From contig NW_026863766.1 of NCBI RefSeq assembly GCF_026571515.1, positions 62,001 through 126,000 on the forward strand: a stretch of DNA of 64,000 nt. The letters run 5' to 3'. Positions 1 to 64,000 of this stretch are shown one piece after another. The position numbers and the translations under genes were made by a program. Origin of the DNA: Ruditapes philippinarum. Its lineage: Eukaryota. The notes beneath the pieces are model-generated. The model saw nothing but the letters and a program-made list of their open reading frames with translations, was not told the origin of the DNA and searched no databases. The number at the start of each line of letters is the position of its first letter. Positions within the stretch are counted from its first letter, which is position 1.

Positions 1-3000
1 TGATAAACCGGTGTACTAGATTTATTAACGTCATCAACACGAGATGTCAACGATGACGATCTTCGTTTGCTCCACTGTCTGCGTATCGAACTTGAAGTTT
101 CACTTGTCACTAGATTTAAAAGGTCGTTTTCTGTGCATGATTTTGCCAAGATTAAAGATTCTCCAACGTTGTTCGATTCGCTTTTTTCATCTTTATCTGA
201 GCTATGACTTTGATAACAATTACGTGGTTGCAATGCTTTACTTGACTTTGCGTAAATCGGCATTTCGGATGTCGATCTGTGATTCAATTGGGAAACAACT
301 GCGCGTGGTTCACTAGCTGATCTATACTTTCCCCCAAAACCATATTTTACCACTGGTCTGTGTCGTCTTTCCGAAGTACAGTTCAAATCACTCTTTGAAG
401 CTTTCTCAAATTTTTCGATTGCAGAAGTGACAATTGAAGATTTGTCGGCTGTTTCAAAATCAGTCCTTAAGAAATTATTCAGTTTTCTTTTCTCCGTTTC
501 ATAAGTATATACTAATTTACTTTTATAAACCCCAGAATTTTCACAATTTTGTGCAGGAATGTGACCACCACGTTTGTCTTTACCTTTAAATTTAGGGCTG
601 ACCCCAGAATTTCTAACCGAAGATGGTGAGTTCTGATCTGTTTTGCATGGAAATCGGTTTCGAGAATAATCGTCAGTAGAAGCATTATGTTTACTTTTTG
701 TTTCAGTTAAATCTTTTTCATTAGACACAAGCTCCTTATCGTTCCTATATTTACTTTTAAGCGTGTTCATTATTTCTCGCCGTGCAGATCTTATGGTTTC
801 TCTAAATTTGATTTCATCTACGTCAATATAATCGTCTTCATACGCCATTGGTCTTCTCGCAAGCGATATGATTTCACTGTTTAAGACTCGATTTCCGTCT
901 TGTGTAAGATCTGCCGTCTCCGACAAGCGTGCATTGGAAAGCATATCCTGTGCTGTATTCAGAAGTTCAATTGTATTGCAGGCCGAGGAAATAGAAAACG
1001 AGTCAGTAGTATCACAATCGATTACTCCATCAACTTTGTCGATACCATGCTCCTTTGTTTGTGGATTGGTATTAAATTGCTCTGGCGAATTTCTATAACT
1101 TTTGTCTTCATTCTTTACTTTCGGTGTAGCTGGAAGATAACGTTTCGGTACTGTCCGCGAAGACATTGACGTTTCTTGTGCATGCTTTGCATTTAAGTGG
1201 CAAACATTTCCGTCATTATGGATTTGCATTTGAACTAGATTATTGTCCATATTATTGTTATCTATAAGTCCAAGCTCAATTGATGGTGACATTCTTTTAA
1301 TGTACTCTTTAATAGGAGCGCCTAAACTTTCAATCTCTTTTTTTACTGGTTTTTCATAATCATCGTAAATCACTGGCGAAATTGACCTACGGTGCGGACT
1401 CAAACGACTTTTTGATGGATTTTTGTCAATGTAACCGCATCTTCTGAACACATCTGAACTTGTTGGCTTATTAAGTACTTCGTAGTCAGGACTACCGGAC
1501 TTTTGTTTTCCGTACTTTTTATGAGATCTTGATTTTCTATTTTCATTCCCGGCAGATTTTGGTCTTTTTGTACTCACTTTAAGTTTTGTATCACTAAATC
1601 CATAATCCTCTTCACTATCACTTGAAAATAACAGAACACTGTTAAGTCTTGTGCTTGAAGTATCTATATCATGACTATTTACCTTCTCGGTTGCGATTTT
1701 CTCCGTTGGTAGTTCGCATGTATTTCTTCTTGGAGTAATGTATGCTGAGTTTCTCGCTTGAAATACATCTATTTCGGTATAGATATGACTCGTAGGTGTG
1801 TTAACACGACTGCTTCCCTGTGAATCTGAATCAGATTTCTCCAAGGGATCAAAGTCGTTTGGATCATCTCTTGCCTCTTGTCGGCTTATCTTTGGCGGTA
1901 TCTGCATCAATTGTTGACAAAGGAGTGTAATTTGATCTGCAACAAATGTGGAAATCCCGAAATCGGTATCAGATGACGTGCACTCTTGTAAAGTTTTATT
2001 TGCATCTTTTATACGACGTTTTGCTTTTTTAGAGTCTGCATTTTTACAATACCTCTCTGAAGCTTTGCATTTTGATTCCGACTTTGACAGGCTGAAATAG
2101 AACATATTTATTATCACAGAATATATTATTACGTTAAAAAGACATAAACTGTCTACCTCATCTCTTTGCAATGTGGGAAAACGCCGAGAAAGTTAATTAT
2201 GTCTAGTTTAGGATAACTCTTTGTTATATTGTGTGTCTAGAAAGTAAGGTTATTCAGTTATTTTCATTGTACGAAATAATATAAAGTCAGTTTATCCTGT
2301 GATTAAGATGTCTTAAAAACATGACTGAAATTCAGTTGAAACTACTTTTGAAATGAAATGTTGACCTAGTTAAAATGGGAAACAATTATATTTCAAGTGG
2401 ATACTGTGGTACATGTATAAGAAATTGTGTCAGACACATAAGGATCCATGAAATATATTTGCGAAATGTAAAAGTCTTATTGGACAGTCGATAAAGTAAG
2501 ATGAATGTTTCCTCCTGGGAATGCTCTGTCTGTTACATTCTTCTTTAAATTTTTTCTAATTTCTAACATATTTATTCCATTTACAGAAATTTCTCTCTGC
2601 TATATCTAAACATGACAAATTTGCTACAAGTAATTAACGCATTATAGCTCTTTTCGCAGGATGTACAATATCTTGTTCAGCAAATCTCTATTGACAGCGA
2701 CAAATGAATATCACGCAGGTAATAAAACTAAATAATTAGATTGAAAGCAAAATACTTCTTGTTGAAAGCGGTAATAATAAACAAAAACAATTGGTATCCA
2801 AGACAACTCTTCCAATTTTAAGGTGCAAATTTGCACCAAATGCTAGGAGGTTTTTATATTGCGGTAAAAGATTAGTGTGTTACAAACTGATACAATATAC
2901 ACAATTTAATGGCTCATATCTAATGAGAGTGCATTAATCATTTTTGCTGAGAATGAAGGAAACTTTTATACATTTCAAACATTTACAACAAATAATTACT

Positions 3001-4122
3001 AAAGTTTTACATATCTATATAATACACGATACATACTTAAAGGTAAACAGTTAACCTGAGGTTTAAACATTTTTCTTCCATTAACATACATTTATATCCC
3101 TGTGGTAAACTGCTAACTGCAAACGAATGCTATGTAGGTAATAAAAAAGTAAATAATAAGATTGATTTGTGGAAGTTGTATCATGCAGTCTGCCCAGCCC
3201 TTTAAAGGCTGCTATTAGCCCAAATTTTGTATTTTGTTTTTGAAATACCATAAACTTCGGATAGTCTGATCCAAATTAAAAGCTGAGCAAGTCCATTCAA
3301 TAGATAAAGTATTAAGACCGCCACATTCTGCTGATCTGGCGCACTTGAACACTTCTCGTTGAATGCATTCATTTAACTAAATTGTGAATAAGTATTTGAT
3401 TTATCTATATTTAGTGATTATTAAGAGACGACGTGTAAAATATTGCAAACAACAAAATATACTTTTTTATTACAGGAAATTTTTCTAAGTATCAAAAATC
3501 AATAAATAGTTTACCTACTCTTGGGTTTCTTGAACTAACTGCACATTCCATGTTTTAAAAGTAAGTAATAAACATATGATAAATAATAAATCATTTTATG
3601 ACTAAGTATCACGTCACATCTCGTCTTTATTTGAATATTAGATATTTTTTTATACAATTTTATAGCTCACATTTTATAATAAGAGAACGTTGTTTCTTAA
3701 TACGGTTGTTAAGGTTTAAATATTAGTTATCATTCCGATAGCAAATAACCTAAAGAAATCAGACCTAGGAATTGATATATATTGATACAATTGTAAAAGT
3801 GGAAGTCATTGTTAAAGAATTGCATTTGCCAGTATATATCTTACCTTTTTAATGAATCTTGTAATCTTTTTATACCGGGAATTGTTTTACGTCTTCTTTT
3901 TTCATACTCTGTTTTAAGATTTCTTATGGTCGTGTCAATGGCTGACCGTATTTGATCTTCCACATCGGTTAATGTATTTGATAAATCAGACAGTCTTGTG
4001 TGCTCAGTTAACAAAGTGGCATTAACTGTGTCTTTAACTATCAAAAGCGTGTTCAGGAAGTCCCCGGGTGTTGGCGAAGGGGTCCCGGCTGGTCTGCCAC
4101 TACTCTTCGGTATAAATGGCAT
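1..4122 (-). CDS. Partial gene (3' end outside window): predicted helical/coiled-coil N-terminus followed by a long S/K/R/D/E-rich, probably disordered region; product unidentified
   Basis: Exon 4122-3845 (ttttatag|ATGCCA ... AAAAG|gtaa, phase 2) joins exon 2091-1 (ctatttcag|C CTG TCA AAG). Manual translation of 2091-1 shows no stop over ~697 codons (SLSKSESKCKASERYCKNADSKKAKRRIKD...). Confidence 0.8.
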
Positions 4123-6559
4123 CTATAAAACAAAAAATAAACAAAATCTCAACATCAACTATCAATTTTAGTTTTATTTATTCATTTTTTTGGAATGAAA
4201 ATTAAATATATATCATGAAAGATACTTTACACTAAATCACTTCGTGTTATAGCAATCAATTAATCAACTGAAATTAGAATAATAGAGTTTATTTACATTT
4301 TTTAAAATATTATGAGTGTGAAGTTGATGTACATGTTATAGTCTATGATATGATTTTATAATTTGACTGGTTGTTATTTTATATTAATTAATAAAGAACG
4401 ACATAAATCAAAACTTACATTTAATGATTAATATCCCTCTAAAGTATTTAAAAAAACAAACACATTTTTGAATTTAAAAAGTGTCGATTTAAATTACGTT
4501 AAATTTCACGCCATTTTAACACTTAGATTTTAATGTTTGGTTTATATACTACACTCGGTTTTAAACAATGCGAACTTTAATACAGATCAGTTATTTAAAT
4601 GGATCGCTATGAAATATGATATATTGTATAAGCATTATCGTTCATGGTAAAGACAAAGTTTGATATTGATATCATCTCAACAAAAGAACATTGCCACAGT
4701 TCAATGAAAGCGACAATAATAGATTTAGCGTAATTTGATATGAGAAAAATAAAATAAAGAAACAAAGAAAATCTTCTTTACAAATTATAAAATTTTCTTT
4801 CCAATGTCACATACACTCAGTTTATTGTAGTCGTTACTACAACTTGTAAATGATTAAAAAGACAGTACCGATTAATAGGAAATAAACCGTTGTTTAAAGA
4901 GATACTATGTTAATCTTTGGGCAAAATACTTTTACTGCATTCCCTATCACTTTTTACAAATCAATATGGTATATTCTTATAAAAGCTGCCAGTTTTTTGC
5001 GTTTTTTTACTGACACTATTTTATCATACTATGATTACTTGTTGTGTGTAGAAATAAAAAAACAATATTTTTCTCTGTGTGAATACAAAATATGTTTATT
5101 TTACATTCCAAAGAGACTTTTAGTAATTATCAGGTTTTTTTTGTAAATATCAAATTTGAGCATAATATATTTTTGATATCAGTCTTCTGTCTTTCGTATC
5201 CATAATCAGTTTGCATTTAATATACATGTTTTTGCGACGTTTTAAATAATAATTGTTTTTTTCGTTCTTTTACAAAGACAAAAACAACAATTTATAATAG
5301 CTTTTAATGTTTAAGACTATTTTGGTTACATAAGTAAGTATATGCGGAGTGTGAGGCAATATATGTACGCCATCGCTTGGAACACTGCGTTGGTTCATTT
5401 CTGACGGTATATACGCATCTAGTTTCGTTGTTAAAGTTGTCTTCTACACAAGAGTAACGACCCGATATGTTTGATAAAAAGGTTCGGTCATGCTATGAAC
5501 GACTATTTTATGCTCTTCTCGTCGTCAGAAATAAAACCGTTCTTAAATACTTTATTTTTGTTTTATATACCAGAGTAAAATGCCAGCTTATGATAGATTC
5601 TATAATTTGAAATATGATTATACCTTTAAATATTTCGAGGGGGTCTTAAAGTAAACCTAAATTGTTTTTCAGGGCAGCATAAACAATTTATAACGATCGG
5701 ATAAATTTAACACATTAAAAAATTAATGAGAATATATAGATATTTTCATCAAACTTTTCCCTTTCATTTTCTTTCTGGAAAACTATAGTATATACATGTT
5801 CATGTATATATGCCTAAAAATTATGTTTAACAAATTTGCTTATAATGCATAAATTTAGAATTACCGTGTGAATGTTTATCTATCAATATCAAGTTTCTTC
5901 AGCCGCATTTATATTTTAAACGTTAAACGATATATAAGCAAATGAAAATGTACTAATCACCGATACGACAGGTGTTTATGTGAAATATACTGCCGATTCC
6001 TGTATCATGAAGCGAGGATGTATTATATTATCTTCTTGCGTATGTCTCTGTACCCAGAAACACCGTTCATTGTTAATTTGCTAATATGACATTGCTACTG
6101 GTTAGACCGGCAAACAAACTTTAATGTCAATAGATTAATGCCTGACATCCTTTCTCCTAAACTTTCCTTTAATGAAATTACAACCCATTAACGTTGCAAA
6201 TTGTCAATAGATACGTACGTTATATGATTATATGTTACTATCGACCTATAGCAGTATTGTAGCTTTTAACATCCGAACATTAATGCTGTTATCATGATCG
6301 CGTTTTTTTTATATATATTATTTTTTATGGAATACATCTTAAATATCCAAAAACAGGACAAAGTCGGTTTATGCTTCCCGAAAATTCTCCGTCACTGTTT
6401 CGACGTGCAAAACGAGCAAGCAAAATCTTACATTGGTCAATCTACAAATTTCCTTAAAGCCTTTTAATATTGCCTTTTACGCATTTACGTGCACTGTTAA
6501 AAGCTGTTTAAGCAAACAATTTTTAAAGCTTGAAACGTCAGATTTTTTAATCAAACAAA

Positions 6560-7030
6560 CCTTTCACTTTCATAAGACCGAAAATTAATATGACAATATA
6601 CGACAAGTGGCAAAAGCATCATTAATCGTTCATTCTTACACGACCCGCATTTTTTCCCTATTGAACATATTGTGTGTTATTATCATGCAATAAAATCACA
6701 GTTTGACGTTCTATATAATGGCATGTGACGTTTTAGTTATACGTGACGTAACCATTAAAATCTTGACTTGCTGAAAATAAGTACGGAAACACATCAGGAG
6801 CATCTAAGCTTAATATCAGGTATGGCAGCATTTATTTGTTGATGTCGTGTTAGAATCGAAATAATATATCCAAATCGGTGATGATTTAATCATTTGATAA
6901 AATTATTGTTTGTGGTTCGGATGCACATTATTATATCACTCGGGCTACGCCCTTGTGATATAATTCCCCGCATTCGAACTCCAACAGTGATTTTACTGAG
7001 AGATAAAATCACTGTTTCGGATGTACGATG
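6560..7030. repeat. Probable non-autonomous DNA-element relic with a central palindrome
   Basis: Palindromic core tatatcactcgggctacgcccttgtgatata at ~6932-6962 with imperfect inverted flanks; boundaries approximate. Confidence 0.35.
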
Positions 7031-7500
7031 ATACACTGAGCCGATGGCTCACAACATTTATTGTCTTTTGTAAAAAAAGGCCATTAAAGACCTGTTTGTT
7101 TCATACATTCGAAAAATCAGATGCAGATGTGAATTACCATGGTAACATGTTATGATAGTTATAAATACCTTTAAATTGTATGTAAGTTTTAATTATATAT
7201 TCTTGATATAAGAATGGTAAAAGCATAACACATATGTAGCATATAAACTACTGTGTTTTCTTTTACTATGTAAACAAAAAGCTAGAAAAAAATGCTTTAA
7301 CTTTCTCGAATGAAAATATAATAAATTTATTGAACGATTTATTGGCATATCCGCAAGCTTGATATAAAAACTGCATATATTGAAATATAGATAAAATATA
7401 TCATAACTACATTATGTTCTTACAATTGTATGTCATTTGTTAAAAATCAATATTAATATAATTATGCATTATCAACTAAGTCTTTCTTAAAAACAAGATT

Positions 7501-7653
7501 ATATGAGCCGCGTCTCGACCAAACCAACATAATGGGTTCGCTATCAGTTGTTATAGGGTTTGTAAACGAGCAGCATGGATTCTGATCAGACTGCGCGGAT
7601 CCATGCCGGTCGCAAACCCATTATGGTGGTTTTTGTCGTGACGCGGCTCATAT
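7501..7653. mobile_element. MITE with ~40 bp imperfect terminal inverted repeats
   Basis: atatgagccgcgtctcgaccaaaccaacataatgggttcgc at the left end is the imperfect reverse complement of gcaaacccattatggtggtttttgtcgtgacgcggctcatat at the right end. Confidence 0.75.
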
Positions 7654-10103
7654 CGTAGTGATCACAACAAGATCAACAACAACGGTTGGCATTCAAAAAA
7701 CACCACAGCAACACAGGATATACCATAAGTAGTCATTATCAATGTATTTTGAATTGCTAAAAACCGAGCTGAGTTGTCACCATCAATTTTAATTCTAGAA
7801 ATACCAGATACTGAAAAAATAAATAAAAGAAAAAAAAACACAACACAACAATATAATTCGGATAAGATTGCTGCAATATCCCCATGAAGTCGATAAAGTT
7901 GTATCAAATTGTTAGAGAGACAAATCCAAATATTCAAATGTTTTATGTGTGCATATTTTAACAGTAAAATGTGCAAAGCAGAACTATTAAAGTAATTTTG
8001 TTCTCGCGTTGTTTTGATAAAGTACAATTAAGTCGCAACATTCCAACAGGATATAATTCATCACGTGCTCGAGAAATTCGTCATTCTGTGTTTTATGAAC
8101 GCAATAAACGAAGTTGATAGTTAAACAGGAATATGGCAACTGGTCTATCACATTGCAAGATTGAGACTTAATTAGGTAGACAGGAATCGATATAATCTCA
8201 CTAGAAACAAAAAAAAAAAAACAACAAATATTTTGTTAATTAAAATTAAATTGGAAATGGAAACAGTTAAATATTAAATAAAGATGATAAAACGTGCTAT
8301 TTTAAATCAGATCTTTAGAATAATATGAACTTCTGTCTCGGGGATGTTGTTCTGTAAATTTACATTTTTCTGGTCATTCTGGATTATTTATACCAATACT
8401 TTGTTGTGTTGAGAAACGAATATCTCTAACGTCGATCCGAAATACCGTGAGCACTTTTCAGTTCCTTTCATTAACAGATACAAAATTAAATCGGGTTTGA
8501 AATTTATACCTTTCAATATTTGTTTTATTTCTCTTGATAAATCATCTCCCCTTTATATATTTTTACAATACAATTTATTTTTTTATTTTGATGTGCATTC
8601 TATGGTAGCATAGTGACTTAGATGTGTTTAAGAATCAATTTTAATTACATTTATTAAATGTGAAATATTTATGACGATAGAGAAATTAAAACTTTTACAG
8701 GCTATCGTAAAAATATTGATTGGATTTCACCATTGTTACGTGTAAACCTCTAACATGTTAGGTAATAGTATAATCATATAAGGACCGACAATCGACCGAC
8801 AAATAATAAACTGACCAAACATGCAGACGAATGAGTAGGTCATTATTTGAGCCTGACTGTGAATTCCCTGTAATTCTTAGAGGACTGACTTGGAATTTGT
8901 TTTCTCTTATCCTTATATCATATAGCACTACAAATTGAAGTTCTTTATAAATCATGCATTTTGTCCGGTATGTTTTTGAAGAGAGAATACTTGTTGTTGT
9001 TTTAATTCTTTATCACCAATACCTGCACGTTTACTATTTATTAAGTTATTATGTGATTAAAACACATGCAAAGCTCTATTTGCCGATACAAAATTGAATT
9101 ATGAAGCGACTGATATAAATAGAAATAAAATAATTAACATAGGCCATGATCAAGTGGTATCAAAACATAAATAAATCCAACAGTAAGATAGATAAATGAA
9201 TCAAACTCATAATTGCCACTTCCGTGTCTCCTCTATGACAATATTTACTACCCAGTAGATGCAATATTAACAGTGCAGTCGATACTAGATTTCCTCGTAA
9301 ATGCAATAAGACCAACATTAAATCAATTATTATCTCCCTTATGAAATCATTGTAAATCATTGTAAATGTATCATAAGTTATCACAAATCACAGAGGTAAT
9401 AGAGACATTTATTTATAAGAGTTAGTAGTCTTGAAAATGATATACATTGTTTATATATTACCAATGAGTAATGCTATCATAAAATATAAAGAATAATGTC
9501 AATAACGTCATTGCAATATAACATAACAGTAATTTCCTTTGTATCTTTACACTTGATCTGCTAAATTTGTGAAGTGGATTTGAATTTTATTGAATTTAGA
9601 ACAATCAGTTTAAAGTTAAGGGGATTTAAGGTATCAAAATATAACAACTAAGCGACAAGTATAAAGCCTCGTCAGACTACAGAGATGTGCAAGCTGTCAT
9701 ATCTCTAAACTTGTGATACAGGATTACGGATAACCTCTCTCGCCTTATTGACCTGTTTATAAAAAAATGTAAACCATTAAGTATATTATCAAATATTGAC
9801 ACATGGCACAATTCTCGCAAGTAAATGTAAACAATATGCAAATTGTTGTTACAAGATTTTCAGATAAATGACTTTATAATTTCCTTAATTATTCTAATAA
9901 GTTTTGAAATTGTCATTAAGAAATAATTAGAAAATACTCAGCGCTTTGAGTTAAATCTTTAAAGATAAAACAAACATTAACAAACAATCAGAAAATGTAA
10001 ATTATTTTCTAATGTTATGTCTATCATACGATATCTTTATCATTTTGGTCTTGAAAATTCTCATTTTTTTGGTATACATTTAGTAAAATTATGTCCAGGC
10101 CTG

Positions 10104-10308
10104 GTCGTGGGGTTAGAGTCGATGACTTCTAATCCAGTTACCACTCTGGCGTGGGTTAGATCCCCGGGAGATGCTTTGGTAGTTTAGCGCGGAGGTTGGT
10201 AGTCTAGTACTGGTGTAACTCTCCAGGAACGATGGTTAGGAAACTACCCGCCTATATGACAGAAATACTGTTGAAAAAGGCGTAAAATGAAACAAACAAA
10301 CAAAATAA
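10104..10308 (+). mobile_element. tRNA-derived SINE with (AAAC)n tail and 13 bp TSD
   Basis: Direct repeat atgtccaggcctg at 10091-10103 and 10309-10321; degenerate A/B boxes (tggtcgtggggttagag ... ggttagatcc); tail aaacaaacaaacaaa. Confidence 0.8.
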
Positions 10309-10654
10309 ATGTCCAGGCCTGTGCAGGTATTATATAAGCTGCAATTAAAAGTGCATATTTGTTTGTCTTTCTAGCGGAGAAATACAAGCATATTTAACAA
10401 AACATCAGAGTCACTGGGGAATTCTAAACCCGTACAATTAATTATCAACGTACAAAATAAATTGTATCGATGTCTTTCTCGGCGCGAATAGTTGACAGTC
10501 TAGAAGAGACATGTGCATAATATGTTAATCTGAAAATAACAAAACAAACTAATGTTCTGACAATCTACGTTTTTTTTAAAGGTCATACTTTATAACTATT
10601 ACAATATAAAAGCTTATGTGTATACACTGTAAAAAAAGTAGAAGGAATAAAATG

Positions 10655-10890
10655 GTATCCTTGAGTCGTCGACTTCAAATTACTTGCTCTTAAACGCTGT
10701 AGGTTCGAATCACGCCAGAGACTTTTGAATAATTTGGGCTTTCCAACTAGTTAACAAATGAAGAAGGTACTACGCGAGTGTCCACCAGAGCTGACAAAAT
10801 AGAACATGCGAGGTCTTCTTCCACTAATAAAGCTCGAAAGTCTCCACGAGACCATTAGAGTGTCAATATGACTAAACAATCCAACAACAC
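10655..10890 (+). mobile_element. Degenerate tRNA-derived SINE
   Basis: B box ggttcgaatc at ~10702; body resembles the SINEs at 15578 and 21745. Confidence 0.55.
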
Positions 10891-12074
10891 AAATGAACAT
10901 ATAGGAATAAAAGCATTTATATACTTAATGTGACAAGCAGTGAGAAATTTATTAAATTTATTATAATTGAGAAATTGAACAACTCTTTTAAATTAGTCAA
11001 AAGTTCCTTTTAGAAATTCACAGGCGCTTTGAACTTTGTATAATTTTATCTATAAATCTTTTACAATATTGTATATTCCTCGAATTCCTTCGAAATATCT
11101 TATCTTACTAAGAATGGTGATATTGACGTGTACAATAGTTAAAATATTCAACAATGTTTTCGAAATCGCCGATATAAAAGAACCAGTAAAGTGGAATATG
11201 AGCTATATAAATTTGTTGAAAAAAGGTCGATTAATTGTGGATAAATTGTATATATTTAAATATAGAAAACAATCCAGGAAACGCTTAATATTATAATTAA
11301 TACATGATGTTGTTTATGCTAATCAGACGACATGAATCCTCGATTTCGGGAAGAACGAAGAATGAATATTGTTTCATAGAACTAAATGCTATTTATTGGG
11401 GGCGGGAATAAAAACCCTGAATGTGTTGTTATAATGCCGCCCCCGATGAACTCTAGCATTCCCTATGTTGAAGATCTGTAAACTAAATTGATAGCCTTTT
11501 GTATGAAATCCCGGCAGAACAAACTTGATTTGATAATCATTAATTGCTTTTTATTATTACCAGTACGCATGCTTATCTCTGAGTATCAGGCTCTTTCTGT
11601 ACTTGTTAATGTTTCCTCTATATTAATTCTAAAGTACAAAAATATTCAATTTGTTTCATTGCCTTAAGTAATCTTAGGTACTTGATTAATACTTGTTACT
11701 TTAAATAAGGACACAAGTTTCTTATTTGTAGTTCGGAACAAACAACTATTGCTAGCTACGTTCTTTGGAATTATTTCTTTATTTATCCTTTTGAAATCAG
11801 TTGTCTGGTTCAAATTTATTATATATATCTAGCAGTACAGGTTACAAAAGATGCAAGTAAAATAGCTGAAAAAAGTATTAGAATGTTGAAAATACGAAGT
11901 AAACAAATAAAAAAATGATTAGTTGAATAAGAAACAAGCAATATATTAATGATAAAGTGTTACATACTATTGTTTATAATTACAATTTATTGTACAAAAT
12001 GTACATGTTTTTGTAAATTAAGATATACAAACAATTATCTTTTACTCAAAATCGCCCTTTTTCTTTTATTTCAG

Positions 12075-15000
12075 TTCCTACAGACGAGCTTACTGGAATA
12101 ATCATTGGGGTAGTGACACTCGGGATCTGTTCCTTTGTAATAGTATTCATATGTTTTAGATACCCATCCATACGGTCGAGGACTTTCTGGGACAGAGGGC
12201 TGAAACGGCTTATACGGCGTTTATATTGTAAGTTTTCTTTTAACATTATTTTACCACTTTTTCTGGTCCTTGGGGGATTACTAAGCCCAGCACGTTAGTG
12301 TTAAAGATTATTGAATACCACTTGAGCTAGGGAATGGTGAGAGAATGATTGTGCACTCACGAGTCTTTAATTTTTATATACTATTGATATTTACCTTGCT
12401 TCTGATGGATCACTTTTCTCTAAAGTTTAATTTTAACTGGACATTAAGGAAATATTTAAATACTTTTGAATAAATAAATATATACATCTTTTTATGGTTT
12501 ATGACTCTTTCTAGAATTATATCAGAAAGCAAAATTCTGTTCATAACACAAAAAACTTTTTGAACAAAACGGTTCCTTTTTCAACATTTTTAAAAATTTT
12601 TTTTATGTGTAAAATTGTTTTAACAGTTGCTGTTTGATTGCTGATATTTTTCCGGGGAAATTTAAATTTTTTTTGTAATTATCCGATATAAATAAAAATC
12701 AAATACGGGTTTTGGGGGCTGATAAAAAAAAAACAAAAATCTTTTGTAAAATCATTTTGGTTGATTAACGTTGATGTTTTAAAAAATATTGCTAAAAATT
12801 TTGTTCGCTTTTTTTTTGTAACACGAGAATATCTTGTTGAAGTTGTATAACATGAGTATATATTTGAATACATATTGTGTCTGTACAATTTAGCAACGAA
12901 AAGTGCAAAACATGCAAATATTATTCATTCTAAACGGCTAAAAGTGGCGTTGTATACATTTTTCCTTAAGTCTAGTTCAACCAGCTTAAGATAGAACAAT
13001 AAGTCATTAAACTCGTAGAGATCAATGACTTCTTTAGACGAGGTATAATCATTTTTCTGTTTATTATAAAATGTTTTTATTTTTATGTTCTTGGTTTGAG
13101 TATTACTACTTATACCGTTTCATATTAGTAAGAAAACCCAATAGTTGTGATACTTTATTGAATGAATGACATTGTTCAATGTGTCTGGAACGAGAAAATT
13201 GATAGTTTTGCTTTAGTTTAATGTCGCATTTGTAATAAACTTGATGTTTTCTGTTTAATCTCTATATATAAAAATATAATATTAGTTTGAGTTCCACAAT
13301 CTTTAAGCTCGAAATGAAAAAAGTATATCACCACCAACGAATTAAATCTTATATACATGTATTTATGAGAGTGGATTCACTGTTAAATATTTTGTATATA
13401 GCCAATTACTATATCACGACGGATATTTTCACTTTTATCATCTGTACTATGTCATTTTCTAGCAATGTCCATTCTGTAGGCGAAATGAAGCGAAAGGTGA
13501 ACTGAATACATGGTTAAGCGTACACACCACATCTGTATGATTTGCTATACAGTAAAATTTAAACTCTTGACCGAGAGGTTAAATTCGTCATACGCAGCTC
13601 AAGACTTGTATGGCTGCTACACCGTATACATCTTAAAAAGAATACGTATTAGCTTATCATTGCTGCATATCGCTGTATACAGCTTTATTTGTAAGATCAC
13701 AAAGATGAAAATCGTCATCACGTTTTCGTTCAGACAAAGACGAAGATTACGGCGAAGACGACTACGTATACGCAGACGACTTCAACGATAAATATGACAG
13801 TGAAGTTTACGAATCCAAGTTCAGCTTTTACCACAACGATGTCGGTTTTGATTACGATAACGACTTCACCAATTCTACGAGTTCAAATACGACTTAGATG
13901 ATGACCCACACTTTTTCATCTTCTTCGACCACGAGATCGTCAGTTTAAACTTTTACATAGAGGACTACAGTTTTATAATGTTTATTTTTATGACTTGTTT
14001 GACTACAAGTTCGGCTACAAACTCCAAATAATGACTGGTTCGACCACAATTCGACTTATATGACTTATGACAACGAGGACAGCTACGACGACAACAAAAC
14101 GTACGAATTCTACGACTACGAGTCGGGTAAGGCTGCGATAACGACCACAACTTCGCCTTCAAATACTTCTTCGTTGTTAACTTTGCCACATATTCGACTA
14201 GTGCAACGTTTATCTTCGCTATATCTATCACCTCAAAATCCTTGCAGACATCTTTTGGGGTCACGAATTTGAACAGGACTGCTTTTATTTTGACTACTTT
14301 TTCGACTATATGTCGTTTTCCACAACCAAAACGACCTCGACCGCGAGTACTTAACATATTTACGATACCTTATACAGCTACAACTAACAGTTTATAAAAC
14401 TTCAATTTATACCAGTATGATTACGAGCACAGTAGCACTTTCGACTTCACGGCTACGAACACTACGACATTAACGACCGCGACGATTGAGATAACGACCG
14501 TGACAATGACTCAATGTATTCATGGTATTAGAAAAACAAGAACGTGTACAATTACTACAAATTGCACGATTACAAATACGACTACAATTTCTATAAATAC
14601 AGACACGACAAAGTCTACGAACACGACTACTGCGACAACTACGGCGTCGACTACAATTTCGGCAGCAAAGACTTCAACGACACTGACGGCTACGTTTTCA
14701 AATAAACTGAGACGATGACTACCATTACTTCAACTTCTACGACTACATGAATAGTATTACCCGGCAAAAACTATAACTGACTTCTATTGATACTTGAACT
14801 ACGACTACAATGACAACTCCTACGTTGAAGCACAAAAAAGTAATAAAGTCATTTTCTAATCACAATTAAACGTCTTAAGCAAGACAAAGAGTTCTTACGT
14901 TATTGGTCGAACTACTGTTATGGTCAAAATGAATTTGACATATATTTAATCAATTTTCGTGAAACGCTTATATTGCCATTTTTCTGGTGATGATCAGTTA

Positions 15001-18000
15001 TTGTGAAAGGCATAGGATAATGTGATGATTTTATATTCATTATCCTTTTACTTTCAGCTGGTGTAAGAAAAAAAGAAAAATCAGAAGACAAAAAGAGTTT
15101 AGTTATGGGACCAATGCAGAACAAAAAGCAAGAGCAGACGAAATTCGTGGTGCCTCAAATATTTGTAGATTATGGCAGCAGACGACAATCATATGCTTCT
15201 GATTATTTACGAAGATGTAGTGCTGAAAGTTTAAGTAGCAGGCGGACTTCTATAGCTTCAAACGAAACTGATCGAAGAGGCTCTGGAAGTAGTCTAAGTA
15301 GCAGACGGACATCTTTAGCGTCAAATGATCGACGAGGATCGGGTAGCAGTCTGTGCAGTCGAAGAACATCGTTACTGTCAGACTGTACCTCTCGTAGAAG
15401 TTCTGGAAGCAGTCGGAGTAGTAGAAAAGGTTCGAATGCTAGCTCAGGAAGATATGACGACACTGATGAATTACTGGCTGGTGAGATTATACTTGTGTAG
15501 TACTTTTATTTATAAAATGGCATGAAATATTGAAGAAATGTCCGACATAACATTTAACAATTCATTAAGAATTTTTTTCTGTAGGTTTGAATCCGGTCAG
15601 GATCTTTGGCCTCTTTCAGGTGAAGGAGCTATCCAGCTAGCTTATCGAACGTCGGTGGTTCCACTCACGTGCCACCCGACTTCCAACAACATTAAAGCTA
15701 TAAAGTCGCCATATAAACTCTACTGTTTTGATGCGACGTAAAACCCAACCATAATATCTAATATTCTGATTCTTTTTTTGTTTTTGATATAAGCAAAACG
15801 AGATTGATGATTGTTTTTTTTCATTTTTTTAGCTTCAAATGCTTTTATTAACATATTGTATGATAATGAAAAATATAAAAAAACGACACTGGTTTCATTC
15901 TTCCTAAGTATATGAAAATTGTAGCGAATGTCTTAAAGTGGCATTATGCCCATCCAAGTGACAGGTGAAAGTCAAAAAGTTAACATTTTGTCATAATTCC
16001 TTTATATTTCATAATTTATTTCTTACGAACGATAAATAACTCACTTTGCCCAAAGTGGGTCAGTCTAAGAAAATTTTGTTTAACATTTTCCAATAGCAAC
16101 TGTTAGTCAGTCACCATTATGACAGTCAATCTTTTGAAATATATAGCCATTCAGGTCAACTTGATAATGACAATAATAAAACATGAGCATAATGTCACTT
16201 TAATTGTAAGTGACCGCAGTAACAAAACTCTGTAATTCTACGTCAGATATATTGGAACGTTAGTTTTCGTATTCTGTGATTTTTATGACGCCCACGTTGA
16301 ATTAGTTCATTCATTGTTACTAAAATAGCAAGTTTTTATCTCATTGAACGTATTTTCTCGGAGCTGTTTTTCACATAGTGTTTTTCCTATTATTCTATTA
16401 TCTAAGACGAAATACCTAAATGGAAAAATGTGATGAATTTTGCCAGCCTTTCTTAAGATCAGATAAGGATCTTAGCTAGTGGTCTTGTTGACAATGATGA
16501 TTTTAAGAATATCAGAACTCATGCGTAGGTTATTAATTCCAACATCTTCTCTTTAGGCACAATTTTGTTATCGAGATTGAAAACATAATATGGCTTAGTC
16601 ATTATTTTGTTGTCACTGATTTGTATTAAACGCGTAGAATGTCAATTAGAGTTGTAGCAAAATGATGGAAATCTCTACTTTTATAGAAATCTCCCATCAG
16701 GAGTAACGTCTTCTTTTTATATGTTTATTGATTTTTACGATAAATTCAATCAGAAAAATGAAAACATAGCCTCGCTTTACAATTAGGTTGATTTCCATAC
16801 TAAGTCTGTGACAAAAATAGATAATAATTAAGTTAATGGACTCCACTACCTTATTGAGAATATGTTATATGATATAAATTGGAGGGCTATAAATTAATAA
16901 CCTTTGGTGTCGCACATGTGAGGAAACACCATTTATAGTTCAAATATACTCATTACAAAGTCTTCTCTAAACATTACACTTTTAATTAGAAAAAAATGTT
17001 CATTGTCTCAGATATAAAAAAAATCGAAGAGTATTTTAATAAGGACAAGTTAATGTTTAAATCATATAAATCACATGAAACTTCACCAAGCTTAAGGCTC
17101 TTTAAGCTTTTCTTTAATATCAATATATGAATGATACAAAGCAGTTTTTAAACTTTTACAGATAAAAGCCACCTAAATAAATATATATTCCTCCAGCACA
17201 AGCTTATCAAGATTATCCTGTTTTAGAAGCTAGAGTGTCAAAAAGTGACATTTAAAAATAATTGTTGATTGGTTGATTGGAGTTTTGAGATGTCAGGTTA
17301 TTTTAATTGACAATAAATAGGGCCGCCTGGGTGTGATTTCCCGACTACCTATTCATAACATCATTTGCAAATATTTACTTGACAAGTAAGGCTCTTGATA
17401 GACTTTGATTGTGTTCGTAGACATTTGATTGTCAATAAAGCGATGATTAATAAAGTGGTTATAAATGAAGTTACAAATATACTGTAATGCATATCAGGCT
17501 CAGTCAAGAGTTTTCCGGAGTCAAGTCTTGAGATTTTAAAATAATGTATTTATTCTTTAGATTTGTCAGACTCTGAAACATTAGAAATGGACGAGATGTA
17601 CACACTAGAGGAAGAACTACCACCAGAAAACCGGAGGTCAAGTTTAGAAGAACCTGCTGACATGCAAGAACATGAGAAAAAACGTAAACGACCACGACCA
17701 TACCGAAGGAGTCATTCACTTGCAGAAATTCGTCGACCGACAGCTATTTTCATTCCTGAAAGTAAGAAATAAAATTTATACAAACATTTGTTTTGCGTAA
17801 AAATACGCTTAGATAAAAACTAGGCAAGTGTCCGGTTTCTTGTCAAATATATTGTAATAAATTCATTTTAAAAGTAGAATTTTTAGAAAAGTTAAATATG
17901 TTGCTATCCACACCTATTTAAAAAGTTTTATTTTTCTTAGGTACATAGAGAAGTTTAACTCATAACAAATGTTTTGACATTACTGAAAATTGCAAAGTTA

Positions 18001-21000
18001 TCTTTTTCGTTGAAATATATTTATATTTTATATATTTATATGTTTGTATACATTATTTTTCTACTTTCAGTAAAGCAGCCACCAGTACCAGGTATGTTGA
18101 ACAACTTTAACGGTTCTTTGAAAAAATGGTACATTTAAACAAAACGTTATATATTGTTTGCAGTCAGTGTAATTAATAATACATCGTTTTAAAATTGAAT
18201 AAATGCATTCATGAAAAAGGGTAAATGCACCTTTTTTGTGCATTTCCAACTGCAGAATCACGTGCACACTTTAAAGCCCGAGACAGAGTGTGTCCGCTTC
18301 CTTCTGCAGATATAAATTCACAAGTTTAGGTACATTTGCACTATACTAACATAAAAAGTAAATGTCAGAATTGTGTTATTGCGTTCCCTATCAGTATTAA
18401 GCATTCTTGTGTAATGCTTTTACGTGCTAGTGCGATGTCTTTGACAGTTTCTTTTGATGATAAAACTACCAGGGCCGTCATTACACAAAGCTATTTTATT
18501 TTGAGCCCCGAGTCACGCTTATTAAAAAAAATCTACCCGTCAATAGATTTTTTCTTCTCCGTTAAAGTATACCTGTGTGCGCAGTTCTTATGCAAGACTG
18601 TTGAGATATCTGTACATCCTTTCCAAACTTGTTGAAAATTAAACGAAATAACTCCAGATTTAAATCCAAAGTAAAAGAAATAGTTTGCTACTACAGACGA
18701 AAAAATATTGTTATTCAAATACATTAACATAAAAATAACATGCTTTATAATTTCGCTAGTTACATTATAATTGTGACATATTATATTGTTGTATACAGGT
18801 CGACCTCGACCAGATGGAAGACGGGTTACACTGTCGTCACTTGTAGTTAGCTCATTAAATGCTTTGGATCATACTCCTAACCCGGTAGCACCGCCATATC
18901 AGAGAAAAAAGCCGAAATTGGTAGGATTTATTATATGCCATCAAATGATTGTCTACATAGAAATTCGGTCGTTATCGATCAAATAAAGCCGTTTAGAGTT
19001 TAAACTTAAAGTACTAAAATTTATTTTATTAAACATTTGGAATACAGCTGTGTAAAGAAATATTTCATTGGAAAATGTCGTTCGATCAAAAGTAATATAT
19101 CGTTGTACGTTTTTTTTTTTACATTATTCGCTTTTGTTCAACAAGAAGTGTCTCCAACATATCAATTTAACAATAAGAGTGAACTTGATTCTCGAGCCAA
19201 ATATAAACAATTGAATAAAAGATAATGATAAAAAACATTGATAGGATATCCATTTTGGGATCAGAATTATGGGTTACAAATTTAAATGAAACGCATATGA
19301 TACAATAATTTCTTTTCTGTATTTCAAAAGAATATCGAGATTTCAAATGTAATGCAAACTACTACAAACTTCTTGTAAATATTTTTTTCATTTTTAAGAA
19401 CTTTGCTTTGAGATAGTGTACTCTACATTCATTCCTTACAGAGACCACCAGGAATAGGTTTACCCGACACACCGGTTATGATGCACGATTTGAACCTTGA
19501 AGAAATGATGGCTCCAAGGTATGCCACACCCTTACAGCCCACAGGACGTCTGAAAGTACAACTACAGTTTACAGACAATGCTTTAAATGTGATTATTATT
19601 GAGGTAATGTTAACGTGACATTCCATTGTGCGTTTATTCATATATTTCAATTATTTGTTCATGTTATGATTTAGCTTACTGATGCATAGCTTTCTTACTG
19701 TTGCATAGTTTTCTTACTGTTGAATAGGTGACTTCAGTGAAACATTTATATCCTGCCTATAGACAACTTATTCAGCTAATTCCCCAATGTCATTGTGTTT
19801 GCATATTTTAGTCTTGTATTTTAATTTTCATTTTATTTGCGAGCCTAACAATTTTGAAGATGAAAAGGTAATAAAGATGACTTGTTTCAAAATCTAAGTA
19901 TGGTGATTCCTATAGTGTATATTTATTACAGCCATAGTCAGAAAACAAACAACTTGACATAAAATTATCAGCTAAAATGCTTAAACTTTATACTATGTAT
20001 TTCCATTTTCAGGCAGGTGATCTCAGAATTGCTGGTCTACCAAGTAACACAGATGTAAACCCGTATGTGAAGGCATTTCAAGTACCTGGTAGAACATTTA
20101 AATACAGAACTAAAACAATAAATAAATCAAGGGAGAGTAACATGATTAAATTCATGAGAGCAGAATAGATTCTCAAGATTTTAAAACTGTTGGTTGTAAC
20201 ACCAAAATCAATAAGAGGCAATTCAAAATAGAGATGGTTAACAATAAAACGACGTTGGCATTTGCATGTTTAAAAAAACACATAAAAGCTGACATGTTAA
20301 AGCTGATGGCATTAAGGCAAAACAAAAAAGAAATCGAAAAAGGTAACATTCTTACGTGATCTAGTTCTGTTTTAATTAATTTATTTTATATATTACAGAC
20401 GCCTGTGTTCCTTGAAAAGTTTTCTATTCAAGAAATAACCAGAGAAGAGGTATCAGATGGGTCTGCTCTCGAATTCCAGGTTAGATTGTGTTACTTTCTT
20501 AAATTCTAAATCAACATATCAAGTTTTAGATGCTACATTTGTAATATCCCACAAAGGATACATTTGTAATATCATACAAAGATACATATGTAATATCACA
20601 CTCAAGTTAGACATGTAAATTAACATCGCATATCATCCTAACATTTGTTTGCTTATTGTTCCAACTAAATTGCTGATAAGAAGCAAATACTAAAGATCAA
20701 AAGACATTAATACTGTATGACAAGGCGAAAACACGAGATAAAAAAACGTCTAAAATCATGAGACATTATTTTCTTCTTGCATTTGCGTAATGAATTATTT
20801 AGTAACTATTTCATTAAACTTGATTTAATTGCATGTGATAAAAATCAATTCATATGAATTTTCAGAAAGAAAAAGAATGGCGCACTAGCTATTTTAACTG
20901 ACCTGCTTTTATAAATGTTGAAATAAATTAATTAGCCAGTCACGTGATAACGTTTAACGTAATAAAACATATGACTTCAATTCTACTAATATTCTTAAAT

Positions 21001-22203
21001 TGACATCATTATAAATGTGTCTACTTTTACGTCCTCCATACACACTTAAAATAAAATATTTCAATATTTTTATCGTAGGTTTATTCCTCGCATCATATTA
21101 CTCGTAGACATCTGGTGGGTATGGCGGCAGTCCAGCTGAAAGATATAGATAAATACGAAAATGGACTTGTAGATTTGATAATACTCCCTCATAGTGTTTA
21201 CAGGGTAATATTTCTTTAATTTATTTTGTCAAACAATTCATCTATCTCAAGTTTTTAGTTGTGTTTTACCATAACAGACATGTTAAAACATATGGTAATG
21301 TTTATGACAAATTTGATGTTATGCAGGGAAAGGTGTTCATACTTTTATTTAAAACATTCTTACATTAACTTCAAACTACAAATTGAACCGTTTCACACAA
21401 TGTCGAAACCTAATCATAAACACATCATACATAATATTCACTGTTTACCATTGGATTGAGTTAATCATAAAACACTTTCTTAGTAAATGCATTTTTTAAA
21501 GAACATGTTATGAAATAAGATTTTGTATTTCAGCTACACCAAGGTGATATACATATCTCTGGTTGCTATCAGCCGGTTGCAGGGAAAATGGTATTCAATG
21601 TGGTAGAAGCAAGGACATTACCACGAGTATCACTTCTTGGTGCTGTCAGTAAGTAGTGGTTTATTTAGTAAAAGAAGTTTCTTTTGTTTGTACGTAGTAT
21701 GATTGAAAACATAATTTTTAGCAATATTATTGAATACTTCTGTTGGGGGATCCGTGGCAGAGGGTTTAGGTCGCTGTCTTCAAAACCATTTGCCCCCGCA
21801 ACGCTGTTGGTTCGAATCCCGACAGGGATCATGAATTCCGTCATGTGAAGAAGCTATCAAGATTCAGTGGTTCTACACAGGTGTACGTTTGTGCCTGAAA
21901 TAATGCACGAAAGGACAGTAAAGCTGTAAGTCACCATTTGACTTATACTGTGTTTGGTGCGACCCAACCAAAAAGTTATATACAAAAAAGAAGCAGCATA
22001 ATACATGTTAAACACAATTACAACATGTTTTCGTTGTGCTATGTTTATTATCATTACAGAAACAGTGACAATTACTTTTGCGTAATAATTAACGGAAAAA
22101 TTATTTTATTGTTCTCCGAAATGGAATTTCATTTACAAGAAAAACATTTAACCCAACCACTCTAATTCGCACAATATGTATAATAAATGAATAAATAAAT
22201 TAA

Positions 22204-22250
<47 letters not shown>

Positions 22251-22956
22251 ATACTTATTATGCTTTTTTCGTAAAAAACTTAACCATATTAACAAACATC
22301 ATAATTTTGTTTGATATTGTAATCGTTGTCAGCAAATCAGCATAAGGGCGACATATATTATTATTTGATATCTTTCTTTGTAGATCCCTATGTCAAAGTG
22401 GAAATGTACATAAATGGAATAAGAGAAGCAAAACACAAGACAAAAGTCCGTCAAAACACGCAAGATCCAGTTTGGAATCAGCCTTGTGTGTTTGATATAA
22501 ACAGAGAGAACCCTAAACTTCTTGGTCACGTTTTTGTTTTTCATATAATCCACAAGGACATGATGATGGGAGTTCAGAAGATAGGACAGGTGATATATTA
22601 ATGTATTATAATGATAACAAGATTCAATCAGAAGATATTTTTGAACACCAGTTTAATGAAAATATATTGATACATGTTTACTTATTAAATACTACCCTTT
22701 TCTCGTCCTTCTGAATACAGATGAATAATACATGTAACTGAATAAGGAGGTACGGAGAACTATTATCGACATATTCAAATTGTATTTATGTTTACGTAAC
22801 AGTAAGCAATTGAAATAATCTTTTGTATTTAAGGTGGAGCTTGGATGGTATAGTCACGGTGAGCAACTGGATCATTGGTACGAAATAATGGAACACCCAC
22901 ACAGGCCGACTGATTACTGGCATCCGATAATAAAGACAAGTAAAATTACGTCATGA
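12075..22956 (+). CDS. Synaptotagmin-like protein (TM, Ser/Arg-rich linker, C2A, C2B); start exon not located
   Basis: Phase-consistent exons 12075-12227 (TM: IIIGVVTLGICSFVIVFICF), 15058-15480, 17561-17761, 18071-18091, 18799-18920, 19442-19603, 20013-20132, 20399-20479, 21079-21204, 21534-21648, 22384-22589, 22834-22956 (TGA). C2A: GRLKVQLQF..LNVIIIEAGDL..NPYVK..YRTKTINKSRTPVFLEKF. C2B: GDIHISGCYQPVAGKMVFNVVEARTL..NPYVKVEM..KHKTKVRQNTQDPVWNQ. Synaptotagmin-type end HWYEIMEHPHRPTDYWHPI. The donor at 20133 reads GA, not GT. Confidence 0.88.
13560..14860 (+). repeat. Degenerate (ACG/ACT/ACA)n-rich low-complexity tract in the intron after the TM exon
   Basis: Dense acgacg/acgact/actac runs; Thr-rich ORF fragments (14500-14718) broken by stops and frameshifts; paralogous tract at ~29580-30720. 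Confidence 0.7.
15578..15752 (+). mobile_element. 5'-truncated tRNA-derived SINE (duplicated at ~31398-31572)
   Basis: ggtttgaatcc B box, body gctatccagctagcttatcgaacgtcggtggtt, 3' end gcgacgtaaaacccaac. Confidence 0.6.
21745..21975 (+). mobile_element. tRNA-derived SINE
   Basis: A box tggcagagggtttagg, B box ggttcgaatcc (21809-21819), body catgtgaagaagctatc, 3' end ggtgcgacccaaccaaaa. Confidence 0.7.
22182..22252. repeat. (TAAA)n microsatellite
   Basis: Directly visible. Confidence 0.95.
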
Positions 22957-24929
22957 CCGAACAGTGAGCACAGTTTTGATGGATGTATTAATTATTGTGT
23001 ATGTGCCCCAAAATATTTGACTATCTCACATTGTAATGGATTTACACTTGACCATTATATCATAGAAATAGCTAAGATTTATCATGTGTGTTAAACAGAA
23101 TCCTAGTGTGATCATTCTCTACAAAGACGTACGCACATGTACGATAGTGTATATATGTATTTCCATTCTATCAACTAGAATCATCCTACTATTAACGATT
23201 GATCTCCATCCAGGATAAACAACAAAGCAGTCTTATAGATGTATATTTAATGTGAAAAGAAATTGTATAGATTTGGTACCCATTATAAGCTTATACTTTC
23301 AAAGAATGTTTTTATCAGCGAAGTAATATTGTGTTCCCTTTTACTTTTTTACGTGCAAATATATTTTTTCATCTACTGCACATTGCTGAATATATGTAAT
23401 GTCCTTGTACTGTATCTTTAATATAGGACGAACATAATTAAACAATATGTAATCATTTGTTGAGCACCAAAAGTGTAAAAATATGTCTAGCTTTTACAGT
23501 TATTCTAAAAGATATTTTGTTTTTAAAGACATAGAGACCTAATTCTAAAAGCCAATCAATTATTATAACAAATTGTTTATACTGAAATATGCATTTGTGT
23601 ATATCAAAGCTAATATAAGATCATAAAATAAGAAGATGCAAAACACATTCCTATACTATAAATGTATATGCCATATACGATGCTAAATATAATGATTTAG
23701 ATAAAAAAATATCTACGCCAGTCTTTGAATATTTCATAAGTTACAGTCTTGATTGTTTATATGTACTATCACGCATAGCCATTATCAGTAGCTCTGAGGC
23801 ATCATATCTAAAGGCCAAACTATTTCATCCCTGTATATAATATAACCCAAAGCTAAAGCATAAATGCGTCATTTTTGCCCATGTAAACCTAAATTGTGAA
23901 TTGTGTATATAATTTATTTATTAGAATATTGTGATATGTCATATTTTATGCTAGTAATACTGTCGATGACACCCCATGTTGTTATTTTTATTGATGATTA
24001 AAGTATTTACCATGCGTTAAATGACTGAAAAATAAATATTTTAGTTTGGAAATGTGCTTGTTTTTCATTCATTGTTAAGGAATAAGTACTAAATAATGTT
24101 TATAAAACCAAATGGTGGACGATGGAAATTCGTTCTTAAACTGGTTTATTGCGCAAGGCAAGAGTAGAAGAGTTATTGCATTTTTGTGCATGTGATACCT
24201 AGAGAAACACGAGGACGTATCTGCAGGTCGAGGGATTTAATATGTACGAGGGTTACTGCAGTTGCCAATTCACGGAAAACTCGCATTAGCGTTATCAACG
24301 TATATAGTACAAATCTGGTCGGGTATATCCGTGCTTTCTAAAAGTGGTGCCGTTATGCTTTTAACTTGCGAATACAAAGTGTTGTAAATGAAAATATAAG
24401 GTTGTCATTGCAGTGATTCTTTTTGAATAGCGCCCTGAGTCATGCATTTTTATAAAAAGTGCGTCAACGAGTTGTGTTCTTGTAATGTTATCCAATGAAC
24501 GCAAGTGTTTAGCTATGATAATCAAATTACGATACATTTAATTTCACATTAATACCTATGTTTCTATATATAGTAAAAACAATCTAGGGTATTTCAAGGT
24601 CATTTTGGCAAGATTAAGGTCATAATGCAACCTTGGCCGCCTTGCTACTCGTCATTATTTTTCCATAATGGGAGTGTGAATGAGCACACGTGCAGAATGA
24701 CGTAATCAACTCTCAATGACTTTTAAAATGGCTGCTTTCGTTGAACGAACTGTTGTCACTTGCACATGAGATGACATAATCAGTCGCATTCAACAAAGCT
24801 TAACATTGAATAATCATAATTTCAAGAAAAAATTCAGTAACTCTACCAAATTCAAAACATGACTCTCAGAAATTCCGAAAATGATTTTAGATTGATGGTA
24901 GAAAAAAAAGATTGGGGGCATTTAGAGCT

Positions 24930-25530
24930 AAAATATGATAAACAAGATCAACAAGGAAAGGCGGCGTTCAATAAACACAACCCCCATATGACCCAGCAAC
25001 AAGAACCAATGGCAAGGAGCCCAGGCGGACCCCAAACAAAAACAGGACAGGGCAAAGACAGAGCACGGACAGGTTAAACATTAAATGATAAAAATATTTA
25101 TAACTGATAAGGAATTCAAAGAAAATTATAAAAGGCCCACAAAGGGGAAGGGGACAGGAGACCGGGGGGAAGGGAGGGGGGGGGTTAATCAAAGTAATAA
25201 AAACTAGAGGCAATTGGGAAGATACTAACCGTAGACGAGAAAACAACAAGGGACACAAGCAAAAGTGTCACCAAAACAGTATGAAACAACATAGACATTC
25301 ATCTGAGGAACAGAGTGGGGCGCCGCCTTGGAACGGTCAGCAGCATAATAATGACTGCTGGGGAGTTTAAACCGGTTAATGGTGCACCAAACCTCACTCT
25401 TAGCCCCACCATATTCCTATAAACGAGACAGTGTAAATAAAATGAATCCCCGCCAAGTGAAATTCTAACAGTTGTCATGGTTATAAAAGGTTAAATAACT
25501 AAAACACTAAAATTTAATTTCACACTAAAT
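24930..25530 (-). mobile_element. Unclassified dispersed repeat (~600 bp)
   Basis: Absent from the paralogous site near 49325. Its left ~110-150 bp recur as the reverse complement at ~41855-41985 and ~55430-55540. Strand is nominal. Confidence 0.7.
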
Positions 25531-25788
25531 GTGTGACTTGACATCCGAACAATTCTTGAAAGTACACAAATGCATAGAAAACTTGAACTACAAATAAATA
25601 TAAATAGTATTAGTCAATTTAAACAACAATAAAGCAACATATTATCATATTAACTTTGTGTTATCATGTTTTCTAAGTTATCCGAGACAAGTATTTGTTT
25701 ACATTGACAACTAAGGGCGATAACCAAGATTAGAGGCAATGTATTAACGCCGTATTTCCGGCATAGGTATTTAAGACGTTGCTGCAAT

Positions 25789-25884
25789 TACTTGGTTGCT
25801 GCTCGCCATTATGCGATAATGGTCCGAAGATGTGCATACTGGCTTGAGGGTCATTATTGCCTAATGGCGAGCAGCAACCAAGTA
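25789..25884. repeat. Palindromic MITE-like core (longer version at ~49589-49721)
   Basis: tacttggttgctgctcgccatta ... taatggcgagcagcaaccaagta are exact reverse complements. Confidence 0.75.
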
Positions 25885-28040
25885 TTTACCTCTTATAAAT
25901 TTTAAAGTGGTTTCTATTTTATTTCATACAGATTTTTTTCGGTAGCGTTACATTATATTATATAATTGAATAATTAGTAACAATCAAAACTTTCTTTTCA
26001 ACCAACCTTAAATTTTATAACTTGCATTCATAATATATTCAGAAATTTTTCCACCCTTATTCTGCTGTTGAATGTTTATTATACTATGAATTGCTTATAG
26101 AATAATAATTATTCCATTTTCATGCATTCTGCAACCTGTGTTTGTTTATAAGGATACTAGCAGTTAAACATTACACAGACCAAGACGCCAAATGCATTGT
26201 CAGTACATATTAATGCTAATATCAAATCAGTTTATTTATAATGTTTAAAATCAGATTTAAAGTCTTCTCATGTACAGACTCAAGCAAACCGAGTCTGCAA
26301 TTTTCATGTAATTTTGCTATTTGACTGCTTCCGAGGGATCACTTTTTTCCAGATATTTCTGAAACGAACAATATTGTCATTTTATAGAGTTCACTCGATG
26401 CCTGAAACAGCTTTGTATTCAAGAACTTTGCAAAATGTGTAGCAGGGCTTTATAATCAATAGAAACACTGCCTTGATATCATAAACAACAATTTAATAGC
26501 GGTGTTCTCGGGGGAATTCCATCTAAAATGATTTATTACAAACGCAAAAAGTCTTCCAGTGTGTTCATTTCAAGGTTAAACGGTGTAAAGAGGCCAGTTT
26601 ATCGTTTATCAGGCTTAACCAACATAAAATTGTGCTAAATGAATAATTTTATTGAACAAAAGGCAAATGCCTGTGAGTACATTTACATAAACATATAATA
26701 CAAGGGTTTTATTTTTACAAAATAATCAGTAGCGGTCCAATTCTATATAAATCGTCATAAAAATATGTAATCGTAAAAAATATCAATCATCACTGCATGC
26801 AATAGAAAAATGAAATTTATTTTATCAAGTATGTTAAGTATTATCATGAAATAGTAAATATCATACTCATGACCTAATCGTATTATTTTGCAAACTATAA
26901 GAGGCAATTGGTGAAACAACAGTATCAATCAATAAAAATGTAAATGCGTTTATGTAAATGTTCTCATTTAAAATATTTAATTTGACTTTTGGAGTATTTT
27001 CAAACAGTTAGACATCGTCAATAAGATTTTGTTTTGCTAAATACAACATCATACAGTTTGAATTATTTTTCGTTTTTACCTGCTTAAATCAAAAACATGT
27101 TAGTAACGTTTAATATATTTTTAGACATACTAATACTATGATTTACTTTGATTGGATTTGTATCAGTACAGATGTTTTTAAAACATTTGGTTACATATAA
27201 ATTGAAATTTGTTTTTTTCAAGGAAGCTCACAATGAAGACGGATTCAACATTCCAGTAACACAGCAATACAGTCAAAATAAGACTACCATTCAATATTTT
27301 TTTGCTGTTAAATTACCTGATTAGAAATTTATTCACCTAACATGTAAAATCATATTTTTTCACAACAGAAATATACATAAATCATCAACAGATATGACAT
27401 TCACCGTCCAGCATATTTACTCACTTTAAGGTGTATGCTACAATTATCATATATACTTTAATTGGAATGAATTAGCTTTCAATTAAATTGTCCATATTAA
27501 AAGTTTCATTGAACTTGTACATTAAGTTTAACCATGACAGTTCTATGTACCCTTCATGTATATGATACTTAAATTTACAATAAAACAATTATTGAGAATC
27601 ATGTTCTTTTATCAAGAAATCGACAAACACACAATACACGTATATTTTATTTGAAAAAAAAATGTTTTATTGATTTATAGAGCATATTTATATAAAATAT
27701 AAATACTTACCTCTCAAAATATCTGAAATGGACGTGTCCTTCTTCGAATGCGGACAAAACCATTTATCATTTTAGGATAAGTATTGGCTTAACAGCTAAC
27801 AGTGCACAACATTCAAGCTGATCATTGTCCGCACTGATCGCAGGTTTAATGAAAATTAGAAGTCAAAAATAAATAAACAAGTTTGTTAACGATTTACTTA
27901 AACAGTATCTGTTATTTACAACCTACGTTATTAAGTACATACATGTATATATAGAGGATATTGAATGGGTGTAAGTTCAATACTGAATTTATTGCACGAG
28001 TTGAATAAACTTACATTTTCCCCTTTTTCTTTTATTTCAG

Positions 28041-31000
28041 TTCCTACAGACGAGCTTACTGGAATAATCATTGGAGTAGTGACACTCGGGATATGTTCCT
28101 TTGTAATAGTATTCATATGTTTTAGATACCCATCCATACGGTCGAGGACTTTCTGGGACAGGGGGCTGAAACGGCTTATACGGCGCTTATATTGTAAGTT
28201 TTCTTTTTATGTTATCTTACCACTTTTTCTGGTCCTTGGGGGATTACTAACCCCAGCACGTCAGTATTAAAGATTATTGAATACCGCTTGAGCCTGTGCT
28301 AGGGGATAATGATGGATATTGCACATTTACGTGATCTCTCATGACAGGCGCAAACAAAGACTGTAATTTTTTTTATATAATATTGTTGTTTTATACCATT
28401 GCTTCCAAAGGATCACTTCTTTTCCAAATTTTAATTTCAATTGAACATTTAGGCGCACATATGGTCTGTCACTCGTTTAAAATATTTAAATACTTTTGTA
28501 ACAAATATGTTTATACATCTATTTATGGTTTATGACTCCTAATAAAATTATATCAGAAGCAAATCCGTTCATACACAGGAACATTTGAACTACGTTTCCT
28601 TCATCCTTTCTATATTTCTATTAGTTGTGTGTAAAATTGATTAACAGTTGCTGATGATTGCTGTTATATCCGGTGAAATAAATGTTGTGTAATTATCCGA
28701 TATCAATGAAATCAATATACTGGTGTTGGCGGCTGATAGATATTAACAATATCATGTAAAATACATGTTGGTTGATTAACGTTGATGTATAGAAATATTG
28801 CTCAAATATTGTTTGCTTGCTTTGTAACACGAGAATATCTTGTTGAAGTTGTATAACATGAGTATATATTTGGATACGTATTGTGTCTGTACAATTTAGC
28901 ACCGCAAAGTGCAAAACATACAAAATTATTCATTCTAAACTGCTTAAATTGGCGTTGTATACATGTTACTGGATTACTATTATTTTTTATATTATTTTTC
29001 CTTAAGTCTAGTTCAACCAGCTTAAGATAGCTTAGAGATCAATGACTTCTTTATAAGAGGTATAATTTTTCTGTTTATTATAATATAAAATGTTTTAATT
29101 TTTATGTTCCTGTTTTGAGTATCACTACAACATTATACCGTTTCATATTAGTAAGAAAACCCAATAGTTGTGATACTTTATTGAATGAATGACATTGTTC
29201 AATGTGTCTGGAACGAGAAAAATAATAGTTTTGCTTTAGTTTAATATCGCATGTGGAATAAACTTGATGTTTTCTGTTTAATATACATATATAGAAATCT
29301 AATACTAGTTTGAGTTCCACAAGCTTTAAGCTCGAAATGAAAAAAGTATATCATCACCAACGAATTAAATGTTATATACACGTATTTATGAGAGTGGTTT
29401 CACTGTTAAATGTTTTGTATATATCAAAGTTACTATATCACGACGGATATTTTCACTTTAATCATTTGTACTATGTCATTTACTAGCAATGTCAATTCTT
29501 GAAATGAACCAAAAGATGAACTGAATACATGGATAAGTGTACACACCACATATGTATGATTTGCTATACAGTAAAACGTACACTCCCGACCGAGAGGTTA
29601 AATGCATCGTATGCAGCTCAAGACGTGTACACATTACGACGATTGCTGCTACACCGTATACAGCTTAAACAGAATACAGCTTACAATGTCATTGTTGCAT
29701 ATTGCAGTATATAGCTTTATTTGTAAAATCACTATGATGATGATCGTCATCACTTTTTCGTTCAGACAAAGACCAAAATTACGACGAAGACGACTACGTA
29801 TACGCAGACGACTTCAACGGTAAATATGACAATGAATTATTTTACGAATCCAAGTTCAACTTTTTCCACAACGATGACGGTTTTGATTACGATAACGACT
29901 TCAACAACTCTACGAGTTCAAATACGACTTAAATGATGACTGCCACTACTTCATCTTCTTCGACCACAAGAACGTCAGTTTAAACTTTTACGTATAGGAC
30001 TACGGTTACATAACATTTATTTTTAAGACTTGTTTGACAACAAATTCAGCTACAATCTCCAAATAATAACGGGCTCGACCACAATTCCACTTCTAACGAC
30101 CACAACTTCGTCTTCAAATACTACGCCGGTAACTTCGCCACGACTGCGACTAGTGCGACGTTTATCTTCGCTGTATCTATCACCCCAAAATCCTTGCAGA
30201 CATCTTTGGTGACTTTTTCGACCACAAGTCGTTTTCCACAACCAAAATGACATTGACCGCGAGTACTGTTTACATATTTACGATACTTATACAGCTACAA
30301 CTAACATATTATAAAACTTTAATTTATACGAGTATAATTACGAGCGCATGTTCACTTTCGACTTTACGACTACGACCACTACGATTTTAACGACCACTGA
30401 CATTAAAATAACGACCATGACAACGACTATAAGAATAACAAATCTGGCTACAAATACGGCAACTACGACTTCAACGACACTAAAGACTACGTGTTCAAAT
30501 AAACGGAGACGGTGACTACAATTACTTCAACTTCTAAAAGAATAGTCAAGTTTACTCGACTGAAATAAAAACTATAACGATGATAATGCTTCGACTGACT
30601 ATGCCGATGGAACTACGACTAAAATGACGACTCCGACGTTGACGATCATCAAAAAGCAATAAAGGTCATTTCTCAATCATAACTAACCGTCTTCGAAAGG
30701 CAAATCAGTTATTTCGTTATTGGTCGAATTATTGTTAGTGGTCCAAATAAATTTGACATACATCTGATCAATTGACGTTAAAAGTTCAAAGGGCATTTTC
30801 AGGTGATCAGTATCCCTCCGAAATACGGAAGGTACAGGTGAATTGACGATTTTACATTCACTATCCCTCTACTATCAGCTGGTGTAAGAAAAAAAGAAAA
30901 ACAAGAAGACAAAAAAATTTAGTTATGGGACCAATGCAGAACAAAAAGCAAGAGCAGAGGAAATTCGTGGTTCCTTAAATATTTGTGGATTATGGCAGCA

Positions 31001-34000
31001 GACGACAATCATATGCTTCTGATTATTTACGAAGATGTAGTGCTGAAAGTTTAGGTAGCAGGTGGACTTCTATAGCTTCAAACGAAACTGATCGAAGAGA
31101 CTTTGGAAGTAGTTTGAGTAGCAGACGGACATCTTTAGCGTCAAATGATCGACGAGGATCGGGTAGCAGTCTGTGCATTCGGAGAACATCGTTACTCTCA
31201 GACTGTACCTCTCGTAGAAGTTCTGGAAGCAGTCGAAGTAGTATAAAAGGTTCGAATGCTAGCTCAGGAAGATATACGACACTGATGAATTACTGGCTGG
31301 TGAGATTATACTTGTCTAGTACTTTTATTTATAAAATGGCATGAAATATTGAAGAAAATGTCCCATATAACATTTACAATTCATTTAGAATTTTTTTCTG
31401 TAAGTTTGAATCTGGTCAGGGTCTTTGGCCTATTTGCAGGTGAAGGAGCTATCCAGCTAGCTTAACGAACGTCGGAGGTTCCACTCACGTGCCACCCGAC
31501 TTCCAACACCAGTAAAGCTATAAAGTCGCCATATAAATCTACTGTCTTGGTGCGATGTAAAACCCAACCAAGATATCAAATATTAAAGATTCTTTTTTGT
31601 TTTTGTTTTGTTTTTGATATAAGCAAAATAAATTCATGTATATCAAAGAAGGTAACCCAAAAAGCGGGAATGATGACTGCTATTACCTTTTTTTTTTGCT
31701 TCAAATGCTTTTATTAAGATATTGTAAGATAATGAAAAATATAAAAGAAACGACACTGGTTTCATTCTCCCTAAGTATATATGAAAATTGTAGCGAATGT
31801 CTTAAAGTGACATTATGCCCATCCAAGTGTTGTGAACAGGTGAAAGTCAAAGTAAGTTAACATTTTGTCATAATTCCTTTATATTTCATAATTTATTTCT
31901 TTCGAACGATAAATAACTCACCTGGCCCAAAGTGGGTCAGTCTAAGAAAATTTTGTTTAACATTTTCCAATAGCAACTGTGAGTCAGTCACCATTATGAC
32001 GGGTCAATCTTTTGAAATACATGAATAAAGCCATTCAGATCAACTTGATAATGACAATAATGAAACATGTGCATAATGTCACTATAATTGTAAGTGACCG
32101 CAGTAACAAAATCTGTAATTTTACGTCAGATATATCGGAACGTTAGTTTTCGTATTCTGTGATTTTTATGACGCCCACGTTGAATTAGTTCATTCAATGT
32201 TACTAAAATAGCAAGTTTTTATCTCATTGAACGTATTTTCTCGGAGCTTTTTTCACATAGGGTTTTTCCTATTATTCTATTATCTAAGAAAAATGTGATG
32301 AATTTTGCCAGCCTTTCTTAAGATCAGATAAGGATCTTAGCTAGTGGTCTTGTTGACAATGATGATTTTAAGAATATCAGAACTCATGCGTAGGTTATTA
32401 ATTCCAACATCTTCTCGTTAGGCACAATTTTGTTATCCAGATTAAAAAACATAATGTGGCTTAGTCATTATTTTGTTGTCACTGATTTGTATTAAACGCG
32501 TAGAATGTCAATAAGAGTTGTAGCCAAATGATGGAAATCTCTACTTTTATAGAAATCTCCCATCAGGAGTAACGTCTTCTTTTTATATGCTTATTTATTT
32601 TTACGATAAATTCAATCAGAAAAATGAAAACGTAGCCTCGCTTTACAATTAGGTTGATTTCCATACTAAGTCTGTGACAAAAATAGATAATAATTAAGTT
32701 AATGGATTCCACTACCTTATTGAGAATATGTTATATCATATAAATTGGAGGGCTATAAATTAATAATCTTTGGTTTCGCACATGTGAGGAGACGTCATTT
32801 ATAGTTCAAATATACTCATTACAAAGTCTTTCTAAACATTACACTTTTATTTAGAAAGAAATGCTCATTGTCTCAGATGTAAAAAAATCGAAGAGTATTT
32901 TAATAAGAACACGTTAATGTTTCAATCATATAAAAAAATTCACCAAGCTTAAGGCTCTTTAAGCTTTTCTTTAATATCAATATATGAATTAAGAGAACAT
33001 ATACAAAGCAGTTTTTAAACTTTTACAGATAAAAGCCATCTTAATAATTATATATTCATCGAGCACAAGCTTGTCAAGCATCCTGTTTTAGAAGCTAGAG
33101 TGACCAAAAGTGATTTATAAAAACATAATTGTTGATTGAAATTTTGAGATGTCCGGTTAAATTGATAGAGCATTTGACAATAAATAGGGCCGCCTGGGTT
33201 CGATTTCCCGACTATCTATTTATAACATTATTTGCAAAATATTTACTTGACAAGTAAGGCTCTTGATAGACTTTGATTGTGTTCGTAGACATTGGATTGT
33301 CAATAAAGCGATGATTAATAAAGTGGTTATAAATGAAGTTACAAATATACTGTAATGCATATCAGACTAAGTCAAGAGTTTTCCGGAGTCAAGTCTTGAG
33401 ATTTTAAAATAATGTATTTATTCTTTAGATTTGTCAGACTCTGAAACATTAGAAATGGACGAGATGTACACGCTAGAGGAAGAGCTACCACCAGAAAACC
33501 GGAGGTCAAGTTTAGAAGAACCTGCTGACATGCAAGAACATGAGAAAAAACGTAAACGACCACAACCATACCGAAGGAGTCATTCACTTGCAGAAATTCG
33601 TCGGCCGACAGCTATTTTCATTCCTGAAAGTAAGAAATAAATTTTATACAAACATTTTTTGCGTAAAAACACGCTTATATAAAAACTAGGCAAGTGAAGC
33701 TTAACTCATAACAAACGTTTTGAAATTACTGAAAATTGCAAAGTAATCTTTTTTTTTGTTGAATTATATATTTGATATTTTATATATTTATATATATATA
33801 TACATTATTTTTCTACTTTCAGTAAAGCAACCACCAGTACCAGGTATGTTACACGACTTTTATAGTTTTCTGAAACGATTGTGCGTTTAAACTAATCATT
33901 ATCTTTAAATGCTAAGCATATTGTTTGCAGTCAGTGTAATTAATAATACATCGTTTTCAAGTGAATATCAAATAAATGTATTCATGACAAAAGGGTAAAT

Positions 34001-37000
34001 GCACCTTTTTTCGTGCATTTCCAACTGCAGAATCACGAGCACGCATTTAAAGCCCGGGCCCGAGTTTTTCCGCGTTCTTCTATAGATATAAATGCACAAG
34101 TATATAGGTACATTTGCACTATACTAACATAAAAAGTAAATGTCAAAATTGGTATTATCGCGTTCCCTATCAGTATTAAGCATTCTTGTGTCATGCTTTT
34201 ACGTGCTAGTGCGATATCGTTTGACAGTTATTTTTGATGATAAAATTACCGGGGCCGTCATTACATAAAGCTATTTTATATTGAGCCCCGAGTTATGCTT
34301 ATTAAAAAAAATCTACCCGTCAATGCATTTTTTCTTCTCCGTTAGAGTATACCTGTGTGCGCAGTTCTTATGCAAGACTTTTGAGATATTTGTACATCCT
34401 TACCAAACTTGTTGAAAATTAAACGAAATAACTCCAGATATAGTTCCGAAATAAAAGAAAATGTTTGCTACTACAGACGAAAAAAATGTTGCTATTCAAA
34501 TCACTAACATAAAAATATCATGCTTTATAATTGATCAGTTTCGCCAGTAACATTACAATTTTGACACATAATATTGTTGTATACAGGTCGACCTCGACCA
34601 GATGGAAGACGGGTTTTTCTGTCGTCACTTGTAGTCAGGCCATTAAATGTTTTGGATCATACTCGTAACGCGGTAGCACCGCCATATCAGAGAAAAAGGC
34701 CGAAATTGGTAAGATTTATTAAACGCCATCAAATGGTTTACTCAGATTGATGTAAACATAGAAATATAGTGTTGTTATCGATCAAATGAAGCCGTTTAGA
34801 CTTTAAACTTAAAGTACAAAAATTATATTATTAAACATTTGAAATACAGTAGCGTAAATAATTTCTTTTTTGAAAATTTCATTTGATCAAAAGAAATATA
34901 TCGTTGTACTTTTTTTTTCATTATTTGCGTTTGTGTAACAAGGAGTGTCTCCATCATATCAATTTAACAATGAGAATGTAAGTATAAACATATTTTATCA
35001 GTTTACATGCCTGTTACATGTGGGGTTCCCCAGGGCAGCATCCTGGGTCCTCTTTTATTTTGTGCTATGTAAATGACATGAGAATTAGTATAGATCAAGA
35101 ATGTAAACTTATTCTATATGCCGATGACAGTGCAATTCTTTTGCTCACAAAAATCCAAGTATTATTTCTCAAAAACTTGGACAAACACTAGAGTCTTGTT
35201 CATCTTGGCTTGTAGATAACAAATTGTCACTTCATCTAGGAAAGACTGAATGTCTTATGTTTGGTTCCAAACGTAAACTGAAACAAGTTAAAGAGTTTAA
35301 AATTGTTTGTAATGGACATACTATTGAATCCACAAAATCTGTTAAATATCTAGGTTTAAATATTGATGATTCTTTGTCAGGTGAATCTATTATTAATTGT
35401 ATTCTTACAAAGGTGAATTCACGTCTTAAGATTTTGTATAGGCAAGCAAATGCTTTAGATTTTAGGACTACAAAATATTTATGCTCAGCACTATTACAAT
35501 GTCACCTTGATTATGCATGTTCTTCTTGGTACCTGAGCCTGAACAAGTGTTTTAGAAATAAGCTTCAAATTTGTCAAAATAAAATTGTTAGATTTATACA
35601 CGGTATGAGACCTAGAGATAGTGTCAATAATGATATTCTTGCTAATATGTCTTTACTAAATGTAGAAAACAGAAATAAGCAATTACATCTTAATCATGTT
35701 TTTAAAATTGTTAATAACCAGTGCCCTTCATATATGATAGAAAAGTCTATACCTGTTAGAGACATTCATTCTTATTCAACTCGGTCGAATCAGTACAATT
35801 TTAGGGTCCCAAGAAGTTATGGGAAAGATAATGTAACTTTTTTTCAAAAAGCAATTAATGATTGGAATTCCTTGCCAACATGCATAAAAAAATTGATAAG
35901 ATAGGAGATTTCAAAAGCTCAGTGAAGGCCCATTTACTAGAACAGTTAGGTTAGGAAATCATAATTAAATCCACTAGTATGACTAGAAATTGATCTCATT
36001 TTTATTGTTTTCCTTTTAGCAAAGTTAATGGAAATACTAAAGTTTGATATTTTACGTAAATGACATCTTCCAGTTTCCAAAGTTTTGTATTTTCAATGTT
36101 TTTGTGTTTTATATTGTATATTATAGTAATATATCATAGTAAGTATATATCCAAGGACCCCATTGGAAATAAGCCTTCGGGCTTTCATGGGCAATCCGAG
36201 GTTATTGCACACTACTCTATACATGTTTCCACTTACGTCCTCACATTTTATTAAACTAGTAATTTGATATCTAGTCATAGGAAGGAAAGAGATTTAGATT
36301 TTGTTTTTAGTTATAATATTTTATTATTTAATGAGCCTTCTGTGATATCTATGTTTGACAAACTTCCGAAATATTTTATTACAATTGTGTCATCCGTTTT
36401 ATATAAAATGCTTAAGTGTTTGTATTATGTATACATGTATATGTGTTTTAACCTGAATAAATATCTATCTATCTAATATCTAACAATTGAATCAAAGAAA
36501 AAGACATTAATAGTTTATCAATTCATTAGACCAGATTAGAGGTTAAATATATTTAAACGCGTATAATAAAATGATTTCTTTTCTGTATTATAAAAAAAAA
36601 ACAATATCGAGATTTTAAATGTTATGCAAACATAATAATCCAAAAATCTTGTAAATATATATTTTTCATTTTAAAGGACCAGTTTGTGATAGTGTTCACT
36701 ATTTTTATTCGTTACAGAGACCACCAGGGATAGGATTACCCGACACATCGGTAATGATGCACGATTTGAACCCGGAAGAAATGATGGCTCCAAGGTATGC
36801 CACACCTTACAACCCACAGGACGATTCAACGTACAACTACAGTTTTCAGACAACGCTTTAAATGTGATTATTATTGAGGTAAAGTTAACGTGACATTCCA
36901 TTGTGCGTTTATTCATATATATCAAATATTTGTTATGATTTAACTTACTGATGCTGTTGCGTAGCTTTCTTGCTGTTGCATAGGTGACTTCAGTGAAACA

Positions 37001-38437
37001 TATATATCCCGCCTATAGACAACTTATTCAACTGATTCCCCAATGTCACTGTGTTAGCATATTTCAGTCTTGTATTCTAATTTGGATTTTATTTGCGAGC
37101 CTAACAATTTTGAAGATGGAAAGGTAATAAAGATGACTGATACAAAATTTACATATGATAATTCCTATATTGTATGTTTATTATTATAGCCGTAGTCGGC
37201 ATACAAACAATTTGACATAAAATTATCAGCTAAAAATGTTTAAACTTTTTACTATTTATCTCCATTTTTAGGCAGGTGATCTCAAAATTGCTGGTCTACT
37301 ACAATGTGAAGGCATTTCTAGTACCCGGTAGAACATTTAAATACAGCAATAAAACAATAAATAAATCAAGGGTGAGTAAATTTTATCAAATAAACTTTTC
37401 GAAAATCAGTAACATGATTAAATTCATGACAGCAGAATAGATTCTCAAGATTTTAAATCTGTTGGTTGTAAAACCAAAATTTAAAGTAGAGATGAATAAC
37501 ATAAAACGACGTTGGCTTTTGCAGGCTTTTAAAAATACATAAAAACCGCCATGTAAAAGCTAATGGCATTAATGCAAAACAAAAAAGAAATCGAAAACAG
37601 GAAACATTCTTACGTGATATAATTATGTTTTAATTTATTTATTTTATTTATTTATTACAGACGCCTGTGTTTCTTGAAAAGTTTTCTATTCAAGAAATAA
37701 CCTGAGAAGAGGTATCAGATGGGTCTGCTCTCGAATGCCAGGTAAGATTGTGTTACTTTCTTAAATTTTAATAAACATTAGTCTTAAATGGTACATTGGT
37801 AATATAACACAAATGATACATTGTTAATATCAAACAAAGATACATCTGTAATATTACACTCAAGTTATACATTTAAATTAACAGCGCATTACATTCTGAC
37901 ATTTGTTTGCTTATTTTTGCAACTAAATTAGCTGACGAGAAGCAAACTCTGAAGATTACAAGACATTTAAAATGTATGACAAGGCAGAAATACAGGAAAA
38001 AAAAGTTTAAAAGATGAGAAATTATTTCCTTCTTGCAATTGCGTAATGAATTTTTTATCAAAAATTAAATTAAACTTGATTTAATTGCATGTGATAAAAA
38101 ATCAATTCATATGACTTTTCAGAAGCGCATTAGCTATTTTATCTGACCTGCTTTTATAAATGATGAAATGAATTAAGTAGCCAGTCATGTGATAACGTTT
38201 AACGTAAAAAAAACATATGACTTCAATTCTACTAATATTCTTACATTGAACTCATTATAAATGTGTCTACGTTTACGTCCTCCATACACAATTTGAATAA
38301 AATATTTCTATTCATTTTTATCGTAGGTTTATTCCTCGAATCACATTACTCGTAGACTTCTGGTGGATATATAAGATATAGATAAATACGAAAATGGACT
38401 TGTAGATTTGATAATACTCCCTCATAGTGTTAACAGG
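28041..38437 (+). pseudogene. Duplicated synaptotagmin-like pseudogene (first 9 located exons, no C2B)
   Basis: Same exons as copy 1 but with CAA>TAA at 30976-30978, AGA>TGA at 37703-37705, 1 bp deletions in the linker exon, internal deletions in two C2A exons (~37297 and ~38367), and loss of the three C2B exons. Confidence 0.88.
34975..36481 (+). mobile_element. 5'-truncated CR1/L2-group LINE (RT C-terminal half plus 3' UTR)
   Basis: GVPQGSILGPLLF (~35022), YVNDM, LYADDS (~35113), continuing into ORF 35224-35904 (LSLHLGKTECLMF..SVKYLGLNID..LDYACSSW); ends aataaa-(tatc)n; absent from the copy-1 intron near 19180. Confidence 0.9.
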
Positions 38438-38649
38438 GTAATATTTCTTTAATTTCTTTTGTCAAACAATTCATCTATCTCAGGTTTTTAGGTGTGTTTT
38501 AACATAACATACATATTAAACCATATGGTAATGTTTATGACAAATTTGATGTTATGCATACTTTTATTTAAAACATTCTTACATTAACTTCAAACTACAA
38601 ATTGAACCGTTTCACACAATGTCGAAACCTAAACATGAACATACATACA

Positions 38650-38800
38650 TGAACCGGTGACGGATATGGCTTTTTCCCGGCAAATTTGCCCGCCCACACA
38701 AATCAAGGAAAGTAGTTGTTTTTTTCGCTTTTAGCAAACTTCGGATATAACGAACGGTATTTTTATGTCCCATTGAGTTCGTTATAAGCGGAGTCGACTG
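38650..38800. mobile_element. One end of a Tc1/mariner-pogo-like MITE
   Basis: Ends ...gttcgttataagcggagtcgactg|TA (CAGT terminus on the minus strand, TA target), with internal ttcggatataacgaac / gttcgttataagcgg inverted motif; other end missing. Confidence 0.55.
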
Positions 38801-38848
38801 TAATTATAAATTCAAGGAAAAATTCAGTAACTCTACCAAATTCAAAAC

Positions 38849-39275
38849 CACAGGGACTTAGCACAGTGTTGGGATAGTGTAAAAAAGTAATTCTAAAAAA
38901 AAATATATACCTTATATATAATATATAGACAAGGGGTTGAACTCGCCAAATCGGCCGATTGTCACTAGTCCAGTACATGTCAAAATTACAAAGTCATTTT
39001 TACGTAAATCATATAAAGCTTTATATCAAATTGCAGGTAAATGACATCACTAGACGTTGACAATAACATTATTGTCCCCACTTAAACCGTTTTTGAACAA
39101 CAAACCGATATTTCAGATGGAAAATCGTATTTTTGCTAGGTCGGACACGACCGTGTAACCAGTCCCGACTCAATTTTCTACGTGTAAAAACGCAATTCCA
39201 AACAACGACAGTGTATCATCCCGCAATAAATCGATAAAACACATTCAAAGAAACAACTTACCGCTAAATATTGAT
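38849..39275 (+). repeat. Left TIR (~427 bp)
   Basis: Reverse complement of 48821-49250 with about 11 differences by manual comparison. Confidence 0.95.
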
Positions 39276-39529
39276 TTTCAAAATGTTTTATAACAGCTGA
39301 AAACAACTAATTTCTTGTACGTAAAAATGAAAGTTGTAATCCGAGGGTAATCCGCATCCAGTGGTTATCACGTGACCGATTTGCAACGGATAATTTCATT
39401 GGTTGATTTCTGGTTCCCTGTCCTGCAAGGTAGGTTTCTACGAAGCTGCAATAGAAAAATGGTATAAGTATCAGATAAATGTAAATGTAAACAAATGTAC
39501 ATTGCTGGTTTACGAAAACGTAAATAAAA

Positions 39530-41248
39530 TTGTCTTTAAACCAAAAACAAAGGGATGCTTTAAGCATTGCAAGTGCTGGACACACCCTTCTTTTATTAGG
39601 ATCGGCTGGGACGGGTAAAAGCCATCCTATTACTGAAATTTGTAAGGAATTGAATGAAAAAGGTAAACAAGTGAAACTGACATGCAGCACGGGCATAGCA
39701 TGTGCAGTGTACCCCACCCATTTAAAACCAATGACAATACACAAATTCACTGGGATAGATGATGGAAGGCATGATCCGAATGAAATTGTGTCAGTATTGA
39801 AAAACAATGCCAAGTGTGACAAGATTATTGATGCAATTATGACAACAGATGTATTAATAGTAGATGAATGTTCTATGATAAGTAAACGTACATTCGAGTC
39901 CATAAAAAAGGTCTGTCAAATTAAAAATCCATGTAAAATATTTGGAGGAATTCAAATTATATTCAGTGGTGACTTTTTTCAGCTCCCACCTGTACCGAAC
40001 AAAAGGTACAATGACGATGGCACATATTGTTTCTTAAGTGAGTTCTTTCAAACTTGTTTCTCTCATACAGTAACATTAACTCAAAATGTGCGGCAGGATG
40101 AGGAACTTTTTGTTAAAGTTATATCTGATATATATCAAGGCAATTTAACTGAATGTGTCATAGAATTTATGAACAGTGTCAATAAATCTTTACCGGGTGG
40201 CAGCCTTAAATTATTTTCAACCAATTTATTAGTGGATACGTACAATCATCAGTGTTTACTGAATTCTCCTGGAGACTTGTTTGAATTCAAAGCAACATAC
40301 AATGGGAATGCAGCAGAACTGAAATCTTTGACAGTGCCTAAAACATTATGGTTGAAGCTTGAATGTCCAGTGATTTTGCTGCGAAATTTAAGTGACACAC
40401 TTGTGAATGGGTTGAGAGGAATATTGAAGTATGCTACTGAGACAAAACTGGCAGTGTACTTTCCCAGTTTACAAAAGACACAAACATTGCATAAAGAGTC
40501 ATTTACAGGTAAAACTAATATTTCATGTCAGAGCCTTTTCTGTTTTAATATTTAAATCAGTAATAACATATGTTTAAAACACATACATGCTAGTCTAAAG
40601 TAATTAGTAATTGGTTTGTGCACATACATGTTTTTTTCAAAAAAGTAAAAAATGTTGTTATTTTTATTTTCATTGAACAGTGTTTGATCCAAGGACAAAT
40701 TCAGATATTGCAAGCAGAATGCAGTTTCCTGTAAAACCAGCATTTGCATTAACAATTCATAAAGCACAGGGGATGACATTGCCTTGGTAAATATACATGT
40801 AGTTCATAAAAATATTTTCCTAAATGTATTTTACTTCCAAACAGTACTGTCTGTATACATTAGTAACTGTTACTATCTTATATAATTGAACTCAATATTT
40901 AAATTTTTATTAGTAATAAAAAACAATAATAAGTCATTTGAAATAGACAATGGAAATATTGCATCTTCCTCATGTAAAGTAAAATAGTGAGATTAATATA
41001 ACTAAGAGCATGGTTTTCTATTTATTACATACAAAATACATATTTTTCAGGCTTGAAGCGGACTGCAATGATATATTTAAGACAGGTCAGCTAGGGGTTG
41101 CGATTTCTAGGGTTAAGTCTTCAAAGGGGTTGCGTGTAATCAATTTTCACCCGAGGTACATATTTAGCCCACCTGCTGCTATCAAACAGATTTCGGATAT
41201 GAAAAGCAATGGAATGATTGAAGACTTTAGCTGTTGTAGAATGATAAG
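39530..41248 (+). CDS. PIF1-family (SF1B) DNA helicase, exons 1-3, transposon-borne
   Basis: Exons 39530-40508, 40681-40786, 41051-41248, GT-AG and in phase. Motifs: GSAGTGKS, STGIA, TIHKF, IVDECSMI, FGGIQIIFSGDFFQLPPV, LTQNVRQ, PVILLRNL..LVNGLRG, RMQFPV..AFALTIHKAQGMTL, GQLGVAISRV..GL. The start reads aaaatTGTCT (ATG apparently broken by an extra T). Confidence 0.93.
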
Positions 41249-42169
41249 GTGATAATGTTTTCAAGTTAATAAGAATCACAACCAATCCAAGCAATGAAAG
41301 AATTGTTTCTTCCTAATGTTATGATACATATTTAGCTTGATTATTTAATGGAAAGTACTTTTGTCTTACTCACCTTAGTGTCATCACTGGCAAAACACTT
41401 GCTCAACCACTGGAGTTGTGCTTATTTAACTTCCAGCAATACCATTTTTTCTAGATGACATTTGTTGTCCAAAATCTAGTATTCTTGCATGGATTATTAC
41501 TGAATAATTCATTTGAGAACTCCTTGATTTAACTTTTTGTTACTGTTCACTTTTACAATGTAGTAATGTTATTCTGGATCTTCACACTTATTGATTCCAG
41601 TATGTTAAATGTTGAGTACACTAATTAATTTCTATGTTGCTTTTATTTAACTGTCCAGCACCGAGAAAAGTGCAGCCTGCTGTCCCAAGACGGGTTTTAG
41701 TTTAAATTTGTTTTCATTGCTCTCGAAGGATCTCCTCTTTTCCAGAGAGTATGGGGGTGTCATAAGGCCTTGTTAAAATTTCTTTGTGGACCTATTAATC
41801 AATCAATTATTTCTTGTCTTTAATTTCCTTAAGTATCATTTTTGTGATTATCCTGTCTGTGCTCTGCCTTGCACCCTGTCCTGTTTTGTTTGGGGTCCTC
41901 CAGGGCTCCTTGTTGCTGGGTTGTTTGGGGGTTGAACTAATTGAACGCCGCCTTTCCATGTTGATCTTGTTTAATTATCATATTTCAGCAGGATCAGTAT
42001 CCAAAATGTTAGTGTCACTTTTACATTATCTCTCATAAACATACTCAAATCAAACTGTCTGCTTTTTATGATTATAGTTTTGTTGTTTTCATTGCTTCCG
42101 TGGGATCATCTCTATTCCAGATTTTTATGAAACTTCACAAATTGTCCTAGATGTCATATTTATATTTAA

Positions 42170-45100
42170 TTACAGTCGGATGACCTTTACATCACTTGAA
42201 GTACAGCTTATTGATGGCCTTTTTCGTAAAGGCTGGTTTAAATTTAAATGGCATGGTTCATATTTGACTCTTGCATTAGTGGCAGCATTTGATTTTTTGA
42301 GACCATGTTTTGGCCTACAAGAATACTATTTATTGCTCGCTGATACTGTAGTGCACTAGGATTTGAATTTGCTCCATGATAAGTGGATCTCTGCTGGTTG
42401 AAAACATTCTCGATAACATCAGAGTTGACCAGTCCTGGAGTGATATACATTATAGATGATTTATTTAGCACTGCTCTGCAAAGTGCAATAAAAACCCAAA
42501 ATACATGACTGTACATCTTCTGCGCATTGTTGAGATAAGAGTTTTTTCCTTTTTTTTTTTCTGAAATTTCCGTGCTATTCATAACTAAATTGTCCCACTT
42601 GGAAAAACCATTCAGCAACAGCATGTAAAGTTCCAAGTCTGTTATCATCTAACACTTTAACAGGTCTCATATCACGAAAAATATCAATTAATTTTGATGT
42701 ATTTTCAAGCAGTTCTATAACTCCATTTAATACTTCACCTTTTTGACCGAGATTCTTTTGATACAATTTCATTGAATGCAACATTTCAGAATTTAACACA
42801 TCTTCTGCTAAACGATTTCGCATTTTCAATTGTGAATCAAGATGAAAATGTTCTCTAGATAATTTTTTATGAGTTTGTAGAGCATTTTGCTGGTCCCAGT
42901 TGAAAAAGTCAATAAACATTTGCCACTGGATAGTGTAAGAACTTGGTAAAGTTAGAATTCTTGTACTTTTTGGATGAATTCCACTTTTAAGAATGTTGTT
43001 TCTCAGTTTTTTTACCACATGTAAAAAGTCCATTAAAAATATTATGTCATTTGATGTGCAAGGACTTCTTGCTATATAACTATGTGACTTATCTCCCAAG
43101 CACATGTGCATTAATGAACGGTTAGCTTGAGCCCCATCCATACAGGTATAAAGAACTGTAAATCCTGCTGATCTGAATAAGTAGACTGCTTTCCAGAAAA
43201 TACTAAATAGCTCAGATGCCTGTACACAGTTGGTTATAAAATATGCCAATGGAAAACTAAAACCAATTCCAAGGAAAAGTAATTGGAGTGCATATTTGCC
43301 TAATTTCTTTTCTTTAGACCCTTGTTTTAAAGCATGGCAGGTGTCTCCCTCCTTCCCATAATCAGTAAAACCAGATATTTCAACAACATCACCATATTTA
43401 TCAATCTGAATATCAGTTTGAATGGCCATTTCATCAAATATGACACCCCCATATCTCTCACCCTCTGGTATATTTTGCCTGTTTGCCTCAGCATACATCC
43501 ATTGGAAAACAACATCTTCAAATCCTGGTTTTTGCTTTATAGCATTTTTATATAATATTAGCAGTGATTGTGATGGTAGTACTAATAACTTGCTTGAATA
43601 TAAGAGGCCATAGCAATGAGGACTTCTGTTATACATTTGCATGCATACACCAATAAATTTCTTTGACCATCTGCGACCTTTTGGGTGTCTGCCAACATTT
43701 TTGGCTTGTTCAACAAGTAATTCTATCATATTTTCATCTGCTCGTGGAAAAAGATTCCTCACTTGCTTGATTAGGGACTCAGGACCAGGAGCATGTGGTT
43801 CAGGCTGGTTTTCTTTATTGTCAGACTGAGAAAAGGTCATTTTCTGACAGGTTCTACAAACAAATGTATGGCTATTTAAGGAAATTACCTTCTCACACAT
43901 TACAGACCTCATTGATCTGACAGCTGTATTATCAGGTCTTTTCCACAAGTCTAGAGTTATGGTATCGGCTTACATTTATGGACTTGGTAATTTCTAGGCC
44001 GCAGCAAAGTTGAATCTTGTCAACAATGGAAAAAACTACTTTTATACCCTTTTCACTTGCATGAAATGTTCCATCAATATATGCTTTGGATAAATTGACT
44101 TTTTTCCCTGCAATTTCAAGTTCCCACATGCCATTCATATGTAAAGTTATTGATTTTGTTACACCATTACCATAACTTAAGTAGCCACTTTGTATTTCAC
44201 AAATAATCTCTTCAGGGCTTATCTTCTTTATATAATAATTGTCTGGTTGACATTTAGTAATACATGTAGTTGTGCATCTTAAATCAGATACAGAACATGT
44301 ATCAATAGGGTCAATGCAAAGACCTCTGTAATATGTCTTGAGTTGTGTGCCAACCTTTTTTCTTACATTTTTAACACCTTGAATTAAAGCTTTCAAATGT
44401 TCCACAAATATCATTGAGCCAGGTATTGAAGAGCCTTTTCCAGATTCTAGACATTCAAACTTGAAAGTGTCCAAGAGCATATTTATGTCTACTTCTCCAT
44501 CTGGGACAGGTGTCAGTCTTGACAGAATCCTATCAAATAATTGAGTAAAAAATTAGATGTTGATTTTTTTATACACCATAACAAAATACAGTTGAACCTG
44601 TGATAGCGTTCATTTGAATTAAACACAATTATATGGGAATACATGTAGTAACATTAAGTTTTGCATTTCTGTATTTCAAATTGTTATGTATAGTAGCAAT
44701 TTTAAAGGCCCATCATGCTCCGGAAATGCTTTTTTAATTCTCACAAAGTTTTTCATTTCTTGCGTCCTATTATAGTTTATAAAATGTCATTCATTGGCCA
44801 ATATGCATATAAATCAAAATACTACTTTATTTAAATGTAAATACTTTTATGACAATATGGGTGATAAGGCTTCTCAAAAACCATTAATATCAATCTTATG
44901 AAACACCTGATTTCTCTTTCTATATATTTAGTAAAAACTCTTTCATTTCCAAAGCATTATGTGCCTTTAAACTTTTTTTTAATGAATGTAGGAATTGACC
45001 CACAGATTAACTTCATCAACTGCATTACACAGGTTTAACTGTTTGACCATGTTTAAAGTGGAGAAAAATTGTTTATATCAAAAATAGCATACCCTGTAAA

Positions 45101-48100
45101 GTAACTATAAGAAATACATTAGAAATTCATATTTTTTTCCTATCTGAATTCAGTATAAATGGTTGTACATTGTAGTTTAACTGGATTTAAACCAGTTTGT
45201 AAATAATTTCTATATTGTCATACATTTATATATTAACAATCTTCATCTGAAAAGAGCATTTTATATTCCTGAAACCTTTATTTATTCAGAAGACATAAAT
45301 AGAATTTTAAAAAAATTATACATGTATATTTGTCATATTTTAGTTAAGCATGTCACAATATGAAATAACTTTCACCTGTATAAAATATAGCTATACACAA
45401 CATGCCTCCAGATGTTTCATGCAAATACAGTGCATTTTTAACTTAAGATATGATATGGTAGATGTTATTTCCTTAGCTATTCGCCAAAAGTTATTTTCTT
45501 TAAAGGCACATTATGCTGTAGAAATGCTTTTCATTTTAAGAATTTTTTTGTGTGTGTAATATTAGGTCCAAAAAATAACTAACATTTTTTTTTGCTGTTT
45601 TGAACCACCTTTTGCTGTTTTGGCATAGTTATTATTAATTTTTTTTGTATGGAAGTCAAAATGCACTGTGTTTACATTTTACTACTTTTATTACATTCAA
45701 ATAATGATTTTGTTAAATATAGGCAGATTATGTATAGCTTTATACACCTTTAATAGATTAATAATACATAGAAATCATAATCAGATAGTTAAAAAAAGCA
45801 TGCATAATTACATGCATTGATGCTCTGGTAATCTAAACCATGAATTCAAATTCAGCTGATATTGTCAATTTGGCTGACAAAAATTGAATCAAACTATGTA
45901 TACATTATTTCTGGGGATAAATCTTCATGTTATATAAGCTATGGTTCAGTTAAAAAGATCAGTAGTATTTCTCAAAAATGATATGGATTTGAAATATTAC
46001 AAAATTTTTGGTACCATTTTTAATGACAAATGCAGCATATTTGATATTTCACAAATATAATTACCAGAGCAACAATACATAGATATTGATACAATTCAAT
46101 TATTAGTTCTTTATTAATTACAATATCTTATGTTCATTATATATTCATTCCAGTAATGAAACAGAGCAACTGCTAATACCAACACCAGTGAAAGCAACAA
46201 GCACAAGTATTCTCTTAGACACTACTAGCGAAGAAATGGAACTTGAGGATGACTTCAATGATATACTTGCTTCAATTGATAGTGATGAACAAGAGGTATT
46301 ACAGTTTGAAATTCACAATAGATTCATCATGAAGAATATGCTTGCAGAAATTGCTTTCAAAAAACCATTTGGAACTTCTCAGCCAAAATGTAATCTTATA
46401 TATTATCACAACTTCATCCTGAAAACCTAAAACTAGTGACTTTTGTAAAAAGATTATTCTTAACATGTTCAAATATTTTCAAAGAATTAAATATGGACAG
46501 TTTTCAACCTGGTACTTCTATACCAGAGAGTGTATTGGCAATTTTTTTTAAAAAAATGTATGAATATACACTTGATGTCCAATATACAATGGATTGTCTC
46601 AGCTTATTTAATATGGGAACAGATAATTTGTTTGAAGAAGAACACAAAATGGTTTGTTACATGATTGTGGAATATATTAGAGACTTTATACTAACACAAA
46701 GACTTGAATTACTACAAACACAAGGAATGAATGTTAATAGAAGGTTTGTTACAGATGCTTCCCGGTCAAGAATTCGCTATGTTGCAGGTTACTGTGTAGC
46801 AAAGCTAAGAAAAAAATATGTGCAAGTATTACAATCTAATATGTTTACTAAATCTAAAACATCACAAACAAAATTTAAAGAAGCTAAAAATACTCTTCTT
46901 ATTCTTAACTCTTTCAAAGAAGAAGAACATTATTTACATCAGGTGACATCTGAACCAGACTCCCTCATAGACACTGAAAGAAAACAAAATGTAAAACGTG
47001 GTCTTACCAATGTAACGGATAGTATGTTCAAATTTTTCTTGACTTTAACTGATTTGTGTTTGGCAAAGCTAATAAATGAAAATTTGATAAAATATGGCAA
47101 ATCAATGTTTAACAATTGTTTGGAGCATGTGCTTAGTGAAAAAGGTTTATTTGAACAATTTTCACATATGGTTATTAATAAATTGAAAGAGGAGACAGTA
47201 GAAGAATTTTCTTTAAACCAAGAACATATGATATTAACAGAACTTGTCGACTCTTTGGTACTTACAACTGCCCAGATATGCAGCATATACAATGAAATTA
47301 TTAATAAATATTTTATGGTTTTATTTGCCCAGTTCTGCCGAGATATCAAAGGAGCTTTTCATATTATGAAAACAATGGCTCACAGGAAGCAAATAAAAGT
47401 GTCAAAATCTTCGGAGCATACAAAGCAGAAAAAAAGGCTACTGAAACTTCTACAGAAACAATACAATTAGTGGAGTCAACTACTGAAGTACAACCCACAG
47501 TAACTGTTCAACCCAGTCCAGAGCCTGAACCCCAACCAGGGTCATCAAGTTTGACAAGTGATCTCTGTAAAAAATGTCAAAAGTCAGAAGGAAATCAATG
47601 GATTCTATTTGATTCTTGTAATTATTGGTTTCACAGAAAATGTGCTGGTTTGCATAATGCAAAAAAAATGGAAAAATATTCAAAGGAAGGAACTGAATGG
47701 AACTGTCCCGAATGTGATTGAAAATTGTATTGAAAAAACTCTATAACTTATCCAAATTTTTACATAATATAATAATGCTTACCTATATGAATACATGAAA
47801 TTGTCTCAAAAAAGGTACAAACCCTTGAGAAGTTATTGAAATACCAGCTTACACGCGAAAACTTAAACATTTTTAAGTTGTATAAGTTGCTTAATTATGC
47901 AAAAAAGCAAACCAGAGTTAAGGTTCTTGTACCAATCATTTTAGATAATTACAAGGAAGAAGCATATGAAGTTTCAATCCATTTCCTTCGGAGTCATGGA
48001 GATACCAGCTTATGCCAAAACACAAATCAGTTATAGGACTTTTCAAAATCATGTAACATAATCACAGAGAATAAGTGAAGTTTCAATCCACTCTCTTCAG

Positions 48101-48535
48101 TAGTTATGGAGATACCAGCTTACACGCAAAAACTTACCCAATAATTTCTAAGTCGAAAAAGGGGCATAAATATGCAAAAAAGCAAATCAGAGTTATGGTA
48201 CTGGTATCAATCATGTTAGATAATCACAGCATATGAACTTTCAATCCAATCCTTTTAGTAGCTATGGAGATACCAGCTTATATGAATAAACTTTATCATG
48301 GGGACGCCACTAAATGGGTTCTTTGAATAGTATACCTAAAAAAGGAGTTTCCAACTTTCCACACTGTTATTTATATTGATATAGGCCATATATACATGTA
48401 TATGCATAGAATCCTGCATAGAATCCTTTGAAATGCAATGTAAACAATGGACAATTCTTGTGTAAATTTAATGTGTCAAGTACTTTTAATGTCATTATTT
48501 CCACGGAACATACAATCTTACCAGTTTACAAGCAT
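42170..48535 (-). CDS. P-element/THAP9-type DDE transposase (frameshifted in this sequence), no THAP domain
   Basis: Main exon 44529-42170: GRRWS helix-turn-helix region, IFDEM (D1), CMDG..NR (D2), MDFLHVVKKLRNN (DxxH), KMRNRLAEDVL, NSDVIENVFNQQR (E); ends VKVIRL-TAA. Frameshifts near 43945, 42600-42500 and 42295. Putative first coding exon 48535-48522 (aaaATG CTT GTA AAC TG|gtaag) is phase-compatible with the acceptor at 44529. Confidence is higher for the main exon than for exon 1. Confidence 0.88.
46154..47721 (+). CDS. Putative terminal exon of the helicase gene: acidic linker, helical YVAGY/RGL domain, PHD finger (2 frameshifts)
   Basis: Acceptor ttcattccag|T AAT GAA is phase 2, matching donor AG|gtgat at 41248. 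It covers three consecutive ORF-track pieces (46188, 46436, 47470). PHD pattern CKKC..WILFDSC..WFHRKC..WNCPEC, third Cys replaced by F. Confidence 0.72.
47800..48310. repeat. Internally repetitive element (satellite-bearing MITE-like) inside the P element
   Basis: gataccagctta-type unit at ~47840, 48001, 48110, 48269, with aagtttcaatcca and agagttaaggttcttg subunits recurring. Confidence 0.65.
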
Positions 48536-48820
48536 TTTCGCTATGAATCAGGAACGAATTGTTGAAAAGCTGAAAAAATAAGTTGTTTTCACCAAAATAA
48601 TTACGGACTTTCAAAATTAGCGCTAAAATTCACGTGCCATGGAACCCGAATTCAGCATTGAAATAGATAGCTGAGCTGGGACACAGAATCGTCCAATCAA
48701 AAGGCGTCTTACAACCGGAGCCGAGTATTTATCTCGGACAAGAAACATGTCTTCAGCTGTTTATTTTCACGGAAGAGTGACAAAAAAAACCGAATGTTAC
48801 CTGTAATTGATTGGTTTTGG

Positions 48821-49250
48821 ATCAATATTTTAGCGGTAAGTTGTTTCTTTGAATGTGTTTTATCGATTTATTGCGAGATGATACACTGTCGTTGTTTGGA
48901 ATTGCGTTTTTACACGTAGAAAATTGAGTAGGGACTGGTTACACGGTCGTGTCCGACCTAGCAAAAATACGATTTTCCATCTGAAATATCGGTTTGTTTG
49001 TTCAAAAAACGGTTTAAGTGGGGACAATAATGTTATTGTCAACGTCTAGTGATGTCATTTACCTGCAATTTGATATATAGCTTTATATGATTTACGTAAA
49101 AATGACTGTGTAATTTTGACTTGTACTGGACTAGTGACAATCGGCCGATTTGGCGAGTTCAACCCCTTGTCTATATATTATATATAAGGTATATATATTT
49201 TTTTAGAATTACTTTTTTACACTATCCCAACACTGTGCTGGGTCCCTGTG
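48821..49250 (-). repeat. Right TIR (~430 bp)
   Basis: Reverse complement of 38849-39275. Confidence 0.95.
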
Positions 49251-51018
49251 TTCAAAACATGACTCTAAGAAATTCCGAAAATGATTTTAGATTGATGGTA
49301 GAAAAAATATTGGGGGCATTTAAAGCTTAGTTTGTGACTTGACATCAGAACCATTCTTGAAAGTACACAAATGCATAGAAAACTGGCACTAAACGTTATT
49401 CTCACAAATAAATATAAAGAGTATTTATCAATTTATACAAAAAAAACAACAACATTCTTTTATTTATTTTGTGTTATCATGTTCAGAGACAGATATATAT
49501 TTACATTGACAACTAAGGGCGACAACAAAGATTAGCGGCAATGTCTTAAAGCCGTATTTCCGGCAAAGGTATTCAAGACGTTGCTGCAAATACTTGGTTG
49601 CAGCTCGCCAATAGGCGATAATGGTCCGAAGATATGCATAATTGCCTGAGGGCCTCAGGCCCGAAGAACATTTTGGATACGATTGCCATTATTGCATTAT
49701 GGCGAGCAGCAACCAAGTATTTACCTCTAATTAATAAGTAAAAGTGGTTTCTATTTTATTTCCGACAGATTTTCTTCGGTAGCGTTACATTATATTATAT
49801 AATTGAATAATTAGTAATAATCAAAACTTTCTTTTCAACCAATCTTAAATTTTATAACTTACATTCATAGTATATTCAGAAAATTGTCCACCCTTATTTT
49901 ACTGTTGAATGTTTATTTTACTATGAATTGCTTATAAATATTATCATTAAACCAGTTTCATGCATTCTGCATCCTGTGTTTGTTTATAAAGATATTTGCA
50001 GTTACACATTACACCAGACCAAGAATCAAATGCATTATCAGTTCATATTAATCCAAAATATTACATCAATTTATTTATTATGTTTAAAATCGATTTTAAA
50101 GTCTTTACATGTACCAACTCAAGCAAACCGAGTCTGCAATTTCAATGTAAATTTGCTGTTTTACTGCTTCCGAGGGATAACATTTTTTCCAGAAATTTCT
50201 AAAACGAACAATATTCTCATTTTATAGAGTTCACTCGATGCCCTGAAAAAGCTTTGTATTCAAGAACTTTTGCAAAATGTGTAGCAGGGCTTTATAATCA
50301 ATAAAAACACTGCCTTGATATCATAAAACAATTTAATAGCGGTGTTCTCGGGGGAATTCCATCTAAAATGATTTATTACAAACGCAAAAAGTCTTCCAGT
50401 GTGTTCATTTCAAGGTTAAGCCCATTTTATCGTTTATTAGGCTTAACCAACACGTAAACTTGTGCTAAATGAATAATTTTTATTGAATAAAAGGCAAATG
50501 CCTGTGAGTACATATACATAAACATATAATACAAAGGTTTTATTTTTACAAAATAATCAGTAGCGGTCCAATTCTATATATAAATCGTCATACAAATATG
50601 CAATCGTAAAAAGATATCAATCATCACTGCATGCAATAGAAAATGAAATTTATTTTATCAAGTATGTTAAGTATTATCATGAAAATAGTAAATATCATAC
50701 TCAAGACCTAATCGTATTATTTTGCAAACTATAAGAGGCAATTGGTGAAAACAACAGTATCAATCAATAAAAATGTAAATGCGTTTATGTAAAATGTTCT
50801 CATTTAAGATATTTAATTTGACTTTTGGAGTATTTTCAAACAGTTAGACATCGTCAATAAGATTTATTTTTGCTAATACAACATCATACAGTTTTGAATT
50901 ATTTTTCGTTTTTACCTGCTTAAATCAAAACATGTTAGTAACGTTTAATATATTTTTTAGACATACTAAATACTATGATTTTACTTTTGATTGGATTTGT
51001 ATCCAGATGTTTTTTTTA

Positions 51019-51317
51019 AAACATTTGGTTACATATAAATTGAATTTGTTTTTTTCAAGGAAGCTCTCAATGAAGAAGGATTCAACATTCCAGTAACACA
51101 GCAATACAGTCAAAATAAGACTACCATTCATATTGTTTTTGCTGTTAAATTATCTGATTAGAAATTTAACATTTGGTTTACTATATAAATTGAATTTGTT
51201 TTTTTTTCAAGGAAGCTCTCCATGAAGAAGGATTCAACATTCCAGTAACGAGCAATACAGTCAAAATAAGACTACCATTCAATATTGTTTTGCTGTTAAT
51301 TATCTGATTAGAAATTT
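51019..51317 (+). repeat. Local tandem duplication (~149 bp x2), single-copy in the paralogue at ~27181-27330
   Basis: aacatttggtt...tgattagaaattt occurs twice in tandem. Confidence 0.85.
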
Positions 51318-54300
51318 ATTCACCTTACATGTAAATTATATTTTTTCACAACAGAATTTCTTCATATAAACAGATATGAATTCACGGTCCAGCATATTTA
51401 CTCACTTTAAGGGGTATATGGTAAGATTATCATATTATTTTGAAATTGGAGTGAATGAGCTTTCAATTAATTTTGTATAAATTGTTCTATTAAGTTTCAT
51501 TGCACTTGTACATTTAAGTTTCAAACCATGACAGTTCTAAGTACCCTTCATGTATATGATACTTAATTTAGAATAAACGAATTTTTTAGAATCAAGTTCT
51601 TTTATTTAAGAAATCGACAACCACAATACAGTATATTTTATTTGAAAACAAAAAATGTATTTATTGATTTATAGAGATATTTATAAAAATATAAATAATT
51701 CCCTCTCCAAAATAATATTGAAATGGGTGTCTTTTTCCGAATAAAGACAAACCTTTCACCATTTTTGGATTAAGTATTGGTTAAAGCTAACAGTCACAAA
51801 TCCAAGCTGATCATTGTCTGCACTGATTCACAGGTTTTGAAAATTAGAAGTCAAAATAAATAAACAGGTTTTGTTACATATTTACTTAAACGATTGTTTT
51901 TAACAACTGCGCGTTATTAAGTACTGTAATATAGAGATATTGGAACTGAGTGTAAGTTCGAATACTAAATTTCTTGCGGAGTTGAATTTTTTTATTCAAC
52001 GAGTTCAATATACTTCAGTATGACTTACACAATTTTATATTCTATTTGATCAATACCAATAAAGACAGTTTAATTTTAATAGAGTTATTTTTTTGCAGCG
52101 GTCTAGTAGTGTACATTTAGCGCATCTTTACACTATGTTTGTTATTAACGCTATTTTCAGGTAAAATATTGCAGCCGTGCATTCATAATTACGTGAGTAG
52201 CAAAATCGGTTGGGTATGGATAGTTAGTAAATTGCTTAACCACGCTTTCATGACTCTGTCAATAACACAACTTTAAGTCACAACACAACTTTAAAATCAG
52301 AAAGCATAAAAATAAATTGCAAATTATAGGTTTGTTTTGCATGCAAGATTGAAATATATTTAACCATGCAACACCAGCTATTATATTTTCACTCGTAAAA
52401 ATATTGTATTTGATGTCCACTCAGTGAAATATATTTCGATCTTACATGCAAAACAAACACATATCATCTATATGACATGAACATAAAGGTTCATAGTCTT
52501 TGGTGTTATCAGTCATATACATAATTTTCAATTCTGATAATAAATGTTTTAAATGAGTTTGTTCCTTGTATATGTTTAAAGAACAAAGACTTTCACTGAC
52601 TGTTACAGTGTTTGCAATGTTGAAATACCTTATGAGATGTTTTATTTTCAAACTTTAATAAGGCTATTTAAATCTATCTTTTTATAAAGCAAATGTAATA
52701 TGTTTCTATAACTGGAAAATGTTTCCCTATTCTTTTGTGATAAGGTCTGCTTTGTGATACTCCTGCTTTGTGATTTTATTACTCTATTAAGACATATTGA
52801 AAACGCAAATCTGCGGACACAAAGAAAGAACCGCACTAATTACTTGATTTATTGTGTTCAAAACAACTTCTGAAACGTGTGACTAAACATAATAACACGA
52901 TGATTGCCGCTATCTCTTAAATATCACTTTTCATTGTGATTATTTGGTGGCACAGCAAACAATATTAATAGCGTAGGTGGCCCGCGCCGCTAGTAAACAT
53001 GATCGTCTCATACAACTTGTTGTTCCGTTTAGTAGCGTTGGCTGAAGTATTATATTACTCTTTCTTAATTTGCGTAATTACTCAATAAATAGTTTTTGTC
53101 AGCTGAATGACACTACCAGCTTTTTTAGGTGCTTCAGGGCATCAAATTAACTCGGTAAGCTTAAATTAACGCATTGCTTTCATTTTTATGGCATTTGTAT
53201 GGAAATGTGGATACAAATTTAAAGAAAGACAAGAAATCTAGTCTTAAAGAATTGTTTAACTAAAAAACTACACATATATACTGTGAAGTGTTTATCGATG
53301 TAAAGGATGTGTTTTTCATATGTGCGTCGTTAGCATTTGCAATCTTCTTACGAATGTCAATACAAACCACCTTATGGGTTTTGTCAAGGGCAGAGATTGA
53401 AATACGTGACTTCTGGAACGCTATTAAAACAAATTTAGTTTTGACCTATACAACACCTTTGTTTGCAATGACCACAGATATCAATGCGAAATGGTTTTAC
53501 ATATCTCCTGTAAAATTATTGAAACTGCACTTGTTGAATTTAATATATTTATATATACTTTCTCTTTTTCGTTCTTCAATAAAGATTCAATTATTGGTAC
53601 GGGTCTAAGTAGCTTTGTTTATTTTTGTCACCTAGGATGAATATACCAACGTTCATATATTTAAAATGAATGATTTTAAACATAGTATTAACTTTTGCTT
53701 TCGTTTAAGACAACAATATTCACCCATAAGTCAGTTTACAATTGTAAAAGAATGTCATCTGTTATTGTATCTTTTATATACTATGCATATGTATACATGT
53801 CTTGTTCTCTTCCGTTGTATGAAAATTATATATATATTTTGTAAATATGTTACGCTCCCCAAATTTGGGGGATATCCCAAATTTTTAATATCATTCATAT
53901 GTTCTATGCCTCACATCTTCTTAATACATAATTATATAGTCTTTTCGTGCATCCTTTATACTCCTATTTCTTTTATATTGCTATTTAAATATTTGTTTTC
54001 TTCTTTTTAAATATGTATGCCATTCTTTTTTTACGACTTACAATATGTATTTACTTAAGAGGGAAGCATTGTCAGTTCATTTGTGTTTAACTTATCCTTT
54101 TACTTCAGATGTACATGTGTTGCTAATTCTATAAACAGACAACATTTACAATTTAAAGACATTTATCTGTACATTGGTGAAATACAAGCATTCTCTATAA
54201 AACAGCAGCGTCTCTTGGGAAAACTACATCCTCAATTAATTATCAGCAGACAAAATATAGCGAGCAATAGCGCAAGAGTTTCTCAGCTTAGAGCCGTTAA

Positions 54301-55259
54301 GTTTATTCGTTGATATTATCAATTTTGCAACACTGTGGAAACTTTCACCTACATGTATATAAGAGATATTCTTATTTATGTCAATGTATAAGAGGAGATT
54401 TTCTTATTATATGTATACATAAAATTGACAAAGATAGCATAATTTAGAAAATTATATGACTGAATTAATGCGTATGTTTTCCTTCATGTACAAGGCAGCA
54501 AGTTGTGTTATAACAACTGGTGTTACAAGGCAGTCGCTCTCTATGATCGTGTACATGCTCCACATGTATCTCTTATGTATTGTTAAATGTTCTGTATATT
54601 AATAAATTATGTAATGTCATATCTTGATGGTAAGTATTTTCCTTCCATCTCCCCCCTCATGTCAAATTTCGTGTTCTTTCCTTTTCCTTCACCAAAACCT
54701 TGTCTTTTGATACCCGTTTAATTCCTTGAAGGACGCTTCTAAAATAAATATTATGTCAAAGAGACTAGATCCAGGCTGTATTATGCAAAACCTCAAATCC
54801 TATTGAACTTCAACATTTGTGACAGAATCAGAATTGTTCAGCAACTTGTCTGTCGCCTGTAGAGATAATCCTGTTTTCTATGATCAGACTCAATCAAACC
54901 CAGCCTATTCGCTATTCCACCTACAGTTAAAAAGTGAGGAAAAAGAACCCCTAAAGAAAGTCAAAAACGGCAAAATTGAAATTGTTGCAGATAATTTCAT
55001 ACGACGGTGATCACGGAACCTTTAATTTGACACGATAGTATTATTCCAATAAAAAAGAGATAAACAAAATCTCTAAAGTAATCCCACCACGGCAAGAGGC
55101 TCGGTTTGATTAGAATGTTCGAGTTGCCGTCCACGTCCCCAATCACAAAACAATGACAACATTGTCGCAAAATACGCCCGTCATAAAAGCTTTTGACAGA
55201 GATGTGGGCATTATAGAAACGCATATAGAATATATCATCTAGGCCATTTCCGGATACTA

Positions 55260-56050
55260 TCTGGATATTATATCATCTCTAGTGAACTTGACCTTGCAAA
55301 TTTTAAACTAATTTACATGTGTCACACATGAAGTCATGATATTTATTATTTGTGTTACAATCCATCAATAAATGATGACTAAATGGTCACCGTACACAAA
55401 CTTTGACCTCTCTATGTAACCTTGACATTTTTTGTTTGGGCTGGGCTTGGGCTCCTTACCACTGGTTCTTGTTGCTGGGTCATACGGGGGTTGCGTTCAT
55501 TGAACGCCGCCTTTCCTTGTTGATCTTGTTTATCATATTTGATTGAGTCTGTACATGAAGGATGATGAATGTGTGCAACATTCCTCACGCCCCATAGCAT
55601 CGGCTTGAGCGGTTGTTCTTTTGTTGTGATAAATGCTCTCGAGGGATCACTATGTTCCCAGATTTTTTCATTAGAATCCCATCATGCGTGGAGGAGATAT
55701 GGAATAATGTTCCTGACAAAATTTCTATAGTTTATCATCTTAAGTGACCTTGACCTTGCATATATAAACCTAAATTGTACGAGAAGTTATGATATTGACC
55801 ATTTGTGTTTCAATCCCTCAATGAATGATTACTTATAGTCCGAATACACATTTGCATCTGAACTTTGACCCCTATATGGTGTGACCTTGGTCGCAGTGAC
55901 GGCTTCTTAGAGTGGTGAACATTTCAATGAAGTTTCATTAAAATTCCTTCATGTGAGTAGGAGATAGCTACGGACAAAATTAGGACGCCTCCCGTCCGCC
56001 AGGGGGAAACTATCATATGTACCATTTTTTTCAAACGGGCGTATAAAAAG
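55260..56050. repeat. Degenerate tgaccttga-type repetitive element with a nested fragment of the 24930 repeat
   Basis: Recurring tgaacttgaccttg / tgaccttgaccttg / tgtgaccttgg units; nested piece at 55430-55540. Confidence 0.5.
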
Positions 56051-56368
56051 CGGCAGGCCAAATATATTAAGTGTGATTTTACAATATTGAAGAAAGGTGT
56101 TGACTGAAGCAGCCAACTAGAAGAAGCCAACTAGAAATAACTTAATAATAAAGCATGAAATATGAGATTTAACAGCAATTTCCTGTACTGTTGTTCTTAT
56201 GTCCGCATAAACGATTCTGTATAATACCATATAATTTTGTTTTTAGAAATGTTATCTTGTATTACATTAGTTTAATCAAACACTTTAATAGCCACCTTTA
56301 CGCCATTTATTGCTAGAAAACTTCATTATTACTAATTGAACTATACATATGAATGAGTCATTAAAGAA

Positions 56369-57535
56369 TTGGCAAAAGCAAATAAAAATAAAGGAATGAA
56401 CAAGAAACAAAATGAGCATAGTAATATACCAAGATCAAAGGCTCCAAAGTTATTAAAAATGTTAACCTTGCACAAGAACAAAGAAAACGTGTGCATAAAA
56501 GAGTTGGTTTTTGGAAATGCTGTTTGCCATGAAATCAAAGTTGCAGCACATAAAGCGAGACAAAAACTCACGAGCTATGCCTGGCAAAAAATGATTACGT
56601 TAGATCAGAAAATGGAAAGACATCCAACGATACACCAGTTTCAGATGAAATGGGCCATAACGCAATCACAGTTCTTACAATTATTGACAAATTTATTCCA
56701 GCTGTAAAACTACTTATTCCTGAAGTAACATGTATACATTATTGGTCAGATAGTCCTACTTCCCAGTACAGAAACAAGCTACTTTTCCGTTGTATAGCGA
56801 ATCACAACAATATCTACGGCATTCATGCTAAATGGAACTACTGGGAAGCAGGGCATTGAAAAGTGCAAATGCGATGGCCTTGGTGGCCGAATAAAGCGTT
56901 TAGCAGACTAGGTAGTAAATACTGGGAAAGTTTGCATATAGAATGCGTCAGATTTCTATGCGTGGTCTCAATCTGTCAATTGTGCTATGAAGAATATGAA
57001 ATTTGTATTTCTTGCTACAAATAAGTGTGAAAACAAGCTAAAGGGAACAATCAACTCGATTTAAATTGTAACAATAAAATAGCATGAGATCCTAGGTAAA
57101 GAAGATAGCTGCGTGGCTGTTCGTTAATTTAGTTGTTACTAATACATGTTTGTTACATGAATCCGCTACTTACAGTACTTGGTGACATGAAACACTCGTC
57201 CCAAAAGTAACAGCGAGGATAAATCATCTGCAAATAAATCAAGTGTGCAATCTGTTACAACAAAGAATGATGAAGATGATTATATAGCTGAGTTATATTT
57301 GTGTCGCTGGTACATTGGAAAGATAAGCACTGTTGACGAAGAACACAGCAAATGAAGTAACATTCCTAGAACAAAAGAAACAGATGTTTCAGTGGCCATC
57401 CAGACCTGATGTTATCTGGGTTGACTAAAGTGATATTCTATGCAAAGTATCAACACCAGTAACTAGTGGAAAATCAAATCGCATGCTAAAGATGCTGACA
57501 TAGACAAAGTTGAAATACTATTTGTGAAAAAATAA
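56369..57535 (+). mobile_element. Decayed Sola2-like DNA transposase remnant
   Basis: IHYWSDSPTSQYRN...WNYWEAGH*K..CDGLGGRIKR fits the Sola2 pattern SDG..QYKN...HGKGPCDG.GG..KR (recalled, not searched); downstream WYIGKI..FQWPSRPDVIWV; many stops. Confidence 0.62.
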
Positions 57536-59499
57536 CTGGTTAATTGTAACATGACATATAGTGTTACATGAACCATCGACTAGATCGTCATTGAGAATTG
57601 CATAATGCTACATTTCCTTAATTTTATTATTTGACTATGCACATCGTCTCAAAATAGCATTGTTAATCGCATTTGTGAAGATTCTTGTTTGAAAACATAC
57701 AAGTATTTAGTTTTGTAACGAACACTTCTAAAATAAATTTTTTATAATATATTGACGATAGTTAAGTGCCTACGTTCCTATTGTTACAGTTATTTGTACA
57801 AAATGTCTAAAATGGAGAAAGCGGATCTCTAAAGAAAGCACAACACGGCAAAGTTGAAAATGTTGCACGCTCTGTTTGATTGAGTCAGTTCATGGACGGT
57901 AGTCCTTATCATTCTTGTAAGATAAACGACCAAAAAATATAACAACACTATCATACATTTTCAGCAAATTGTGTAAGTAACGGTTTTCCAATTCCTAAAT
58001 CAGACATTGATAATATATGAATGTAATAAATAAACATCTAAAAGTTATTAAGTTCCCCGTAGTATAATTTCGAAGCAATTACGTTTGCCATAGTATTATT
58101 TTGAAGCAATCATGTTCCCCGTAGTATAATTTGTGAGTACAAAGATTCCGTTTGTATGTGCTTTAGTGCCCGTAATTGTTCACTGTCTATGAAAATCATA
58201 TATAAATGATCTTGTTTCTGTCATAACATATATTTAACATAAGAAACTATGAAGTCTAACATTTTACTTAGCTTCAGTGCAACAAAAATGTGTACAATGT
58301 TTCCAATTCATAGTTGACAAGGTTAGTTCCTCATGTAATTTGATAACCTAATTATTCTTTTTCCGTCTGTATAATCTGTAATACAAAATATAAAAAAGTC
58401 GGACTGAAATGACCGCCTGAATGTTTTTATTGTATATATGATTTGGGTTTTGTCTTTCTTTGCATTCTTTTCTATCATTGATTTTCATTGAATATACGCA
58501 TCTTTTTAGAAATAACTGGCCGTTAAAAATTGCTTCATTAAAAATCTAAAGGTGAATATTAAAACAAAGATTTGAAATTTACAGAAACATTTAACAAAAT
58601 GCAACAAAACGTCAATTGTGTTTTCATATTTTGTCTTAATAGCTTCAGAATTTTAATGCTTGTATAACAAATAAATAAGGAATGGATGTAATATTCATTC
58701 TTCCTTCTCATGAACTGTGTTTATTAAAAACAATTTAAACTTTACCAAGAAATCAAAAGCATTCAGTGTCGTCCATGCGGTCTCTATTTATACAAAACTA
58801 TCCTGAAAAGCACGCGAATATGTTTGTGGCGGGAATTCAATGGCGGGAAAGTTTTAAGGAGCAATGTAATATAATAAGACTTTGGCGCGAAAACCAAAGG
58901 AGTAATACACGAGTATACATACAATAAGTTTAAAGGAGCATAGTTCAAGAACAGCATTTAAATACCAGTACTCATTACAGTATGCTTATGTTTAGCGACA
59001 CTTCAGCCCATAAGAACAAATGAGGCTTACAATTTATTTTATAGTAGAACACAATATTTATGTTTTTCAAGAAATGATTAACCTGAGCTAATTATTAATA
59101 TTTAGAAACATCTATGACAATCACATTGATTAACTTAAAGTGTCATGAATGCAATAACATGACATATGATCTCTTCCAAATGCATAAGTACAAACATATA
59201 TATAAAAGTGCTTATATACAAGTCTCTTCGGATCTTTCCTGAGTGTTCAAACACACATTTTCTAAATGTCAGACAGTTAAAGACTGTGTTCGTGTCTCTA
59301 TTCGATACAGAATGTATTGTTTAATGTTTAGGAACTACACATATTATTTTATGACAATGTCATAGTTATTACTATCATTTATTTTTTTTATATTTTTACT
59401 TAAAAATATTTTTTTAATTTTTTTGTTTGCATTTCTGCTGCCTTCTGTTGAATACTTTTATATGGTTTCTTTCACTTTTCACAACTGTCGTATCAGCCT

Positions 59500-62400
59500 T
59501 GTACTCATAAGGTGAGTTTTATCACATTAAAAAATATAAGTAAGTTCAAAGGTCTTCTTATCATTCTCTTACGAAGGTATGCTGTACTTTAAGCAGTCGA
59601 ATTTCTCCATCATTTTACTAGTCACACGAACTCACAATGCGACCAATTTTTCCAACTTCCTCTAGTAAGTTTCCTTTTTTGCACAACATCACAGTACTCG
59701 TATAGTTTTGGCAGTAATCCGTGCTGGATTTTATTGAGTCTGAATCGCTCTCTTAAACTCAAAGGTATTATCCACGGCAATTTTCAGAATCATTCAGTAT
59801 GTGTGTCTTTTCCGACAGTTTTTAGTTGAAATTTTCGACAGGTATGTTTTTCAATCACCACGTACGTCTTCTAAGTCTGGTACCCGGTGTTTGGATTTAT
59901 GTTTAAGAAGTGCCCAGGCCCAAGTGATGTACGAGATAAATCATATTTCTTCGTAAACTAAGGGTCTCGAATTGAACAATGAAGGTTTTCCAATCCTTAT
60001 AGTAGCTTGAAGTTATTTGAATAATTGTAAGAATTTTCGTCCTAATGATTTTTTAGTGCACTTTTAACTACCAACTAACGTTAATAGATCCCCCATCCAG
60101 GGAGCTAATCGACAATGAATTCAATGCCTTACGAAGCTACGATGACTTTACTTCACCAGTTGCACTTAGCGTTTTTCCATATATGTTTATGACTTTGCGT
60201 GGCAAGTTTAACTGAGCAGCGTTATCAGAAACAATCTCGATAGGAGTGTTTCTTTGTCGAAATGAAGTTCTTCTGTACTTAAACTTCTGAAATCAACTTC
60301 CAAATGAATAGCACGTGTTGTCAACACGAAAATAACATATCCAGATTTTTCTATTACCATTTGATGTCTTAAATGTTCAACTAGTCAAGATAATGTAATC
60401 CAATTCGTGAAAAATGCACTTGACTTTTGTACTCTTGAACTGCGGAAGTGAGCCATTACAGGCATTTTGTATGGGCCTCCATCGTAGCAGCGCGCACATT
60501 AAATTATTTAATGGCTGGCCTTTGCCCGTTGAACGACCGCGAGTTATCCAATATGTTTGTCTTGTTTTTGGATGGCGTATGTGATATTCCATCACGCATT
60601 CACTCTTTATGTACCTTTGAATCACTAGTCTCATGTAACCTTTTTCTTTGTGAGGATAGAAGAATAGGTTGTCTTTCTCCTTCTGATATAGCAAGAGTGT
60701 CCCGCTAAACGCCCAGTTAACAAACGCAATAATTCATATTGTTGTCGATAACCAGTCCGAGTTGTCTTTGTAGTCCGGAGGCTTTTTCTTTTGAATATTC
60801 TTATAATCCTTAGATTAATAAATTGTTCTTTTGTACATAAACTATAGCACACATTTTCAGTTTTTTCGTAAGTCGTAGTCACAAGTTAGATATTTTGCAT
60901 CAACTTTTACATTTTGGAGTTTCCTAATGAACTTTGAACACAAGACCTGTAACACGCAAATAATTTTATCAATGTTGAATATCTTTGAATGTCAATTCAC
61001 ATGGTGGGGTAACAATATCATGTTTTGTTTTGCTTTCATTTCTTTCGACATGCAATGAAACACATAGTTCTTTCATCTTTTCTCGCTTTAATTCATGTCA
61101 ATAATATTTGTCGTGATTTGTACCAGTTTCGTTGACTTTCAAAAACACCAAGTGGGACCGTTCCACCAAAAAGAATGTATCCTTTAAATCACTCACTCGA
61201 CGAACCTCGAGTTGCAACATAAGCTGGATTATTTTGTGTCTACATGAGCAAAAATCACACAATTATTGCTTTTGATTTCTTTAACTCTATTTTTCACAAA
61301 TACGGGAAGTTGCCTTTTTACTATTAATCCAGTCTAATGCCTATCTGAGAGTCGGTCCAAAGGTATTCGTGCGATATTTCTATCATTAACTGTGTCTTTC
61401 TCAAATTTCAAACACCTACACCTATTAGCACTGTCATACAGCTCTAGTCTTGGTATATGTCATGTTCTTGACCGGAGCAAGACGTGTTTGGCAAAGATCA
61501 AGTTTGGTTTTAACCATCAGTTGCATTTTCTTGCTGTAAATAGATTGTTGTGGCATAAGCTTTTGACGAAGATTCACAAAAACAAAGCAAATTGTATTTT
61601 ACATATTTGTCCTTGAGAGAACCGATACTCCGGCATATTTGATGTCAGATATCAACCTAACCTGATCGCTGATAAATGACACTTATCGAGCACGATGTTC
61701 GTCTGTTAATCTTTTAATCCTAGTCGAAGCCACTTTCCCACATTTCTTCAAGCAAAATTTTTCCATGAAGAGTGACTGGTGACACAAGACCCATGGGGTC
61801 AAATACTGATGCTATTCCTTTCAGTACGATTCATTTTGTCACTAATGAACGGTTTATATTCGAACTCACCGATTTTACTGACAGAATATTGATTTTATGT
61901 ACCAAACATGTCCTATAACCTTTATTTCAGTTTCAGTGGATCTGTAAACTTCTGGAATAAGACTTACTTTTGTTTACTTTTTCACTACTTGAACTCCACG
62001 CCAGAAGATTCATTTGGGCGTCTTAAAACATACTTTTGCTTCTTTATACTAATCTACAGCTTGTTCATCGCTGGATGCTCCGGTTATAATATTGTCCACA
62101 TAAATGTCATGTTTCATCTGTTCTGATAGTTTAGTGTCATAAGTATTTAAATGAGTCTTAATCGTTGCACTCAGAAGAAAACGGCTTGAAACTATCCCAA
62201 ACGGTACTCTACATCGATGTTGTTTGGAAAAAGTGATGGTCTTTTTGTGTCTTTAATCCAAAGGAATCTGGTTACATCGCGTTCTGAGTCTTGCAGACAA
62301 ACTTGAAAAAATGTGTGCAACTATTGCCACCTTATGTAAACGAAATCTTATAAGTATCCCACACAAGTCCTTGAGTAAAACAGGACCTCGAGAAAGACAC

Positions 62401-64000
62401 TCATTCAAACTCTTTGATTCTGGTGATATTTTTGTCGACACATCATAAACAATCCTTAGCTTTGTTGTTGACTTTTGTGGCGTGATAAGCTGATGATGAG
62501 GAATATAATGATGCATTAATTCCTTGTTTCCCCGAGTCTTGAACCTTCTCAATAAGTCCTTTTGACAGCAGGTCTTTTATAACATTGTTGTATTTCTCTA
62601 GCAGGTTTGGTTTGTTTTCTAGTCTTTTCAAACACGACCTAAGTCGTCCAATTGCAAGTCATTTGTTTTCGGGTAAATCTTGATTTTCTTTTGTTCATGG
62701 CCAGGTAACACTGTATCTACCATCCTGAAAGGTGAGTGTGCTTTTTAACTTTCTCATTGATAACTCATCAACATTCATTTTGTCTTTGTCACAAATGACT
62801 ATAGCCTCTATGTTCCAAAAATCCTCTAGATCTTAAATCGAAATTTCACAAGAAACGATACCACAGAATATTCCTTTGTTTATAGTTGAATTGTTAACAA
62901 TTCCGTGTGTGAGAATGATCATGTTTGGTTCCTCTTCCTCTTTTATTTCTGAGTATGACTATCCTGTTAGAATCCAACCGAGTTTACAACACATCAGATA
63001 CATTCCGGGCTAAACTTAATTTTTTTGTTGAAGTACAATGTCTAGGAAATGACCATTACCGATCAAAATTTTTATTTGAGATGTTTCATTTTTGTCGGGA
63101 AACCAAATTTTCTGCAATCTCTCTGAATTCTTTCAGGACTTGTTAATTCAGTGACTTTCTATGTATGCTTTCACTTATCACTGGTACAGTGTTTGCTTTA
63201 AGACATAGCTTTTGTCCATTTCTTAACTTTAAATTGATGGAAGTCACGTGTGTCTTTATCACTCTAGCATCTTTACCGCCAAATGTAAACACATGTAACT
63301 CTTCGAATTTCTGCTTCTTGAGTCTTAATTTGTCAGCTAGTGACTGTGTGATATATGTTCTCTGAGAGCCAAAGTCAAGAAGAATTCTTGTCTTGACGCT
63401 TTCGTTAGATGTTGGGTTTTGAATATAAGGTAGCGCCGTCTGCATAAACACAGATTCTCCGTGAGACAACATAGCATTTTCTCAATTTTGCGCCATCGGT
63501 GAGATATTATTGATTTGCTCCGTTGCACTCATCTGTGATTCTTCTTGTGTTGTTTGTTTGTATTTTTTTAGGCAACATACTTCTATGATGTCTATTGAAT
63601 TGATTACAGTACACACACTTTTTATTTGATTTGCATTCACGAATTCCTGCATCCTATGCAACATAAAAATACTCTGATTTTTTTTTCCGTTCTTCCAATG
63701 TCAAAATCTATAACATTTTCCCCCAATTTTCTCTCACAATACTACACACTTTGTTTAAAACATTTTTGGCCAAAATTGTCCACTCTAGGGATTTTCTAAA
63801 AATGTATTGTTTTAAAAAAATCTTATTCCAAAGTATTCGTTGGAATCCCGTCTTTTTTTTTCCTTTTTTTTCATTGAATTAATTACCCCCTTTTTTCTAT
63901 CACTTTTTTCGTTGGGTCGACTTTCACAAGGGGGTATTCGTAGTATCACGAAAACAGTCAAAGTCCCTATTCTTTGCTCTTTTTTTTTTCCAGTCCCGGA
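59500..64000 (-). mobile_element. Heavily decayed BEL/Pao LTR retrotransposon pol
   Basis: Minus-strand order: protease (ILLDFGSQRTYI), RT (YIPHH..TTKLRIVYD..SLNECL..GP, VPFGIVSS, YVDN), RNase H region (FDPMG, WTDSQ, WWNGPTW), integrase (TRAIHLE, VSDNAAQ, APWMG, PGHFL). Boundaries approximate. Confidence 0.88.

Follow-up and report, generated by a model that had tools for sequence, protein, structure and literature searches.

Can a cut-and-paste transposon of the P superfamily encode a DNA helicase of its own? The question is raised by a unit of about 10.4 kb at positions 38849-49250 of a 64,000-nt stretch of Ruditapes philippinarum DNA (positions 62,001 to 126,000 of the forward strand of contig NW_026863766.1, assembly GCF_026571515.1). 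This whole stretch is referred to as the window, and coordinates within it are 1-based. The original prediction, made from the letters, held that terminal inverted repeats (TIRs) and a target site duplication (TSD) enclose both a P-type DDE transposase and a PIF1 helicase in this unit. The boundaries were borne out: the two TIR arms are 97-98% complementary over about 420 nt, the terminus is of the CACAGG type, and the flanking 8-bp TSDs are identical (Table 1).

Table 1. Features of the window copy
Feature	Position	Strand	Evidence or remark
Left TSD, TTCAAAAC	38841-38848		perfect 8 bp, identical to right
Left TIR, terminus CACAGGGAC	38849-39268	+	about 420 nt
24-nt subterminal motif in left TIR, two copies	38877-38900, 39182-39205		
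Helicase exon 1: Walker A, Walker B, Pif1 signature, 2B domain	39524-40508	+	Pfam; tblastn of P0084
Helicase exon 2: motifs IV/V, TIHKAQG	40681-40786	+	motif reading, P0084 match
Helicase exon 3: motif VI, stop	41051-41252	+	motif reading, P0084 match
Upstream ORF3 exon, donor 42007 to 46154	41944-42007	+	GT..AG joint, contigs of two runs
P/THAP9-type transposase core: N-terminal region, RNase H, GTP-binding insertion	42244-44486	-	Pfam, profile
Alternative upstream ORF3 exon, donor 44544 to 46154	44422-44544	+	GT..AG joint in run X2
Intergenic element segment with MITE-like pieces	44702-45943		lost by deletion from two sister copies
ORF3 coding exon: acidic N-terminus, P-CTD-like all-helical domain (by predicted fold), PHD finger	46154-47721	+	
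PHD finger of ORF3	47566-47715	+	
Right TIR	48829-49250	-	
Right TSD, TTCAAAAC	49251-49258		identical to left

At least 44 matches to the TIR were scored among 705 candidates in the genome. Perfect 8-bp TSDs, all different in sequence, were found at six loci (the window copy and five other family copies), and the TSD-flanked loci include 1.1-kb MITEs as well as deletion or rearranged derivatives of 6-8 kb. These TSDs, deletion derivatives and MITEs show that the family is mobile. The intergenic segment with MITE-like pieces was considered as a nested transposon and rejected, because related copies carry it as element sequence and two have it deleted.

The predicted P-type DDE transposase was recognized inside the unit by Pfam and by profile comparison. 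The ORF 42575-43948 (minus strand) matched TNP-like_RNaseH_N (PF21787, E 8.6e-17) and TNP-like_GBD (PF21788). The latter match scored 26.1 bits in the window copy against a cut-off of 24.8, and the domain is present also in contig L080 and in database homologs. The window transposase is collinear with an 807-aa ORF (L037:2314-4737). With one single transposase as query phmmer found no match in the PDB, but the transposase profile matched the Drosophila P transposase (6p5a_A, E 5.4e-8) in all three catalytic segments, with DEM, DG..N and D..E..F aligned. The profile stops about 44 positions past the catalytic E, equivalent to P residue 564, and the transposase is without the C-terminal domain (CTD) of the P element. 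No THAP domain (PF05485) was detected in the N-terminal ORFs of the element or in 56 homologs; weak RFX winged-helix matches were obtained with the transposase profile (E 0.044).

The other predicted component, a spliced PIF1 helicase with the full motif set, was also found, in three exons on the plus strand. The ORF 39530-40555 (+) matched PIF1 (PF05970, E 2.6e-26) and Pif1_2B (PF21530), and the PIF1 core is complete: motifs I-VI are all there, as are the Pif1 signature and a 2B domain. The exon limits agree with P0084, a 432-aa NCBI model from a sister copy, which comprises the helicase alone and was the full-length helicase query in our searches. Residues 2-410 of the helicase can be aligned with the core of human PIF1 (6hph, E 2.7e-49). 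The alignment is full-length with the core of either human or yeast PIF1 (E about 3e-49) and partial with the Helitron Helraiser (E 6.6e-14).

Since PIF1 domains are typical of Helitrons and the genome holds Helitron-like helicases in ORFs of 930-2261 aa, the locus could be a composite, in which a Helitron or another helicase-bearing element is nested in an ordinary P element. Several observations make this explanation extremely improbable. The helicase starts 256 bp beyond the inner edge of the left TIR (about 255 bp had been predicted), a gap too small for a Rep domain, and Pfam detected no Rep or Helitron_like_N domain in the element. Sister copies are collinear with the window copy. Moreover, two further, diverged elements show the identical layout between TIR/TSD pairs of their own, both with 8-bp TSDs and termini of the same type as those of the window copy: a complete element at C9393:205276-216100 (TIRs about 720 nt, terminus CACAGGTTATC, TSD TAAATATC) and another on an unrelated metagenome contig, L074 (terminus CACAGGTGCTAG, TSD TCGGTAAT). 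Finally, in a quick tree from which the host's own PIF1 is absent, the helicases of the lineage form one clade and the Helitron-like helicases of this genome another (SH-aLRT 99 for the Helitron-like clade).

More than 25 contigs of R. philippinarum carry the helicase, the transposase and a third gene, ORF3, in one and the same order, at protein identities of only 25-58%. With P0033 as the only query, a scan of metagenomes gave no match. On 80 metagenome contigs with a relative of the transposase, a helicase was found in 19 and all three genes in 7. Some transposase matches were without a scored helicase neighbour, and the counts from these searches are lower bounds. Transposase and helicase are always convergent on the metagenome contigs, on opposite strands.

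A helicase that travels with a transposon can also be a passenger, that is a host or Helitron-derived PIF1 that was captured once and plays no part in transposition. Transposons do capture host genes, the protein amounts to a minimal PIF1 core and is most similar to cellular PIF1, and its role in transposition is a proposal. A neutral passenger, however, should often be lost, whereas open helicase frames and all motifs were kept across families with no more than 36-50% protein identity. The helicase also co-diverges with the transposase: the two trees, into which broken frames were entered as pieces separated by X, have 8 of 11 splits in common, and 5000 label shuffles gave 4 at most. Between families dS is saturated and dN is moderate (0.2-0.6); because synonymous sites are saturated, the statement on selection is a qualitative one. 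Taking into account also that the orientation is constant on unrelated metagenome contigs and that several lineages have the helicase joined to the CTD-like/PHD protein in one polypeptide (see below), we assign the passenger explanation a low probability. Co-occurrence in TIR pairs, congruence of the trees, separateness from Helitron-like helicases and dS and dN between families have all been checked with results in line with the original prediction, and the layout shared by diverged families, together with the congruent trees, agrees with its view that the helicase is neither nested nor recently captured. Its picture of a two-component P lineage holds for the possession of an own helicase but not for the number of components, which is three here and two only in relatives with a helicase-ORF3 fusion.

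The ORF3 protein of the lineage is about 510 aa long. Its PHD finger (PF00628, E 3.9e-7, match at 47470-47721) is present in 9 of 12 ORF3 homologs and belongs to the Cys4-His-Cys3 class; the best solved relatives are the Pygopus PHD fingers. ORF3 homologs carry the precomputed Pfam entry PF27108. The PHD finger was all that Pfam, with E values of up to 10 allowed, and a profile run against the PDB sequences recognized in ORF3, and there was no sequence-level match to PF12596 or 6p5a. A Foldseek comparison of ORF3 with the PDB was negative, and the ESM Atlas gave no usable match. When two separate predicted models of the central domain were compared with 48,161 chains, the top match of both was residues 617-734 of 6p5a_B, the CTD of the P transposase, with Z 8.6 in one model and 8.9 in the other, values to be read with the caveat that for helical models a Z under about 13 can be due to chance. 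The model with the higher score superimposed with an rmsd of 3.0 over 118 of 118 residues at 15% identity, and the next match had Z 6.4.

The three-gene lineage could therefore be real and ORF3 nevertheless an unrelated helical factor for chromatin targeting, its likeness to the CTD being accidental, as the range of the Z values allows and as the lack of a sequence-level or Foldseek match would suggest. This is unlikely in our judgement: the P CTD ranked first in two models, all 118 residues were aligned, the Z value lay 2.5 units above that of the next match, and the partner transposase is without exactly this domain. In distant relatives helicase and ORF3 are fused in single ORFs (838 aa in L040, 808 aa in L115, 852 aa in L080 and 791 aa in L078), in the order helicase, CTD-like domain, PHD finger, and adjoining the transposase gene. 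A transposase without CTD, a predicted CTD fold on ORF3 and the helicase-ORF3 fusions, taken together, point to a split transposase, of which ORF3 looks like the detached tail.

Family members appear to be transcribed and spliced, as seen in contigs with spliced joints from runs presumed to be RNA. The junction between helicase exons 2 and 3 is carried by a contig of X1, and one loose end lies before 41063. The upstream ORF3 exon seen in two runs has an ATG at 41958 in the ORF3 reading frame, and part of an abundant repeat overlaps it. The run contigs showed no joint between helicase exon 3 and ORF3. Contigs of the transposase region from the same runs are free of the frameshifts of the window copy.

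In the window copy all three genes are damaged. Two 1-bp insertions private to this copy, one near 42604 and one near 43957, shift the transposase frame; that of ORF3 is shifted near 46397 (+2 bp) and again near 47430 (+1 bp). The helicase start reads ATA AAA TTG in place of the ATG AAA ATG of sister copies, and the start codon is thus lost. Introns were rejected as an explanation of the frame changes in transposase and ORF3, which are private indels of 1-2 bp; some of the indels, which lie in short homopolymers, could be assembly errors. The window copy is best explained as a recent insertion that has since been damaged. Apparently intact elements, with three open frames and 98% identical TIRs, exist.

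The lineage is defined by long TIRs, CACAGG termini, an 8-bp TSD, a transposase core, a stand-alone PIF1 helicase of about 430 aa and ORF3. With the P element and THAP9 it shares the RNase H-like core with its GTP-binding insertion and three catalytic segments, and also the 8-bp TSD, TIRs and internally deleted derivatives (PMC7776569). It differs from them in its two extra genes, in TIRs of 120-720 nt compared with 13-31 bp, and in the N-terminal region, where P element and THAP9 carry THAP and the weak RFX-like signal was detected instead. Another difference concerns the CTD, which in the P element is part of the same polypeptide and here, judged by fold, would reside off the transposase, carried either by a distinct PHD-finger protein or by the helicase. 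Galileo-type elements of the P superfamily also combine a P-type transposase with TIRs of hundreds of bases; Galileo is not known to encode more than a transposase, and no helicase or PHD gene is known to have been described for it.

The helicase of AcademH elements is from a family other than the PIF1-type helicase of this lineage. AcademH is nevertheless a precedent for helicase-assisted cut-and-paste transposition, being an Academ lineage reported to encode a helicase beside its DDE transposase (Kojima 2020, cited in PMC10045372); it belongs to another transposase superfamily and has a TSD of 9-10 bp. The RepHel protein of Helitrons and Helentrons likewise brings a PIF1-family SF1B helicase into a transposition machine. 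In Helitrons, however, an HUH Rep endonuclease lies N-terminal to the helicase in one protein, and there are neither TIRs nor TSDs, insertion taking place between A and T, whereas the present element is without Rep and has TIRs of 420 nt and 8-bp TSDs. PIF/Harbinger elements are also of the cut-and-paste type and encode a second protein that brings the transposase to DNA. That protein is a Myb/SANT DNA-binding factor, and neither a helicase nor a detached transposase domain is found there. A literature search, confined to papers, turned up no account of P elements with this set of genes.

Taken together, these results make it probable that the window copy is a damaged P-superfamily cut-and-paste transposon from a lineage with three co-inherited genes. 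The transposase of this lineage would have been split; that its missing CTD resides on ORF3 is inferred from the predicted fold. The P CTD, a helical and flexibly linked domain, makes contact with the target as well as with single-stranded DNA of the transposon (PMC7776569). ORF3 might bring a 5'-3' helicase and a reader of histone tails to the transposon ends, where the helicase would open or handle single-stranded termini and structures formed by the long TIRs. Alternatively, the helicase may drive repair synthesis over long tracts to close the gap left by excision, by which the donor copy would be restored; Drosophila PIF1 is reported to promote processive DNA synthesis in double-strand gap repair (bioRxiv 10.1101/554550). 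The PHD finger could bias the choice of target or donor chromatin. We put forward, tentatively and at somewhat less than even chances, the wider interpretation that the CTD moved to a PHD-finger protein, which in sister lineages became fused to PIF1, and that DDE transposition assisted by a helicase, with helicase and histone reader in the transpososome, has spread with this lineage through bivalves and other marine animals.

If this interpretation is true, a helicase-bearing P lineage would explain many of the mollusc 'PIF1-like' genes that are now taken for Helitrons. Bivalve PIF1-like genes have been reported to be enriched in haplotype-specific regions (PMC9646362; bioRxiv 10.1101/2020.09.15.298695). 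The annotation of these abundant genes would change.

P elements are the textbook model of cut-and-paste transposition and are thought to need a single element-encoded protein. If the helicase and the CTD/PHD protein are conserved parts of the machinery, the P superfamily would be able to recruit DNA-unwinding and chromatin-reading components of its own. Since intact-looking elements exist, the idea is directly testable, and the lineage would offer a natural system for studying the function of the P CTD and the processing of excision gaps or long structured ends.

The original prediction of a single unit, bounded by TIRs and a TSD and carrying a P-type transposase together with its own PIF1 helicase, was borne out by the TIRs (termini CACAGGGAC), the 8-bp TSD and the Pfam matches (see table). 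By its catalytic core, GTP-binding insertion and 8-bp TSD the element is a member of the P superfamily, from which it departs by its long TIRs, its two additional genes and the lack of both a THAP domain and, in cis, a P-element transposase C-terminal domain (CTD). Each TIR contains two copies of a 24-nt motif (GTGTAAAAA.G.AATTC.AAA.AA), one about 30 nt and the other about 335 nt from the tip; these are candidate transposase-binding sites. Just beyond the right end there is an inverted repeat (49588-49722; 37-nt arms, 86% complementary, 61 nt spacing), and upstream of the element lies a 226-aa ORF (35224-35904, +) for which Pfam gave no match.

Features of the element and copies of its family (window positions unless a contig of the same assembly, G000, is named)
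Feature	Position	Strand	Remarks
TSD, 8 bp, identical on both sides	38841-38848 and 49251-49258		TTCAAAAC
Left TIR	38849-39268		about 420 nt; arms 97-98% complementary
Right TIR	48829-49250		about 420 nt; arms 97-98% complementary
24-nt TIR motif copies	38877-38900, 39182-39205; mirrored 48892-48915, 49199-49222
PIF1 helicase	39530-40555	+	Pfam PF05970, E 2.6e-26; plus Pif1 2B domain
Helicase exons	39524-40508, 40681-40786, 41051-41252	+	tblastn of P0084; GT/AG borders
P/THAP9-type transposase	42575-43948	-	Pfam PF21787, E 8.6e-17; GTP-binding insertion domain PF21788
PHD finger	47470-47721	+	Pfam
Family copy	C2131		full-length, collinear; right end not among compared sequence
Family copy	C11443		6,070 bp, internally deleted; own perfect 8-bp TSD
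Family copy	C11405		7,819 bp, rearranged; own perfect 8-bp TSD
MITE-like derivatives	G000:C15064:33469-34591, C13983:10520-11647, many others		about 1.1 kb; own perfect 8-bp TSD each

The element family is mobile. At least 44 scored matches to the TIR were found among 705 candidates in the 1.4-Gb genome, and the coding copies are far outnumbered by MITE-like derivatives, which consist of two TIRs (88-93% identity to the window TIR) with about 290 bp between them. Two sister copies have lost an intergenic segment of the element (44702-45943). Two parts of this segment, the first 100 bases and bases 900-1000, match numerous short loci in other places of the genome, as would be expected if a MITE of about 200 nt, itself with an insert, sat inside it. 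Alignment with four sister copies (97-98% identical) revealed damage in the window copy: the transposase is split into three frames by private 1-bp insertions near 43957 and 42604, the frame of the third gene, ORF3, by a 2-bp insertion near 46397 and a 1-bp insertion near 47430, and the helicase start reads ATA AAA TTG instead of the ATG AAA ATG of the sister copies. Some of these frame-breaking indels, situated in short homopolymers, may be assembly errors. Both 1-bp insertions were absent from contigs of two public runs spanning the transposase, contigs that possibly derive from other copies.

Translation of 40380-41300 revealed two further helicase exons with motifs IV/V (TIHKAQG) and VI. 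The closest database relative of the window helicase is P0084, a 432-aa Ruditapes philippinarum model built by NCBI from a sister copy, with exactly the same three-exon structure. P0084, rather than the joined window exons, served as query in the full-length searches; it aligned over its full length with the human and yeast PIF1 helicase cores (E about 3e-49), and the alignment with the Helitron Helraiser was much weaker and partial (E 6.6e-14). Helitrons also encode PIF1-type helicases, but these elements have a Rep endonuclease and lack TIRs and TSDs. In a quick tree search with 44 helicases, a branch with SH-aLRT 92 set the element-associated and stand-alone molluscan PIF1-like proteins apart, and seven Helitron-like helicases of the same genome formed a separate clade (SH-aLRT 99).

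With helicase, transposase and ORF3 as queries, the last represented by the 344-aa ORF at 46436-47470, genome searches placed all three together on more than 25 contigs with only 25-58% identity to the window proteins, the prevailing order being helicase(+), transposase(-), ORF3(+). One diverged element (C9393:205276-216100, loci L038 and L037) was fully delimited, with terminus CACAGGTTATC, 8-bp TSD TAAATATC, TIRs of about 720 nt (98% identical) and long open frames for the transposase (807 aa), ORF3 (511 aa) and exon 1 of the helicase (291 aa). Only 28 bp separate its helicase start from the inner TIR end, so the helicase promoter must sit in the TIR. Scanning metagenome contigs with a transposase profile yielded 80 loci, 19 with the helicase, 10 with ORF3 and seven with all three genes; transposase and helicase were convergent in every case. 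Among the seven, L074 is a complete element (terminus CACAGGTGCTAG, TSD TCGGTAAT), and L080 an element cut inside its TIRs, which are at least 260 nt long. The gene order differs in L078 (contig JYMV01048599.1): upstream of the transposase, and in divergent orientation to it, a 791-aa ORF combines a helicase C-terminal part with an ORF3-like region and a PHD finger, and a further helicase fragment is located downstream. Homologs of all three proteins occur in the bivalves Dreissena, Mya, Mercenaria, Mytilus, Pinctada, Tegillarca, Saccostrea, Argopecten and Sinanodonta, and helicase relatives additionally in one nemertean and one abalone.

For a shared set of 14 elements, the helicase tree and the transposase tree had 8 of 11 splits in common, as against a maximum of four in 5000 label shuffles. 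A nested insertion or recent capture of the helicase is contradicted by this congruence, by the co-occurrence of three genes at such divergence and by the diverged elements with TIRs and TSDs; the view that the helicase is not nested was upheld by the delimited C9393 and L074 elements, which have the same genes within their TIRs. Between families, dN was 0.2-0.6 with synonymous sites saturated, a result in favour of the original prediction.

Three parts make up the ORF3 homologs (510-560 aa): an acidic N-terminus, a helical central region marked by the invariant motifs RIRYVAGYC, LTNVTD and KTMAHRKQIKV, and a C-terminal PHD finger. Sequence methods found the PHD finger alone, with no CTD match, and Foldseek gave no match. 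Exhaustive structural comparison of an AlphaFold model with 48,161 chains returned as top hit 6p5a_B (Z 8.6), which is the CTD of the Drosophila P transposase (residues 617-734). This chain also came first for a second, domain-only model (pLDDT 84, pTM 0.82; Z 8.9; rmsd 3.0 over all 118 residues), the next chain having a Z of 6.4. A profile of 21 transposases of the element's clade matched all three catalytic segments of the solved P transposase, and since the match stops about 44 positions past the catalytic glutamate (at a point corresponding to P residue 564), these transposases have no CTD of their own. No THAP domain was found in them; the N-terminus (43932-44480, minus strand; profile A2 positions 3-75) gave weak RFX winged-helix matches (RFX5, E 0.044; RFX1, E 0.25), with four invariant cysteines further on, and this RFX-like region may replace the THAP domain.

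In L040 (C7622) a single 838-aa ORF contains the PIF1 core followed by the ORF3 domain (hhalign probability 99.5%, E 5e-23), with the PHD finger just downstream. Metagenome contigs carry similar single ORFs, each adjoining a P-type transposase gene (L115, 808 aa, hhalign 97%, E 5.6e-11; L080, 852 aa; L113, 769 aa; L078, 791 aa). Judged from these reading frames, fusion of helicase and ORF3 is a trait of more distant lineages.

Contigs of two public runs, whose kind was guessed as RNA, contained over 40300-46299 a GT..AG joint from 42007 to 46154 (both runs) and one from 44544 to 46154 (one run), thus splicing of ORF3 transcripts bridges the antisense transposase gene in its entirety. The exon that ends at 42007 shares the reading frame of ORF3. 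One contig contained the helicase exon 2/exon 3 junction, and no helicase-to-ORF3 splice was seen in this interval in either run. Within the upstream exon of the ORF3 transcripts, a 34-nt piece (41940-41973), a fragment of a transcribed repeat of very high abundance, was covered more than 1000-fold in the RNA runs by reads that diverge on both sides.

The full-text literature searched contained no account of P-type elements that carry a PIF1 helicase or have a detached CTD, although cataloguing in Repbase or Dfam without a paper is possible. Among DDE transposons with a helicase, the closest precedent is AcademH, of another superfamily. A flexible linker connects the all-helical CTD of the P transposase to the RNase H domain, the CTD touches both the target DNA and the single-stranded transposon end, which is looped out, and P cleavage leaves 17-nt 3' single-stranded extensions (PMC7776569). 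Drosophila PIF1 is reported in a preprint to promote processive DNA synthesis in double-strand gap repair (bioRxiv 10.1101/554550). In the element's lineage the CTD module would work in trans, carried by ORF3 or by the helicase fusion. The helicase might open or hold single-stranded ends and long-TIR structures, or drive long-tract synthesis over the excision gap. We infer a split transposase, which would bring a 5'-3' PIF1 helicase and a histone-tail reader to the transposon ends.

Follow-up and report, generated by a model that had tools for sequence, protein, structure and literature searches.

The transposase of the Drosophila P element and THAP9 has an RNase H-like domain split by a GTP-binding insertion and carries an N-terminal THAP finger, a feature that is not universal in the P superfamily. 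MuDR of maize (mudrA, mudrB) is a two-gene DNA transposon with convergent transcription from promoters in its terminal inverted repeats (TIRs). PIF1-family helicases are carried by Helitrons and Helentrons (Rep/Hel); in Helitrons the helicase is joined to a Rep (HUH) endonuclease domain, and TIRs and a target site duplication are absent. Interleaved or mutually nested pairs of host genes have been catalogued in the Drosophila annotation as rare single loci. Bivalve PIF1-PHD models have been annotated as ordinary genes, as in Mizuhopecten (LOC110447633), Pecten (LOC117315301), and Saccostrea (LOC134228937 and LOC134258565).

We analyzed a 64,000-nucleotide stretch of the Ruditapes philippinarum genome (the window) that holds an element to be compared with each of these systems. 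It is like the P element and THAP9 in its split RNase H-like domain, its 8-bp target site duplication (TSD), its TIRs, and its spliced transposase gene. It differs from them in that no THAP finger was detected, the TIRs are 422 bp long, a second large gene (PIF1-X-PHD) is present, and the transposase would start on a mini-exon with 14 coding nucleotides, 4 kb away and across an exon of the other gene. Like MuDR, it is a two-gene DNA transposon with inward, convergent genes, but the MuDR genes lie side by side with their 3' ends approaching each other, whereas the 3' exons here appear to be interleaved. The PIF1-family helicase recalls Helitrons; here, however, there are TIRs, a TSD, and a DDE-type P transposase, the helicase would be fused to X and a PHD finger, and no HUH Rep domain was found in any ORF scanned. 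The exons of two opposite-strand genes would alternate as in the interleaved host pairs, but the arrangement here is mobile, copied with the element, and conserved across diverged families and species. The bivalve models, which we compared as proteins, have the same architecture as the PIF1-X-PHD gene. A literature search found neither an element of this kind nor its layout described.

We consider it probable that the locus is an interlocked two-gene transposon, in which the large last exon of each gene lies in an intron of the other through predicted joins at 41248>46154 and 48522>44529.

One element around three coding blocks

The helicase, transposase, and X-PHD blocks all fall within a single P-superfamily DNA transposon of 10.4 kb (38849-49250). 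Its boundaries and the repeats and deletions that mark it are as follows:

38841-38848, no strand: left TSD copy, 8 bp, TTCAAAAC; the same octamer stands just outside both repeat ends
38849-39270, plus: left TIR, about 422 bp, beginning CACAGGGAC (inverted-repeat search I1/I2 and alignment)
41779-41987, no strand: nested dispersed short repeat, SINE- or MITE-like, with at least 2994 first-look candidates in the genome
44703-45944, no strand: segment missing through a shared deletion in copies C40 and C11443, present in C2131 and partly present in C11405 and C6877
48829-49250, minus: right TIR (inverted-repeat search and alignment)
49251-49258, no strand: right TSD copy, TTCAAAAC (alignment)

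An 8-bp TSD together with TIRs is expected of the P superfamily, and the same octamer was found on both sides. The TIRs are 97-98% complementary to each other, and their outer ends are common to more than 100 short derivatives in the genome. Related copies are 94-98% alike and mobilized deletion derivatives are present; together with the likeness of the TIRs, this points to recent activity. Searches of Rfam (38000-50000) and PHROGs gave no match.

The order helicase (plus), transposase (minus), X-PHD (plus), whose conservation the first-pass annotation had proposed as a check, recurred in 27 loci of the R. philippinarum genome, with protein identities down to about 25-50%. A contig from another species (L075) shows the same head-to-head acceptors. 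The metagenome scan, with own-species records set aside, gave two foreign contigs. Three distant loci (C517, C7575, and C4815) have a different order, with helicase-X on the plus strand followed by the transposase on the minus strand.

These observations bear on whether an independent P-type element could have landed in an intron of an unrelated helicase-PHD gene, as an accident of one locus. Introns often hold transposons, and a short repeat is indeed nested at 41779-41987. However, a single TIR pair and a single TSD enclose all three coding blocks, the transposase block lacks flanking inverted repeats, order and orientation recur in the 27 diverged loci and in another species, and the outer ends are those of the short derivatives. 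We regard such a nested insertion as highly improbable and close to refuted.

The helicase and X-PHD exons

The plus-strand gene is predicted to consist of four coding exons, the last of them beyond a long intron:

39530-40508, plus: helicase exon 1, PIF1 P-loop domain and 2B domain (Pfam PIF1 E=2.6e-26; homologues begin at the same point)
40681-40786, plus: helicase exon 2, with the IHKAQGMTL motif (from the sequence, colinear with homologues; splice sites predicted)
41051-41248, plus: helicase exon 3, GQLGVA...CCRMI (alignment with fused homologues reaches its last residues)
41249-46153, plus: predicted long intron of the helicase-X-PHD gene, 4.9 kb, holding the opposite-strand transposase main exon (acceptor used in RNA; colinear fused homologues)
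46154-47721, plus: last coding exon, with an acidic linker, an all-helical X domain, and a PHD finger (RNA acceptor; PHD Pfam E=3.9e-7; homologues)
47722-48549, plus: transcribed region that runs on from the PHD exon (2068-nt X1 contig from 46488; far end extrapolated)

The helicase has both the P-loop core (PF05970, E=2.6e-26) and the 2B domain (PF21530, E=1.3e-5) of the PIF1 family, and exons 2 and 3 carry its C-terminal motifs in the same order as in homologues. Where copies C11405, C11443, and C6877 have an ATG start codon, the window has TTG. After 41248 stands a phase 2 donor (AAG/gtgata), and without splicing an in-frame TGA follows at 41250-41252. The acceptor before 46154 (...ttccag/T) is also in phase 2 and is kept in that phase in seven loci. 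Within the X-PHD exon, coding sequence is conserved right after the acceptor, ahead of the first Met. The stretch after the PHD exon is probably a 3' UTR, which would then overlap the transposase mini-exon.

The nature of the X domain was sought in three ways. No match was found in Pfam, matches in a PDB profile search were limited to the PHD finger, and a Foldseek search with an AF2 model (pLDDT 73) had no match. The idea that X carries the C-terminal domain of a P transposase found no support, because none of these searches matched X.

Homologues speak for a single protein. PIF1 is N-terminal in 10 of 10 long homologues of the X domain, and gene models of scallops, oysters, and clams, including NCBI models of Mizuhopecten, Pecten, and Saccostrea, combine PIF1 helicase, X, and PHD in one protein (the Mercenaria model retains the end of the helicase only). 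A direct 41248>46154 join would give a protein colinear with these fused homologues. When the exons were compared with homologues one at a time, exon 3 aligned up to its last 0-3 residues, followed by exon 4. Between the two, 0-12 extra residues were found in 10 of the 11 homologues in which exon 4 was placed well (36 in the remaining one; placement was poor in 5 of 16). Judged from these alignments, there is no space for an additional exon of 58 residues between exons 3 and 4. Most X-PHD homologues in the databases are stand-alone proteins of 450-560 residues; their first residues are translated intron, which marks them as ORF calls and not as transcripts.

The transposase and its proposed distant start

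The minus-strand gene, with the promoter-like modules found near both ends of the element, has the following parts:

42170-44529, minus: transposase main exon, P/THAP9-type RNase H with GTP-binding insertion (Pfam TNP-like RNaseH_N and GBD)
44530-48521, minus: proposed transposase intron 1, 4.0 kb, holding the opposite-strand X-PHD exon (conserved acceptor and conserved mini-exon past PHD)
48522-48535, minus: coding part of the candidate mini-exon, ATG and 11 nt (MLVN and two bases of W), with donor CTG/gtaaga in phase 2
48632-48700, minus: promoter-like module for the transposase, with ATTGG at -162 and CACGTG at -101 relative to the ATG (putative function)
39369-39431, plus: left inward promoter-like module, with CACGTG (39369-74), CATTGG (39397-402), and GGTTCCC (39412-18) (from the sequence)

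Both halves of the split RNase H-like fold scored above curated cut-offs (PF21787, E=8.6e-17; PF21788, E=1.2e-5). No THAP zinc finger was matched by Pfam at E up to 1 in the N-terminal 182 residues, and the five residues of the mini-exon are too few for one. The main exon was expected to end at 42170, which agrees with the stop at 42170-42172 in the intact copy C11405.

The start of the main exon is less simple. A minus-strand acceptor (...gatag/G) precedes 44529, followed by ILSRL, and an acceptor of the form yyyag/G, in phase 2 before [IL][LM]SR[LV], was found in at least 13 diverged families and in the foreign contig L075. Database homologues show the same pyrimidine-tract read-through ahead of LSRL. 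The protein sequence ahead of Met 44480 is conserved, and in most families it has no Met. A start at ATG 44480 would contradict the interlocked structure; this Met is ATA in copy C6877 and there is no conserved downstream Met, yet the near-identical protein P0189 starts there. Because the 44529 acceptor is conserved and a downstream Met is not, the comparison indicates that the main exon requires an upstream ATG. The spliced transposase N-terminus starts no database protein.

The mini-exon would supply this ATG. Its homologues in three other families, one of them from another species, read MIVNW in L075, MSVNW in C12781 and C4211, and MSSNW in C1184; they keep its length, phase, and donor, and lie past the PHD stop on the opposite strand. 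One occurrence of the pattern was counted in the window, where shuffled sequence gave an expectation of 0.28 (0.28 per 128 kb). In 11 other families no mini-exon was found within 1.5 kb of the PHD, and these 1.5-kb stretches, taken as controls, also held no spurious M-x-x-x-W/GT match. A first transposase exon in the gap 44530-46153, the other arrangement that would have spoken against interlocking, was sought in 14 loci, where no conserved or strong candidate and no conserved donor was found.

Upstream of the mini-exon, each of the five sequences has ATTGG between -162 and -167, and the four other than the window have CACGTG between -196 and -209. Four families show the element order of the left module again ahead of the transposase mini-exon. 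The left module ends with a donor-like CAAG/gt at 39429/39430 and is a putative promoter.

The first-pass annotation had named the four splice sites (donors 41248 and 48522, acceptors 46154 and 44529) from the window, and all are present as described and in phase 2. It also counted the two phase matches as independent support. The matches are real, but alone they are weak evidence, since each has a chance of about 1 in 3 and GT and AG sites are many; the sites are more than chance because relatives conserve them. Conservation held for acceptor 44529, acceptor 46154, and the mini-exon, and by this comparison the interlocked structure appears well supported.

RNA evidence and alternative readings

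Reads from runs X1 and X2, which come from different studies and are presumed to be RNA, were placed on 41120-47119, a stretch that lies short of 48522; the contigs carry no strand assignment. Two further exon pieces emerged:

41944-42007, plus: alternative exon piece with donor 42007 (AAAAT/gttagt), joined to 46154 in frame (frame open from 41799)
44422-44544, plus: second alternative exon piece, antisense to the 5' coding part of the transposase, with donor 44544 joined to 46154 (RNA joint)

Acceptor 46154 is used in contigs of both runs, and coverage begins sharply there. A GT..AG joint 42007>46154 was seen in X1 and X2, and since it spans the whole transposase main exon, an intron of one gene contains an exon of the other in both runs. 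A second GT..AG joint, 44544>46154, was seen in X2, and an X1 contig ends exactly at 44544; the frame of this piece is open for just 26 codons and has no ATG. The sole phase-compatible acceptor by which donor 41248 could reach the 41944-42007 piece is at 41834. The core of the nested repeat (41940-41973) is very abundant in RNA, with a depth above 1600.

The long introns proposed in the first-pass annotation fared unevenly in these data. For the helicase intron, the acceptor is used and the fused homologues are colinear, but the donors seen were 42007 and 44544, and 41248>46154 was in no read or contig of X1 or X2. Exon 3 was covered in X1 only, at a depth of about 1, whereas the X-PHD exon reached 13-15, so most X-PHD RNA in that sample seems to be without helicase. 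For the transposase intron, the acceptor and mini-exon are conserved, but contigs pass unspliced through 44529, up to 44954, with no joint or listed loose end at 44529 among the reads over 41120-47119. Direct RNA evidence confirms only acceptor 46154.

The same data could be taken to mean three separate units. The helicase would end at the TGA at 41250; X-PHD would have its own non-coding upstream exons (donors 42007 and 44544) and start at Met 46235 or Met 41958; the transposase would be driven by an internal promoter in 44530-46153; and the fused proteins of other species would belong to elements of different structure. The observed donors, the roughly ten-fold lower coverage of helicase exon 3, the unspliced contigs across 44529, and the many stand-alone X-PHD homologues fit such an arrangement. 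It would not explain why the stand-alone proteins open with intron read-through, why the X exon is conserved as coding sequence between its acceptor and first Met, why the direct join matches the order in fused gene models, or why the transposase N-terminus ahead of Met 44480 is conserved and Met-less in most families, with a mini-exon kept past the PHD and no conserved donor in the gap. We judge three separate units unlikely.

A different doubt concerns whether either protein is made. The window copy is probably inactive: the helicase start codon is lost, the transposase is frameshifted at 42603 and 43957, and the X-PHD exon at 46397 and at the A-run 47423-29. This A-run, between X and PHD, is out of frame in five of the five copies examined, and the donors observed in RNA sit in a repeat and in antisense transposase sequence. 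The sites might thus be splice-site look-alikes in a decaying family and the RNA joints cryptic read-through splicing. Against this stand the signs of recent activity noted above, the RNA contigs, which at five indel sites keep the frame intact, and the frames of 500-860 residues that are kept open in many diverged families. Most of the indels fall in homopolymers and may be assembly errors. We consider it improbable that the sites are mere relics. Intact frames come from related copies.

The preferred reading, then, is of two interlocked genes that would be transcribed inward, each from one of two similar promoter-like modules close to the inner edge of a TIR. The left gene (39530-40508, 40681-40786, 41051-41248, 46154-47721) would encode one PIF1-X-PHD protein, and the right gene, joining mini-exon 48535-48522 (MLVN and W) to main exon 44529-42170, a transposase of about 790 residues. 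Neither protein could be produced without splicing out the stretch that holds the other gene's exon, and about 6 kb of each primary transcript would be complementary to the other. The output of transposase and helicase-PHD may be coupled, being either mutually exclusive per template or self-limiting via dsRNA and small RNAs. A plain convergent layout, as in the most distant relatives in this genome, could have become interlocked by a swap of both large 3' exons, which would place the transposase main exon in the 4.9-kb helicase intron and X-PHD in the 4.0-kb transposase intron. The wider proposal, a putative bivalve P-type clade defined by an obligate interlocked pair, twin TIR promoters with primary transcripts complementary over their full length, coupled output, and an exon-swap origin, is possible but on balance doubtful.

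If the interlocked structure is true, ORF-based annotation splits the element into three apparent genes, and routine gene finders would miss a transposase start that lies 4 kb off, on an exon with 14 coding nucleotides. The structure would then explain the many "uncharacterised" PIF1-PHD and stand-alone PHD models of bivalves as parts of transposons. Each transposition would copy the design, which diverged families and species would have retained, and it would offer a natural system for the study of long-intron splicing, convergent transcription, and pairing of antisense pre-mRNAs as built-in controls of transposition.

The element and its copies

All four splice sites of the interlocked arrangement proposed in the first-pass annotation, and with them the whole finding, are contained in one mobile element, a 10.4-kb P-superfamily DNA transposon (38849-49250). 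In this model, the joins 41248>46154 (+) and 48522>44529 (-) would place the large last exon of each gene inside the long intron of the other. The four splice-site sequences are present as claimed, and the two phase matches invoked for the model are real. Because such matches are weak evidence when taken alone, RNA and conservation were examined.

Features of the element
38849-39270 and 48829-49250: terminal inverted repeats, ~422 bp, 97-98% complementary, beginning CACAGGGAC
39530-40555, +: PIF1 helicase (Pfam)
after 41248, +: helicase exon 3 donor AAG/gtgata, phase 2, in-frame TGA next (41250)
42575-43948, -: P/THAP9-type transposase core (RNase H N-terminal part and GTP-binding insertion; Pfam)
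44529, -: transposase main exon acceptor ...gatag/G
46154, +: X-PHD exon acceptor ...ttccag/T, phase 2
47470-47721, +: PHD finger (Pfam)
48535-48522, -: proposed transposase mini-exon, ATG plus 11 nt, then gtaaga

The octamer TTCAAAAC flanks both outer ends of the inverted repeats. The closest database proteins are from bivalves, the best from Dreissena polymorpha (70-83%). Four proteins of the same transposon family (P0008, P0019, P0180, P0181) are publicly filed under bacterial MAGs (Candidatus Thiodiazotropha, Sedimenticola), probably because DNA of the bivalve host was binned together with that of its symbionts. In the 1.4-Gb assembly containing the window, one further copy is full-length (C2131), others are rearranged or deleted (C11405, C40, C11443) and one is older (C6877). 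The same assembly has more than 100 short non-autonomous derivatives of ~1.1 kb, spread genome-wide at 80-87% identity, which consist of the two element ends joined (38849-39408 and 48657-49250). C11443 lacks 39736-43475, and in C11405 the segment 45332-47764 is inverted. The deletion 44703-45944 is common to C40 and C11443; the deleted derivative was therefore itself mobilised.

The window copy differs from other copies and RNA contigs by 1 nt at 42490, 42549, 42603 and 43957 and by 2 nt at 46397, with loss of an ATG; most of these indels, in homopolymers, could be assembly errors. The helicase start at 39530 is TTG in the window and ATG in three other copies, and the transposase stop (42170-42172) is seen in C11405 as the intact copy. 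Between X and PHD, the A-run at 47423-47429 has seven A in the window and C2131 and six in C11443, C40 and C11405. Neither length puts X and PHD in one frame, unlike in homologues from other bivalves; miscalling of the homopolymer, slippage or a frameshift shared by the family could account for the break. Imperfect tandem repeats (47805-48293; units of ~110-275 nt, 60-83% alike) lie 3' of the PHD stop.

Gene order and the helicase protein in relatives

Gene order was read from protein-match coordinates in the window's own genome. The order helicase N-part, exon 3, transposase (opposite strand, C-terminus first), X, PHD was found in 27 loci (among them C2131, C1184, C5907, C15198, C14148, C10127, C7724, C823, C6439, C154, C1026, C9393, C5403, C1826, C15117, C9423, C11812, C1339, C4211, C3089, C2708, C7672 and C7049), with X identity to the window down to 25-48%. 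Conservation of the layout and of the splice sites was a check proposed in the first-pass annotation; the order recurs in these loci, and both acceptors are kept, also in another species. Three distant loci (C517, C7575, C4815) have the plain order of helicase, X and opposed transposase; there, the exon-3 match lies in a long open frame (377-512 residues), versus a short one (72-167 residues) in interlocked loci. The two layouts would be related, in either direction since the comparison is unrooted, by a swap of two 3' blocks, which would keep each start at its own end and so yield the interlocked structure.

AF2 predicts an all-helical fold for the X domain (46436-47470; mean pLDDT 73). It had no Foldseek match in PDB and no Pfam match in the library used, and no link to the P-transposase C-terminal domain was detected. 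Among 1.8 billion representative proteins it has 434 relatives, most of 450-560 residues. Stand-alone X homologues start with translated pyrimidine tracts and are therefore ORF calls beginning inside an intron. PIF1 lies ahead of X in all ten long relatives scanned, and several PIF1-X relatives are annotated as NCBI gene models, in Mizuhopecten yessoensis, Pecten maximus and Saccostrea cucullata. In the model of Mercenaria mercenaria just the end of the helicase is retained, and locus C7622 has a single 847-residue open frame of helicase plus X. When the window was compared exon by exon with 16 fused homologues, five of which placed exon 4 poorly, the exon 3 alignment reached 0-3 residues from its end, at a conserved CC[RKHNQ] motif, and exon 4 came next after 0-12 extra residues in 10 of the 11 well-placed homologues (36 in the other). 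This spacing fits a direct 41248>46154 join and leaves no room for the 58 residues that 41834, the sole phase-compatible acceptor for an added exon, would insert. The acceptor ahead of the acidic linker keeps phase 2 in seven loci, including one from another species.

The transposase start

Full-length transposase homologues (770-800 residues) share the N-terminus [MIL]-L-S-R-L ... E-V-N-x-L-Y-x-x-F-K-F-E; Met 44480 of the window sits within this conserved stretch and is ATA in C6877. A pyrimidine tract and AG stand directly ahead of the [MIL]-L-S-R-L motif in 13 diverged families of this genome and in L075, a contig from another species, and the first base of the main exon is nearly always G, the third base of a split codon. 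In most families there is no Met at the acceptor or downstream of it; the ATG must then come from an upstream exon in phase 2, as argued in the first-pass annotation. The gap between the two acceptors (330-1600 nt) held no conserved or strong candidate for it.

Past PHD, similar units recur. L075, with 43% X-domain identity to the window, has ATG plus 11 nt plus gtaggt (MIVN+W) on its transposase strand ~1.96 kb past the PHD stop; the same 14-nt unit occurs in C12781 and C4211 (MSVN+W, 300 nt past PHD) and in C1184 (MSSN+W, 93 nt). The pattern had no match in eleven 1.5-kb control stretches from other families. Shuffles gave 0.28 matches per 128 kb; three independent families in ~29 kb of eligible sequence are therefore far above chance. 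The mini-exon proposed as first exon thus has putative homologues in three other families. Relative to its ATG, ATTGG lies at -162 to -167 in all five sequences and CACGTG at -196 to -209 in four of five (-101 in the window), and the same motif order precedes the helicase start at the left end. We read these modules as putative twin inward promoters. The string gaaaATG..T.TAAAC is common to the helicase start (39526-39545, ATG copies) and the mini-exon (48539-48522); an inverted repeat that was formerly longer may have left both start codons behind, or this short match could be chance.

RNA across the two acceptors

Over 41120-47119 we mapped two Logan contig sets from different studies (X1 and X2, presumed RNA) and two raw RNA runs, the latter with hardly any reads on the element. 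RNA coverage has an abrupt onset at 46154 and extends over the X-PHD exon, where X1 reaches a depth of 13-15. The GT..AG joint 42007>46154 (+) is present in both contig sets and 44544>46154 (+) in X2, while an X1 contig ends exactly at 44544. The acceptor is therefore real, and a (+) intron does span the whole transposase exon. Of the proposed helicase intron, 41248>46154, the RNA shows the acceptor but not the donor: the donors seen are 42007 and 44544, with no use of 41248 in the contigs or raw runs. Helicase exon 3 has an RNA depth of only ~1. Contigs over 41979-44954, which carry no strand information, run at 7-10x unbroken across 44529.

The 42007 donor lies 20 nt past a dispersed short repeat (41779-41987), which is nested between helicase and transposase and has no Rfam match. 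A first look at the genome gave at least 2994 candidate copies of this repeat, and RNA contigs with differing flanks cover its 34-nt core (41940-41973) to a depth of over 1600. Ahead of 42007 the reading frame is open from position 41799 onward and compatible with that of 46154; ahead of 44544 it stays open for 26 codons and has no ATG. Short inverted matches (44966-45227 and 37967-38011) point to a further small repeat, nested between the two acceptors; the RNA contigs stop at 44954, just ahead of 44966.

In the main rival to interlocking, the element has three separate units and X-PHD is expressed from the exons ending at 42007 and 44544. This rival accommodates the observed donors, and we consider it unlikely. 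Interlocking is the best and a reasonably probable reading, based on one RNA-verified acceptor together with strong conservation of both acceptors, mini-exon, fused protein and gene order; its two joins are predicted from sequence. Both readings may be true as alternative isoforms, in which case helicase RNA left unspliced would stop at TGA 41250; X-PHD-only RNA seems dominant in the sampled runs. No transposon with such a layout turned up in our literature search. Antisense self-regulation of the two genes is plausible, as a hypothesis only.

Follow-up and report, generated by a model that had tools for sequence, protein, structure and literature searches.

A P-type transposon of the clam Ruditapes philippinarum whose transposase lacks the usual C-terminal domain, with a predicted look-alike of that domain on an element-encoded PIF1 helicase protein

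The window analysed was a 64,000-nt stretch of Ruditapes philippinarum DNA (assembly GCF_026571515.1, contig NW_026863766.1, positions 62,001 to 126,000, forward strand), and all coordinates below refer to it. It contains a 10.4-kb transposon of the P superfamily, which carries a transposase gene on the minus strand and, on the plus strand, the pieces of a PIF1-like helicase gene with a domain of interest, here called X, and a PHD finger. The features were placed as follows.

24811-24929, no strand: paralogous empty site in the same window, carrying TTCAAAAC once
38841-38848, no strand: left copy of the 8-bp target site duplication, TTCAAAAC
38849-49250, no strand: whole P-superfamily DNA transposon, 10,402 bp
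38849-39275, no strand: left terminal inverted repeat, about 430 bp
39530-40555, plus strand: PIF1-like helicase, first large coding piece (ORF limits; true exon ends not set)
40680-40790, plus strand: probable small helicase exon (..AFALTIHKAQGMTL..), limits approximate, inferred
41051-41248, plus strand: PIF1 helicase, last helicase-domain exon
41249-46153, plus strand: predicted 4,905-nt intron of the helicase gene, holding the whole transposase gene in antisense
42170-44480, minus strand: P-type (TNP-like) transposase without a CTD (C-terminal domain), frameshifted in this copy near 43950, 42600 and 42300
46154-47721, plus strand: very probable last exon of the helicase gene (acidic linker, X domain, linker, PHD finger)
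46397-46398, plus strand: TA insertion private to this copy (first frameshift)
46436-46732, plus strand: N-terminal helical sub-domain of X (residues 1-99)
46733-47395, plus strand: CTD-like sub-domain of X (residues 100-320)
46778-46792, plus strand: YVAGY, counterpart of CTD motif 1
46997-47005, plus strand: RGL, counterpart of CTD motif 2 (RGGL..PSD)
47429, plus strand: extra A in an A run (second frameshift)
47566-47718, plus strand: PHD finger
48821-49250, no strand: right terminal inverted repeat
49251-49258, no strand: right copy of the target site duplication, TTCAAAAC

The limits of the element were set by the repeat limits in other copies and by the 8-bp duplication TTCAAAAC, which flanks both ends and occurs once at the empty paralogous site. 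The termini read CACAGGGAC... and its reverse complement, and the inverted ends were identified from several copies in which positions 2850-3276 of the query matched positions 12822-13251 in inverted orientation. The target site duplication and terminal inverted repeats are those expected of the P superfamily.

The transposase was identified by Pfam matches to the TNP-like RNase H domain (PF21787, 8.6e-17) and the GTP-binding insertion domain (PF21788, 1.2e-05). A phmmer search of PDB sequences with a single transposase returned no hits, whereas a profile of 40 relatives hit the Drosophila P transposase (6p5a_A) at E 2e-11 in three collinear stretches, the last of which ends at Drosophila residue 565. 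[quoted passage not shown] None of 116 relatives of the transposase lists a CTD family (PF12596 or PF22824). The window copy ends in ..VKVIRL*, with its stop at 42170-42172; intact paralogues end 80 aa after the catalytic Glu, one of them in ..KIKVIRK*. Contigs assembled from three sequencing runs lack the extra bases at 43957 and 42603. No THAP zinc finger was found by Pfam; instead, the first 73 profile positions match the winged helices of RFX5 and RFX1, at 4.7e-05 and 0.0016, respectively.

The ORF at 46436-47470 encodes 344 aa, with YVAGY at residues 115-119 and RGL at residues 188-190, and an acidic stretch lies upstream at about 46220-46290. A loose form of motif 1, Y[IVLC][AGS]G[YFW], occurs once in all six frames of the 10.4-kb element and twice in the whole 64-kb window, and no match lies on the transposase strand of the element. 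Four other copies of the exon were aligned; all lack the TA at 46397-46398, and three of the four also lack the extra A at 47429, which is shared by the copy on contig C2131. The ancestral exon 46154-47721 is therefore one ORF. X has 83 matches in this genome and 434 relatives at E<=0.001 among 1.84 billion representative proteins.

The first large helicase piece (39530-40555) gave Pfam matches to PIF1 (2.6e-26) and Pif1_2B (1.3e-05), and the end of the exon 46154-47721 matched the Pfam PHD finger above the cut-off (3.9e-07), its nearest solved PHD fingers being those of TAF3, Pygopus, ALFIN-like, DIDO1 and MLL. Of 20 long relatives of X, 15 carry PIF1 parts and none carries transposase domains. 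The exons of the window are collinear with 11 fused proteins, including NCBI models from scallops, a mussel and an acorn worm; the first large piece corresponds to residues 1-312 of fused proteins, and the frame-0 translation at 40680-40790 fills the gap between the two PIF1 pieces. On one contig of this genome (C517) a PIF1-X-PHD arrangement is contiguous. A donor, AAG|GTGATA, lies at 41248|41249, with the in-frame stop TGA made by the first intron bases, and the same AG|GT-at-stop donor was found in the same phase in three further paralogues (contigs C1184, C9393 and C823). An acceptor, ttccAG|T, lies at 46153|46154. Donor and acceptor share one phase, the donor in 4 of 8 copies and the acceptor in 7 of 8. 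Contigs of two sequencing runs start at 46154, with zero depth at 45700-46099; upstream depth was zero in three runs. Contig 7 of run X1 carries 30 letters beyond 46154. These runs are only guessed to be RNA and the 41248|46154 junction was not seen in them; expression is not established and the splice in this copy is inferred. Of 19 transposase matches of this family, 17 have X within 6 kb, and the same three-gene order holds in 7 of 10 paralogues, whose X is 33-49% identical.

The original prediction had described a transposase that stops roughly 75-80 aa after its catalytic Glu without a YIAGY-type C-terminal domain, and a plus-strand exon with an acidic stretch followed by YVAGY and RGL; everything so described was found in the sequence at those positions. 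From this it had inferred that the P-element CTD is supplied in trans by a PIF1-CTD-PHD protein, making the helicase a transpososome subunit with a possible chromatin reader, and this interpretation is partly supported. The absence of the CTD from the transposase family, the likeness of X to the CTD in predicted fold and in two motifs, and the assignment of X and the PHD finger to the helicase protein were borne out, while profile matches to the Pfam CTD models failed and docking and action in trans stay hypothetical. Of the outcomes named beforehand as refuting the prediction, neither a lack of both profile and structural similarity to the P CTD nor a further downstream transposase exon encoding a CTD was observed; the latter was rejected on the end of the transposase ORF, the 116 relatives and the lack of motif 1 on the transposase strand.

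The fold of X was examined with predicted structures (pLDDT 88.2 and 93.4). The CTD of the Drosophila enzyme (6p5a_B, residues 617-734) ranked first of 48,161 chains for two models, and the predicted all-helical fold superposes on the solved CTD, covering the whole of its resolved part, with about 210 residues of X spanned for 118 aligned. Foldseek against the PDB, however, found nothing, the best E values being 0.12 and 0.24, with 6p5a not in the rows listed. Published CTD motifs (preprint 10.64898/2026.08.31.747927) were aligned to the X profile and compared with 500 shuffles. Three motif 1 consensus strings all map to positions 106-116, the YVAGY helix, and no shuffle reached the score; the TNP-type motif 2 maps to positions 181-198, the RGL site, and 3 of 500 shuffles reached the score. 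The THAP9-type motif 2 gave no alignment, and motif 3 scores were reached by 52 of 500 shuffles (wrong place) and by 81 of 500.

Sequence searches found no direct link between X and the CTD. Pfam gave no family for X at E<=1, Tnp_P_element_C (PF12596) was not among the 25 families listed of 73 matched for 44 members, and X profiles against PDB sequences gave only PHD hits or nothing at E<=10. Whole-genome scans with PF12596 and PF22824 (THAP9_C) gave no match, but their controls also gave none, so these scans say little. A search of the ESM Atlas returned scores of 0.85 or less to unrelated helical repeat families for X, and no usable hit for the query designated P0281. Pfam PF27108 is listed as a precomputed match for 15 of 32 X-family proteins and may already describe this domain; literature searches for PF27108 and for Tnp_P_element_C gave no papers and 2 irrelevant papers, respectively.

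A second P family in this genome, here called family B, was used as a bridge, since the one PF21789 locus showed no CTD exon from which a canonical CTD alignment could be taken. Family B keeps a stand-alone protein with near-canonical CTD motifs on the strand opposite its CTD-less transposase. This protein lies beside its transposase on 6 of 13 contigs, convergent on 3 and divergent on 3, and 4 of its 11 relatives list THAP9_C (PF22824.3). By hhalign its profile aligns with the X profile over 238 columns at E 7.7e-4, with motifs 1 and 2 in register and the N-terminal sub-domain of X collinear with its N-terminal part; two control pairs gave 0.31 and 0.32. The link is weak, with a probability of only 25%, and family B is itself weakly tied to the CTD: its profile hit only YoeB (E 0.11) among PDB sequences and not the Drosophila P transposase, a local Pfam search found THAP9_C in 0 of 8 of its proteins, and Tnp_P_element_C was found in 1 of 8, below the cut-off.

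The explanation favored here, with moderate confidence, is that the stretch encodes the X domain of a PIF1-X-PHD protein made by the transposon, that residues 100-320 of X are a diverged homologue of the all-helical CTD of P/THAP9 transposases, and that the element's own transposase stops at the RNase H/CTD border. The analysis itself established the element's limits and duplication, the lack of a CTD in the transposase family, the fold match and the match of motifs 1 and 2, the fusion of X to PIF1 and PHD in relatives, and the tight linkage of X with this transposase family; the splice 41248|46154 in this copy, contact between the two proteins, and every activity in the mechanism that follows are inferred. 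In the most likely mechanism, the CTD-like domain would dock where the CTD sits in the Drosophila complex, which a review places between the RNase H domain of one subunit and the GTP-binding domain of the other, against transposon and target DNA (PMC7776569). Docking would bring a 5'-3' helicase and a histone-reading PHD finger into the transpososome; the helicase could act on the long staggered P-type cut or on repair of the donor gap, and the PHD finger could steer the complex to marked chromatin. In the copy studied, both genes carry frameshifts.

The arrangement was compared with known systems. The Drosophila P and THAP9 CTDs share with X the all-helical fold (predicted for X), motif 1 (Y-I/V-A/G-G-Y..K-L) and motif 2 (R-G-(G)-L, three residues, S/T-D) in the same order, and membership of a P-superfamily element; X, however, is not part of the transposase, lies on the opposite strand between an acidic linker and a PHD finger on a PIF1 helicase, is larger, has an extra N-terminal helical sub-domain, passes no Pfam CTD model and has no recognizable motif 3. 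Canonical P elements and THAP9-type transposons share the 8-bp duplication, the inverted ends and an RNase H fold with a GTP-binding insertion, while this element is 10.4 kb with ~430-bp inverted ends and two genes, with an RFX-like winged helix in place of THAP, no CTD, and a transposase lying antisense inside the predicted intron of the partner gene. In PIF/Harbinger elements (transposase plus a Myb/MADF-type DNA-binding protein) and RAG1L-RAG2L elements, a second element-encoded protein is thought to be needed beside the DDE-type enzyme; here the second protein carries a predicted counterpart of a domain that is normally part of the transposase itself, plus a helicase motor, and no helicase subunit is known for those systems. 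Helitrons and Helentrons carry a PIF1-family helicase fused to a Rep endonuclease, but a Helitron was rejected because no Rep/HUH domain appears in the window's pieces or in the 20 fused relatives scanned, and the element has inverted ends, an 8-bp duplication and a DDE-type transposase. In the Drosophila P 66-kDa repressor and 87-kDa transposase (retention of intron 3), the C-terminal third is likewise a separable module, whose presence decides whether the protein catalyzes transposition (PMC7776569), but there it is added by splicing within one gene, whereas here its predicted counterpart is encoded in another gene on the other strand. No P-type transposon with a PIF1 helicase was found in the literature searched, which did not extend to Repbase, subscription journals or supplements, and the preprint's supplementary alignments might list molluscan CTDs.

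Of the alternatives, the best surviving, though unlikely, is that X is a true CTD homologue but not a transpososome subunit, being a relic of a gene rearrangement or a regulator such as a competitor or inhibitor, with the PIF1-X-PHD protein working apart from the transposase, for example in gap repair or replication of the element. CTD-truncated Drosophila and human enzymes are reported still to excise and integrate, with loss of the CTD favoring integration (preprint 10.64898/2026.08.31.747927), which fits a regulatory rather than an essential role, and a CTD supplied in trans may therefore not be essential; the two orientations of the CTD gene in family B also indicate that no fixed co-expression layout is needed. 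Against this stand the tight linkage (17 of 19), the persistence of intact ORFs in paralogues whose X is only 33-49% identical, which argues for a role in the element's own spread, and the position of the CTD inside the Drosophila complex on transposon and target DNA (PMC7776569). Less likely still, X may be an unrelated helical accessory domain of a transposon-borne PIF1 helicase, its likeness to the CTD reflecting a common helical arrangement plus two short chance motifs. Least likely is that X-PHD is a gene of its own in this element, the fused database proteins coming from other subfamilies or wrong gene models: paralogues do hold stand-alone ORFs of 392-522 aa, one starting with ATG, many database relatives are 400-560 aa without PIF1, and the junction was not seen in reads, but this is opposed by the splice-site, read-depth, collinearity and C517 evidence given above and by the lack of an upstream in-frame ATG before the acidic stretch in this copy.

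A broader reading, possible but doubtful on present evidence, is that a whole branch of P-type transposons in marine invertebrates works as a split enzyme, in which the DNA-gripping CTD has left the transposase and become the docking module of a second subunit, a stand-alone protein in one family and a PIF1 helicase with a histone-reading PHD finger in the family of the window. That would be the first eukaryotic cut-and-paste DDE transposon whose transpososome includes its own helicase motor and chromatin reader, the helicase opening the long staggered P-type cut or driving long-tract repair of the donor gap and the PHD finger choosing the integration sites.

The arrangement also explains thousands of 'uncharacterized PIF1-like' and 'PHD-type' gene models in bivalve genomes, and accounts for some proteins filed under bacterial symbiont bins. 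The role of the P/THAP9 CTD is unsettled, as only the full 87-kDa protein is said to catalyze transposition (PMC7776569), whereas the preprint (10.64898/2026.08.31.747927) holds the CTD to be dispensable and calls its fold unique to THAP9 homologues. On the reading favored here the CTD has been cut off the enzyme by nature, twice in one genome, and kept next to the transposase, which offers a ready-made separation-of-function comparison of transposase alone with transposase plus partner. If the partner is a subunit, a helicase and a histone reader join a DDE transpososome, which bears on how the 17-nt staggered P cut is handled and on how insertion sites are picked.

The DNA at 46436-47470 was translated and inspected first, and the observation behind the original prediction, a YVAGY motif followed by RGL downstream of an acidic stretch, held. 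The domain carrying these motifs is here called X. The ORF was found to be one piece of a longer exon: in an alignment with four other copies (96–98% identical), a TA insertion was private to the window, and an extra A was absent from three of the four copies and shared by the fourth (locus L003, contig C2131). Without these two changes, the exon is one reading frame running from an acceptor site (ttccAG|T) to the end of a PHD finger (Pfam PHD, 3.9e-07). The limits of the surrounding repeat were set by a DNA search of the window's own 1.4-Gb genome, and its coding pieces were identified by Pfam. The features located were as follows.

24811-24929, no strand assigned: paralogous empty site, carrying the target octamer once
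38849-49250, no strand assigned: the whole element, with inverted ends of ~430 bp
39530-41248, plus strand: PIF1 helicase pieces (Pfam PIF1, 2.6e-26)
44480 down to 42170, minus strand: TNP-like transposase (PF21787, 8.6e-17; PF21788, 1.2e-05)
46154-47721, plus strand: X-PHD exon
46397-46398, plus strand: private TA insertion
46436-47470, plus strand: ORF of 344 aa
46778-46792, plus strand: YVAGY
46997-47005, plus strand: RGL
47429, plus strand: extra A

Both ends of the element are flanked by TTCAAAAC, which occurs once at the empty site; an 8-bp duplication is the P-superfamily hallmark. The empty site is provided by a duplication of the flanking DNA 12–24 kb upstream in the same window, with 36483-38651 and 49334-51988 matching 19206-21432 and 25532-28006 at 83–88% identity. 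The same search recovered a 97% identical copy (contig C11405, 21972-29790) in which the X-PHD part lies inverted relative to the rest of the element, either a rearranged copy or an assembly error. It also recovered copies made of little more than the two inverted ends and an internally deleted copy (contigs C15064, 33466-34594, and C11443, 438413-444487), which look like non-autonomous derivatives. A very high-copy short repeat lies inside the element at 41700-42100, between the donor site of the helicase and the 3' end of the transposase, where summed contig depth in the DNA run was 94,000–475,000 against about 200 around it; smaller peaks stand at 44700-44900 and 45500-45700.

The transposase was examined for a C-terminal domain (CTD) and has none. 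In the window it ends in ..VKVIRL*, and intact paralogues end 80 aa after the catalytic Glu, in ..KIKVIRK*. A profile built from 40 relatives hit the Drosophila P transposase (6p5a_A) at E 2e-11 in three collinear stretches, the last of which covers Drosophila residues 510–565, whereas the CTD has been placed at residues 567–751 (section 26 of the 2026 preprint 10.64898/2026.08.31.747927). None of 116 relatives, which come from bivalves and cnidarians and are mostly 770–810 aa long, lists PF12596 or PF22824, and the four that were read end 40–60 aa after the catalytic motif. A loose motif-1 pattern occurs once in all six frames of the element, inside X. A hidden downstream exon encoding a CTD, which had been named beforehand as an outcome that would refute the split, was therefore not found. 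At the N-terminus (43932-44480, minus strand; profile positions 3–73) the family matches the winged-helix DNA-binding domains of RFX5 and RFX1 (E 4.7e-05 and 0.0016), and no THAP finger was found. Both genes are frameshifted in the window, but contigs of three sequencing runs lack the extra bases at 43957 and 42603, and some of these breaks may therefore be private to this copy or to the assembly.

X was assigned to the helicase protein by several lines of evidence. X has 434 relatives at E<=0.001, and of 20 long ones scanned, 15 carry PIF1 or Pif1_2B domains upstream of X, 16 carry a PHD finger after it and none carries a transposase domain. They include NCBI models from Pecten maximus, Argopecten irradians, Mytilus edulis and the acorn worm Glandiceps talaboti, and uninterrupted products of 872–1163 aa also stand on contigs of 3–4.5 kb. 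Transposase and X-PHD proteins of this eukaryotic element are also filed in NCBI under bacterial bins (Sedimenticola and Candidatus Thiodiazotropha; proteins P0153, P0173, P0289 and P0009), probably because host bivalve DNA was binned with symbiont genomes. Searched exon by exon, the pieces in the window are collinear with 11 of the fused proteins; PIF1 exon 2 aligns right up to its last residues and X follows about 100 residues later. The PIF1 ORF ends in AAG|GTGATA, so that the stop codon is made by the first intron bases, and this donor and the acceptor at 46153|46154 both split a codon after its second base. The same donor stands in 3 of 7 further paralogues tested, and the same-phase acceptor in 7 of 8 copies. 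In three runs only guessed to be RNA, contigs start at 46154 or 46167, and one contig appeared to carry 30 more bases that do not lie on the adjacent DNA. Depth in those runs is zero at 45700-46099 and at 41300-41499, while a DNA run covers these places evenly; the splice itself is inferred. On this gene model, the transposase gene in the window's subfamily sits antisense inside the 4.9-kb last intron of the helicase gene. This layout is not universal, as in a more distant subfamily (locus L038, contig C517, 4049-8998) PIF1, X and PHD are contiguous on one strand and are followed by a convergent transposase.

Linkage of X to the transposase was assessed across the genome. Ten paralogous loci have X 33–49% identical to the window, and in 7 of them the order PIF1(+), transposase(-), X-PHD(+) is kept; of the other three, one has PIF1 next to X without a transposase, one has X alone and one is cut by a contig end. 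The genome has 22 PF21787 matches, of which three belong to another family, described below; of the remaining 19, 17 have an X match within 6 kb.

Whether X is a CTD was tested by sequence, profile and structure comparison. Pfam returned no family for X, and no CTD family was among the 25 families shown for 44 members. Profiles of X searched against PDB sequences found only PHD fingers, or nothing at E<=10. Foldseek found nothing, with best E of 0.12 and 0.24, and the ESM Atlas gave only weak, unrelated rows. The AlphaFold model of X is confident (pLDDT 88.2) and all-helical, and in an exhaustive alignment of X to 48,161 chains, 6p5a_B, which holds residues 617–734 of the P transposase CTD, ranked first. 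Consensus motifs for three conserved CTD helices (section 22 of the preprint) were then scored against the X profile. All three motif-1 strings map to the YVAGY helix, with 0 of 500 shuffles reaching their scores, and the TNP-type motif 2 (RGGL..PSD) maps to the RGL site, with 3 of 500 shuffles reaching its score; motif 3 and the THAP9-type motif 2 do not match.

A second split family in the same genome was used as a bridge. The three strongest PF21787 matches belong to a different, more THAP9-like family, whose transposases also stop about 50 aa after the catalytic motif. On contig C9199 (locus L036: 3548-4573, plus strand; 5175-6663, minus strand) a 342-aa ORF lies on the opposite strand, 600 bp away, and carries the near-canonical motifs FYISGF, NRGGLKVPSD and LFLKVRGHA; this ORF is 96% identical to a Ruditapes philippinarum protein (P0298). 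Its 11 database relatives are stand-alone proteins of 200–367 aa, four of which list PF22824.3 (THAP9_C), although a local Pfam search found only a sub-threshold Tnp_P_element_C hit in 1 of 8. The ORF lies beside its transposase, on the other strand, on 6 of 13 contigs (C9199, C4936, C11798, C14003, C10316 and C664), the pair being convergent on three and divergent on three. Comparison of the X profile with the profile of this family by hhalign gave E 7.7e-4 over 238 columns, with motifs 1 and 2 and the N-terminal sub-domains in register, but with a probability of only 25%. As controls, both profiles were compared to the transposase profile and gave 0.31 and 0.32.

Literature searches found no P-type element with a PIF1 helicase or a split CTD, and the preprint lists no molluscs among CTD homologues (section 17). 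Pfam seems to have a model, PF27108, on X-family proteins.

Taken together, it is very likely that X is a diverged CTD homologue, and the PIF1-X-PHD gene model is held with similarly high confidence. The original prediction, that the CTD missing from the transposase is supplied in trans by the helicase protein, which would make the helicase a transpososome subunit, was partly supported. The element and its duplication, the absence of a CTD from the transposase family, the linkage, the fusion of X to PIF1 and PHD in relatives, the first-ranked fold match and the matches to motifs 1 and 2 were shown, whereas the splice in this copy, contact between the two proteins and any action of X in trans are inferred. 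The need for a CTD is itself disputed: a review (PMC7776569) states that only the 87-kDa protein catalyses transposition and that the 66-kDa form lacking the C-terminal third is a repressor, while the preprint reports that CTD-less enzymes still excise and integrate. In Drosophila, according to the review, the CTD sits between the RNase H and GTP-binding domains and touches transposon and target DNA, and it is from this role, together with position and linkage, that X is inferred to act in trans as a transpososome subunit.
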